Below, piece by piece: positions 1 to 64,000 of a stretch of DNA of 64,000 bases; position 1 is the first letter of the stretch; each line of letters starts with the position of its first letter. This DNA comes from Macrostomum lignano (Eukaryota). The stretch is taken from assembly GCA_002269645.1 (NCBI GenBank), contig NIVC01000464.1, positions 186,001-250,000 on the forward strand, in the 5' to 3' direction. Position numbers and translations under genes: made by a program. The notes beneath the pieces were generated by a model. The model had not been told where the DNA came from, did no database searches, and saw only the letters and a list, made by a program, of their open reading frames with translations.

Positions 1-2051
1 ACGCCATTACCTCCAAAATTGAGAGTGCCATCCTTAGCAAACAACTCGCTTGCGGGTTGTTCGTTGACTTCGAAGGAGCATTTGACAATGTCCTCTTCCG
101 CTCCTTCAGAAATTCTCTTTCCCGCAGGAATGTAAGACACAGCATTGTTCGCTGGATTTATTTTATGATCCGCAAAAGGTTTGTGACATCCACACTTATG
201 GGCGTTACCCTCACCCGGGCGGTGATGAAAGGCGGCCCGCAAGGTGGCGTGCTAACTCCACTTCTCTGGAATCTCGTCATGGACGAACTTCTAACCGCTG
301 ACATTCCCAGCAGTATCACCAGGGCGGGCTACGCCGATGACGTTGCCGCGGTCGTCAGCGGACCCGACCCCGCCACTCTGCGCAACCTGATGCAGCAATT
401 CGCCGACAAGGCGGCCGACTGGGCTACACAGCATGGCCTAAAAATCAGCGTCACTAAGACTGTCGCTGTCGTTTTCACCAAGCGCCGTAAGTGGGAGATG
501 AAAAACCTCACTGTCTATGGCAGAAACATCCCCTTCAAGAAGGAGGTCAAATACCTCGGTGTGACGCTAACGCATGACCTGCGCTGGACGAAGCACCTTG
601 ATAACGTCATCGGTCGGGCAAAACGCTGCTTTGCCCAGCTGCGCAGAGCCATCGGGCCGACTTGGGGCCTCTCGCCTAGAACGGTCCGTTGGATTTATAC
701 CGGCATCATCCGGCCCAGTATCACATACGCGAGTCTCATCTGGACTAGCGTGCTGGAGCAGAAGGCCGCCCGTCAGCGGCTGTACAAGCTTCAGGGCAGC
801 ATTTGCCGTGCCATCACAGGTGCGTACCCGTCCACCCCTTACGAGGGGCTGAACACTATCCTTAACCTACCTCCGCTTCACCTATTTATTAGGGCGGAGG
901 CTATGAAGTCTGCCTCCCGGCTTATCAGAGATAAAACGTTAAATAACGCGCCCTCTGGCTTTATGCCAATGAAAACATTAATCCCGCATATGGACTTTGT
1001 CCGCCGCGACCTTAACAACATCCACATGGACCTGGGCAATGTGGATAGTCGACCTCCCGCCCTCAACATCAGGAGGGGCTTCAAGACCGCCATCCCTGGC
1101 CGAGACAACATTCCGCTGGATGTCGGTGTGAACCGGCGCAGCCAGGGCATTCACTGCTTCACCGACGGCTCGCTGTTCAACGGCCGCGCTGGAGCGGGTA
1201 TTGCCATTTTCCACGAGGGTAAGATGCTTCTCCAGGAAAGTCTGCACCTCGGTGAGAACACCTCAGTTTTCCAAGCTGAAATTTGCGCCATTGAGCAGTG
1301 TGCCCAGCAACTGTTTCAGGCGAACATTAATAATTTTGACATTAATTTCTACACTGATAGCCAAGCTGCTATTAAGGCCTTAACCACTGAGAATATCTCC
1401 GCTGCTACAGTATCTCAATGCCACCGCAGTGTGCAATCTCTCTCAGTCCTTAACAGGATTAGAATTATCTGGACACCTGGTCACAGCAACATCCTGGGCA
1501 ACGAGCTCGCGGACTCTCTCGCCAAGGAGGGCAGCAACCCAGACGGCAACCACCGTCTGATGAGGCTACCCACCCCCAGGTCGCAAGTCACCCGCCATAT
1601 CAACAGGTGGCTCCATCAGCAGCACCAGCTCCACTGGAACAGCTGCACCGAGTACAGGCAGAGCCGCTCTGCCATGCCTAACCTGAACAGGAAAGTCTCT
1701 GATTATCTGATTTCGCTTAACAGAACCGACCTCAGGGAGATGTGCATGGTCCTAACCGGCCACGGATTCTTCCAGAGACATATATCGTTGCAAACCGGTT
1801 GCCCTCCCACCTGTCCCTTCTGTGGCATAGGAGAGGAGACCGCGGAGCATCACGTCACCTTCTGCCCTTACTTCAACAAGGCGCGGCACAAATACCTCGG
1901 CCACCCCCAGCGGATGGACGAGCTGACCACCGCGGACAATATCCGAGACCTCCGCGCCTTCGTCCGGGACTCCGGCCGGATGAGGGTCGCCGATGCCTCC
2001 ACTGCGGACCTGCCGACTACTGGCGGGGACTGGGCGCACCCCCAAGGCTAA
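1..2051 (+). mobile_element. Non-LTR retrotransposon (LINE) pol ORF, 3' part: reverse transcriptase + RNase H + C-terminal CCHC knuckle (LOA/R1/I-group-like); runs off window start
   Basis: Open 664-aa frame with RT motifs [14 protein letters not shown] and YADD, RNase H motifs FTDGS, FQAEI, YTDSQAA and [15 protein letters not shown], and knuckle [18 protein letters not shown]. Followed by short 3' UTR and (TAAG)n tail at ~2125-2142. Confidence 0.95.
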
Positions 2052-2139
2052 TCCTTGTGCTCTTTTACCTTGGGGTTGCGATAGGGGCCTCGCGGCCTAT
2101 TCGCGGCGCCTGCGCCCCCCGTCAGTAGTAAGTAAGTAA

Positions 2140-2398
2140 GTAGGCGATTATATAGTCTTTTAGGAGAATCTGGGACACTGTTAGGCGATTATATAGAGTC
2201 TATTAGGATAATCTGAGACACTGTTAGGCGATTATATAGTCTATTAGGAGAATATTAAACACTATTAGGCGATTATATAGAGTCTATTAGTACAATCTCG
2301 GACACTATTAGGCGATTATATAGTCTATTAGGAGAATCTGGGACACTGTTAGGCGATTATATAGTCTATTAGGAGAATCTGGGACACTGTTAGGTGAT
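2140..2398. repeat. ~40-bp minisatellite (TAGGCGATTATATAGTCTATTAGGAGAATCTGGGACACTGT), ~6 copies
   Basis: Tandem copies visible directly after the LINE tail. Confidence 0.9.
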
Positions 2399-2984
2399 TA
2401 CAGTGATAACATTTTAGTATATAGGATGGTACCGTTGAAAAAAGTATAAGCCAGAAATAGGTAATTCTTCACAATAAATAAGTTTAACCAACCCCCTTGC
2501 ATTAACAGGAATGCGGAGAACAGAAAGTTGTGCCTGTCAATAATTACGAACAAAAAAACAATAACTAAAATTGGACAAAATCGGTAAAATATGTTCTCTC
2601 TATTAAACAGCAGGCAATTAGTGAATCAAACAAGGTGAGCAAGAGAAGAGACAATTTTACTATCTAAAATAGATAAATCAGGCTAGTAATTACAGTTTTT
2701 AGAGCTAATTAACACGGAAAAAACAATATGGAATGCAACTCTTACGCATCCAAACCACAAATATACCATAATAACTGAATACGTCACTTGCAATTAGTTG
2801 TAGAAAAGTAGAACCTATTTTAGGTTTCAGTAGTTTATACGCGCAGTGTCACTTGACTTTACTATGGCAGCTAAAATTGCCTTCCCTTCCTCTGTCTGGG
2901 GTTTGCGGCCTCCGGAGCATAATGGGGTTAAGATCGAACAAGCATTTAACTCGATGTGTACAAGTGAACGCAAGACGGACAAAA

Positions 2985-3190
2985 CTCAGCCTGGGGGGCA
3001 GGCCCAATCTAGCTCAGCCAATGAGAGAGCAGTAAGGAGAGAGGTCAAAGTTAGACCACAGGCCCAATCTAGCTCAGCCAATGAGAGAGCAGTAAGGAGA
3101 GAGGTCAGTGTTAGACCGATGAAACTCAGCCTAGGGGACAGGCTCAATCTAGCTCAGCCAATGAGAGAGCAATAAGGAGAGAGTTCAAAT
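2985..3190. repeat. ~60-bp tandem repeat, ~3 copies (GGCCCAATCTAGCTCAGCCAATGAGAGAGCAGTAAGGAGAGAGG...)
   Basis: Near-identical units near 3001, 3061 and ~3140. Confidence 0.85.
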
Positions 3191-4511
3191 GCAGAAACAA
3201 GCGGGCAAGAGGAAAGCCCAGCTGTTTATCGACCTTGATGGGGGCTGGGCGCCCCCTCCCCTTTTTCTCTTTTGCTCGCTATGCACACGCACTGGATTTG
3301 GCTTCTTCAAGTTTTCCTGCAATCTTCAGTCTTGAATTGATTTCTTTTTAAATAATTTTGTGTCTAAGGCTGTCGGGAGTCGGTAAAACGGAGTGACGAT
3401 GCCAATTTAATGGTTTTGCTTGTAGAAAGCCAGAGGTGATTGTTGCAGTTTTCAAAACTTTAATATCTTTAAAAGCAAGACGCTAATTTTACCTGTGAAA
3501 AAGAGTACATGAGCGCTTTGTTAAAGAGCCGCTTATCAGTATATCAGTATTCCAGTATATCAGTGATACAGAAAGGGACATTGCAAATTATTATTATAAG
3601 ATATTTATACTCCATCTGCATTATGTAATAACTAACCAAACAACAATAACATTAACAGAGGAAAACACGCATGACGCACCATGAGCAGCTCATTTAGTGC
3701 ATCTGAACTAAACAAGAACAACATAGGCAGGAAAAATTTATAGAATTTATCCAAGATTTTATATTGCAACGATAGTTTAAATATTCAAGGATCCCTTCTA
3801 GAAGGTTGCTAAATATATAGTTGTGAGTTGCACTACCGCAAGTCCAGGAGGAAATCAGTAAATAACAATACCGCTGGCTCCTGAGCACACACGCTCACAC
3901 AGTGTGTACAGTGGCCCTTTGACTCTCTAATCATCGGACACGTGCACTCTCTAAAGGGGACTAAAGTCAGACACGTTAAATACTTTACAATTAACAAGAG
4001 TTTGAGTCGATGCTTGAATAGCCTACTCACAGCCTATCAGCAAATTCAAAGCGCAAATATTGCGACAATTGTATAAAACAGAAAGCCTCAAAAATGCACG
4101 CAGATTTAAAGATAAAAGAGCTCGGAACCCCAGAAACAATAGGCCAAGACATGCAGTAAATACCGGTTAACAAGTTTTACACTGTACCATGATTTTGCCA
4201 GTTCAGAAAGAAAAAAAAACCGAAAATACAGACTCCCCTAGAGGCAAGATTTGTATACTATAATAACAAGAACCACTGATTGGTAAGAGAATGCGTAAGA
4301 TTACCTGACATTCAATACAATGTTAATTTTCTGTTGACTCCTAAGCACATACAAGCGCGCCAAGACCATTTTGTCTGTAGCAGGTTAAGCAGAATTGACC
4401 GTGGTTAGTCACTATTTTATCTTAACTTAACTGAAGCCTTCAAAAAACTGTGCTTTTAGCTCCCTAGCTGCTAGTGGTTCTTGAAATATAATATTCAAAA
4501 CACAAATCTCC

Positions 4512-5729
4512 CTAGCAACAGGACCAGCCACTGCCAAGTGACCGGCTATTAAGGTGAATTGCTGAAGTGTCGCCCTGACCGCCGGAGATGCCGCCATCGT
4601 GTCGGCGTTTCAGTTCAGCGGCCAACGTCTCGAATAGCTGATCAATATTGGAGTTCTCCTTGGCCGAGGTCTCCAAGCAGGTCAGCATGGCCATCTTGGC
4701 CGCGAAATCAACTCCGTCAGTCACTCGAACTTCGCGCAGGTGTTCTAAATCTTTCTTGCACCCGATTAAAATCTGGCACACGCCGGAGCCGGCGTACCGA
4801 CTGACGTCATCAATCCACGTGGTAAGGGAGTCGAATGATTCCTGGAAATAAGGTTAAGTGATGAGTGATGGCTGATGAGGTGATGGCTGATGAGGTGATA
4901 GCTGAGGGAGCGATAGCTGTGATGGCTGAGGGGTGATTGCTGAGGAGGTGATGGCTGATGAGGTGATGGCTGAGGAGGTGATGGCTGATGAGGTGATGGC
5001 TGAGGAGGTGATGGCTGATGAGGTGATGGCTGATGAGGTGATGGCTGAGGGGTGATGGCTGATGAGGTGATGGCTGAGGGGGTGATAGCTGACGGGTGAT
5101 GGCTGACGGGTGATGGCTGAGTGGTGATGGCTGAAGGGTGATGGCTGAGTGGTGATGGCTGAGGAGGTGATAGCTAAGAGGGTGATAGCTGAGGGGGTGA
5201 TCGCTGAGGTGATGGCTGAGGGGGTGATGGCTGATGAGGTGATAGCTGAGGGGGTGATGGCTGAGGAGGTGATAGCTAAGAGGGTGATAGCTGAGGGGGT
5301 GATGGCTGAGGTGATAGCTAAGAGGGTGATAGCTGAGGGGGTGATGGCTGAGGTGATGGCTGGTGGGTGATATCTGAGGTGAGGGCTGAGGGGATGATGG
5401 GTGAGAAGGGACAATATTGATAGCAAACAACAAATTAGACATACCCGCTTGGTAATATCGTAAGCCAGTATGACAGCATTGGCGGATCTGTAATAGGACT
5501 GAGTGATAGTCCTGAACCTCTCTTGTCCAGCAGTGTCCCATACTTGCAGTTTAATCCTGGCACCATCAACAACCAGAGTCTTCATAGTGAAATCTACGCC
5601 AATAGTGCTGCTTTGCTTTTCTAGAAAATTTCCAGATTTGAAGCGTTGAACAACGCAGGACTTGCCAACACCGGCGTCGCCAATTAGCACTATTTTAAAT
5701 AGAAAGTCAAACTGCTCGTCAGCCTCCAT
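4512..5729 (-). CDS. RAB43: Rab43/Rab19-family small GTPase, 2 coding exons (5729-5445, 4841-4512), 204 aa
   Basis: GDAGVGKS P-loop, [11 protein letters not shown] switch [27 protein letters not shown]-terminal CC prenylation motif. GTATGT donor and TTTCCAG acceptor join in phase 0. Confidence 0.9.
4860..5400. repeat. Degenerate (GGTGATGGCTGA[G])n minisatellite filling the Rab intron
   Basis: Visible 12-15 nt tandem units; source of the spurious His/Pro and SAIT ORFs. Confidence 0.9.
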
Positions 5730-7506
5730 AACAGATTGTCGCCGAGCTGAAATAAGTTGTAAATTAAGACATGGAAATTCAGTACCTGCTAGGCCTGGTT
5801 ACATCAGGGGTTAGCAAACATTTTACCTCAAGATCCAAACAAATAATCTAGCTCATGACTTTGAGCCAGATCAGAGATGAGAAGAGGGGAATAGACACGA
5901 AAGAGGGGGAGATAGATGAGAGATGAAAAGAGAGGTATAAGGAAAGAAAGGAGAAGAGAGAGCTAATAAGAGATAGAAGCCTTCCACTTGTGTAGGCTGG
6001 ATTGCAAAAATAGTGAAGTTTTAAAGGACTTAAAAGGTCAGATAGAGACTTTGAAGCTGCAGTTTGTTGAACCTTAGCTTATATGCTACTTTATAGCAAC
6101 CTTGATTGAGTTATAAGAAATGTACAAAAATAGAAGTTGCTTTACTAATCCCTTGGCTTTATAGACAATCATAGTATAAAAGAAATTTTACATCATCAAA
6201 TATATTGATGAATGTTAATCTTAGCATTTTGATATATTTAGGTAATAGAAATTTATAATCTAAATGGGCATAAAATGATATGGCTTGGAATATTTATTTC
6301 TAATATAGTCTTTGACTATTAGCTAGGTAGGTAGACTCAGTCAATGGTTAGTCAATATAGGGCAGATGCAATAGACTCATAACTAAAGTAATCATGCAAC
6401 TCAATTATCTATCTGGCAGCCAACCTATATATACTAGCATAACCATTGTTTATTTTTTGCTTATTCACTTATTTATTAGTTGAAAATTAACAATTTATCT
6501 ATTGAAATGTATCAATATTTTTATTAAATCAATTATATAGTATTAAATATTAAAATAAATTGAAACCATGAAATTCTACACAATAATAATTAAATGCTCT
6601 AAAAACAAAATATTGCCCAACTAGATAATAATATATCTAAATATGAGCTTTTCTTTTATTTTCTTGTTTAATTTTTTTTGTAGTCAAAGTTTTATCAATA
6701 TTTCTTATATGAATATGAATTTTCATGAATTTTATGAATATATGAATTTTCAGGTTTAACATTAGTATACATAGTTGGTATACAAAAAGCTAAGTTCAGG
6801 CTTAGTGTATATAATAAGACAAATTATTTTTAGTATATAATATAGATTTGAAGTTAAGTATAATATAGAGTTTATAGTTGAATATCAACCAAAGAAAGCT
6901 CCTTTATAAAGATAGGAAACAAAACTAGAAATAATAATGCTATGCTAATTAGATGGAAAACCAACCAAAGTAAAACAAAGAATCATAGTTTTCAGCAAAA
7001 AATTGACATTTTAAATTTTCGTAAAATTATTTTACTTGTAGGTCAGACTCACTCGGCGTATAGAGGGACATAGAGTACACCATTGGCGTACAACTTGGCA
7101 TACAGGAGCCAGGTGTGCCTCTTGGCAGGTTGGCATATAGAGATCACCAAGACAGCAGGTGGTGAGATAGGACCAAAGTTCCAAGTCCCAATCAATTTAC
7201 ACAGTTAGCATACAAAATGATTAAGTTTGGTGTAGTCTCCATGTACATAGTTATAGCAGCTAAATTTTGATTAAAAAGAATAGCTCCCAGTTCCTAGTCA
7301 TTTTGTCATCTGCCATTTTGTCATCTGGGTATCTGGCTGGGGTGCTCACCTCAACTATGGTCACTTTGTCATTTTAATTAACATGCACTACCTGAAGAGT
7401 CATTTTGTCATCTACCAATCATATTAGTTCCAACTTCAAGTGAATTAATGTGGCAATCAAACATATTTACTTGGAATCCTAATGATCCCAGTCATTTTGT
7501 CATCTC

Positions 7507-7690
7507 CAAGGGCATAGCCAAGGGGGGGTCATGGGGGTCATGACCCCCCCCCCTAGCCAGCTGATCAAGGCCAAAATTTCAGGCCTCCTCCCCCATTGCA
7601 GAGGCCTAGCACCCCCTGCCCCCAGTTGCCGCTATGAGCCTGTGACTGACTGTGACCCCCCCCCAGAAGGAAATCCTGGCTATGCTACTG
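7507..7690. mobile_element. hAT-type MITE (184 bp)
   Basis: Imperfect TIRs CAAGGGCATAGCCA / TGGCTATGCTACTG, flanked by 8-bp direct repeat GTCATCTC (7499-7506 and 7691-7698). Confidence 0.75.
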
Positions 7691-8787
7691 GTCATCTCAA
7701 TTGATAAAACCTGTCAATCGATCGGTTCTACTTGCCATAGCTTATAGTTATTAAACAAAAAATAGTTTACATTAACTCGAATTACACACAGATTGATTGG
7801 TTGATGACGAAGTATCCAGCATAACTGCATATTTTGTTACTTCGTCATATTATTTTTCAAGCTACTTTGCTTCTGGTCACTTCATCATCCAATGGCAATA
7901 TGACTAAATGGAATATGACAATCTGACCAGTGACCTAGCTCCCAGCCCTTTTGAAAAATGGAAAACTTAATTTATAATTGGAATCTAGTCATAGAAATAA
8001 AATGATGGGTGAGATGGGATTTAGTACAATAGTAGTATGGTAAAATTTTTAGCATCCTATATACTAAAAATAAGCCTAAAATCATAAAAAATTATATTGG
8101 ATAGCATTACATGTAAAAGAATAATCTAATACACAAGGCTATTAGGAAATCAAGATATTCAATACTGACAATCAATGCATGTACAGTAAAAGTAAGTAAG
8201 TAGTAGTAGTAGTAAATTTAGCTTAGGCTTAAGGAGCCTGTTTTGCCAGTATAATCCGATGTATATAGTATTTGTTCAAAACAAAAGGTTAAATTTTTAC
8301 ACGAGTTACGATACGAGTTACAATATTTGTAAAAGTAAGGTATTTGAAAGAGCGTCTAGAATTTTTTAAAACGGTTTTCCAGCCGATTAACGAGTAACGA
8401 AGGAATAACAAGATTTGAAACAAGTATAGCGGCAACGTTTCAAATTTAAAGTTTCGTCATTGTTTCTAAGAATAATTAGAAAGTCAAAAAATATTCAATA
8501 TTAATATTTAGACTAACAAGTTACCTACTGCGACATCAAATTTTAGATTATAAATAACATAAGATAGTCTCTGAGAAAATTTTGCGTAAATATTATAAGG
8601 ACACAAAGGCATTTGTTTATTCTTGTATCACTAAAGTTACTTTTACTAGCACAAATTCAAGTTCGTTTAATTCTTTAGATATTTGAAAGCACTTTTTGTT
8701 CACTTTTGACGCTTGCTATAGAAGCTTTTTAAAGCTGTTTAATCATTTATTTTGAGTATATGATAATACGATAACCACAACCTCACA

Positions 8788-11700
8788 ATGGAAGCGTCAG
8801 CAAAAGCGAATATTTCAAAAATAGCGGAAGCTCTACATTCACAAACAAACTGTGAGTAACAATGCGAAAAAGATATAGAGTTGCAGTGGTCCCCTACTAA
8901 AACATGCAGGGGTCATTGACATTTCACGTAAAAATCAGAAAGCCGCAGAAATCAGATTGATCTTTCCCACTTCCCACGCAGCCAGACTGGCTTTCTGCTC
9001 GCTCGGACTACTTATTAAGTAGACGTAGATATAAATTACACTTAATTAGGTCAAGTCCGTTGGCTCATGTAGGTCTATGATGTCACACATCATTAATTTA
9101 GAAGGGAAAGCATGATACAAATTAAATTGGTACGAGCAGGAGTATCAAAAGCAGTACATCTCAGTCATTAGTAACGAGAGATCGCTGAAATTCCGCAGTT
9201 ACTTTATTTTCAATCATGTCTGACCATCTGACGATTCAGTTTTGTAAAAAATTAAGTGCCTACAATTTCAGTTACAAAAAAGGAATGCGAGCACCTCTTG
9301 CACATGTACAAAGACATTACTGGCGGTGCAGATGATGCTAAACTAGACCGAAATAAGTTCAAGGACATCTTGCACAATTCGTTCGGCATGACAGACGATT
9401 TGATGATGGACCAAGGTAATAAACTTTTTTTAGAATTGATATATTTTTTCAAAAATCATAATATATCAGACATTTACACGCGAAAATGATGCTTCAGTAT
9501 TTCGAGCCTTCGACACAGACTCCGACTCCAACATCAGTCAGGAAGAGTGGCTCAAAGGCATTTCAACGTTTCTCAGAGGCACATTGGAAGAGAAAACCAG
9601 TTGTACGTAAGAATTCCGCTTTTAGCCATGCAGTATGAGGTTATGATTACAAGTTCCCAGGATTTGCACCTAGCTATTTTGCCCCCCAATCATAACAAAT
9701 TGACTATTTCTCGCGGTTTCAGTTGCATTCCGAGCGTACGATCTCAACTCGGATGGAGTCATCAGCAGGGACGAGATGTTTCAGCTGCTGAAGTCAACTC
9801 TGATTAGGGTGAGTAGCTATATTTAAACGATTTTGGGTTTCAATTGTCGTCTGAATGGTAAATAATGTTTCTACGAACTGTTATGTTGAACATATTTAAA
9901 TGCTTCTATCTACCCGAGATAACATCTTTAAACTTAGCGCAATAATCAACTTCAGCAAGAAGACGATCAGATATAGCTATTTATAAAATTGGCTCTGATT
10001 TTTTCACCCTGTGTTATTACCAAATCTATTCCTGTCGAAAGCCTAAATTACGATTTGCAATTTATAAATTTATACAATTATATTAACAAATCCTACCAAA
10101 CCCACCTTAGGGAAGCCTGGACTACGTAAGTGCTGTCTCGTATTTGCTAGATAAAGTTCCACACTTGCTGTAATTTTTTATGGTTCAACACACACGTCAT
10201 ACGCATGTCTGAATGCAGCAATTGCAAGATGTGAACAATTAGCACAATTTTGATAATAAATTAAACTTGCACTTGGAATCTCGTTTTCTTAGAAGTTTCA
10301 TTCAATTCAATCCAGTTGTACTGCGCCTATGGCCTACTAATGATTTATTGTATTTGCTATGGGTCACTTTTTTTGGCATTAAATTCCTAGACTCGTGAAA
10401 AATACTAATTATCATCGGCTATATTAGTCATTTTAATCGGCATGTTTGCTTGATAAAGTACTTTCCTTGCGCAATATGCTCCTGATATGAACGCGTTATG
10501 GACCTGAACATCGGCTGTTTAAACTGCAAAGTTAAATTCATTGAACTTGCACAAAAATAGCAAAAATTCACTTCCTGTCACAAAAAAAATTAAGAACTTC
10601 TTTTCAAATTGTTGCTAATGTTTCGAATAAATTTGAAGCAGATTCAGAATTCCATGTATGGTTTTAGACTGGAAACTTAAAGCAGAAATACCTGTTTAAA
10701 CAGTGTATTAAAACAATAACAAACTTTAAATTTCAGCAACCCGTGGAAGAGGATCCCGACGAGGGTGTCAGGGACCTGGTGGAGATTGTCTTCAAAAAGT
10801 TTGTGAGTAATTTTAGTAACGGAGCAAACAAATAATAACAATAATTTTTATTAAAACTTAAGTCAGAAGTCACATTCTAAAGCGACAATTTTCATTTGAC
10901 GTTAGCGTAATTAATTGCGACTTCGTAGATGGGCGGAATCTACGTATTTATTAAACAGATATATCCTTTATCTGTTTAGTAAACTTTAATGATATTGTAA
11001 ATAATTCAAAGGAAATTTGACTAATCAAAATTATGTAAGTCCATACAAGCACTCCTTTCTTTAGAGAAGACCTGTCTTTGAATTTTGTGACGTCTTTGAA
11101 TTGCGCGGTCTTTTTACCATAGACATTCTCAGTGAATCATGAAACCGCCCATCACGCCCCCTAATTGCAAGATTTAAAAAAAATTATTTAGGAAATTTTG
11201 CATTTAATTCAAGACCCTGCCAACCATGGATGAACCTGGAATAACATGGATTGCTTATCTTAAACTTGGAATTGTCTATGGTCTAAGCCGCGTATGGGGA
11301 GAGCATTGAATTTAATGCTCTGCCTTTGCCTGTCCCATTGACCATAGACGGTGTTTGACCATAGACGGTGTTTTGACCATAGACGGTGTTTTGACCATAG
11401 ACAAGATTTTAAGTTGGCCATAGATGGTGTTTTGACCATAGACGGTGTTTTGACCATAGACAGTGTTTTGACCATAGACAGTGTTTTGACCATAGACAAG
11501 TTTTAAGTTGGCCATAGATGGTGTTTTGACCATAGACGGTGTTTTGACCATAGACGGTGTTTTGACCATAGACGGTGTTTTGACCATAGACGGTGTTTTG
11601 ACCATAGACGGTGTTTTGACCATAGACGCGGTGTTTTGACCATAGACGGTGTTTTGACCATAGACGGTGCATGTAGGTAGATGAAAGTAATATGATTGGT

Positions 11701-12161
11701 AGTGGCCTTAAATGCCTTAAATGAATGCTCAAATTCTTAAATATATAAAGAAGCTTTCCACAGTGTCGGTCTATATTCAATAGCTGGTATTTTGGCCATA
11801 GACGTGTTCCAACATCAGCTTCAAACACAATTCATGCATTCAACCCGCAGGACACGCAGAAGAAGGGTACCATTGACTATGCCCAGTTCAAGAGCAGCGT
11901 TGTTGATGAGCCACTCCTGTTGCAGGCTCTCGGTGCCTGCCTGCCGGACGAAAAGGTTTGAAAGGCTTAATATACTCCAGCATGACTACTTGACTGGGCG
12001 AACTCCAGTAGTCTAGACTGTTAACGCATTATGCCCATTGTTACACGCTCGAATCTACATGTACCGCATTGCAGAGCGCAGACGCATTCTTGTGCACATT
12101 CGAGGAGGTCCACGTTCCAACGACGATCTCCTACATTCGCACGGGCGGTGGAAGGCAATAA
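8788..12161 (+). CDS. EFCAB1: Calaxin (EF-hand Ca2+ sensor of ciliary outer dynein arm), 7 exons: 8788-8851, 9272-9415, 9498-9602, 9723-9808, 10737-10802, 11851-11955, 12075-12161
   Basis: Spliced product contains [84 protein letters not shown] and [14 protein letters not shown], typical of calaxin. All introns GT-AG and phases consistent. Confidence 0.9.
11338..11668. repeat. 18-bp minisatellite (GACCATAGACGGTGTTTT)n in calaxin intron 5
   Basis: About 17 visible tandem units; source of the spurious MVKTPS ORFs. Confidence 0.9.
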
Positions 12162-12930
12162 CTAAAAAAGCGGATATGCCGTTTCAACCAATATAAAATG
12201 AGCAATCCAATGTCATGGACTCTAAAATTGATCGAATTTCCTCTGTTTACCTTATTGAATCACTCGAGTACGTGAATTCTCCTGCAATAGATTTTCCTCT
12301 GAGCACTTTTATGAGTGTGAACTTTGACAAATTATAGAAACAATATGTATTTTAGATGTATACATCGCTTTGGACTGCTTTATAATTAAATATTTTCCAA
12401 AAGCCAATCAGTAGGCATTGATAAATTATTGTTTTTCTCGATACTGATTTGCGGATATCAGTTTACTTTCTTCTTTGTTGTTCGATACGTATCAGTTTAA
12501 ACATGCATTTTGAGGGAGTTATTTGTTTAAATCATGAGGGCCTGAGGCCCGAGGGATTTATGAAAATAACTCCCGAAAAAGGCATGTGTAATCTCGTATA
12601 AACCATAGACATAAAGACTTTACGGGATATTATTGAATATTACCAAATAAAATCCCGGAGAACGCAAATATTGTCACGGAAAGTCTTTATTTCTATGGAT
12701 TATAGATGTATTCAGTATACCAGCCGTATGTACTTTTATCGGGACAATAAAGTCCAACATGTCTATGGCTATACGAGCTATCGAGAAACAGGATGAACTA
12801 TTTAATGATTACAATGAAAGTGTATAAATAAGTACTCGCAATTTAATGCAATATACGTTACGCTATCAAACTAAAGACTTCAATATTGATCGAACTGAAC
12901 ACTGCCCAATCAAGCGGTAGCTTAGCCACA

Positions 12931-13350
12931 ATGTCGGACTCGAAAAACTATATTTCAAAGCTCTGGATGCGACTCTCCGAGCACGACAAAGACTTGCTGC
13001 GAAAATTTTTCAATGCTCACGTCAAGGAAATGCCCATCGACATACTGCTGTTGAGACAAAATCTCGCGTCAATGCGACACGCTCTGAAGAGGTCGATTTC
13101 GCCTGACAGACTTCAGCACGGCATCCTCACTGTTCTGCTGCTCATCAACCTGACGTTCTTGCTCACTCTGGTGCTCTACTTTGCGTGCAGCAGGCAGGCC
13201 GGCAGGTCGACCGAACTATTCCCCTGCAATTGCGTCATCGAGGAGTCCAACGAGGGGGTCAGTCGTAAACTGAAGGCCAAGCAGAAGAACAAAGATTATC
13301 ATAACAACCTGCGGTTCACGAACGTCCCGCCTAGTAACCAGAGGAAGTGA
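12931..13350 (+). CDS. Hypothetical single-exon membrane protein (139 aa, one TM helix)
   Basis: GC-elevated open frame from CCACAATG to TGA, hydrophobic stretch GILTVLLLINLTFLLTLVLYFAC; no recognised family. Confidence 0.55.
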   Translation: MSDSKNYISKLWMRLSEHDKDLLRKFFNAHVKEMPIDILLLRQNLASMRHALKRSISPDRLQHGILTVLLLINLTFLLTLVLYFACSRQAGRSTELFPCNCVIEESNEGVSRKLKAKQKNKDYHNNLRFTNVPPSNQRK

Positions 13351-13591
13351 TTTTTGCTGTATTCGATGGCAATTAATTAATTATTACTATGCGTTGACGT
13401 CATAATCAACATTTACTCGAATTCTATTGCATGTCTCAATAATCAATAATAGGTGTACAGATTAAAAATAAAATTCCCAAGCATGTATTTTGGCTGCTGT
13501 GCTACACAAGACATTGGTTTATACGAGGTAATGAAGGAGAAGTTAACATTTCGTATTGAAGTATCGGTGAAGTTCACGGCTCTGACTAGAA

Positions 13592-13890
13592 GGGGTTGTA
13601 GTCTAGTGGTTAGAGCGTCGGATTCACAACTGGAACGCCCAGGGTTCGATTCTCGACCCACTCAGACACAATTTGTGTCCTTGAGCAAGACACTTTAACT
13701 CTGCATTGCTTCAGTTCACCCAGCTGTAAAATGGGTGCCAGCATTAATTAGCTGGGGTAATTAAGGGTGTGGCGACCCCCCAGTCCTTGGACTGAACAGC
13801 CGTACGCAGCTTTCAGATGCGCCGCGCAATAGCTGCGGCTGAGCTGTCGGTTGCACATCTGGCCATTAGGGCTGGTGTAGTTGGTAGGTA
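13592..13890 (+). mobile_element. tRNA-headed SINE family 1 (CORE-like), full copy
   Basis: A-box TAGTGGTTAGAGC, B-box GGTTCGATTC, central GTGTCCTTGAGCAAGACACTT...TCAGTTCACCCAGCTGTAAAATGGG; five copies in window. Confidence 0.85.
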
Positions 13891-14651
13891 CAAATGTCCT
13901 TGAGTTGGTACTTGCGACAGGTTTAAATCATATCGCACTAATCCCAACCGCCTTTTTCGCTATTAAGTCGGGGAAATTTTTCCCTGCAGTCAAAAGTCTA
14001 CTCACTCTCAGCTACATGTAGCTTTGCGTGAAATTGTAGATAGAAGCCGATTCAACAAGACGGACTTCAGAGCGCATAGATAATATGGAAAAGTTGATGC
14101 CACAGCATTTACTTTGCTTCCCTTTTGCCGAGCCATGCGAGCCTGCAGAACCTCCAGCATCTTCAGGGGGTGTCAGTCAAAGAGACTTCAGTATTGTAGC
14201 GGTCTCAAGGGGTTGGCTTGAGAGCTTCAGAGGCAACCCGAGCAGCACTGCCCCCGGGGCTCGCCTACTCGAGCGGGTCTTCCTATCGAAGGCAACTTGC
14301 TCGGTTGGGTAAAAAAGAATGATGAAAAGTCACGCTTGTCTCTTTCTATAAGCCAGTCATCCTGGGAAATTTTCAGAGTGCCGACAGGGAAATTATCATT
14401 CCATAGATGGAAGAAGATTAGGAACTCGAATAACTGATTTAGTTCGAATTCGAATGCATTTAAGTGCAAGATGTAAGATAGTCACCGATGCTGGCTTTAG
14501 CTGAGGCTATTTTTGGCATTCAGCATTTTAAATTACCGTCCAGGCGACTTCAGCTGGCACCCACTGCATCATTGACTGCCTTCTGGCTGAAGCCAACGAC
14601 TCAGCATTTCTGAAAAAATGTTTGTTCTGCACTCAGCGGTCGCACACCCGT

Positions 14652-14945
14652 AATAATAACAATTGATTGCACCTGCCCGATTGGCCAGATGTGCAACCGA
14701 AAGCTCAGCCGCAGCTATTGCGCGGCGCATCTGAAGGCTGCGTACGGCTGTTCAGTCAAAGGACTGGGGGGTCGCCACACACACCATCAATTACCCCAGC
14801 TGATACTGGCACCCATTTTACATTTTTTGTGTGAACTGATGCAATGCAGAGCTAAGTGTCTCTTGCTCAAGGACACAAATTGTTCCAAGTGGGATCGGGA
14901 ATCGAACCTCCGACCTTCAAGTCGTGAGTCTGACAGGTTACCATG
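14652..14945 (-). mobile_element. SINE family 1 copy
   Basis: Reverse-complement match to 13592 copy, with (TTA)n-like tail. Confidence 0.8.
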
Positions 14946-17509
14946 TATTAGTTTGTAATTTCTATGTGCAATTCTCACAAGGAAGCTAATTTGAGGACGG
15001 CAGCTTCGCACAAAAGCACTGAGCAGAATAATAAAACCAAGCCGCTTTGTGCTTGCATTGTTGAATAAGTCAGCGCTTGGGTACGAGTGGGCATCCTCAG
15101 TAATACTACTTTGTCCAAATCTCCTTTGCTATTGACCTCAGCCTGAAGTTCAGCGCGCATAACGTTAGGAAAAAGGATGTGCCGATGGCCAAAGGCGGGT
15201 GGAGACGGAGCTCGTAGGCTTGGCCAAGGAACCTCGCAACCAGAAACTGGAGTGGCAACTCTTTCTAGATCCCTCATATTTTCAGACAACTCTAAGCTGA
15301 GAGCAAACAAGCGCGCCAATACTGTACGCAGGTGCGCACTCATACACCCGCTCATACAGGGTGTACAGCGGCCCTTTGACTGTCTAATCGTCAGGCATGT
15401 ACAGTCTGTGTGCCCTAAGATCACGTAGGCACAATTGCACAACAACCCCCTGGCAAAACTTCGACTAAAAAACTTTTTTGCGTCATGCAACACACACAAC
15501 CTATTTGACCTCCGACTGCATGCTCACTGCAGGTTATTGCTTGGAATCCAATGGTTATTTACTCAGGTTCGGTAGAAATGACCTGAACAATGAGCCGAGT
15601 GTTTCTACTGTAAAGTAAATTTGTGCATAGAATGAGAAACCGCATCCAGATTCTGGCTCTGGCTCTCCTTGGCTTGGCTTTACTGCCTCAACTGCCTCGG
15701 CAGAGAGACTGGAGGCACGCAGCTGGGCAAGGCAATTGAAGGGCCGGATGGGGATTTAATGGGAGTAGGGGAATAATAAGCACATAGGTGAACCGAGCAG
15801 CTGCGGACTGAGAGAGTGGGGTCGGATAGTGCATTGTGCCACACAGTGACACGCTTTGGCAGGAAAGCATATAGCAATAAAATAGCCCAGGAAACAAAGA
15901 ATGAAGCGGATGAGAGCCGGATCAAGTGCTCATGCGTGGATGTAGCTCATTTATTACTAATCACACAGGCCACTATATACACAACATTTACTGCTAAAGC
16001 GTTTATAACGAGTGCCCAATCAGGTGCAATCTTGAATAAATCTTTACTGTACACCCCGTGTGAGCGTGTGCATGAGTGCGGCCCGGGTGCCCGCAAGCCT
16101 CCAGGTGTGGATTGAGAAAGGATCGATAGAAACTTTCACTCCGCTCGTATGACAGTATTTATAAAATAATTTTTAAGGTTAGCTCAGAAATTTGGCTTCA
16201 AAATTGAAAGGTCACAAGGTACTAACGGATTTACCGCCTAGGACTAAACTAGAGCTATACTAAATCCCAGTAAATCAAGCAGAGCAGCGTATGGCTCCGA
16301 CTGATTAAGCCAGCGAAGGTAATTCAACTGCAAATCCGGGATGTAATTATTGTTCGACTGGACAGGTTCAGCCCATGACTGCCAAGTTGTAATCATCGTT
16401 ATCTCCCTTGTCGGCTTTTAATCTCTTTCCCTGCCCCTCTCCTGTCTCGCCCTTTGTCTCACCTTTCAGGTGATGCCTTTTATTCGCTCACAGAGTAGCG
16501 GCCTTCAGTTTCTCAATAATGTTTGCAACATAACTGAAAATCGCTAGTCTAATCAATGCTTTTTCGCCCGAAGCAGCCGAGCGTAATGCTGCACTGCTGC
16601 TGCTGCTACTAGAGGAAGAGGAGATGGTGAGCGGGTGGAGAGAGTAGCTGAATGAAATTTAATTGGAAGAGTTCAAAGGCCCAATTAATTTTATGCCTAT
16701 TATTGATTGTCGATTGTCATTCCCATACAGACGCACATCTGCATAGCTCAGATTATTGCGTACTGGAAGAGGTGCTGTACACAGCCATCCCTGGGGAGGG
16801 GACAAAGGGGAGGCAAGGCAGCTAGAATTCCTATTGAGCCACTCAGAAGCAACAGAGACAAAAGATGCAGATGCAGCCCCCTAGAGAGAACTTGTTGGGA
16901 GCGGATGTCACGGCCCTGCTCAGCCATGCCTTTCGCTTGAGCCTCGCAGTCACGCAGGCCATGCAGAAAGCTCATTCGCGTGCAGAATTCCCACAGTCCA
17001 GAGTCGGAGCCTGCGCCACAACCAATTGGAGTGCGTCTGCACGATTCTGCACGCACTGAGCAGGAGCGGATGAATTTCTCCTGGGCATTCATTCTACTGC
17101 TTGCTCTCCCGTCTTACCGAGGAGTCTCCACTTGCGTGCGCCACTCGGTACTGTGATAAATTTTATAGCTGAAAATCTGGTTTAAACCTGAACTGGATTC
17201 ATATTGCATGAGATTATTGGTGCAATATTCAGTCGCGCTAAAATAGAATATGATAAACTACGAATACGACGACTGCAGGCCGATGATGCCTCAGGCGTCT
17301 CCGGCGCACATTTACACGAGAGCCGCGGCCTCGAGGTCAGGGCAGTCGAGAACTGACAGATCTCTGTTGAGAAAAATGATCCGACAGCAGACCATTGGCA
17401 GTGCACCATACGGTGGTGAGTGCTCACAAATACTGATTATTTTCTCCTGACTACAGCAATATACATGCGCCTGACTGAGACACGAGCTCAGTAACGTCAT
17501 TTTTTATTA

Positions 17510-17870
17510 GAGGCAGGGGGGTTGTGTGCACCCTGGTGCACTTTAAGCGACATTGTCACACAACCGGCGAGAGGCATTACTGCCTATTCCGCCGACTCCC
17601 CTGAGCAGGCAGACAAGCGCGCGGATACGTACGCAGTCATACGCACAGGCACACACTCACACAGGAGTGTACAGCGGCCCTGACTTTATTAATCCTTAGG
17701 CATGTACACTTAACTGTGAATTGGGGGGGGGGGTTGGCCCTCAAGGCCGTTAATTGCACGAGCAGAGCCAAGCCGAGATTCCAACTCAGCTACAATTAAT
17801 GTGACTGCACTTGGACTCGAGCCTCGGCCGCTTGCAGATCAGAGCGACGCGCTTGACAACTGGGCTACGG
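17510..17870 (-). mobile_element. tRNA-headed SINE family 2 copy
   Basis: Matches copies at 34030, 38595 and 55505 (GGCTCGAGTCCAAGTGCAGTC...GGCCGCTGTACACTCCTGTGTG...CAGGGTGCACAC). Confidence 0.8.
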
Positions 17871-18734
17871 ACTCCCTTACTGGAGATGTTTAAGAGAACC
17901 AGATAATAAATGATAAAGACGTTAAAGCTATTGTTGGTGGCAACCAAGGTAAAGAGCCTAAAAGGGTGAAAGTTTGAAAGTAAGGATGAGATTAAAATCC
18001 AAATCTTAAATCAAAGTGACAACTGTCCTTTTGAAATACTTTTTCTCTTTATTTAGAAAAGGGACAAACAGGGATTATAGAATTATGATGTTAGCCACAG
18101 GAAAGAAAAAAGCTTCAAGGAAGCTTCAAGGAAGTGAATGCAAATTGTGCGACTGTTTCAGTCACAACAGAGGAGACACCGGATGTAGAGAAGGTGTTAC
18201 AATGAAGCCTTTGATGAAGCTAGGGTGTCTGGAGTCAGACAAATACAAAAAAACTGTCCGACTTACCCTCAGCTCACTCGGCTGTAAAAACTGTTGGCTG
18301 CCTACTGACAAGTTCCAAAAAAGCTACGGCGCGTCACACGACTTCAGCGTTGTTGTGAGGTCGCAACAGAAAATCTATTATTGTAGGAGAGAGTATGTGA
18401 CGACTCTGACTCTCTGAATCTATTAACAAGCTCGAGAATCAATAATACCTTGGTAGCAAAATGATAACTGTAACAAACAGATACAGATAGGAAACAGATA
18501 GGATTTCGGAGAACAAATCTATAGTAATTCCGGCAACAAAGAGACTGGAATCGAGAAACCTCATTGATCCTGTACAATAGCTTTGTATTTATTATACACA
18601 AAAATGTATTATATGTTATTATAAAATATTGTCCATGCCATTTATAGACTGCTCCAGCGTTATTGCAGCGCATTTCGGAGCCAGGCTATACTAGTTTATA
18701 AGCTGCTCCAAAGATTAAATGATGCACTCTGTAC

Positions 18735-19095
18735 GTCGTTACTTCTAACCTCGTCACTTCTAACCTCGTCACTTCTAACCTCGTCACTTCTAACCTCGTC
18801 ACTTCTAACCTCGTCACTTCTAACCTCGTCACTTCTAACCTTGTCACTTCTAACCTAGTCACCTCGTCACCTCGTCACTTCTAACCTTGTCACTTCTAAC
18901 CTAGTCACCTCGTCACCTCGTCACTTCTAACCTCGTCACATCTAACCTCGTCACATAACCTCGTTACATCTAACCTTGTCACTTCTAACCTCGTCAGATC
19001 TGACCTCGTCAGATCTAACCTTGTCACTTCTAACCTCGTCACTTCTAACCTCGTCACTTCTAACCTCGTCACTTCTAATCTCGTCACATCTAACC
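18735..19095. repeat. 15-bp minisatellite (AACCTCGTCACTTCT)n
   Basis: Visible tandem units; source of the LEVTR ORF. Confidence 0.9.
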
Positions 19096-21465
19096 GATCG
19101 TCACTTCCAACATCGATGCCAGTTAAGACTGAGCCATCTTGGTGGGGATCATGGATTTCTCGTCTAGATAATAGAAGTGTAAGTTGCCGACATATGCCAA
19201 GTCACTCGTCTGATAATTGCTACGGACCGTCAATGTTTGTAGTCATATATTCTTCACAGTGAATTCTATTCGACTTAGGACGAAATCCTTGTCCACATCG
19301 GGACGGGGTTCACCACAGACTATCTCTTCTTTCGTGAAACACTGTCACTCATAATTTCGATTGTTTCTCTCTTCGAGTCTGGTTCATAAAACACCTATAT
19401 ATCCTAACCTCAGGGCTACGTTGGAACCTAAGATAAAAATTTGCTCTGAGAAACACCCCTCTAGTTGACAAACATCGGCGGGCAAAGATAACTGTCGAAA
19501 CGCATTGGCTAGTTAGAGAATTGAGATTGTTAAAATGATTTTGATTTTAGATTTTTAGCGCCACCCGGAATTGATACACCATTGACTCGATCGAAAGCTT
19601 AGAGTTTGTCTTAGTGGCATTACAAAAGTCCAACATTCTTATGGTTGCCGGTACCATTGGCGTTACATAGGATGCATACATGGCAAAGGAAATTAGTAAG
19701 GGAAACCAAGTCCATCGGGAGTGCGCTGGGCTCGGCGCAGTGCTATAGAATTATTCATGCCTTTAATGCGACATCCATTATTTGCAGTAACCTTGCGGTA
19801 TAATTATCCAACCTATCTTAGCTCCACACCCAAGATTTTTTTCACCACATGCCCGATCCTCTCGCTTTCATCTGTATATAATCCGATGAAGTCGTCAACC
19901 CTCTCGACCCCGAGCCCAATTTGCAATCTGAGTGACAGTGATCTGTGCACTAGTTGATGTCTAGAGCACACAGCATGCATATACAGGGGAAACAAGAGAC
20001 CGCATTGGGGTTGGGCAGATAGCCTGGCTTGAAGACGATACGGGACACAAAGGGAGAGACAGGTGAGACCGGGGCGGAAGCCCGAGGGCCTTCTAATTTT
20101 CGATCGCGGTCTCAGGCAAAATAGGATCGGAAAAAAGCCTAATATGTAATATGTATTTATGCGCCCGAAGAAACACGTGATGGCTCCGTACACTATAGAT
20201 ATACTGGGGGCGTAAGTGCTGAGTAAATTCTCAAGGATGAGCAGTCAGATTTTTTGCAACGACTCCGCCTTTGAACTCATATTTCTTTGCTGTTTGGGAA
20301 TGCTTTTTTATTTATAGATCTATACGAGTTCCTTTTGACTCTAAACTGCGAAGATAGAAATATGTACTCAGGAAGTCCTCGAGTTAATCCTATCAACTCA
20401 TGTATCACAATCCTTGTTTGTTTTAGTGTTACAAACTTTATTAGTCCTTGTCCCTTGTTACTAACTCTTTGAGTCGCAAGGGCGTGTTTTATACCTGTTA
20501 AATTCGTGGCTACGAATATAAGGCGAGCAACCACTTTCCATGATCGAAAGAATTGAGCGTTTTTTCTCTTGATATACTACTGAAAATTAGAGTGTTCCAT
20601 AAGTAGTATACTAATAGTATAATATGTTTATTTTTTTCTTTCATATAGTCAACAATTTCAAAATAACTCAATAAAGTGTAATAAGTAATAAGCTATCAGT
20701 TTCTAGTTTGACTTTAGTTTCATGCTATTTATTAGCCACTACATGTAGATGGATAGTTGACGCTAATAGTGCATAGACATGATAAAAGTACACGAATAGT
20801 ATTAGGACATTTTTGGATGAAGTTAGCTATCTGGTAGGCGGTAGAACTGAAAAGTCTGCACAAGAACAAGTTATGCCGATGCAATACCAGCTGATACACA
20901 GTGCATACTCTCGTAGCGGCACCTCGATGCGCACTAAGCCGCATCTAGATCCTAGCTGACTGGTGGCACTCGCCGCGGGCGGAGGCATCTCAAATTGGGC
21001 CGTCAATTTAACCAATTAGCCAATTAGCAAAACCAATTAGCCGAGGTTTAACAGAAATCGCGCTGCTGACTCTGACTGAGCGATGACTGCCTGTCATATT
21101 TATCCTCAACTCAGCACCATAGTCGCAGAACTAAGTCTCAATTCGGCCTGATCGAATATTGAGCACCATGCAGGCGCGAAAACTTAAACTATACACTTTT
21201 ATCCTCTAGCTTGCTAGTCGGGAAACATTCATGAACCCGTCTGGAAACTGGGACTCAACTGATACCGGAGATTCGGTCACGAAACCCGTTTCCGTTGCTT
21301 GTAGTTTGAATATCCTGCACAATAACATACATCTTGATTTATTTATCATCAATGCAGTCTCACGATAGTCGTATGCACGCTCGCGAAGTGACATTTCATC
21401 TCAGTTGAATCTTATTAGGGTCGAAATTCTTATTCAGTTTCCTATGTTTTTCATTTCATTGCCAG

Positions 21466-24400
21466 TCAACTTTGAGATTGGTCTGCAAGCAAGACTTTTA
21501 TAGCCAATCAGACTCCAGTCCAAACCCATCCCATCAAAACCATGCAGACTCCGACAGCGCCACTGCTCTGATAGACCGCAGCGAGTCTCTGCCTGTTGAT
21601 GATTTCGGGCTAAGTGACCGGCTGCGCCTGTTGAGCAAGCAGTCAGCTGCAACCTCCGGTCAGCACTCCCAGACCCCGCCTGAGCCACAGCCGAGAACGC
21701 GCCGTCCGGATTTGAAAGCTATGCGGGCCTTTAAATCGCTCGACACCTCATCATCCGTGGCAGCACCTGCCAACTCGGCAGCCGCAGCCTCCTCTTCTGT
21801 GTGCACCTCCGCGTCTCCTCCAAACCGGAAGTCGTCAAAATCGATGGAGTCGTGCACGGAATTTTCCGGCTACTCTTCCCAGGGCCAGAAGCAGCAGGAC
21901 AGTCCAAGCAGGAATTCTTCCAAAGTGCGCCGCTGGCCCAGCCTGAGGTCCCGCATCGGCTCCCGCCTTGGCTCCCTTCGAAGGCAGCAGACTCTCAGCA
22001 GAATCCTTCGCTGCAGTCTCTGCAGCAGCCATCGAACGGATTGCAACAGCAGCAACAGCAGCAATGCATGCAGCCCGATTGCATTGAGAAATGCGACTCT
22101 AACAGCCAACTAGACGATGCTGCAGTGCTGGAGACGGGCTGTGAATTGCCCGAAGATCAGAAGCAGAGCACGTCCAGCTACCTGAAAGAGCAGTTCTTCG
22201 CCTTCTTCCAGCCGTCGGACAACAAGCTGGCAATGAAGCTGTTTGGCAATAAAAACGCTCTGTTAAAAGAGAAGCAGAGACAGCAGCAGTCTGGCAAATG
22301 GATCATTCATCCGTGCAGCAACTTTCGGTAAGGCGTGAAGTCAGTATTTATTTAACATTGGCTGTTAGTCAATTGTCCAAGCAATTTGTAGTTTTACTCT
22401 AATTATACACGTATAGCAACTATGCTTGGCTCGGCTTCCAGTAACTAAAGCATGAACACTGTAGTCACGACTCTTCAATGCTCTTCCACTCTCTCAACCC
22501 ATGGGCCTAATTAACCTGACTGTCCATCATTCGTCATCACGCTTCTCTCCTGTCTAGAGTTGGCGGGCTACTAGACAGTTGGGTAATTTCCATTTCAAAA
22601 CACAGCACCAAGGCTCTTTATCATAGCTACTTAACGGGGGTACCGATGTAGATGCTATTGTTGTGCTATTTGTCAACTTGCCTACCATCTAGCTATGGAA
22701 AGTTCCTCCACTCATTCAGGCACTTCACTCTCGCTACATTCCTCCAGCTGCCGGGTGGACCGGGTGGAATTCTTTGTTTCACTTCTTTCCATTGCGGAAA
22801 GCTACGCAAAACATGCATCAAAGGCGAACATACGCGGCTCCCGCAGAGCCGCTTGAAAATTATTTTAATGAGCCTGACAGACAAGGCGCATGAGACATTG
22901 TTCTTTATTTAATAGTACAATTTCATTTGCAGTTAGCTCTCGCATTCTGAAATTAAGCAAAGAAGAGTTTTAGACAGACTTCAATGGAAATGCATCACCG
23001 CTTCCTCCTTTGTGACTCTCAGTTTCTACTGGGACCTCCTGATGCTGATCCTCCTGATAACCAACTTGGTTGTGCTACCGGTGGCGATATCGTTCTTCAA
23101 CGACGACCTCAGCGCGCATTGGATCATATTTAACTGCTTGTCCGACACCATCTTTTTAAGCGATATTGCCGTCAACTTTCGAACCGGTTTGTTTCCAGAC
23201 TTTTCCTTCACCTGTGAAAGACATGATGCTCTCTATACTTCCTATTTAAGCATCTAAATTTTATCAAATATTGCAGGCGTAATAACAAACGACTTCGCGG
23301 ACGAAATCATACTGGATCCAAAGCTGATAGCTCAACACTACGTCAAGTCGTGGTTCTTTCTCGATCTAGTGTCCTCTATTCCAATGGATTATATATTTTT
23401 GGCTCTGAATCAGCGAGGCAATGTTAGCCAACTGGTACATGCGGGTGAGTTTAACAGCTGCCACTACCTATGCCGATATCTCACCATGAGAGTGGTCAAG
23501 GACAAGTAGCACCAATGGTGCCCCATTTTTTTCACTCTGATGTAGAAGTGAAATAAACCTAAACCAACTTAACCGCACAGCTCCAAAGCCCATCAAATCC
23601 TTGCTCATCCAGGTCGAGCGCTGAGGATCCTACGTCTAGCCAAGTTGCTCAGCCTGCTAAGACTGCTACGGCTCTCGCGATTGGTTCGCTATGTCAGCCA
23701 ATGGGAAGAGGTGAGTGGATTTTATTATCAAAGCTGCAAATTCTTTTATATGACACTATTGCGATATTGCGTCTCAATATCATGCAGATACCAGGGTATT
23801 TTTAAACGCCCATAATTCATCAATTGTAATTACTGTAACAACACCTTGTTTACTGCAGTTTTTTGGTTTGGTACATTTCTAACACATGTCACTTGCATTC
23901 TACATTTTACTACATTTTCCGAGTCGCCAGTATTTAGAGCACTAAAATGTAACGTAAGAAATCAATATAAATTTCAGCTATTGCAAGTTGCAACAAAGTG
24001 CCTTGGAATAGTAAAGCTGATTCTAATAATGCTGCTCCTTGGCCACTGGAACGCTTGCCTCCAATTCCTTGTGCCGTTTCTCAACGACTTCCCAGACGAC
24101 TCTTGGGTAACCAAGGAAGGATTAAAGGTGAAGCAGCAGTTCACTGCAATCGGTAGACCCGGGCAATTCACGAATACCGGATGATATTCGCACGCTCGCT
24201 TAGCGCATACTAGATGCCGATACTAGAACCTGCCTAGTTTTGCAATAACTCCAAGCCTAATTGGCTGTTTGTGTTAGCCTGACTTCGATAATGAGACTTC
24301 GATAGTGTTTTTCTGAGGTTGGAATTAAAATGCTACTAGCTACGAAGATTATATAAAAAAATAAGTCTTGATTATAAAATGCAAAGGTAGCAGCAGAGAG

Positions 24401-27400
24401 AAGCCAAAGTATTTCTTTTGTCAGCCAAGTTAATAGTTAGGCCAACCAAGTTACATGGAAGACTTCCCATTTGGCAGCAGTAGATTTGGCCTTGCCGAGA
24501 GACTGAGACATAGACGGGAAAAGGCAGCATCATTTCTATAAGACGTTGCTACTGGCATCCTTATTTTGCTGATGTCTATGGCCAAATTATCAACTTGGTT
24601 GCCTTTTTCCCGACAAGCAAGAATTAAGCTAGTGTCGTTGGTAGAGTAGAGACAACCGACTTCTAATTTGACTAACTGAAATTCGTCAGCTAAGATTAAG
24701 ACGTCCTTAGCTCAGACGCTCAGACCTTTACTGCATTCTGCTCGGGTAGGAAACGCATGTGTCTTGGGTAAAAAAGCTTACCAATTTCACTTCAAATTCG
24801 AAGAAATAAGTGAGCTTCTGTGTCTCTACAGCCAGCCTGTATTCCTGTCTCCCTCTCACCCTATATCTTTCTGCCACTCTCGTGTCATGCTTTGCTTTGC
24901 ATCATAATGCAACAAAATCAATCATTTCGTAACTTAGGTACTTAGGTAGGTGGCGGTTATTCAATTGTAAGTTGATGTTCATTCGCTGTTAGCTGCTCCA
25001 TGGCAACATATAGCTACATACTGACGAATTTGACTCTGTAGAATTTGAAATCGAAACGGTATAATCAACAACAACACTGAATAAAAAACGACAGCTCTAA
25101 TTTAATTGACGCAATGACTGACTAGCACCAATTAATTTGACTGCGTTAACCGGATGTCGGCAAAAACTCAATGATTTAACTAAATTTAACTAGGCGATAA
25201 GTTCAGGAAAACAAATAACATTATCGATAAATCCTCAGCTAAAAGTACTCACACCACAAGAAAATATAAAAAAAATCTATAAATTCTCAAATGTACACAA
25301 TGCTTATTATTTCAAAAAGGTTTTTTGAAAAATTATCGACCGATTTCAAAGTGAACTTTATTTAAAATCCTGTTCAAAGCTGTGATGACTGATTCACTGT
25401 AAAAAGGCTAGAACTATGCATAACATTTTTCCACTCTTTCACCATCTTATGTTGCAGCTGCTGAACATAGCAAATAAGTTCATAGGCATATTTAACCTAG
25501 TACTGCTGATGCTGCTGCTGGCCCACTGGAATGCCTGCTTGCAGTTCTTAATCCCGCTACTGCAAGACTTCCCTGATCAGTCTTGGGTGGCCGTTTGCAA
25601 TTTGAAGGTGACTTAAGAGTGGTCATTTGTATCTGTACGAGTCAGTGTACCTGCCATCACTGCTCATGTGTTCAGAATCCAATTATGATTTTGCCAAGAC
25701 TCTGAGTCAAAAAGTGTGCTAAATCTATTTGAATATCCTTTTAATTTGATTCCAAGCATGTCATGTCATCTTATGTCGAAAACCGAGTACAGTTCGAGTA
25801 GTTGATACTAAAAAAATTAGCAAAAGTTTTCACTGACCCGTATGATATAAGATTGGTAAATTACCCCAAATGAAAGCATTAAAACTTCTTCAAAAAAGAA
25901 ACAAGATTAGGATTTGTAGCTCCCAGATAAATAATGTTTTGCACACAGAAACCTAAGTTGGGCCTAAGACTAATAACGAATTAGTTAAACAAATCTTTGT
26001 TACGTTGTTTGCATTTTTAAACTGACTGGATTTACTAAACATAAAGTAATGCAATTACTCAATCTTTTCACTGTCGGAAAAAGTTATTAACTTTATGTTC
26101 TGTGCAATAAGGCACCTGCATCATTAATATGCTGGCACTATGACATAAATAAGCGCTAGCCACAGTAAGCACTCGCGCTAATGTAACCCCGTTTCAGCTG
26201 TTGAATGTAGCCTCCGTGTTTATTCGTGTTGTCAATCTCGTCTGTCTGATGCTGCTGCTAGCGCACTGGAACGGCTGCTTGCAGTTTCTTGTACCGTCAA
26301 TACAGGACTTTCCCAAAGACTCCTGGGTTAGGAAGCTGAACATTCAGGTACCCATCACTGCATTAAAAATATATATCTATAATTTTGTTCAGCTGTTCTC
26401 TTCAGTAGACCAACAAGTTTTTACAATTATTGATTTATATGTAGATATTTAGGCGATAGCAGTCCACAGCAAATTGTAGACTCTGTAGAGTGCTATAGCG
26501 TCAGTCTAATTAGTTTTCAAATTAAATTATAGCTGGAGTAGTTTTACAGAAGGGCCATATTGGTTCGGTATGCTATTGGAATGCATCGGACTCATTTGAT
26601 CAACAAACCAGGCTCCCTTAGGTGGTACAGTTTAAAGTACATTTACACACTGCATCCCTCCACGTAGATACAGAGAATAGAATATAGTGTTATGAATTTT
26701 TAGATGTCTTCCACTCCTGCCAATTGCCTGCCAATTTTTGTTGTAAGCGATAAATTATTCCTACTTATGCATAATCTTTATTCCTAACTTTTTTTCTTTG
26801 TTTGCTTCCTTTGTTTTATTCCTAACGTTTTAATCTTTGTTTGCTGCGCTGCATATAGATGTTATTATATATTGCCTCTTGTTTTATGATTCAAATATAG
26901 AGTTGATTGAGATTTACCGCCATCGAAAATGCGTTATACTGACATTACGAGTACCGAACTGATACGGCGTTGTCTCCATCTTTACTTGTAGGACGCACAC
27001 TGGTTCCGACAGTACACCTGGGCTCTGTTCAAGGCCATGAGCCACATGCTGAGCATTGGCTACGGCCAGCACCCGCCAACCAGCATTAGCGAGGCCTGGA
27101 TCACCATCGTCAGCATGATGACCGGCTCGTCGTGCTATGCTCTCTTCGTCGGCCACGCCGCGGCACTGATACAGAGCTTCGACACGTCCAAGCGAATGTA
27201 TCGGGAGAAAGTGAGCTCGGGGATAACGTCTTAATAATGTTGTAGCAATATCTTAGCTTGCTCTGTTAATTACTTCCCGGGGAAGTGTGTCCTCCCGGAG
27301 AATGTCTTCATCGTCACAGATTGATATTGCAAGGCATTGAAAAATATTGCTGATATTTTATCATCAAAGTGCTCCGAATTTAAATCAGGAATTTTAATGA

Positions 27401-30008
27401 AACAGCAACGGAAATTAAAAATCTGATTAGGATGGTGAAGACTCTTTAGCTACCTCTATAATTGTTCTTCAGGCCTTTCTTAGTTATCAGGCTTCTCCTT
27501 TAATAACTATACAGTATACGGAACCCTATTTGGTGATAGACTACTCCAGCGTCATCTAATTACATTTAGCAACTAATCAAAGCAATAACCGGCGCTATCC
27601 TATCGCAATTCACAGTTCAAACAAGTGGAGGAATACATGGCCTACCGGAAGCTTCCTAGAGCTCTTCGTCAGAGAATAGCGAACTACTATGAGCACCGCT
27701 ATCAGGGGAAGATGTTCAACGAGAATGACATTCTCAGCGAGCTCTCCGAATGTCTCAGAGAGGTATGAGCTCCCAACCAACTGCTCATTGGTTGGTTCGT
27801 TACAAGCGTACAACCACTATAAAAATAAGTGTAGTAAAGATGTCAGCAAACGAATAATCATTATCAAGTGATGTTAAAACGAAAATAAAGTTACTCTACA
27901 AAAATAAGCCTGTAACTTTTTTTCGACCAATTGAGACTGTTAATGAAGTGACTTCTATCTGGTCCTTGCATGCGAATTGCCTCCGTGTCTCTCTAACCCG
28001 CAGCAAATCATCAACTACAACTGTCGGGCTCTGGTTGCCGCAGTTCCATTCTTTACCTACGCCGATCAGGATTTCGTATCCGAGGTGGTCACCAGACTGA
28101 AGTACGAAGTATTCCAGCCCGGAGATCTTATCATTAAGGAGGGCACGATTGGAACTAAGATGTACTTTATTCAAGAGGGCATTGTGGATATAATTACTAA
28201 AGATGGCGAAGTGGCAACCAGTCTGTCGGACGGCTCATACTTTGGAGGTGAGTTCCACCCACTCATTAGAGAAAAGTTACTCTGATGATTTACTCTGTGC
28301 TTGTACCTTTTTATTTCTATTGAGGATAAAACAATCAAGCAAGGATTTCATGCAATAATGATGAGACGGGAGTGCTTGCTTTTCATCGGAAGTTAAAATT
28401 TGCAATTAACTCATGGATATATTGGACGCATGTTCACTGACTTGAATTAATTAACATGATATGTCACTCATGACAGGATATAGCACCAGCCAAAAGATAT
28501 TTCAGACAGCCTTGTTTTTTCAGTTTCGACGTCCCGATGAAGGATATCCTCAACGCAACCTATAAAGCATGGATTCTTAGCATGATCGGTCTTAATTAAA
28601 AGGATCGAGAGACGCCCTGCCATTTACAGGCTTCCACAGGCTTTGAAGTCACAGTTAAATTTCAATATTTGCAATACGCAGTTTCATTTGTCTCCGCTTC
28701 TTTCACAGAAATCTGCCTGCTGACAAATGCCAGACGCGTCGCAAGCGTTCGCGCTGAGACCTACTGCAATCTGTACTCCTTGGAGAGGGAAAACTTCCTC
28801 TCCGTGCTCGACAATTACCCGCTCATGAGGCGCACGATGGAGTCAGTGGCCGCCGAACGGCTCAGCAAAATTGGACAAAATCCACAACTGGTGAGCAACC
28901 GCGCCGACCTCAAGGAGGACCTCAATCTAGTCAAGGAGATCGTCGACCAAGCTGCAGCGGCGGCCGCCGAGGAGGCCGATTCTACCGACAATTCCGACGA
29001 TTGCGACGGAGGTCATTCAGCCTCGTCATCCTATCAGCGATCCCGGACGCCGACCCCGACGCCAGCCTACCAGCAAAAGCCGTCATGGGAGGCGACTACA
29101 TCGTCAGGAGCGGCGTTGACAATGCCCGGCGGAGAGCGGCGGAAGTCTGTAGTGCGGCTCGGTCTGGAGAAACTGGGAATTGCCAGGTAATAAATCCCTT
29201 TGTATAATATATAAATAGCTTTGGATATCCTTTAGTAGCCTTCTGCGCGTTCTTGTCGCTTGGTAGTTCATGCTGATACAACAAGTATTTGAGTTCGATT
29301 CGGTGAGCAATAGCGAAATGAAGCTGGGGCGGTTCGACTGTCGCTTTGTTTTGTGCAGGGCCCAATGTGATGTACGAGTCGATTTTATTTATTACGCTGC
29401 AGTGAATTAGCTTTCAATATATTTGCTCCAGTAACCAGTAATAACAAACAAGACGACTCGCAAGGAATACAAGCATAATTTAAATTGGTGGTAGAAAACC
29501 AGCTTATTAAACCTAAACTAACTACAAAAAACGATAATAATCCAAGAGACATAAATTAATGAAATCTAAAGTAAATTGTTGTTAAAATAACTTACATAAA
29601 AGCAATAAGTATATATTAAAAATTGTTTAACTTACAAACTAATTTAAATACCTTAATTAGCATGAACCTAAAATAATTGTTATAACGACCAAACTGACGA
29701 CGTAATTATATCAGAGACCACCTCAGTAAACAAACTACAAGCTTATAAGCAGCAACGATTTTAGTACATTTGCGGGTCTGCAATCGTAGATAACAAACTT
29801 CCAGTGTAACTCAATACCGATCTCCATGTTAACCAGGAACCGGTTTAGTGGCCGCAGACGCCACCACCAGCAACAGCAGCAGGGGCAGCAACAGGAGGAC
29901 CAAGAGGGGGATGAGTCGCAGGCCCAGCAGGTCGAGCTGCAGCCGCTGTCTTCGCCACCACCCTATGCGACGACAACGACCTGCCGTGTCGAAATTAACC
30001 ACGAATGA
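21466..30008 (+). CDS. HCN: Hyperpolarization-activated cyclic nucleotide-gated (HCN/Ih) channel. Exons: ~21466-22327 (possible intron 21925-21998), 23023-23186, 23277-23444, 23613-23710, [23978-24127 | 25458-25607 | 26198-26347], 26992-27210, 27616-27762, 28004-28247, 28709-29186 (or to stop 29190), 29837-30008. 5' end unresolved.
   Basis: HCN domain [20 protein letters not shown]...[15 protein letters not shown]4 [32 protein letters not shown], pore [12 protein letters not shown]-linker [44 protein letters not shown]. Canonical splice sites and consistent phases. Confidence 0.95.
23978..24127 (+). CDS. HCN: HCN alternative exon A (S4-S5 linker/S5): [50 protein letters not shown]
   Basis: TTTCAG acceptor, GTGAAG donor, 150 nt, phase 0/0, no stops. 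Confidence 0.85.
25458..25607 (+). CDS. HCN: HCN alternative exon B: [50 protein letters not shown]
   Basis: TTGCAG acceptor, GTGACT donor, 150 nt, phase 0/0, no stops. Confidence 0.85.
26198..26347 (+). CDS. HCN: HCN alternative exon C (most canonical): [50 protein letters not shown]
   Basis: TTTCAG acceptor, GTACCC donor, 150 nt, phase 0/0; closest to invertebrate Ih FLNMASVFMRIFNL. Confidence 0.9.
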
Positions 30009-32353
30009 CAGCTGTACTGGTATATTTTTTAAATTTCAAAGCTTAAATAAAACTTCAGAAAATGTTGTTTTATTTTTTTCTGCCACAATCAACCAAAATT
30101 AGCGAAACAATAAGGTTTGAGGTTATAAGAAACGAGTAATATTAATTAATTACTTTCAGTGTAAGAATTCTGTTTAAAGGAAGATGAAAAGCCAAAAAAA
30201 ACAAAGAATCAAAATTAGGAATGAATACATATAATTTGTTTCTCCTATTTTTTCAATCTAAAAATACGCATTGGTAGTAAATTTTCCTCAAGTTTTATTT
30301 GCATTCTCTTGTTAAAAAAGTAATCCGACACGACGTCATGAGTTATTCATAATCCACGAAGAAATACGTACGTTTAAAACAGTTTAAACCAAAACCAATC
30401 GCGCGAATTAAAAGTCTACACGCACTGCTTTTAGTAGCAACCAACAAAAAAGTTTTCTGCTATTTTCAACAAAACGTTTGTTTGTTACACCAACTTTGTA
30501 AACGCGATTTATTTTGTTTGAATTTGCATTAAAACTGTCTTTGAGATGCTATCTATCTATATTTAATAAAGTCTAATTAACTAAAGTAATCTACTATTCT
30601 AGTCACCTATTTTACATACCGAATTTCCTGCCACGGCACATCATAAGTCAGCCTAAAACAGCACGAATAAGTATTACATTTGAGCACTTGATGTGTAATT
30701 ATTGAGGACATTCCACATCCCCAATGAAATAAAGCTTCTCAGTGCTCAATGCTTCGATTATTAAACCCCGTTCATTCATGTACACACCGTGGACAGCTGA
30801 AGTAGAAATCTACACATGATTTTATTAGAAGTGACCTTCAGGCCGGTAATTAGCAGGAACGCATATTTTTGGACCCTATTTGGAACCATGCGCTCTCCAG
30901 AGCCATGCCACGAGCTAATAAATGCACTGGCGATATGTTTGAGTTGTTTTTACACCTGTAGAGATAATGGACTGTCAATTCTATTACCATACGAGTAATA
31001 GTAATACGGTTACTTGACTGATTGATGATTTTCAAAAGCACCCTAAACCATAAATCAATAAAATTGTCTCAAACATTTTCTCAATAATTTGCATAATAAA
31101 TATTCCTACGCCTGGCATAGTTCTACTAAAAGCAATTTGTAGTAATCATTTGCACAACACTCTGCAAATATTAAACCGATTATATTTCATAAATAGCATG
31201 TGTGTATGTAATTAATTACATCAGCCATCCGCTTCTTCGATGACAACCAATAGCAAATACCAGAAACCCAGCAGCATTTTTGCAATCAATAACCACTGCA
31301 TGCGAAAGATTTTTTCATCAATAATTTGTTATGCCGCAGTCGAAAGAAAATACAACCTGTTCGCAAACTGCAAGCATTAAATAACTACAGTTCAGGAACG
31401 ATAGCTATTACTGACACCTTGACACGGTCTTTTCTGCCGAATATAAAGCGAATATAATTTGGATTAGGACTAACGGTACTTTTTCAGCCAAAAACTCATC
31501 GTCAATATTGAAACTTTACAATTTTAACACTTCAATTCATAGTAGCTTTTCTAATTCTGAACCTTTTAATTGCATAAAATTAGGCGATTTGTTTGATTAG
31601 AATTTGACCAGCGCAAGACCGCCACCAAACTGCTAACAACAAAACACCGATCTGGTCGTGAATCAAACGGGCTGTCGCAGGACCTGACTGAAGGCATCAT
31701 ACGCTTGTATTCGAGTTTAACGGGCCCTACTCAGACACTCGGTACACTAAACAGCGAATGCATAAAAAAGCGGCATAAAAAACTTTATGAGCCAAGGAGC
31801 GAGTCATTCGAACGGAGCAGGAGCAAAGAAGAGAAAGATCGATTAATATTCGATGGAAATGCCGTACAATGTGAAATGGTAGCCTTTAGGCTTCGAATTT
31901 AAAAGCGAAGTTGCAATTTTCATACTCACGGACTTGCACCACGGGTACTTTGCTAACAAGACACTTCGAGGCGCTCTCGAAAACCAAGGCGACGACCTGG
32001 ACAGCAGACAGGCAGGCCAATTTTACGATGGTAAGAGTCGGGAGAACAACAGCTGAGCTGCTCTGCTTGGATAGAATGAGCAGAAAATAATACAAGAATT
32101 AACTTTATTGACCCCATGGCAGAGACTGCAGAAAAATAACTGTTTTTTTGTTATCGTGAGAGGGCCTATACATGTATATATAATGTATGTATATATAAAT
32201 TTATATATTAAAACGCGAAGAGCAGAAGCCAACAAAAATCAAACGAACAAAGTGTCGTGTTTTTATAACAATAAGTTCGGACTTAGTAAGTCTATAATAG
32301 AGTATAGCGTTTTCCTCCCAGCTTGAGACTGGCTGGAGCAGCTGAGTTCAGAA

Positions 32354-35300
32354 TTACACATTGGAGAAGCTGCACTCAACCAGGCTGAAGCGAACTGATC
32401 GGCTCAGCATCCTGCACTGGTGCAGCTGCACCCGACGGCTGGCCGTCACCACCGAGCTCGGGCTGGAGCCTGCTGGCAGGCTGAGCTGCAAACTGCCGGA
32501 GCTACGGCTGATGCGCACCGGTTTGGACATTCGAGGCGCGCACACGCTGCTCAAATGGGTGGACATGGACGGCGATTTGAGCAATGCTGTGCCATGGTAC
32601 CATGCGTCACGTTTGCGTCTGTGTCTTCAAGACGCTAAAACTGTGTCTGTGCCTGTTCCCGACACTAAAACTGTGTCTGTGTCTGTTCCCGACACTAAAA
32701 CTGGGTCTGTTCCCGACACTAAAACTGTGTCTGTGTCTGTTCCCGACACTAAAACTGTGTCTGTGTCTGTTCCCGACACTAAAACTGGGTCTGTTCCCGA
32801 CACTAAAACTGGGTCTGTTCCCGACACTAAAACTGGGTCTGTTCCCGACACTAAAACTGGGTCTGTTCCCGACACTAAAACTGTGTCTGTTCCCGACACT
32901 AAAACTGTGTCTGTGTCTGTTCCCGACACTAAAACTGTGTCTGTGTCTGTTCCCGACACTAAAACTGGGTCTGTTCCCGACACTAAAACTGGGTCTGTTC
33001 CCGACACTAAAACTGGGTCTGTTCCCGACACTAAAACTGGGTCTGTTCCCGACACTAAAACTGTGTCTGTTCCCGACACTAAAACTGTGTCTGTGTCTGT
33101 TCCCGACACTAAAACTGTGTCTGTGTCTGTTCCCGACACTAAAACTGTGTCTGTGTCTGTTCCCGACACTAAAACTGGGTCTGTTCCCGACACTAAAACT
33201 GGGTCTGTTCCCGACACTAAAACTGGGTCTGTTCCCGACACTAAAACTGGGTCTGTTCCCGACACTAAAACTGGGTCTGTTCCCGACACTAAAACTGTGT
33301 CTGTTCCCGACACTAAAACTGGGTCTGTTCCTGACACTAAAACTGGGTCTGTTCCTGACACTAAAACTGGGTCTGTTCCCGACACTAAAACTGTGTCTGT
33401 GTCTGTTCCCGACACTAAAACTGTGTCTGTTCCCGACACTAAAACTGGGTCTGTTCCCGACACTAAAACTGTGTCTGTGTCTGTTCCCGACACTAAAACT
33501 GGGTCTGTTCCCGACACTAAAACTGGGTCTGTTCCCGACACTAAAACTGTGTCTGTTCCTGACACTAGCACTGTGTCTGTGTCTGTGTAGCCAGCACTGT
33601 CTACTTATCAGTAGACAAACTCTGATCGGCAAAAATCGACCTTTCCTACAATAATCCTTATTCTTTGTCGAGTGCAATTTTCACCTACACTAAAATACCT
33701 GGATAACCGAGGATACGTTAACAGTCTGACTTACGTGTTGTAGACCGCAGTGCGTAGGCCCAAGCACAGGCACGCTTCTGGCCGGCGGCCGCGGCAGCCG
33801 TTCAGGCAGTCCGGGCACTCAGTCTGGTGCACCGTCAGAGAACCGGAAATGCTGAACGCTGGCGCTGCGCTTGACGGCACGCAGGCCACGCGGCTAGAGT
33901 CGTTGTGTCGCGCACCCGAGCGACAGCGGCATTCGTATCCGCCCCACTCATTCACGCACTCGCCGTAGGGCTGGCAGAGGCTGGGGTTCTCCTGGCACTC
34001 GTTACGATCTGCAATTCGGTGTCGTAAAAATTAGCTCTCATTTCAGCCTTGAGAGTGGGATGCGTTGCCAGCGGTCCAGCGCGTCGCTCTGATGTGCCAG
34101 CAGCCCAGGCTCGATTCCAAGTGCAGTCGCATTAATTTGTAGCTAAGTTGGAATCTCGGCTTGGCTCGTGCAAAACAGTGAATTTTTCATGCCCAACGAT
34201 AAATAAAGTTGGGGCCGCTGTACACTCCTGTGTGAGTGTGCGCCTGTGCGTATGACTGCGTACCTAATTTGCGCCCATGTGTGCCTGCTCAGGGGAGTCG
34301 GCGGAATGGGCAGTAATGCCTCTCGCCGGTTGTGTGACAATGCCGCTTGAAGTGCGCCAGGGTGCACACAGCCCCCTGCCTCCATTTTTCTATGCTATAT
34401 GTGTATGTCAGTCTGTAGAGGAATATTCATTTAGCATTTAATCAGCGTATAACAATACTGAAAAAATGCACGCAATCAGTTTTGGACATGAATGCAGACA
34501 AAATGACAGATTTCAAAACACACCAAGACTTAAATAAACTAAGACTCACCGCGGCACAGCTTCGACCGGCTGTCTAATGCGAAGCCTGCATAGCAGCGGC
34601 AGGTGTACGACCCTGGCGTGTTGATGCAGTCTCCCATCAAGCACAGGTCGCTACCGGCTCTGCTGCATTCGTCAATGTCTGAGAAGGGAAAGAAAAAATC
34701 CGCATTTTTCTGCAAGTCACCGACTATTCGTGCAACTTGTCCTGGAATTTATGCTTAATTGATCCAAGAATTTCAACTCAAACTTTTCAATTTCTTTACT
34801 CCTTTGAATAGTTGTCTCATTCTACATCTCTGCTTTTGCTAAATGTACCTTATTTTGTTTAAAGTTTGCTAAGTTCGCTAAAAGTTACATTTCAAATTGT
34901 GGTACACTAGGTAACAATGGCATGAGAACAGTGCATTCGAGGATGTTACATAATGCGCCGTCCACCATTGTCTCTTTTAGTATTTGTACCACCCTCTGGG
35001 AGATAGAAGACCAAAAGCAGAAGAGCCTCACCAACGCAGCTCTTTTTATCGGCGGCCTGTCGGAAGCCCAGGTAGCAGGAGCATTCGAAATCGCGGCCCC
35101 GTTCCAGGCAGCGGCCGTTTTGACACGGACCTTCGCCGCTGCCACCGCCCAGAGTGAGGGTCTGGCAGGCGCCGCCACCGCTCAGGCTTGCATACTGGTC
35201 GCTGGCCAAGTCGCGGCGCCTTGAAGGGCCTTCGCGGACGACTGTCAGGCTGCCATCGATAGAGAAGTCTGGCACGCCTCGATCAGGACTGCCCAGATGG

Positions 35301-38300
35301 GCGTAGTCACCGCCAGAGCTGCTGCCGGAGCTTCCACTACTGCCGCTGCTGGAACTGCTGCCGCGACCGCCACTGAGGCCGTGAATGATCACCTTGTTTG
35401 TGTCTGGAGTTGTGGAACATCAATTGCACTTCATAGTCGCTTCATGATCAATTAATAAAGTTTGCAGCAGTAAATCAGAAATTTCAAACTTCCCAAAAAG
35501 TATGCTTAAAATACGATACAATCGCATCGACGTAAATCAAAGCTATCGCAAGACCGCCTACCTGCATTGTAGTCGTAGGGCTCACAGCGCCTACGCTGTG
35601 GATCAACATTTTTAAATCCGGGATAGCAGAAGCACTGATACAGTCCTGAGGCCGGGGAGTTGACGCAGTGCCCCATGCCGCCGCAAACGCCAGGCCGTTC
35701 TGCGCAATATCCTGTCTCGCGCATATCGGCCTTCAAGCAGAAGCGCTTGTCATGTGATAATCGATATCCAGAGGCGCAGGAGCAGGTGAACTGATGCGAC
35801 CCGTTCAGATCGTGACAGCGCCCTCGGCCGCAGACGTAGCCAAATTTCTGACAGTAGGTTTTGTGGAATAGACGCTGCAGCGGATCCGATGGTAGAGGAA
35901 AGCCAGTGGGTGCAACGGCAGTCTCTTTAGGCGGAGCTGGGGCTCTTCCTGGCACACATGAGCGGCCACCAGGGCCCGAGACGTATCCGGCGTTGCAGGC
36001 GCAGGCGAAGTTGCGCCCGCCGCGATCAACGCATGCACCGTTAGGTCCGCAGACTGTGGGGTTGCGCTGGCAGAAGGTGACGCGCGGAGCGGACAGACGG
36101 CAGTTCTGCTGGTCGCCAGTCAGCTCAAAGCCGCGATAACAAACGCACTGAAATCTGCCGGAGCCCAGGTTTTGGCAGGCACCGTTGCGGCAGATGTCAA
36201 ACACTTGGCAAGGGTTGATCTCTGTTGAACGGTAGATGGATTTTAATAACTGGAGTTGAGTTTTAAAATGTACGAAGTAGAACCTAACTAGAGTAACTCA
36301 TTAGCAGTAAAAACAGCATTTTCAAAACATGACAATGTGCGATTGTGACATGAAGACTTAGAGCCAATGATTTTGTGAAATAAGTTACATAAGGAATGAA
36401 TTCGGTACCAGTACGCTCGCATTTAGGGTGCAGTCGAGGCTTTTCAAGAATACATGTGGGAGATTAGCTAGCTAGGGGGTTGAAGCCTCATGTTTAAGAG
36501 CGTCGGACTCACGTCTGAAAGGTCAGGGGCTCGATTCTCGACCTTACTCGGAACAATCTGGGTCCTTGAGCAAGACACTTGACTCTGCATTGCTTCTGTT
36601 CACCCAGAGCTTTAAAATGGGTGCCAGCATTTGCTGGGGTAATTGAGGGTGTTTGTGGCGATCCCCCTCCCAGTCCTTGGACTGAACAGCCGTACGCAGC
36701 CTTCAGAAGCGTCGCGCAATCGAACAATTGTGTCAACCTGCCTCACCTGGCTCTCTGCGTCTGTCCGGTAGGCAAGATCTTCTATCATCAGCTGGACGGT
36801 ATCCCGTTTGACAGTCGCAGTAGAAGTCGGTCGCAGACACGCTGACGCATCGGCCGTAGGGTTGACAAACTGACACGCGTCGAGTGGCGTCTTCGCAGTA
36901 GAGCTGCGGCGCAGGAGGCTGCGGAGCGTCGCTCAGCTGAGCCGGCAGGCAGGAGCGGCTGTCAGCCGACTGCCTGTGGTCAGGGTTTCGGCAGAAGCAA
37001 ATGTAGCTGTCATCGCTGGGACTCGCGCCGATGGCTAGACACTCGCCGATGTCGCTAGGGCAGGTGCGCTGACGATTACAAGCATCACCAACAGTTGTTG
37101 TCGTTGGAGGTGGCACGGTGGTGGTGGGTTCGGGCAGGCAGTTCAGACCGTCATTTCTGACGCGATAGCCGGGACGACAGCTGCAGTAGAAGTTTCTCTC
37201 GCCGACAGGCCTGCAGACACCGCCTGGGCTGCAGGCTCCGGGATTCGATTGGCAGTAGTTCTGCTGGCGGCGTCGACAACTCCGACCGTCGGCAGCAGCC
37301 TCGTAGCCGGAGTTGCAGCGGCACTGAAAGTCAGGACGGCCGCCGATGACAGTGTTGACGCAGCTGCCGTGGCTGCAGAGACCGCTACGTCTGGTGCAGA
37401 GGTCGGTGACGCGCTCTGTCGTTGTAAGTGATTTTTCAGTGAAATTCATCATCAAAATTGAAATTCATTCCCGAGTCTTTAACTGGCAAACTTGCATCAG
37501 TTGTGTAACCGAACACATATCGTGTAATCCCGTTACCTGAGCAACTTTTTCCATCCGAGCTAAGTTCGAATCCTGGAAAACACTGGCAGCGAAAGTCTGT
37601 CGGACCATTACTGATACAGGTGCCTCCGACTCCACAGACTCCAACGTGTGCATCACAATAACCTGAAATTCGTTATTTTTTACACTCTGTTTGTTGTTAA
37701 AAACAATTTCTAAGATTGCCTTGTTATGGTTGTTGGGCTGAAAATGATTTTTATTAGTCTCTGAGCTAGCCTATCTGTAAAGTTACATTTCTTAGCCTTT
37801 GCTATTTCAAAAAACGACACCAGCTGAGTACTATAAGATCTGAGTTATCGATTCTAAATTCTTATCATTATTACAACCTGCAGCTGTTAATGCAGCACAC
37901 GCACGCAGCAATAACAATTGCTGTTACAGCCAGGTAAATACAGGTCGCCAGAGTACGCAAGAAGGGTATTCGGTTGGACAATAATTCTGCTGCCTTTTCT
38001 AGAACGAGAAATCTGCAACATTGTTTTCTCAGGAAGGCGGCTAAAAATAGAAGAATCTTTATCAGCGCCAGTAGGAACTGGTTTCGTTCAAGAGACGAGT
38101 TGATGGAATGGAAGGTGAAAATACATAAAAAGAGAAATGGAATTCCGTCTTAATAACCTGTTGGTTTCTTTATAGTTGCACAGCCTCTAATAGGAAAGGC
38201 AAGTTCAGGAGAACTTCTGGTCCGCAGGCGAGGCAGACAGGTGAAGAGGCTGCACTGCTGTGAGGGGACCATTCCGCATCCGTACCATGTTCCTCAGCTG

Positions 38301-41300
38301 CGACTGGGGCACTCTCTCTCGACTTCACTTTGTTTCCTTACTAATTGGCCCACCGTTCAGGTCCGGGACGAAGGCATTTCTTCTGTTCCTATTAAGCTGT
38401 TTGCCCCCGAGTTTGAAACTTTTGGTCTTCTGACAGGCTTTTACTTTATTCAACTGGCAGATGGGCCCGTGAATTCAGTTAACCTTGACTGATGAATCAC
38501 CTGCACTGGGACATCGACTGGACAGAAAGCCAAGGGAGACTAACTCTGTGCATTACAAGATATTTTTAGTCAAAGATCCTTATGATTCTTATTTTAATTA
38601 TTAAATTTAGACACAGGGTAGCTGTGCGCACCCTGTCACACAACCGGCGAGAGGCATTACTGCCCACTCCGCCGACTCCCCTGAGCAGGCGCACAAGCGC
38701 GCGGATACGTACGCAGTCATACGCACAGGCACACACACACAGGAGTGTACAGCGGCCCTAACTTTGTTTATCGTTAGGGCTTCACTGTGCCTTGGGGTTG
38801 GCCCCCCAAGGCTGTTAATTGCACGAGCCAAGCTGAGATTCCAATTCAGCCACAAATTAATGTGACTGCACTTTGAATCGAGCCTGGGCCGCTGGCACAT
38901 CAGAGCCCCATCCCCAAGACTCACTTTGCAGCCTCTCGCAGCGCCGCTCCACGCGGTTGTAAGTGAGTCCACTGGAGCACAGGCACCTGGATTGTTTGGG
39001 AGAATAATTGTAAATTTCATAATTAAAGCACCAGTTTAAAAAGTTATCCCGATCCCTCAAGGGTGGCAACGCACCTGATATCAGACTCGCCATCAGGCAA
39101 GCAGCTTCCGCCTCCACAAATGCCGGGGATGCTGCAGAAGTTCAATTCTGAAAAAATAAGGACGGGGCTGATCATTAAAAATGGTTTGTTTTATCGGTTT
39201 CTTGAATCCTAAATTACGATGCAGCGGCTTTGTTTAAATTTGCAGTTGCCAGTCTACTGGAAATACTTCTAATAGGCCCAGGGTTAGCAAAGCTGAACGT
39301 ACTTCAGGCAGATTAAAAAAACTGCTTTCTATCATTCCAGTTTGATAACGTCTGCGTAAGAAAGAAAATATTTTTATGACACCTAAAGAAACTTTCGTCG
39401 CTTCTGCTTGATAGCGGGTTTGTTTTAACGAATTTATAAACCTGTTTCTTAGTTTATGAAGTTGAATTCTGTAAGTACCTTAAAATGCTTCATAGATAAA
39501 CTTATAGTTCATAAAAACTATTTGAAAAAAGATCGACCAAAGCAGCATCTTCACCCCTTGACACTCATGGTCCACATGAATTCACGGACTGCTCAAGTAG
39601 AAGGACGGGAAACCACGTTTCTTGGAAACTTTTACCACAGAATTAACTCGTTTAAACAGATAATCCCAATTTTATGAACAAGAAGCTTTATGAATACCAA
39701 TAGAACTATAAGAAAGGCAAGAAATATCAAGAATCAACATTGGCTCTGACTCCTATTAAAAGCAATAACGGTTTTTGTACTGAAAAAATAAGAACATATT
39801 TTTCGGTAAAAACCTCCCTGCTAAAAAACTCTGCTAAAGTTTTCCAAGAAACCTAGCTTCCTTTGCATGTCCTTGCATGAAACTCTGCCTGCTACCTGAG
39901 ACAATTTTTATTGTCAAAATGTTGACACACTTGAAGATAGAAAACCTATGCCAGAGGCGCTCCTCTGAAGGAATAAATTGTTTTTACAACCTCTGGCCAA
40001 GCCGACTGTCAGTCAATTAAAGCAAGAGCCCGTGCGAATACAATTATCAGCTCAAAGCTGTGCTGCAGTTGTAAAATTGGTAGTGAAGCAGAGCTCGTAA
40101 ACCTTATGCTTGGCATTCCTTCGTTAAAATGTTGCGTTTTACAAGGCATTTTAACTTCTCCTAGTCTGCAATTCTTCTCTGCTTTTCGTACACTGGGGGA
40201 GGACGAGGTGACATGAAAATAATTTAGTTAGAGCCGCCATGGTTGAGGGAAGCGTCTAGCTCAACAGACTTCCATGCGCTGGGTGGCTTCTTGTCGACCC
40301 AAATACAATGCATCATGCTTTACACACCAATTAAAGAGCCAATTAATTAGGGTTTAGGAATTTTTTCACACCAAAATTATTTACTGCGCAGTTTTTTATG
40401 GCACAAAGGGATTCGAAGAAAGGCGACGCCGCGGCCGACTGATCTAAGAGAGACTTTATTCTTGCCGACATGAGCCACTTGCTGCTTTTATCACTATACA
40501 TTCTGACACTATTTTCTAGCATTCACGCCCCCACTGCAATAAACAGGTTGATGCTTACATACACACTGTGTTTCTGTGTTCGTTTAATCAACCGATTGTC
40601 ACCTTTACTCACAGACTCTCAAAAACAGCATTTTAATCCGCTTACTAACGCAGGCTCGGCCACTGCTGATGCGGCCGAAGCCGCAGCCGCTTCCTCCAGC
40701 ACCGCGGCACGACCGACAGGCGAAGCCCCAGGCTCGCCCGAAGCTGTTGCAGCACTCCTCCCGGCTGATAAACACGGATGTGAGCTGGCCAGAGCAGGAG
40801 CCCGAGGCGGACTGGACATTGCTGTAGCAGGGGCCTTTGTCCACCACTGGGAATGGGTATTTTGAGTACAGATCCGGTATGAAATGCGATACTCTTAGGT
40901 CCAACCGTTATTTAAATCGAACTTACCCAAACAACCGTAATAACATGCTTTCTACATGGGTTGTTATCAGAGTTGTTAAGTAGTCCTTGCTATATCCTAA
41001 CCCATAGTCCTAACCCTAAATCTGACCTAAACTCTAGCACTAACCCTAAACCTGACCTAAACTCTAGCCCTATACCCTAAACCTGACCTAAACCCTAGCC
41101 CTATACCCTAAACCTGACCTAAACCCTAGCCCTATACCATAAACTTGACCTAAACTCTAAAACCCAATACTTTAAACCTCACCAACCCTAGCCCTATACC
41201 CTAAAAACCTAAATCGTTTTTTTTATCACTAGAAATCGACAACCGTTTCTCGACTTCTGCACTTTCACTATGCATACAAAGTAGGAAGTACTGTGTTATT

Positions 41301-44300
41301 TTATAAATTAATTTCTTATGTTTTAGAATTACGTAGCATTAAAAAGGGTTTGAACTCTGTAAAATAATGCCCTGAGAAAAGACCGTTTTATTTAAATACG
41401 AGGGTTGTCCCAGAAATAGAGGGAAAAACTGGTACAGAGGCTGATTGTGATATTCGAATTTGATGCAACTTGCGTTATAAGTAGAAAAAAATCCAATGGT
41501 TGTTTTGCTTTTTAAATGGGGTAAAAATGTCAATTCATTAAAAAGTTATGCTTATAATTAGAACAAGAGGTAGGGGGTAGAGTTACACCAAGTCGAGGGG
41601 TCTGCAAAGTCGGTCACGCAGCATCGCCATCGCCCTTGACTGATGATTTTTCGACGAAGTCACCTCTCAGCCTGTAGCCTGCAGCTGTTCTGCTTCTGCT
41701 TCTGCTTCAGATTAGCTTCTGCTTTTTTCGAGGGCTTATGAGCTCTTTTGTTTCTCTTCAGCTTCTTCGTTTGCTTTTGTTTTCGAATCGATGGTTCTGA
41801 CTAAGCATCAAAAGTTTAGTCTATGGCTAGCATAGTAGGCTCGACTTGGTGTAACTCTACCCCCTACCCCTTGTTCTAGTTATAGGCATAACTTTTGAAT
41901 GAATTGACATTTTTACCCCATTTAAAAAGCAAAACAACCATTGGATTTTTTTCTACTTATGACGCAAGTTGCATCAAATTCGAATATCACAGTCAGCTTC
42001 TATACCGGTTTTTCCCACTATTTCTGGGACAACCCTCGTACATTAGAGGGATATGATATCAAGCGTATCATACCAGCTTCACATTTCGGTAGTCATAAAG
42101 CTACATATAACTTCCTTTCTCGCTCCTCCCTAACAACCAGATATAAAACAATGTGCAGCATGATTCTCTAAACCAACCGTCACAGGAGGGGCCGCTGAAG
42201 CCATCGTTGCAACTGCAGACGCCAGTGGAGAGGCAGCGTCCATTACCGGAGCAGAAGTTTGGGCAGGTGGCTGCAAAAAAGCACATCATGGACGCATTAA
42301 GAATGAGAGTCTATGGCACAAAGTGACACTATAATAGACAACATACCAAACTGGCAGGCGCTGCCGCTGAACCCTGGTGCGCACTGGCATCTGCCCCCAG
42401 CAACACAACGGCCCCCGTTCTCGCATGGCCTCGGACAGGAAGCTATACCGACAGCTGAAAGATAAATGCAAAAACTGCAGTTGAATCAACTTACAATTTA
42501 CCCTAAGAGTAACGCAAGGCAGGGATTACGCTATGGAACGCATTAGAGGGAAAGGTAAGCGAAAGTAGGAATGAAGTATTCGTACTTCCTTCCACAGTTG
42601 GCGTTGCTGAAACAGCTGTTGCTAGCATCAGCAGAGCCAGAGCTAGTCCTGTCGGCTTCTTTGCTTTCATTTGTGAAGACAATTTTCTTGAACAGGAGTT
42701 CTTTTACTAATAAGTGTGCCTTTACGCTGCCGTTACAACTTGGCAAAGAAACCTAAAGTGAAGGGGTTTCTGCTGCCGCGAGCCGCTCGCACAGCCAGTA
42801 TTTATAGCGATCTCATCGGGCCACTAAGTATTAGTAAAGCTAAAAAGCAATCTGCACTCAAGCAGGGGGCGGGGCTGTGCAAGTAGTGCTTCAGCCTAGA
42901 CTTAATCGGGCGCAGAATTAAGCGCATCGAGCAGTCAGCAACTGTTTTCAGAAATGCACTGACTGCAGGACAGACAGGTCATCTTCTGTGCACTCTGGTG
43001 CTGCTGCTGAATTCCAAACTAGGCTGCGGTGCAAAGCGAGAGCTGCTAATTGCATCTGCTAGGGTGCAAGGTCAACCTTCTGACTGACAGACATGCGGAA
43101 AGGAGCAAGCTATTCTATCAATTTAGATTTGCTTTGGATTTCAAATTTTAAGCACGAGTTACATGAAAATTTGGGTGTCTATTTCACCTTGTAGGATATC
43201 CAGATATGTGTAACGCTGCTTGTGCTAGTAATATTATCATAATCACTTTTGGTTAGAGCGTGGGACTCACGACTGAAAGGTCGGGGGTTCGATCCTCGAC
43301 CCACTTGGAACAATTTGCGTCCTTGGGCAAGACACTTAACTCTGCATTGCTTCAGCTCAAAATATGTTAGTCAAGATAAACTGTTATTAGAGTTGGTTAT
43401 TAAACTCACTTTTGAAAAAAAACATGCAAAATTTAAAGTTGAGAACTCACCATCGCTCCCACCGCTGCCGCCACTGCTGCGACCGTCGCAGCTGTACTGC
43501 ACTACACTGTCAGGGCAGAAGCACAGGTTGGGTCCGATGCACTGCCCACCTGAGCCGCAACCGCTGTCGCATACTGCTGCAAAGTTGGTAAGAAGAAAAA
43601 CACAGAAATTAACTTCTTTAGCTCCATATTTCCGACATTTCATATCTCCGACACTTCACATCTCCGACATTTCATATCTCCGACATTTCATATCTCCGAC
43701 ACTTCACATCTCCGACATTTCATATCTCCGACATTTCATATCTCCGACACTTCACATCTCCGACATTTCATATCTCCGACATTTCATATCTCTGACATTT
43801 CATATCTCCGACACTTCATTTCTCCGACATTTCATATCTCGACACTTCATTTCTCCGACACTTCATTTCTCCGACACTTCACATCTCCGACACTTCACAT
43901 CTCCGACACTTCACATCTCCGACACTTCACATCTCCGACACTTCATATCTCCGACACCTCATATCTCCGACACTTCATATTTCCGACACTTCATATCTCC
44001 GAAACCTCATATTTCCGACACTTCATATTTCCGACACAATATCTTCGAGACCTCATGTCTCCGACACTTCATATCTCCCACACTTCATATCTCCGACACT
44101 TCATATCTCCGACACTTCATATCTCCGACACTTCATATCTCCGACACTTCATATCTCCGACACTTCATATCTCCAACATTTCATATCTCCGACACTTCAT
44201 ATCTCCGGCACTTCATATCTCCGACACTTCATATCTCCGACACCTCATATCTCCGACATTTCACATCTCCGACACTTCATTTCTCCGACACTTCACATCT

Positions 44301-46460
44301 CCGACACTTCACATCTCCGACACTTCACATCTCCGACACTTCATATCTCCGACACCTCATATCTCCGACACTTCATATTTCCGACACTTCATATCTCCGA
44401 AACCTCATATTTCCGACACTTCATATTTCCGACACAATATCTTCGAGACCTCATGTCTCCGACACTTCATATCTCCGACATTTCATGTCTCCGACACTTC
44501 ACATCTCCCACACTTCATATCTCCGACACTTCATATCTCCGACACTTCATATCTCCGACACTTCATATCTCCGACACTTCATATCTCCGACACTTCATAT
44601 CTCCAACATTTCATATCTCCGACACTTCATATCTCCGGCACTTCATATCTCCGACACTTCATATCTCCGACACCTCATATCTCCGACATTTCACATCTCC
44701 GACACTTTATATCTCTGATATTTCATATTTCATATCTCCGACAAGCGTAACGGAGATGTGAAGTTTCGGAGATATAAAAGAGCCCCAGTTTTTTCGAGCT
44801 TCAATGGAGGCAGCTCAGTGACGCCAAGCAAATTAAAAAGCGCCAATAAAGAGCGACTTGAACTTTAAAAATAAGGACAGTCTGTCGCATAAGGACATGC
44901 CAAAAATGCTAGTTTGCATTATATTTAGATATTGCGTCGCATATGCCATGCTCTAGATGAATTTGCCTGCTGCTCCGTACATGTAGCAGATTCCCCAGTG
45001 CGTGTATCAGCACAAAAGCATATAAGCTTATTCGCATTTGCCAATTTTCCATTTATCATTTCCGACTTTCATTAGCATGGGCAATAATTGATCTGTCTGA
45101 ACTACTGTGACTGATATATAGCTTTAGCTTCGCTTCCATAAGCCTTGGTCGATGCTTCAAGCCTATAGGCAAACATCGAAACCATTTTGGAGCTCGGAGC
45201 AAACAAGTCAGGCCGAGTGCCGTTTAGAAAATTGCGGGCCCTTGCTTCCTGAAATTAAAAAACTCAGCCAAACGGCCCCCCTTCCCCATGACGGCCCGGT
45301 TTGGCTTGGCTTGGCCAGAGGGTTTTAGGGCCGGCTTTTTGCAGCGAAATTGACGAAAAAGAATGACCTAAGCTGGGGGGGGGGGGGGTGAAGTTTACCC
45401 TGCGCCAACCAAAGCTAATTAAGGAGGAAATTTTCAAAATCGACAACCTTGCCATTTTTGATCCATGCCCCCCCCCACCCGCCTACGCGATCGCAAAAAA
45501 TCGTTTGCTACTTTCTTTGCCTCCACGCATCATATGAAATATGAAGGCTATGGTCAGTTTGCTGAATAAAAAATACTGACGAGTGCTGGCCCCCAACTGC
45601 GACAATGATTACTTCTGCTGCATACTTGGCTAGGCATGAAATTAAATGTGGAGTGTCAGCTCTCAGTGCTGATACAACTGAATACACAAAATAACTCTAA
45701 ACAAAGTAACAACAACTCACGAATCGAGCATTTGTTAGTCGTTGAGTCCCTGAGCCAGCCGGGGCAGCAAACCGTGTTCGATCCGATGACGCACAGGTTG
45801 TCCCCATCGCTGTGAAATAAATAGATGGTCGAGGATAATAGTTGTCCATGGTGCAGTTATCTTGAAGACAGAAATTTTACAGCTGAAGTAGAAGAGCACT
45901 GTACTAGATTGGGGATGAGAAAGATGCGACATGAGAGGGGAGGGGGGAGAGAGGAGACTGGAGAGGAGGGGAGATAAGAGATGGGAGATAAGATTAGAGA
46001 GAAGAGGGGAGTAGATGGAGAGAGAGGAGAGGGGAGAGGAGTGGAGAGTAGATACGAGTAAAGAGAGCTGAGAAGAGCCATACAAGCTGTGAGCTGTGAT
46101 TGCTACTGAGAAGTTTCAAAGAACCCGAAGGCCAGATAGAGAGGCTTCGCGGGCCGGAGTTAGCCGACTCCTGCTCTGGAGAACGCACAGCGCTGAATGG
46201 GGTTCAGCCATAGACAAATTCGTTAAGGGCGTACTGAATGCACTGGCGATACCACAAATATGCGTTCGTTATGTCCTACATGAACTGAATATGAAAACCT
46301 GATTAGACTTTCGGTATCACGGTAAAATTCACGGAAGAGATAGATAGTGTTGGCAAAATATTTAACAAGTTCCTTTAAAGTCTCACCTAGCCACACCGGA
46401 GGCCAGAACTAGCATGATGAAGCAGGCAAAATGAATCAGCTGTTGGGACTTGAGCGGCAT
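32354..46460 (-). CDS. FBN: Short fibrillin-like secreted EGF protein (~1,106 aa), 15 exons: 46460-46387, 45809-45721, 43576-43451, 42454-42347, 42270-42178, 40846-40646, 39147-39075, 38986-38925, 37662-37537, 37415-36747, 36221-35562, 35403-35032, 34678-34550, 34008-33735, 32618(or 32624)-32354
   Basis: Signal peptide MPLKSQQLIHFACFIMLVLASGVA; FUN-like DNLCVIGSNTVCCPGWLRDSTTNKCSIPVC; three EGFs; hybrid domain GPCY..CSGQL..ECCNSFGRAWGFAC; ~13 further EGFs including cbEGFs DIDEC and DRNEC; C-terminal ECPDCLNG and RKR|DA furin site. All phases close. Confidence 0.85.
32635..33590. repeat. Composite 18/24/30-bp minisatellite (CCCGACACTAAAACTG[G/TGTCTGT]GTCTGTT) in the last intron of the fibrillin-like gene
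   Basis: Visible tandem units; source of the VPDTKTGS and related spurious ORFs. Confidence 0.95.
34030..34385 (+). mobile_element. SINE family 2 copy (intronic)
   Basis: GCGGTCCAGCGCGTCGCTCTG...GGCTCGATTCC B-box; matches the other family-2 copies. Confidence 0.8.
36476..36722 (+). mobile_element. SINE family 1 copy, 3'-truncated (intronic)
   Basis: Matches the 13592 copy. Confidence 0.8.
38595..38915 (-). mobile_element. SINE family 2 copy (intronic, starts ~10 nt from a donor site)
   Basis: Matches copies at 17510 and 55505. Confidence 0.8.
40995..41210. repeat. Degenerate telomere-like (CCCTAAACCTGACCTAAACCCTAG) tandem repeat
   Basis: Visible CCCTAA-containing ~29-nt units; a similar TTAGG-rich tract occurs at ~55005-55095. 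Confidence 0.7.
41399..42038. mobile_element. Tc1/mariner-type MITE with ~199-bp terminal inverted repeats
   Basis: TA|CGAGGGTTGTCCC...GGGACAACCCTCG|TA; 41399-41597 is the near-perfect reverse complement of 41840-42038; TA target duplication. Confidence 0.9.
43249..43360 (+). mobile_element. SINE family 1, partial copy
   Basis: GGTTAGAGCG...GGGGTTCGATCC...GTCCTTGGGCAAGACACTTAACTCTGC. Confidence 0.75.
43625..44745. repeat. 16-bp satellite (CTCCGACACTTCATAT)n, ~1.1 kb, intronic
   Basis: Visible tandem units with an internal higher-order duplication; source of the HFISPTLHISD ORFs. Confidence 0.95.
45910..46070. repeat. GA-rich low-complexity tract
   Basis: Purine-rich (GA)n-like sequence. 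Confidence 0.8.
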
Positions 46461-49400
46461 GGTTAATTAAGCTCAAAGTTTCCCTATTTGGTTCCTTCTG
46501 GTTGATTTTCGTTAGTTAAAATTGATCGATTGGTGAGTTCGAGTCCTGCCGGTTGAGTCCTGACTTCCCGCGCGCTCAGGGCCGCGGTTTTATTTATCCA
46601 GGAAAATTGAATTCGCGAAGGGATAAATCGGGTTCCTCCAAGGCAGCAATTTCGCTCTAGAGATTTCCCTATAAGAGCAACTCAATTGGTGCAGTGTCTC
46701 GAATTGAATTCTCGCTAATCCTGTTGCCGGGGACGAGAGCAGCTCAATGATTTCACTTCAAACTTTGCCAAAACCGCCTGGATGCTGCAGCAAGCTGGCC
46801 AGACACTCGAGAGCAATAAACAAAACTAAAGTGGTCTCAATTCTCCACACTAGCGCTGCTGTTGTTATACTGCAGAAGGCCTCGACTGCCAACTAAGTGT
46901 CCTTAAAGACACATTCCGAGGGGCTAGAGACACGAAACTCAAGCACAGCGGAGGATCTGTGCGCCTAGAAATGCCAGAGAATATTTTCTGAGAATGATGC
47001 TTCTAGACAGTCGAATCTCACGCAGACTCTGTTCTCACTCACTTGCTCACAACTCGTTGTCTAAAGAATTTTTTTGCTGCTCGGAAAGTGAGCATAAGAG
47101 CGTGTTGATGTATAATTAGGATTGCTTTTCTATTTTATGGCTGCGTGCCATTGGGGTTTTTTTTTCTTTCCTCGAACTGCACAGACAGCTAAAGAAGAAT
47201 GACTGACTTGGGGGTTCACCATCGTTTTTTTCTGTCTATCCAGCAGCCCCTCCTCCAGCCGCCATTGCCGTGTTTGGCTATTCTCGGGCAGCGAGGCCGA
47301 GGCTCTGGATGGTAAAAAAACCTTCGACCAATCTGCGACTGCCGCAAAAGCGCGTCTATGCAGCTCAGTGCAGGGCTGCCAACGCTACAGTACAGTCCAT
47401 ATTGGCCGCACATGCTGCGGCGGACGAAAATGGTAAACGCTAAAAATAGAATAGTATCCGAGTGTGTAATATCTTCAAGCCTTATTTCGGGCTTAGTACC
47501 ATATAAGCGTTTTTTATAAGTGTTGCGTCTGCATTGGTTGTTAAGTCTAAGTCTAAAAGTAGTCACATTAATTAATCCAAATTAATGTCTGCAGATTCGA
47601 AAGGATCACCTTTTCCATCTTCGTGTTTAAATAGTTTAGCATAGTTTAGCTCCATCGGGGATCCGTGTTACGGTACAGAACTGTATTGAGCTAAATAAAG
47701 TGAAGGGCCAGTCTTTCTCGAAAGCAACTTACGATCGGCCATAGACGTAAGTTGGGGAGGAAGTGCTTATGACTTTCACAGCCCCGAAACAGAAAATAAT
47801 TAAAATTTACATTTGCCTACTACAGATCATTTTTATTTGATATTAAAATGCATCGAATTTAAATAAAAGCAAACTATAACATTCCAGCACGACATTTAGA
47901 AACGGACGGATTCTACAACAACAATATGATTCGAGTTTCCATACTAATTTTTGGTCTTTTATTACTTGCATGCTTCACGCAGTTATAAATGCTCAAGCGT
48001 GCAAAGGCATGAAGGGAGCACATCAAATGTATTTAAAAGTGTACACCAATTGTAAGTTCAACAAGTGGGTTTTTGCCAAGCCAGACATGGGGATCGAGAG
48101 CCATACGATAAATATATAAGACAGAATTTTTTTGTGTTATTAATCAAGCCTATACCCCTCGACGTGTGACAAAATTTTGACGGTGGTCTCTATTTTTAGT
48201 AGTCTTACCGTACATCGACCTTAGACAACGCGGTTTTTGTACTCCTTTAAAAACTGGTAATCCTCGCTATAAACTGCCTCCCCCGGTTCTACAACAAGCA
48301 GGCAAATATAAACGTTCAATAAAAGGTCATTCTGTTAACCAGGTTTTTCGCGTCGTTTTCTGCTAACGAATGAATAGATTATAGTCTATTCTACTATGAA
48401 GCGATGCCAGTAGGCTTGATTCGTGTGACAATGAGCGAAATCACGAATGGCGTAGCTACCCTGGTATTAGTGCGTGCATCGTATCATTTTGGAGGGGTTT
48501 TTAGGGGTCCACCAGTGAAGCCAAATTGCTGCACGCTTCAAATGTCTATGGTCAAACCACACTGAGCGAAACACTTCAGCAAAAATCCAAGCAAGCCAGA
48601 ATCTCCACTCAGTCAATAGGCCTGCGAACAAAAGTGGATAGCAAGCATGTAGTACACCTCCTGTTGAAGAATGGATCATTTCGGTCTATTCGGTCCAGAA
48701 GGGATCACTTCGGTCAAAGTAGCGGCGTTGTTTTTTCAAATCCTCTGGGCCGTATGCAGAAAGCTCTGTCTAGGGTAGTCCGGTCTTGAAAAGCTAGTCT
48801 GGACTTGGATTTGGTATGCAGAAACACAAAGTTAGACCAGTCTACTATAGCAGAACTAGGGTAGCTGGACCATAGACTATAGACTGAACTACCCAAGTCC
48901 GGACTAGCTAGTCTGGACTAAGCTTTCTGCATACGGCCCTCTGTCTCCAAAGCACAGAACGGTTTCATGGAGCCACCTAACTTGATGAACATTGGTGCGG
49001 CGGCGGCTTTGAATTGAAGATTGGCCGTTTCGAAACGTTGATCCTCGATGATATTGATTCCACAGACACGAAGTAGATAGCGGAATAGGCCAGACTGGAT
49101 GTTGAATATCGGCTGTCGCTGGATCGCAGGGGTAGCTCTTGCTTGACAGAACCTCGAGAAACCTACGAAGCACCAATTTTATTGCACTAGAACAGACCGG
49201 CGCATTGTCCAATTGCATAAGATCCATTTCATTGATCTCAGCTGAGGAGCTTCAACTTCATCGGCGTCCAATTGAATGAGATCTTCAATCATGCATTGCA
49301 TTTCGGTTGTTGAATCCAAAATGAAAGCCATTTGCCTTTGGTCGCAGTCGCGCGTTGAGCCTAAGCTAGCTATGAACCTTCTGCTATTTGACTTACAACT

Positions 49401-50416
49401 TCATGTCTACACTTTCTATTTGGACCATAGATATTTCGAGCGTGCAAACTGATTGCTGCACGCTTTAAATACGAGCGTATCTATGGTCCAAACGCCTTGA
49501 AAATCATACAATATCGGTGAAGAACGGCTACTCGTGCACCAAATGTTTATGACCTTGGGCGCTGCGCGCCATCGGTCAAAACATGGGTGCACTTGTATCC
49601 GTTCTTTACTGTTACATTGCTAAACGCTGCCTCACAAATCAAAACCCCTTTAGACTGTGGATTTTTGGCCATAGACTATAATTTGAACAGCGAATTCAAT
49701 TTCGTGAATTTTCAGCGAATGAAAACCTGCCAACTGATTCTCTTAATGGACTAGTAACTTGCACCGAAATGGACTTCATTTCTCTGCCGAATGCAAAGGA
49801 CCACCGCGCAAATGACGGCAATCTTGATGCGTTTATTTGGTTCTTGGAAGATCCAACTAACGACGCCTTGTCGGTGCATGACATACAGCTGCCGGATCTA
49901 CCAGAGGATGCAACTCTGTCGGGTTGACCATCTTGATTAGCATTGAAATCGATTCGCTTCCCAAGGGTACACAAGAACAGATGCAGCAACATGCCAAGGC
50001 ATTCGTGGACATAATCAGAAGCCAAATTGAACTGTACCATCGCCTATGGTGAAAATTACAAACACAGCGTTAAGCAATGCATTCTCCACTGAAACAATCG
50101 TTAGTAGACTAACTCATAGTAACAGGGTCTGACATCCACAGTGCTGACCAAATCATGTGCAGCCTCGTGACAAAATTATGTTGTCAGAGAAGACAAATTC
50201 GTCATAGCAACACTGAAAGTAATGTGTGTAGATATTGGCGTCTACATTAGGATTTTTAATCAATTCATACCGATGGTAATATTTATTTTTTATCAAAATT
50301 GAACATTAGAACTCATGGTTATATACTAATAGTAGTTAATATCAAAAAAAATATTAACAAAATACGTATATATGCATCGTTAAGAACCGCTGCAGTTCTT
50401 CTTCTAGAAACTTTTT

Positions 50417-53204
50417 TTAGGAATCGCTTTCACTGTCGCTGTCCACGTGAAAGTCCGCATTTTTAAAGTACTCCGGGTCGATCTTGGCCAGCCGAACTCG
50501 CCACTCAGCTCGGCTGAGTGTCAGGCAGAACTCCCGAGCCGCCGCAGTCTGGCTCGCGTCAATCACTGGCAGGCCGCAGCAGTGTTTTGTATCGTCCAAC
50601 TGAGCGTAGAACCTCTCCAGCTTGCTGGGCAGAGGCGTGCGCGCTCGTCTGCGCCGATTGCTGCGACTTCTTTGCCGGCGCCGCAAACTGGCATCCTCAG
50701 TGGCGGCTGGCTGTTGCTGTTCCACATTGGCAAAGGTCTTGGCGCGTTCCAGCTCGACAGCTGCGACTGCTACAGCTGGGTCACTGCTGGAGGCTACAGT
50801 TGAAGGGTTGGCGGTCTGCTGGCGCCGGTGCTGCATCGGCGCCTCGATGATGCTGGCTGGCTCTGCTGGCGCCTCCGCAGCAGCAGAACTTGGTGGGGAA
50901 GATGGGCGAACCTCGACCGGTCTGTCCGGTCTGTGGTGCCCGCTTTTTGGCGCCGGGCCTAGGAACCTGCGGCAGCATTTTTAGATACTTGTGATGTATT
51001 GTGACAAATCAAGAACCATGCAAAAGTAAAGAAGCGCCATTTCAAAAAATAAGCGTTATGTAAAAAGACGTGTCTTGGGGAGAATTGCTGAGATGTCAAT
51101 TAGGCTTACGGGGGGATTGCTAAGATGTCAAGGCTTGTTGGGAGAATTGCTGAGATGTCAAGGCTTATGGGGAGAATTGCTGAGATGTCAAGGATTTCGG
51201 GAGAATTGCTGAGATGTCAAGGATTTCGGGAGAATTGCTGAGATGTCAAGGCTGAGGTCAGAAGGTACTCGTACAATGGTATAAAATAAATCATATATAC
51301 CTATAGTAGAAATTACGATCACAATGGAAACAATGAAAATATAATTTGATACTGTCCTAGTAAAATATTACTTCTTAACTAACAATCAGCGCCCCCGTTG
51401 TGGAGCGAACAAAGAATGAAATTAAAATTTTGAATAACCTACTCATAGCTCGCACAATCGGACAGAATCGTAAGGATCGCTTGGGACTTTTTAGTTGTTC
51501 TCATAAAAGAGTCTGAGAATGCCATGGTGCCAGTAATCTTGCCATTCGATTATCGTTGGTTTGAAAGTAATGACTCCATGGAGTCTGCTTTAAAATTATT
51601 CCCCAAAACCACTATAGCCGTTAGCGTCACAAACTGTGCTTGCTGTGTGTATTTGACTTTTAACCAACAGCGCAAGAGTCTAGATTGAAACGCCACAGTT
51701 TAATGTACAACTGAATTGGTTGTTCTAAGTTGCCACCTTTTGAGCTGTGGTAGAAATATGGGTAAGTATGAGAAAAATGGGTAAGTTGCTCGCGGAGGGA
51801 GGGATTGCAGAGAGATGCCAAAGGCTGATAGGCTACAAAGCTTGATGTCAGTATGTTTTCTCTGATTTTTTTGAAATCTATATATGTAAGAACAATAGCT
51901 GCGCTGAACAAAGGCATTTACAAATTTTTGAATCTTATTTTTTCATTTGTTGCTGAGCAATAAAAAAGATTTAGCTCAGGTCGGCAAACGCTTTATCTCA
52001 AAGGCCAGATACAAAATCTAGATCATTAAGAAGGGAATGAGAAGAGAGGAAAGAAGACAGAGGACAGAAGTGATCTGCCAAACCAATCGCAACGGGAGGC
52101 TGCGCGTCACCAGAAGAGCCTTCTCCCGACCGGGGATCCCGCCCGCAGGCTCCTGGAGAGCCAAGTCAGGCCCCGTCTCCGCTACAGGGCCCATGAAGTC
52201 ACCATCACCACGCGGCGCTCGGACTTTGGATCGCCTAGGATCAGAAATCTGGCGGTTCATCAAGCAACTGCCAGCCCACATCTGCCTTAACCTCCAGTGG
52301 GTACCCGGCCACGCGGGCATCCAAGGCAACGAGGACGCAGACCAGGCCGCCCACCAGGCGCTCGAAATAGATCAAGGCCCCGCGACTGCCAGAAGCGAAG
52401 CAGCGGCATGCGTCGCCACCAGGACCCTCCTGCGGACCTGGCGGAATACCCGCGAAAGGACTCATCCGCTCCGCAGCGACACTCCGGGACACGATGACCT
52501 GGACCGCTGGGGCCAGGTCATCAGACTCATCATTAGCCAGCTACGCACTCTCCGCACCTCGATCACCAGAGACTCGGCCTACCGCTTTGGCCTAGCCATG
52601 GATGATAGATGCCCAGCGTGCGGGGAACATGATAGCGCAGTTCACCTCCTCATCGACTGCTGGAACTATTAACCGATACGTAGCCAAATCTGGGGAGGTG
52701 GCTGAATCGGCATCGACGACATCTTCAGAGGAGACGCGAGCCTCATTTGCCGCTACCTTCGCAGTGTGGGCCGCACGGACCCGCCTATTGACGATCCTGG
52801 CGGACCGACGGCCCCTGCCCCATGCCCGCGGGCGAGGACAGGCGGGAGTGAAGCGAGAGAGAGAGAGAGGAGAGAGGATAGGTAAGGAGAGGACAGATGA
52901 GGAGAGAGAAAAGGAGAGGAGAGAGGAGAAGACAAACCCTGAGCGGACCGGATTTCTATTGTGAAGTTTTACTCGTAAAGGACCCGAGGTCGGATTCGGT
53001 TAGTTTTCTTTCTTACTTAATAGACAGCGCCTCGCGGTCGGAGGGGCGCTTTTTGACTGACTTCAGTAGCTTGACAGTTTCCGACTTCTGTTGCTCGATA
53101 TGCGCCAATCTGGACGCCTGTTGGCGGTAGAGTTCTTCGACCCGACTTCGATAAGCCGCATCTAGGCGACTGTTCAGGGCCTGCACATTCTTGCTAGAGG
53201 CCAT
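50417..53204 (-). CDS. Hypothetical 245-aa protein, 2 exons (53204-53017, 50966-50417); N-terminal coiled coil, low-complexity middle, short ordered-looking C-terminal block
   Basis: ATTAA|GTAAGA donor and CCGCAG|G acceptor join in phase 2 into one frame: MASSKNVQ...LSIK|FLGPAP...KLERFYAQLDDTKHCCGLP...IDPEYFKNADFHVDSDSESDS*. Confidence 0.7.
51075..51255. repeat. ~29-bp minisatellite (GGAGAATTGCTGAGATGTCAAGG...)
   Basis: About 6 visible copies. Confidence 0.85.
52070..52860 (+). mobile_element. 5'-truncated, decayed LINE (RNase H + CCHC) in an intron, antisense to the host gene
   Basis: LQWVPGHAGIQGNEDADQAA RNase H motif and CPACGEHDSAVHLLIDC knuckle, followed by in-frame TAA and TGA; ends in a (GA)n tract. 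Confidence 0.85.
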
Positions 53205-54433
53205 GTTAGGCGCTGTATTCGGTCAGGATTTACAGCACAAGGCGGAGCGCATCTCGTATTAAAAGCTGAGTAGATCGACAGCGCTGTGCGTTGCTTTTAT
53301 TTATATTGCTACAAATGTGAGGAACGGCAGACAGACGAGGGTCTTGAGTTGAATAATATGAGCATTTCAGCCCCCAGTAAAGTGTGCAACAGAAAAGGAG
53401 TTATAAATGAAACTGCGCATACAAGTGCTGCTCAGTCACAGTCTCTAGCTAAATTAATTTAATGGAAAAGTAGCGAGCAAGTGCCAGAGACTGTATACTC
53501 AGACCCATTACGAAGAGACAGCATTAAGACCATCAGTAGAGCTGGCATTTTCTTATAGAGAAAACGCGTTGTCATCTATCATACTGGTGGCTATACAGTC
53601 GTATAAAGGCACAAATGCATTGAGCACAGCGGTGGTTTAGGAGTTGCAGTTTTACACGAAGCAACACAATTACGACCTACATTCGATGAAGGGGTATATT
53701 AAAGCTAACCATTGCAGCTACTTAAGGTGCATTGTGCTTACATGAGCAAGCTCGACCCGAGCCGCTTATACAAAAAACTTTCGAGTTTCAATCCTTGAAT
53801 TGTAATGCTTGCAAAGGTAAACAAACTTCGACAAAGCAATAGTTGAGTTAACGTGGGGCTTCACTGGTTCCGTATAGAGTCCTTTGTCAGCTTATACTCG
53901 TAATAGATAACTATGTGCGCCTAGAATTCTTAATTGAACTTAGTGGAAAAACCATAAATACAATTCAAAAGCATCATAAACATGCTCAACATTAGTAAAA
54001 ACCTGAACGGCCCACCACATTCCTAACTAAAGCATTTACTGTACACTTTTAAAACTATACAGTTTACAGAGCATTAAAAAAGAGTAAAAACTGTCATCAT
54101 TTCTGATCTATTTTTTAGATAATTAAATTCTATGAACAGACCTGTACAGTCATTTTAAACAATTTATCTGTTTAAATTTGTTTAAAACAATATATTTGTT
54201 TGATTGGCAGACATATCAAAACAGGTCAGAAAACATATGAAAACTTCAAAGCTAGGTAAGTTTCATTTTTATATAATAATAATATGGTTACTAGCTCGAA
54301 AAGTTCTATGCAAAACGCACAGTTAACTAGACATGTTTCGAAAAATTAACACTTCCATTTTTCATACAGCATGTCAACACGTGTCCAAAGTGGGTAACAC
54401 TTGTGTGCCTTACAATTAATAAACTAGCCAATG

Positions 54434-56210
54434 TCACGCAATGGAATCCTTGCGATACATGAGCACTACACACACATCCGGTGGCAGCTCGCCCTCATCC
54501 AGGTAGTCGGACAGTTTAACCTTTTCCCAAGCGAGAAAATCTCCAACGCGATCCAGAAACTCGGACCATACGTCCGGATTTCGATCTTCGTAGGCATGCA
54601 GAATCAACGGCGACTGGCCCTCCTTGCAGAATATATCTCGCAAGCTGCCACTGAGCAATTCCACGTACTCAAATTGGTATAGACAGTCCGACATAACCAG
54701 CAGGTGGACGGGAAAATGATGCAGCGGCGGAGGCTGGCCCCAAACGTAGACATCGGCTACAACTGAACAATTGTCCAGCATGTGCGCATTCTGGGCCAGG
54801 TTCACGGCCAGCTGGGGTATCACGCCGGGCAGGTCTGTGAGAATCGACTGCAGATTAGACCAAATGGAAATACAATACCGTCAGACATGAAATCAATTAT
54901 AAAACATATTGTAATAATTGAAAGCATATCTGATTCGTCACTTACGACAAAACTTCCGAAATATAATGGTGTTGATAATTAACTGCAGACAATTTTAGTT
55001 GGGGGTTAAGGTAGGGCTTAGGAATTAGGGTTTAGGTTTGTGTCTAGAAATTAGGAGTTTTGGATAAGATTTAGGTTAGGTTTAGGTTAAGGTGAGGCTC
55101 GGCAGTCAATAGTTATAGATGCCCAATAAATGATATAGATAGAACAGTGATTTTCATTAATGAAGCCAACCAAACTAGACTTATTGGGTTTTTTCTACCG
55201 TATTTCACCCGAAGGTCAAGAACATTATTAGTCTGTGTGTATGGGCTCTGACTGATGGATTTCACACCCATTGTTAGCCTGGTAGAAGATCGTTGAATAC
55301 CCTTGAACCTCAAGCAACAAAATGCAGAGCTTAAACATGTAGTCAGCTCTGCCAATATATAGCAAATGGAGATTGACAGTGAGATGAAAAATCATAACTG
55401 CTCATTGCATTAAAATGTACAGCATCTATCAGATTAACTGTACACTATACTGTTTGACAGATCTTTTTTAAACTCGGATTATATCTGATGCTTTTTTAAT
55501 CGATGCCGGGGGGGGGCGGTGTGCACCCTGGCGCACTTTAAGCGACATTGTCACACAACCGGCGAGAGGCATTGCTGCCCATTCCGCAGACTCCCCTGAG
55601 CAGGCGCACAAGCGCGCGGATACGTACGCAGTCATACGCACAGGCACACACTCACACAGGAGTGTACAGCGGCCCTAACTTTATTTATCGTTGGGCATGA
55701 AAAATTCACTGTGCCTTGGGGGTTGAGTTTCAAGGCCGTTAATTGCACGAGCAGAGCCAAGCCGAGATTCCAGTTCAGCCCCAAAATAATGTGACTGCAC
55801 TTGGAATCGAGCCTGGGCCGCCGACACATCAGAGCGACGCGCTGGACCACTAGGTTACACCCTTCACATATTAGATGGTTGTATCTCGTTTTACTGTTAA
55901 CAACAGAGAAAAGAATAGTTAATTATACAAATAGAAATACCTTGCAGCCAAGCATAGCCAATTGCATGCCAACTAATCCAGTGCCGCTGCCCAGCTCCAG
56001 CGCCGTCATGCTGCTGAAACTCTCGCTGCCCGGCTGCGGCACCGCTCTGGCCATCACGGCGGCCCGAATGCGGTCGGTGAATTCGGGCACAAGCAGCAGC
56101 CGGCTGAGCACCAGGCCGCAGTCCCAGGCCACGCCGCCAATGCCAGAGGACAGGCCAGTCTGCGACAGAGTCAGACTGTAGCCATCGACTGTTTCAATCA
56201 ACAGATCCAT
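54434..56210 (-). CDS. METTL21: METTL21-family protein-lysine methyltransferase, 2 exons (56210-55941, 54847-54434), 227 aa
   Basis: GIGGVAWDCGLVL, motif I LELGSGTGLVG, post-I ILTDLP, motif II (MSDCLY, cf. DxxY). AAG|GTATTT donor and CTGCAG acceptor in phase 0. Confidence 0.85.
55505..55855 (-). mobile_element. SINE family 2 copy in the METTL21 intron
   Basis: TAGTGGTCCAGCGCG A-box, GGCTCGATTCC B-box, matches the other copies. Confidence 0.8.
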
Positions 56211-56380
56211 TATTCAATTAAAGCGTCTCAGGTTGCTGCTGGTCAAGTAGCCTAGAACTGTTTAAGCCTACGATGCTGCTGCATGACTAGGAGTCTGCAT
56301 GAATTTATTGAACTCGTTATTAGTAGATGCGTACAGTATTGGCGCGTTTGCATGTGCCCAGGAGTCAATGGAATGGTGTA

Positions 56381-59300
56381 CCCTTGAAATGATGCACCTG
56401 ATATCTACCTGATGCAGCCCTGCTCATATTATACTGTTCTGTAATTTGCGTAACCCATCAAGCTGTGTCAACCCTTGAAATGATGCACCTGATATCTACC
56501 TGATGCAGCCCTGCTCATATTATACTGTTCTGTAATCTGCGTAACCCATCAAGCTGTGTACAACCCTTGAAATGATGCACCTGATATCTACCTGATGCAG
56601 CCCTGCTCATATTATACTGTTCTGTAATCTGCGTAACCCATCAAGCTGTGCCAACCCTTGAAATGATGCACCTGATATCTACCTGATGCAGCCCTGCTCA
56701 TATTATACTGTTCTGTAATCTGCGTAACCCATCAAGCTGTGTCAACCCTTGAAATGATGCACCTGATATCTACCTGATGCAGCCCTGCTCATATTATACT
56801 GTTCTGTAATCTGCGTAACCCATCAAGCTGTGTCAACCCTTGAAATGATGCACCTGATATCTACCTGATGCAGCCCTGCTCATATTATACTGTTCTGTAA
56901 TCTGCGTAACCCATCAAGCTGTGTCAACCCTTGAAATGATGCACCTGATATCTACCTGATGCAGCCCTGCTCATATTATACTGTTCTGTAATCTGCGTAA
57001 CCCATCAAGCTGTGTCAACCCTTGAAATGATGCACCTGATATCTACCTGATGCAGCCCTGCTCATATTATACTGTTCTGTAATCTGCGTAACCCATCAAG
57101 CTGTGTCAACCCTTGAAATGATGCACCTGATATCTACCTGATGCAGCCCTGCTCATATTATACTGTTCTGTAATCTGCGTAACCCATCAAGCTGTGTCAA
57201 CCCTTGAAATGATGCACCTGATATCTACCTGATGCAGCCCTGCTCATATTATACTGTTCTGTAATCTGCGTAACCCATCAAGCTGTGTCAACCCTTGAAA
57301 TGATGCACCTGATATCTACCTGATGCAGCCCTGCTCATATTATACTGTTCTGTAATCTGCGTAACCCATCAAGCTGCGTCAACCGTTGAAATGATGCACC
57401 TGATATCTACCTGATGCAGCCCTGCTCATATTATACTGTTCTGTAATCTGCGTAACCCATCAAGCTGTGTCAACCCTTGAAATGATGCACCTGATATCTA
57501 CCTGATGCAGCCCTGCTCATATTATACTGTTCTGTAATCTGCGTAACCCATCAAGCTGTGTCAACCCTTGAAATGATGCACCTGATATCTACCTGATGCA
57601 GCCCTGCTCATATTATACTGTTCTGTAATCTGCGTAACCCATCAAGCTGTGTCAACCCTTGAAATGATGCACCTGATATCTACCTGATGCAGCCCTGCTC
57701 ATATTATACTGTTCTGTAATCTGCGTAACCCATCAAGCTGTGTCAACCCTTGAAATGATGCACCTGATATCTACCTGATGCAGCCCTGCTCATATTATAC
57801 TGTTCTGTAATCTGCGTAACCCATCAAGCTGTGTCAACCCTTGAAATGATGCACCTGATATCTACCTGATGCAGCCCTGCTCATATTATACTGTTCTGTA
57901 ATCTGCGTAACCCATCAAGCTGTGTCAACCCTTGAAATGATGCACCTGATATCTACCTGATGCAGCCCTGCTCATATTATACTGTTCTGTAATCTGCGTA
58001 ACCCATCAAGCTGTGTCAACCCTTGAAATGATGCACCTGATATCTACCTGATGCAGCCCTGCTCATATTATACTGTTCTGTAATCTGCGTAACCCATCAA
58101 GCTGTGTCAACCCTTGAAATGATGCACCTGATATCTACCTGATGCAGCCCTGCTCATATTATACTGTTCTGTAATCTGCGTAACCCATCAAGCTGTGTCA
58201 ACCCTTGAAATGATGCACCTGATATCTACCTGATGCAGCCCTGCTCATATTATACTGTTCTGTAATCTGCGTAACCCATCAAGCTGTGTCAACCCTTGAA
58301 ATGATGCACCTGATATCTACCTGATGCAGCCCTGCTCATATTATACTGTTCTGTAATCTGCGTAACCCATCAAGCTGTGTCAACCCTTGAAATGATGCAC
58401 CTGATATCTACCTGATGCAGCCCTGCTCATATTATACTGTTCTGTAATCTGCGTAACCCATCAAGCTGTGTCAACCCTTGAAATGATGCACCTGATATCT
58501 ACCTGATGCAGCCCTGCTCATATTATACTGTTCTGTAATCTGCGTAACCCATCAAGCTGTGTCAACCCTTGAAATGATGCACCTGATATCTACCTGATGC
58601 AGCCCTGCTCATATTATACTGTTCTGTAATCTGCGTAACCCATCAAGCTGTGTCAACCCTTGAAATGATGCACCTGATATCTACCTGATGCAGCCCTGCT
58701 CATATTATACTGTTCTGTAATCTGCGTAACCCATCAAGCTGTGTCAACCCTTGAAATGATGCACCTGATATCTACCTGATGCAGCCCTGCTCATATTATA
58801 CTGTTCTGTAATCTGCGTAACCCATCAAGCTGTGCCAACCCTTGAAATGGTGCACCTGATATCTACCTGATGCAGCCCTGCTCATATTATACTGTTCTGT
58901 AATCTGCGTAACCCATCAAGCTGTGTCAACCCTTGAAATGATGCACCTGATATCTACCTGATGCAGCCCTGCTCATATTATACTGTTCTATAATCTGCGT
59001 AACCCATCAAGCTGTGTCAACCCTTGAAATGATGCACCTGATATCTACCTGATGCAGCCCTGCTCATATTATACTGTTCTGTAATCTGCGTAACCCATCA
59101 AGCTGTGTCAACCCTTGAAATGATGCACCTGATATCTACCTGATGCAGCCCTGCTCATATTATACTGTTCTGTAATCTGCGTAACCCATCAAGCTGTGTC
59201 AACCCTTGAAATGATGCACCTGATATCTACCTGATGCAGCCCTGCTCATATTATACTGTTCTGTAATCTGCGTAACCCATCAAGCTGTGTCAACCCTTGA

Positions 59301-61792
59301 AATGATGCACCTGATATCTACCTGATGCAGCCCTGCTCATATTATACTGTTCTGTAATCTGCGTAACCCATCAAGCTGTGTCAACCCTTGAAATGATGCA
59401 CCTGATATCTACCTGATGCAGCCCTGCTCATATTATACTGTTCTGTAATCTGCGTAACCCATCAAGCTGTGTCAACCCTTGAAATGATGCACCTGATATC
59501 TACCTGATGCAGCCCTGCTCATATTATACTGTTCTGTAATCTGCGTAACCCATCAAGCTGTGTCAACCCTTGAAATGATGCACCTGATATCTACCTGATG
59601 CAGCCCTGCTCATATTATACTGTTCTGTAATCTGCGTAACCCATCAAGCTGTGTCAACCCTTGAAATGATGCACCTGATATCTACCTGATGCAGCCCTGC
59701 TCATATTATACTGTTCTGTAATCTGCGTAACCCATCAAGCTGTGTCAACCCTTGAAATGATGCACCTGATATCTACCTGATGCAGCCCTGCTCATATTAT
59801 ACTGTTCTGTAATCTGCGTAACCCATCAAGCTGTGTCAACCCTTGAAATGATGCACCTGATATCTACCTGATGCAGCCCTGCTCATATTATACTGTTCTG
59901 TAATCTGCGTAACCCATCAAGCTGTGTCAACCCTTGAAATGATGCACCTGATATCTACCTGATGCAGCCCTGCTCATATTATACTGTTCTGTAATCTGCG
60001 TAACCCATCAAGCTGTGCAACCCTTGAAATGGCACCTGATATCTACCTGATGCAGCCCTGCTCATATTATACTGTTCTGTAATCTGCGTAACCCATCAAG
60101 CTGTGTCAACCCTTGAAATGATGCACCTGATATCTACCTGATGCAGCCCTGCTCATATTATACTGTTCTGTAATCTGCGTAACCCATCAAGCTGTGTCAA
60201 CCCTTGAAATGATGCACCTGATATCTACCTGATGCAGCCCTGCTCATATTATACTGTTCTGTAATCTGCGTAACCCATCAAGCTGTGTCAACCCTTGAAA
60301 TGATGCACCTGATATCTACCTGATGCAGCCCTGCTCATATTATACTGTTCTGTAATCTGCGTAACCCATCAAGCTGTGTCAACCCTTGAAATGATGCACC
60401 TGATATCTACCTGATGCAGCCCTGCTCATATTATACTGTTCTGTAATCTGCGTAACCCATCAAGCTGTGTCAACCCTTGAAATGATGCACCTGATATCTA
60501 CCTGATGCAGCCCTGCTCATATTATACTGTTCTGTAATCTGCGTAACCCATCAAGCTGTGTCAACCCTTGAAATGATGCACCTGATATCTACCTGATGCA
60601 GCCCTGCTCATATTATACTGTTCTGTAATCTGCGTAACCCATCAAGCTGTGTCAACCCTTGAAATGATGCACCTGATATCTACCTGATGCAGCCCTGCTC
60701 ATATTATACTGTTCTGTAATCTGCGTAACCCATCAAGCTGTGTCAACCCTTGAAATGATGCACCTGATATCTACCTGATGCAGCCCTGCTCATATTATAC
60801 TGTTCTGTAATCTGTGTAACCCATCAAGCTGTGTCAACCCTTGAAATGATGCACCTGATATCTACCTGATGCAGCCCTGCTCATATTATACTGTTCTGTA
60901 ATCTGCGTAACCCATCAAGCTGTGTCAACCCTTGAAATGATGCACCTGATATCTACCTGATGCAGCCCTGCTCATATTATACTGTTCTGTAATCTGCGTA
61001 ACCCATCAAGCTGTGTCAACCCTTGAAATGATGCACCTGATATCTACCTGATGCAGCCCTGCTCATATTATACTGTTCTGTAATCTGCGTAACCCATCAA
61101 GCTGTGTCAACCCTTGAAATGGTGCACCTGATATCTACCTGATGCAGCCCTGCTCATATTATACTGTTCTGTAATCTGCGTAACCCATCAAGCTGTGTCA
61201 ACCCTTGAAATGATGCACCTGATATCTACCTGATGCAGCCCTGCTCATATTATACTGTTCTGTAATCTGCGTAACCCATCAAGCTGTGTCAACCCTTGAA
61301 ATGATGCACCTGATATCTACCTGATGCAGCCCTGCTCATATTATACTGTTCTGTAATCTGCGTAACCCATCAAGCTGTGTCAACCCTTGAAATGATGCAC
61401 CTGATATCTACCTGATGCAGCCCTGCTCATATTATACTGTTCTGTAATCTGCGTAACCCATCAAGCTGTGTCAACCCTTGAAATGATGCACCTGATATCT
61501 ACCTGATGCAGCCCTGCTCATATTATACTGTTCTGTAATCTGCGTAACCCATCAAGCTGTGTCAACCCTTGAAATGATGCACCTGATATCTACCTGATGC
61601 AGCCCTGCTCATATTATACTGTTCTGTAATCTGCGTAACCCATCAAGCTGTGTCAACCCTTGAAATGATGCACCTGATATCTACCTGATGCAGCCCTGCT
61701 CATATTATACTGTTCTGTAATCTGCGTAACCCATCAAGCTGTGTCAACCCTTGAAATGATGCACCTGATATCTACCTGATGCAGCCCTGCTC
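56381..61792. repeat. 91-bp tandem satellite, ~59 near-identical copies (CCCTTGAAATGATGCACCTGATATCTACCTGATGCAGCCCTGCTCATATTATACTGTTCTGTAATCTGCGTAACCCATCAAGCTGTGTCAA)
   Basis: Period of 182 bp per two units read from line offsets; only scattered point variants. Confidence 0.97.
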
Positions 61793-62069
61793 GCGACTGT
61801 TAACCGCTTGACCAGCCCTCTAACTCTAAGCCAAACAAGCCAATTTCCGAATGAAACAAAAACACGAAACTGTGTATAAGATTTATAAAAAAATAATTCA
61901 AGTATCCCGGGCACTGCCGGCAAAAGTCCTTAATTTATTTAAAGCATAATATAATGAGAACCGTGAAAGCTACATAATAATAAATGCACAGAAATAATAC
62001 ACGCTTTTCGAAAGAAGTAAAACATTCGGCACAATTTGGTTTAGGAATTGGCAATGAAAAGTGCAATCG

Positions 62070-64000
62070 CTACTGGCTACCCGAGTGAGTTGCAGCCCAT
62101 CGCTGCTTGACTTGCACAAGCCGGCTGTTCAACTTGCCAAGCCGCTGTCGATGCGCCGAGATCGCGTCAGAATTGGCAGAGCCATCCTCTGACATCATCG
62201 CTTTGGCCAGTTTTAATGCACTCTCAGTGGCATCCAGAACATCATCAGGCGTTGCCTTAGAAACGGCCGTGTCAGCGGCTGTGCCAACATCTAGCCTAGC
62301 CCGGAGCCGGCTCAGCCTATCCAGGTAAGCGGACAAGCGACCATCCCGATTCTTTGATGATCCGCTGTCGACGATTCTCAACTGAAGCGTCGGAGCGTCT
62401 TCGTCCTCAGCCAGTCGCCGACGCGACGACTCCAGCAAGCTGCGCAGACGCCGAAGTCTGGCCAGCTCGGCCTCCTGGCCAGTGAGCAGCCGCTCGTGTA
62501 GCGCCCGCCTACGCTGCAGCAGATCCAACAGTCTGGCCTGACGCTCTGCCAGGAGACGCAGACTAGCTAGACGCCTATCCAGCCTGCGCTGCTCCTGCTG
62601 TCCAGCAAGCGTTGAAGCAGCCGCGGCAGCGGCAGACTCAATAGTAGTAGAGTCTGGCAAAGCTGAACTAGACGATAAATCGAATTCCTGAGCCGATTTG
62701 GCTTCAGCTAGCCAAGTCTTGGCCATAGACAGCGTCCGCTCCGGGTCGTCCAGGTGAACGCGAAGTCGCCTACACTGCTCGGCCAGAACCGCCGATCGTC
62801 CTGCTAGGCGCCCGCGTTCAACCAGGACTTGGCGGTGGAGATTGCGCACCCGTTGAAGCTCCGAGTATGAGGAGGTCGAGCAGCTCTCCAAAGCATCGCA
62901 GTTCTGCTCGTCGCTGTCCGATTCAAAGTTGTCGCAGGCGTTGCTGGAATCAGATGAGAACAGTCGATCGGCAAGGCCGACAAGCGCCCGGTCTAAGGCG
63001 GCCTCAGCTTCGGTTAATGGGGCAGCTGGGCGAGCGCACAGCAGCGTAGGCGCCGGGCTGCCTTGTAGCAGCAGCCGCGAATGCAAGTTGCGCACCTGCA
63101 ATGTGTTTCGGTTATCAGCTGCCGAAGTTACAAAACAACTACTATTCCACTAAATACAATTTAGGAACGTCGTACTTCTTAACAGCAGTTTCAAAACTTA
63201 AAACGGTTAGACCTACTCTCAATTTGTTTGATTAATCTTTATAGCCTAGTGGGGGTTTTAGCCTAGTAGATAGAGCGTGGAACGCACGACTGAAAGGTCG
63301 AGGGTTCGATTCTCGACCTTACTCGGAACAATTTGTGTCCTTGAACACGCTTAAGTCTGTATACGTTAACTCTGCATAGCTTCAGTTCACCCAGCTGTAA
63401 AATGCATTAGCTGGGGTAATTAATTGAGGCTGTGTGTGGCGACCCCTCAGTCCTTGGACTGAACAGCCGTACGCAGCCTTCAGATGCGCCGCGCAAAAGC
63501 TGCGGCTGAGCTGTCGGTTGCACACCGGGCCTAATTGAGGCAGGTGTAATCAATTATTATTGACTATGACTATTTATTGGCTTACTTTGTTATTATCATC
63601 ATCTTAATTCAAAAGCATTCCGGATGCCAAATCAAAAGCCTGCTGACGAATTTGATGGAAAATCAGATTTAACAATTGCCTCAATTTTTTTAAACTGCCT
63701 TATAGGTAGAATAATAAGAAAAATTACTAAATTGAAAATAGAATTCACCTGTTTGGAAAAGCTATTTAGCGCCTCATGATAGTCGCGCTCCACAATTAGC
63801 TCTTCCTCTTGCCGTTCATTGCACTGATCTTCGCCATCAGCCAGAGTAGCAGTGGTTGCCAGGGCGGAAGCTGGCAACTCCTCAGCGCTCTTCAACGCCT
63901 TTAACTGACGCTCAAGTCGCACAGAATGCGCCAGTTCCAGCAGGCCAAACAGGGAACGCCTGGCGATGTTGGCGGCAACTGTAGCTGAGCCAAGACCGTC
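62070..64000 (-). CDS. HAUS3: HAUS3 (augmin subunit 3)-like coiled-coil protein, 3' part: exons >64000-63749 and 63095-62070
   Basis: ERDYHEALNSFSKQ and RQARLLDLLQRRRALHERLLTGQEAELARLRRL resemble, by recall, HAUS3 EEQSTAALTLYTKKQ and RQELVLNQLIKQKASFELLQLSYEIELRKHR. CAG|GTGAAT donor and TTGCAG acceptor in phase 0. Confidence 0.6.
63252..63562 (+). mobile_element. SINE family 1 copy in the HAUS3-like intron
   Basis: Matches the 13592 copy; ATT-repeat tail. Confidence 0.8.

Follow-up and report, generated by a model that had tools for sequence, protein, structure and literature searches.

A fibrillin-type N terminus on a short, TB-less protein of the flatworm Macrostomum lignano

Introduction

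Fibrillins, which make up elastic microfibrils (FBN1/2/3, and one fibrillin each in invertebrates), are proteins of ~2,800-2,900 aa with seven TB domains, hyb2 and ~43 cbEGFs, whereas the gene analysed here, from the free-living flatworm Macrostomum lignano, encodes 1,082 aa with no TB domain, no hyb2 and two cbEGFs. A sequence-only reading of the 64-kb window (the whole stretch of DNA analysed) had taken the product for a lineage-specific mini-fibrillin in which both fibrillin termini are kept. Is this protein a remodelled fibrillin, a chimera that borrowed a fibrillin cassette, or something else altogether?

Results

Hand-building the gene from splice sites gave 15 GT-AG exons with consistent phases on the minus strand (46460-32354), running from an ATG at 46460 to a stop codon that ends at 32354. 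The 1,082-aa translation is identical to P0050 (PAA82532.1, BOX15_Mlig022114g2 of M. lignano in GenBank). The span 32354-46460 proposed from sequence alone is exactly that of the annotated CDS, and the proposed length, ~1,100 aa, was close. The GenBank model is a genome-guided RNA-seq assembly, the annotation having been made with StringTie/TACO (PMC5730564). Transcripts revealing many more exons had been named as evidence against the mini-fibrillin reading; this RNA-seq-derived model has the same exons and does not refute it. AATAAA at 32104-32109 (minus strand), ~250 nt after the stop codon, is by sequence pattern only a likely polyadenylation signal. The flanks are unrelated, with an HCN-like channel on one side and ORFs including one with a Methyltransf_16 match on the other, and no EGF- or TB-like reading frame lies outside the gene in the 64-kb window.

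A second, independent locus in the genome carries the same 15 exons. Between the two copies there are 19 synonymous and 6 non-synonymous differences (pN/pS ~0.10), and their aligned introns diverge by ~3%; by this comparison the gene is under purifying selection. These copy differences, together with Pfam EGF-family E-values as low as 1e-37, place the gene far beyond chance. All four versions of the protein in the databases include exon 15, which is identical in the paralogous copy; P0051 and P0052, older models of this gene, are shorter because they leave out exons. The locus is a genuine, transcribed M. lignano gene for a secreted matrix protein. No expression or protein data on BOX15_Mlig022114g2 were found in the literature searched.

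The protein, 10.8% of which is cysteine, runs from a signal peptide through FUN, EGF1-3, a hybrid domain of eight cysteines, 11 non-calcium EGFs and two cbEGFs to a Cys-rich tail. Exon 1 (46387-46460; this and all following exons on the minus strand) holds the start codon, a predicted signal peptide (aa 1-24, MPLKSQQLIHFACFIMLVLASGVA) and the donor AG/gtgaga. The signal peptide noticed earlier is visible in the Kyte-Doolittle profile as a hydrophobic core averaging 2.25, with small residues at -3/-1. Exon 2 (45721-45809) encodes the FUN core (aa 25-54), whose four cysteines (C-x7-CC-x11-C) are spaced identically to those of FBN1 FUN in 2m74, to which it aligns without gaps; Pfam Fibrillin_U_N scores it at E 0.0065 and 16.9 bits, under the 26.2-bit cut-off. 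EGF1 and most of a Gly/Ser linker toward EGF2 (aa 55-96) occupy exon 3 (43451-43576), EGF2 (aa 97-132; Pfam EGF, E 5e-6; aligned to FBN1 EGF2 in 5ms9) exon 4 (42347-42454), and EGF3 (aa 133-163; Pfam EGF_Teneurin/EGF_2; aligned to FBN1 EGF3, with the same loop lengths of 3, 5, 5, 1 and 8) exon 5 (42178-42270).

Exon 6 (40646-40846) encodes the hyb1-like hybrid domain (aa 164-230), with eight cysteines, CC rather than CCC, and GRAWG. It reaches 23.7 bits against Pfam TB (cut-off 22.2 bits), although TB goes unreported in the whole-protein scan. Searched alone against the PDB, it matched FBN1 hyb1 (29.1 bits) better than TB4 (21.6), hyb2 (21.0) or an LTBP1 TB (19.3), and its AF2 model (pLDDT 72) found its best fold matches in FBN1 TB4, hyb2 and hyb1. 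A hyb1 scan of 1.84 billion representative proteins returned 13 non-self matches, mostly hyb1-type domains of fibrillins and LTBPs, and no second M. lignano protein.

The best PDB matches of the N terminus as a whole were human fibrillin-1 FUN-EGF3 (2m74; E 2.8e-12, gapless through FUN) and EGF2-EGF3-hyb1-cbEGF1 (5ms9; E 4e-21), the collinearity of which bears out the fibrillin order FUN-EGF1-EGF2-EGF3-hyb1 claimed earlier. In a four-way alignment of the cassette, 43 columns are invariant, and the M. lignano sequence is 38% identical to that of human FBN1. Homology of the cassette to fibrillin is very probable and, judged by sequence comparison, the first ~270 residues descend, in unchanged order, from fibrillin FUN, EGF1-3, hyb1 and a cbEGF1-equivalent EGF. 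Some fibrillin features are absent from it. The hyb1 of fibrillins has nine cysteines; the ninth, a free one thought to form intermolecular disulfides, is present in every canonical fibrillin hyb1 examined and missing here. The protein also has no fibrillin-type N-terminal furin site, its only RX[K/R]R being RGRR near the C terminus. Furthermore, two elements of FBN1 FUN with a part in N-C binding (PMC3794157), R62 and the YNAY loop, are not conserved in the 2m74 alignment.

Beyond the cassette, exon 7 (39075-39147) holds the first half of EGF4, aligned to FBN1 cbEGF1 in 5ms9 with its calcium-binding motif lost (KLNFC), and exon 8 (38925-38986) the second half. Exon 9 (37537-37662) encodes the non-calcium-binding EGF5 (Pfam cEGF/FXa_inhibition). 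The two long exons described earlier as carrying four EGFs each were recovered as exon 10 (669 nt; 36747-37415), with EGF6-9 and the Pro/Thr-rich linkers PEPTTTVPPPTTTTVG and PAQLSDAPQPPAPQL, and exon 11 (660 nt; 35562-36221), with EGF10-13 and Pro-rich linkers. Exon 12 (35032-35403) begins with an 86-residue Gly/Ser-rich linker, containing SRRR and the first copy of a motif P..P.FSI.GSLTV, and ends with EGF14; exon 13 (34550-34678) encodes cbEGF15 (DIDEC, C-x-N-x4-Y-x-C; Pfam EGF_CA).

The sequence-only reading described this region well: EGF4-14 are indeed 11 EGFs, all lacking D/N-x-D/N-E/Q-C, exactly two cbEGFs follow (DIDEC and DRNEC), Pro/Thr-rich or Gly/Ser-rich sequence lies between several of the EGFs, and neither strand of the 64 kb encodes a CCC-type TB. 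Its claim that the TB/cbEGF core has been replaced is therefore supported. The mid-protein EGFs have a cbEGF-type loop geometry (5-7/4-5/8-13/1/12-13), keep remnants of C-x-[DN]-x(4-8)-[FY]-x-C and match Pfam cEGF, EGF_CA and FXa_inhibition; canonical 5-residue linkers are limited to EGF14-cbEGF15-cbEGF16. By their residue patterns, the middle modules are cbEGF-shaped and shorn of the N-terminal calcium-binding residues.

Exon 14 (33735-34008), with the same donor as the annotated model (AC/gtaagt), encodes cbEGF16 (DRNEC), CPDCLNG, RGRR, the onset of a degenerate EGF-like Cys pattern and the second copy of P..P.FSI.GSLTV. Exon 15 (32354-32546) supplies the C-terminal 64 residues, with three cysteines, and the stop codon; neither a recognisable domain nor a Pfam or PDB match was found in this tail. 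The CxxC-NG motif seen earlier is present as CPDCLNG (aa 992-998; 33817-33797). The RKR furin site is not: it maps to 32617-32609, inside intron 14 of the RNA-seq-derived model, whose exon 15 acceptor is at 32546, and the upstream acceptor used for that reading is in frame but unannotated. RGRR (aa 1000-1003; 33793-33782) follows CPDCLNG within ~4 residues. Its cleavage is uncertain, since it stands between cysteines of the EGF-like pattern and is followed by Pro. Alignment of the tail to that of human FBN1 scored no better than shuffles. Of the two termini said to be retained, the N terminus stands on the 2m74, 5ms9 and hyb1 scores, and the C-terminal likeness appears weak, a short motif (CxxC-x-NG plus RGRR) without statistical support.

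Over the first 400 residues, two Schmidtea mediterranea proteins are collinear with the M. lignano protein: dd_Smed_v4_1886_0_1 (SMESG000008188.1, 750 aa; 139 bits, E 1e-41) and dd_Smed_v4_10142_0_1 (SMESG000081553.1, 1,141 aa; 86 bits, E 6e-23). Both are of similar overall size and share the signal peptide, FUN, EGFs, 8-Cys hyb1 and a mostly non-calcium EGF array. They differ in having two EGFs rather than three between FUN and hyb1, and in an EGF after hyb1 that keeps the calcium motif (DINEC/DIDEC) lost from EGF4. The planarian in-silico matrisome, which was compiled by a screen for the InterPro domains that define matrisome proteins, labels both only 'FBN2 / egf repeat, fibrillin-like' (PMC6453901). 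They are enriched in the cell clusters of pharynx and muscle, which are the chief producers of ECM in planarians, and RNAi of dd_10142 gave no clear phenotype. On this collinearity, the three proteins probably belong to one flatworm family. Because Schmidtea mediterranea has these relatives, the lineage specificity proposed earlier holds for the phylum, not for Macrostomum.

Discussion

The fibrillins share with the M. lignano protein a signal peptide followed by FUN-EGF1-EGF2-EGF3-hyb1-(cb)EGF, cbEGF-type modules, a high Cys content, and a C-terminal end of tandem cbEGFs followed by CxxC-x-NG and RX[K/R]R. The Pro/Thr and Gly/Ser linkers and the packing of four EGFs into each of two exons set the M. 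lignano protein and gene apart, as does the tail (~110 aa with eight cysteines, versus two in fibrillins, and no detectable similarity). The LTBPs, of the same superfamily, have a hybrid domain, cbEGF arrays and a comparable size (1,300-1,800 aa); in LTBP-1L/2 a FUN-like 4-Cys domain adjoins an EGF as here, and LTBP4 and LTBP2 rank near the top of the full-length database matches. They differ in their CCC-type TB domains, including the TGF-beta propeptide binder, in N-terminal order and in a shorter first FUN loop. The fibulins, and insect proteins wrongly annotated as fibrillin-1, are likewise secreted cbEGF arrays (~1,000-1,300 aa), and several of them also turn up in the full-length search; fibulins, however, have no FUN or hybrid domain and end in Fibulin_C (PF22914), for which the Pfam scan of the M. 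lignano protein gave no match.

The explanation we moderately favour is an expressed, constrained gene for a secreted, Cys-rich ECM glycoprotein of the fibrillin/LTBP superfamily, an ancestral fibrillin having been remodelled into a short TB-less form. A fibrillin-like paralog or exon-shuffled chimera is a less likely but serious competitor: the 5' cassette of a canonical fibrillin gene would have been duplicated and joined to EGFs unrelated to it, the microfibrils would be made by a full-length fibrillin encoded elsewhere in the Macrostomum genome, and this protein would be an accessory or matricellular binder of, for example, heparan sulfate, BMP/TGF-beta prodomains or other matrix proteins. 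Every EGF-module exon here is phase 1-1, an easily shuffled class, and LTBP-1L/2 and VWCE contain FUN-EGF pairs as well (PMC3794157). In the hemichordate Ptychodera flava, a short 'fibrillin-1-like' protein (XP_070543732.1, 433 aa) has two EGF3-hyb-cbEGF units whose hybrids likewise lack the ninth cysteine, although it is a much shorter deuterostome protein with a duplicated unit and no visible FUN. Against a chimera, the hyb1 scan of 1.84 billion representatives found no second M. lignano protein, the TB domain IPR017878 occurs once only in the planarian in-silico matrisome, as hyb1 of the short dd_1886, and published surveys of Schistosoma mansoni turned up no fibrillin carrying TB and hybrid domains (PMC3306419).

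The M. lignano adhesive protein Mlig-ap1 carries EGF arrays described as 'fibrillin-like' (PMC8621496), and the linkers suggest heavy glycosylation. Still, it is unlikely that the protein belongs to an adhesive or glandular product, such as that of the duo-gland temporary adhesion system, and not to the body-wide matrix: the Lys/Arg-rich regions and C-type lectin domains described for ap1 (PMC8621496) are absent, and the gene goes unmentioned in the literature searched, including flatworm adhesion papers. The sequence-only reading had suggested a short-period microfibril or an adhesive/ECM protein; the analogy with planarian relatives that are muscle- and pharynx-enriched matrisome genes favours an ordinary ECM role over that of an adhesive secretion.

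A generic EGF-repeat protein, like a fibrillin only by convergence or chance among Cys-rich modules, is disfavoured and very improbable. EGF2-3 alone match WIF-1 and teneurins well, and both Fibrillin_U_N and whole-protein TB fall short; yet five modules in a row match fibrillin without a change of order, an order kept in two planarian proteins, FUN Cys spacing and EGF3 loop lengths are identical to those of FBN1, and the hybrid domain scores best to hyb1. To our knowledge, hybrid/TB-type domains occur only in the fibrillin/LTBP superfamily. Least credible is a truncated or mis-joined piece of a full-length fibrillin gene: the assembly is repeat-rich and partly duplicated (PMC5730564) and the older models skip exons, but the gene opens with a signal peptide and closes with a stop codon and AATAAA, has unrelated neighbours and no further EGF- or TB-like frame in 64 kb, recurs with the same 15 exons at an independent locus, and has similarly short planarian relatives that were curated for longest CDS.

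If the remodelled-fibrillin explanation is right, the secreted protein would probably come from muscle, to go by the planarian relative of 1,141 aa. Its folded modules together would span ~39 nm, joined by linkers that are probably O-glycosylated and confer flexibility. The N-terminal cassette may act as a matrix or self-association module. Since fibrillin-1 FUN-EGF3 binds cbEGF41-43 (PMC3794157), the calcium-stabilised C-terminal EGF-cbEGF-cbEGF triple is a possible partner of it, and a proprotein convertase may cleave at RGRR. Head-to-tail polymerisation into putative microfibril-like filaments is conceivable by analogy, though we consider it doubtful.

Our verdict, as far as sequence can indicate, is that flatworms harbour a family of putative short, TB-less fibrillin derivatives. 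Since planarians have two similar genes, an ancestral fibrillin seems not to have simply been lost in flatworms but to have been reshaped there into a short protein devoid of TB domains.

Results

Gene model and selection

All EGF-like reading frames at 33.7-46.5 kb lie on the minus strand, and splice sites yielded a 15-exon model of the fibrillin-like gene in which every intron is GT-AG and the phases are consistent. The ATG is at window position 46460, the stop codon ends at 32354, and the CDS of 3,249 nt encodes 1,082 aa. The exons, all on the minus strand, lie at 46460-46387 (exon 1), 45809-45721 (exon 2, 89 nt, FUN), 43576-43451 (exon 3), 42454-42347 (exon 4), 42270-42178 (exon 5), 40846-40646 (exon 6, 201 nt, hyb1), 39147-39075 (exon 7), 38986-38925 (exon 8), 37662-37537 (exon 9), 37415-36747 (exon 10, 669 nt), 36221-35562 (exon 11, 660 nt), 35403-35032 (exon 12), 34678-34550 (exon 13), 34008-33735 (exon 14), and 32546-32354 (exon 15). 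The spliced translation is exactly that of PAA82532.1 from the free-living flatworm Macrostomum lignano ("hypothetical protein BOX15_Mlig022114g2"), and the window is a segment of contig NIVC01000464.1 (assembly GCA_002269645.1). Because the GenBank annotation was built on a genome-guided RNA-seq transcriptome (StringTie/TACO, with ORFs called by TransDecoder; PMC5730564), the exon structure is, via that annotation, transcript-derived.

A second genomic copy on a different contig (g1, PAA68737.1) has the same 15 exons as the copy in the window (g2). The two are 99% identical and differ at 19 synonymous and 6 non-synonymous positions (pN/pS 0.10), whereas their aligned introns differ by about 3%, besides large indels in tandem repeats. 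Therefore, the reading frame is under purifying selection. Two exons carry four EGFs each. Their origin by recent duplication was ruled out, since the non-Cys identity of corresponding EGFs is only 18-36%; judged from sequence, intron loss is the more likely cause. No further EGF- or TB-like frames were found elsewhere in the 64-kb window, and tRNA and Rfam scans of the window gave no matches. A literature search by gene identifiers found no paper discussing the M. lignano gene or its planarian relatives.

A fibrillin-type N-terminal cassette

A hydrophobic stretch (aa 1-24) forms the signal peptide. [quoted passage not shown] The furin site RX(K/R)R expected before FUN is absent, as it also is in insect fibrillin-2 proteins (PMC13525746). 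FUN aligned without gaps to FBN1 in 2m74, the PDB structure of human fibrillin-1 FUN-EGF3, in a 35.7-bit stretch; this structure was the top PDB match for FUN-EGF1 alone (whole-query E 2.8e-12), and the runner-up, WIF-1, covers the EGF only. For residues 25-272, the top match among 177,635 distinct PDB sequences was 5ms9 (fibrillin-1 EGF2-EGF3-hyb1-cbEGF1; E 4e-21), collinear across all four modules, and 2m74 matched too. Pfam alone is borderline for the cassette: Fibrillin_U_N scored 16.9 bits, below its cut-off of 26.2, and TB scored just over its own. A word index of 5.8 billion proteins queried with the 248-aa N-terminus returned one irrelevant match, and this index missed the query protein itself.

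The order FUN-EGF1-EGF2-EGF3-hyb1-cbEGF1 is present, with the calcium-binding motif of the sixth module lost (KLNFC). The three short EGFs after FUN have loop lengths of 3,5,5,1,8. An 18-residue Gly/Ser linker separates EGF1 from EGF2, and fibrillin-1 has a flexible linker at the same place. Residue R62 and the YNAY loop of the fibrillin-1 FUN are not conserved. In a four-way alignment of the M. lignano protein, two planarian proteins, and human FBN1, 43 columns are invariant; the M. lignano cassette shares 38% identity with human FBN1, which exceeds its identity to either planarian protein. By these comparisons, the N-terminus is fibrillin-like, and the cassette appears to be the most conserved part of the protein among the parts that could be compared. 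The collinear 2m74 and 5ms9 matches thus bear out the sequence-only reading that a fibrillin N-terminus is kept.

A hybrid domain lacking the ninth cysteine

The first hybrid domain (hyb1) is encoded by a single 201-nt exon with 8 cysteines, including a CC pair, and GRAWG; the exon scores above the Pfam TB cut-off. Searched alone against PDB, it matched FBN1 hyb1 best (29.1 bits), ahead of TB4 (21.6), hyb2 (21.0), and LTBP1 TB3 (19.3). An AlphaFold model of the exon from a 34-sequence alignment reached pLDDT 72, with the last 17 residues unmodelled, and the top four Foldseek matches were FBN1 TB4, hyb2, and hyb1, at E-values that are weak because the domain is small. Modelling of the whole protein without an alignment was uninformative (mean pLDDT 35.9). 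In contrast to the nine cysteines of canonical fibrillin hyb1, where an extra free Cys follows Cys2, the M. lignano domain has eight: the site reads SVFISR instead of the G[VI]VCTK of canonical exons. The ninth cysteine was present in every canonical fibrillin hyb1 exon retrieved.

Scanned exhaustively by HMMER with the hyb1 exon, 1.84 billion representatives yielded only 14 proteins at E <= 1e-3 and no ortholog among them, a lack that is not evidence of absence, as the planarian relatives themselves fall below the sensitivity of the scan. Most of the 13 non-self matches came from insects, a hemichordate, amphioxus, fish, and marine metagenomes and represent exons or fragments of hyb1 type that belong to fibrillins or LTBP-like proteins. 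The hyb1 profile search recovered only single-exon fragments (48-116 aa) and no full-length named fibrillins. The nearest database relatives of the M. lignano hyb1 are metagenome exons (P0037, P0053, P0100) with 46-47% identity, 8 cysteines, and a shared ECCNS.G.AWG; single hyb1-like exons of this kind occur on two marine metagenome contigs (L003, ENA ERZ27292072, 882 bp; L004, a Tara Oceans scaffold, 529 bp). The hemichordate "fibrillin-1-like" protein of Ptychodera flava (XP_070543732.1, P0040; 433 aa) consists of two EGF3-hyb-cbEGF units, and both its hybrid domains also lack the ninth cysteine. From this architecture, short fibrillin-cassette proteins may exist outside flatworms.

A second hybrid domain was not found in the window, where the CC...G.AWG signature occurs only once. 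Likewise, none of the frames of the 64 kb contains the CCC...AWG pattern of a TB domain; the sole TB-type match is the CC hybrid domain.

A decalcified EGF array

Thirteen cbEGF-shaped EGFs lie downstream of hyb1. The first 11 (EGF4-14) lack the D/N-x-D/N-E/Q-C motif, and remnants of C-x-[DN]-x(4-8)-[FY]-x-C are often kept; the full calcium-binding consensus is found only in EGF15 (DIDEC) and EGF16 (DRNEC). The 1,082-aa protein thus has 16 EGFs and one degenerate pattern, with the calcium-binding motif in 2. The linkers between the middle EGFs range from 6 to 86 residues, several being Pro/Thr-rich (PEPTTTVPPPTTTTVG) or Gly/Ser-rich, and the canonical 5-residue spacing occurs only in EGF14-cbEGF15-cbEGF16. 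Summing module lengths from PMC3794157, the folded modules would span about 39 nm. As the sequence-only reading had it, the TB/cbEGF core is gone: the 64 kb hold no CCC TB, and only two cbEGFs are left.

Two copies of a 16-residue motif, P....P.FSI.GSLTV (window 35267-35220 and 33877-33830; aa 799-814 and 972-987), bracket EGF14-cbEGF15-cbEGF16, with a basic cluster (SRRR, RGRR) 7-16 residues after each. The copies align locally with a score of 48 (shuffles, 26 +/- 4), and the pair could represent putative processing or docking sites.

The C-terminal tail

The tail contains CPDCLNG followed by C-RGRR, the RGRR (aa 1000) being the sole RX(K/R)R of the protein; CxxC-x-NG lies 21 and RGRR 29 residues after the last cbEGF. 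Fibrillins carry, beyond their last cbEGF, a unique region in which two cysteines and a furin site RX(K/R)R are found (PMC3306419). The placing of both elements matches this layout, through a motif that is short and defined after the fact. The M. lignano tail, however, has eight cysteines against the two of the fibrillin C-terminal domain; cysteines lie on either side of RGRR, which is then followed by proline, and those beyond it fit a degenerate EGF-like pattern spanning the last intron. Neither the tail nor its last 64 residues matched Pfam or PDB, and Smith-Waterman alignment to the human FBN1 tail (an approximate query, so that the score serves as a lead only) gave 25, with shuffles at 25 +/- 4. 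Neither a Fibulin_C module nor a fibrillin C-terminal propeptide is supported by Pfam, PDB, or this alignment. The fibrillin likeness of the C-terminus is therefore only suggestive, and of the proposal that both fibrillin termini are kept, the N-terminal half stands and the C-terminal half is tentative.

The RKR furin site named in the sequence-only reading (32617-32609) falls inside intron 14 of the annotated model and becomes coding only through an unannotated upstream acceptor; otherwise, the splice model and domain matches show the domain description of that reading to be right. This acceptor (acacag followed by A, near 32621 in window 32609-32625) is in frame with exon 15 and, if used, would add 25 residues, RKR among them. 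Conservation cannot decide its use because g1 and g2 do not differ over the 160 nt that precede the annotated acceptor. A suspected leucine-rich-repeat exon at 32361-32640 of the plus strand, which would overlap the last exon, was dropped for want of Pfam support.

Planarian relatives

The in-silico planarian matrisome of Cote et al. (2019, supplementary tables) lists two Schmidtea mediterranea proteins named FBN2 by best human match: dd_Smed_v4_1886_0_1 (dd_1886, SMESG000008188.1; annotated "egf repeat, fibrillin-like", 750 aa with a signal peptide, in the pharynx cluster) and dd_Smed_v4_10142_0_1 (dd_10142, SMESG000081553.1; 1,141 aa with a signal peptide, in the muscle cluster) (PMC6453901). 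Over the first 400 residues, which our comparisons cover, both have a signal peptide, FUN, two EGFs, an 8-Cys hyb1, one cbEGF, and non-calcium-binding EGFs. By BLASTP, the first 411 M. lignano residues matched dd_1886 with 139 bits (E 1e-41, 31% identity) and dd_10142 with 86 bits (E 6e-23). The alignments are collinear from the signal peptide on, the planarian proteins having one EGF fewer before hyb1, and the best PDB match of the dd_1886 N-terminus is also FBN1 5ms9. We propose a class of flatworm short fibrillin-like proteins with a signal peptide, FUN, 2/3 EGFs, an 8-Cys hyb1, and an EGF array, 750-1,150 aa long and without CCC TB; the pattern is common to all three proteins, for the planarian ones over the available 400 residues. 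Hence, the predicted lineage specificity holds at the flatworm level and fails as a Macrostomum-specific trait.

The matrisome tables derive from a transcriptome screen for InterPro domains that define the matrisome, and the TB domain (IPR017878) appears in them once only, in dd_1886, i.e., as its hybrid domain (PMC6453901). This single entry points to the absence of a canonical fibrillin or LTBP from planarians, though it is no proof. RNAi of dd_10142 was recorded as "none clear", with 6/9 wild type and 3/9 showing a small tail blastema.

Introns, repeats, and neighbours

Intron 14 contains a 24-nt minisatellite (window 32653-33580) of about 36 copies, open in several frames on both strands (for example, as PDTKTGSV repeats). 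It is about half as long in g1, where the intron measures 594 nt against 1,188 nt in g2. A 16-nt tandem repeat in intron 2 (CATATCTCCGACACTT; window 43625-44728, about 69 copies) creates long spurious plus-strand ORFs. Intron 5, whose length differs by about 700 nt between g1 and g2, holds a degenerate, CCCTAA-related telomere-like array of 31-nt period (window 40996-41205) and an inverted repeat resembling a foldback or MITE-like element (window 41397-41597 and 41840-42040; 201-nt arms, 95% complementary, 242 nt apart). A dispersed repeat of about 250 nt lies in opposite orientations in intron 13 (window 34086-34339) and intron 8 (window 38634-38906), with 92-94% identity.

The genes adjoining the fibrillin-like gene are unrelated to it. 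On its 3′ side, on the opposite strand and pointing towards it, are exons of an HCN-like cyclic-nucleotide-gated channel (window 21800-29190, plus strand; Pfam Ion_trans_N E 3e-24; cNMP_binding). The window also holds an ORF of a non-LTR retrotransposon that encodes RT and RNase H (57-2051, plus), a second RNase H fragment (52037-52672, plus), the first exon of a Rab/Ras-family GTPase running into a simple repeat (about 5445-5729, minus), and an exon matching Methyltransf_16, a lysine methyltransferase (54434-54823, minus).

Discussion

Fibrillins are defined by FUN with four conserved cysteines, seven TB domains (8-Cys, CCC), a second hybrid domain, 46-47 EGFs of which 42-43 are calcium-binding, and a length of about 2,800 aa, and they assemble into 10-12 nm beaded microfibrils (PMC3306419). 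The M. lignano protein shares FUN and the N-terminal module order. Judged on sequence, it falls outside the fibrillin family proper: TB domains (0/7), hyb2, an N-terminal furin site, and the ninth hyb1 cysteine are missing, and cbEGF number and size fall short. LTBPs have CCC-type TB domains, one of which binds the TGF-beta propeptide; LTBP identity was ruled out, as no CCC TB exists in the window. Fibulins carry a C-terminal Fibulin_C (FC) module, and neither the whole protein nor the tail matched PF22914 at E <= 1, which rules them out. By its domain content, the protein instead belongs to the fibrillin/LTBP superfamily in the broader sense and has a fibrillin-type N-terminus: it combines a TB/hybrid 8-Cys domain (Pfam TB, AF2 fold) with cbEGF-type modules and a signal peptide for secretion. 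The gene finding is real, and it is a new architectural variant inside a known superfamily, whose planarian members are catalogued, yet undescribed.

The protein is secreted and modular: a fibrillin N-terminal cassette leads into a string of decalcified EGFs with long linkers, which gives way to a canonical EGF-cbEGF-cbEGF end, and there is a single consensus site of dibasic type. The fibrillin-1 N-terminal cassette binds heparan sulfate, LTBPs, BMP prodomains, and cbEGF41-43 of another molecule (PMC3794157). By analogy, the M. lignano cassette may serve as an interaction module, for which the C-terminal EGF-cbEGF-cbEGF triple would be the obvious candidate partner. With its calcium sites lost and Pro/Thr and Gly/Ser linkers inserted, the middle should be flexible and is probably O-glycosylated. 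The planarian data suggest that muscle and pharynx cells, the usual ECM sources in flatworms, secrete the protein.

A bolder model is that, of the fibrillin lineage, flatworms retain only the genes for the M. lignano protein and its planarian relatives, and that these proteins still polymerise head-to-tail, N-terminal cassette to C-terminal cbEGF triple, after a convertase cut at RGRR, giving muscle-secreted, short-period, TB-less, flexible microfibrils. We consider this improbable. The missing free hyb1 cysteine, the non-conserved R62 and YNAY loop of FUN, the uncertain furin site, and the mild planarian RNAi result each argue against true microfibril formation. If it were true, the protein would be a natural minimal fibrillin, and microfibril assembly would be separable from the TB-domain and TGF-beta-tethering functions.

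For the flatworm Schistosoma mansoni, as for nematodes, fibrillin has been described as "lost or severely disrupted" (PMC3306419). The M. lignano locus and its two planarian relatives indicate what a "severely disrupted" fibrillin may look like. The FUN-EGF-hyb1 cassette is kept in two distantly related free-living flatworms, with purifying selection seen between the M. lignano copies, and no TB domains and hardly any calcium-binding sites are left. Our analysis also corrects database labels, the M. lignano protein being called "hypothetical" and the planarian ones "FBN2" by best BLAST match. RNAi is feasible in Macrostomum and planarians, and transgenesis in Macrostomum too. Since flatworm fibrillin was believed lost or disrupted, the finding is moderately interesting for ECM evolution, and it offers a natural minimal construct for asking which fibrillin parts serve secretion, matrix incorporation, and self-assembly.
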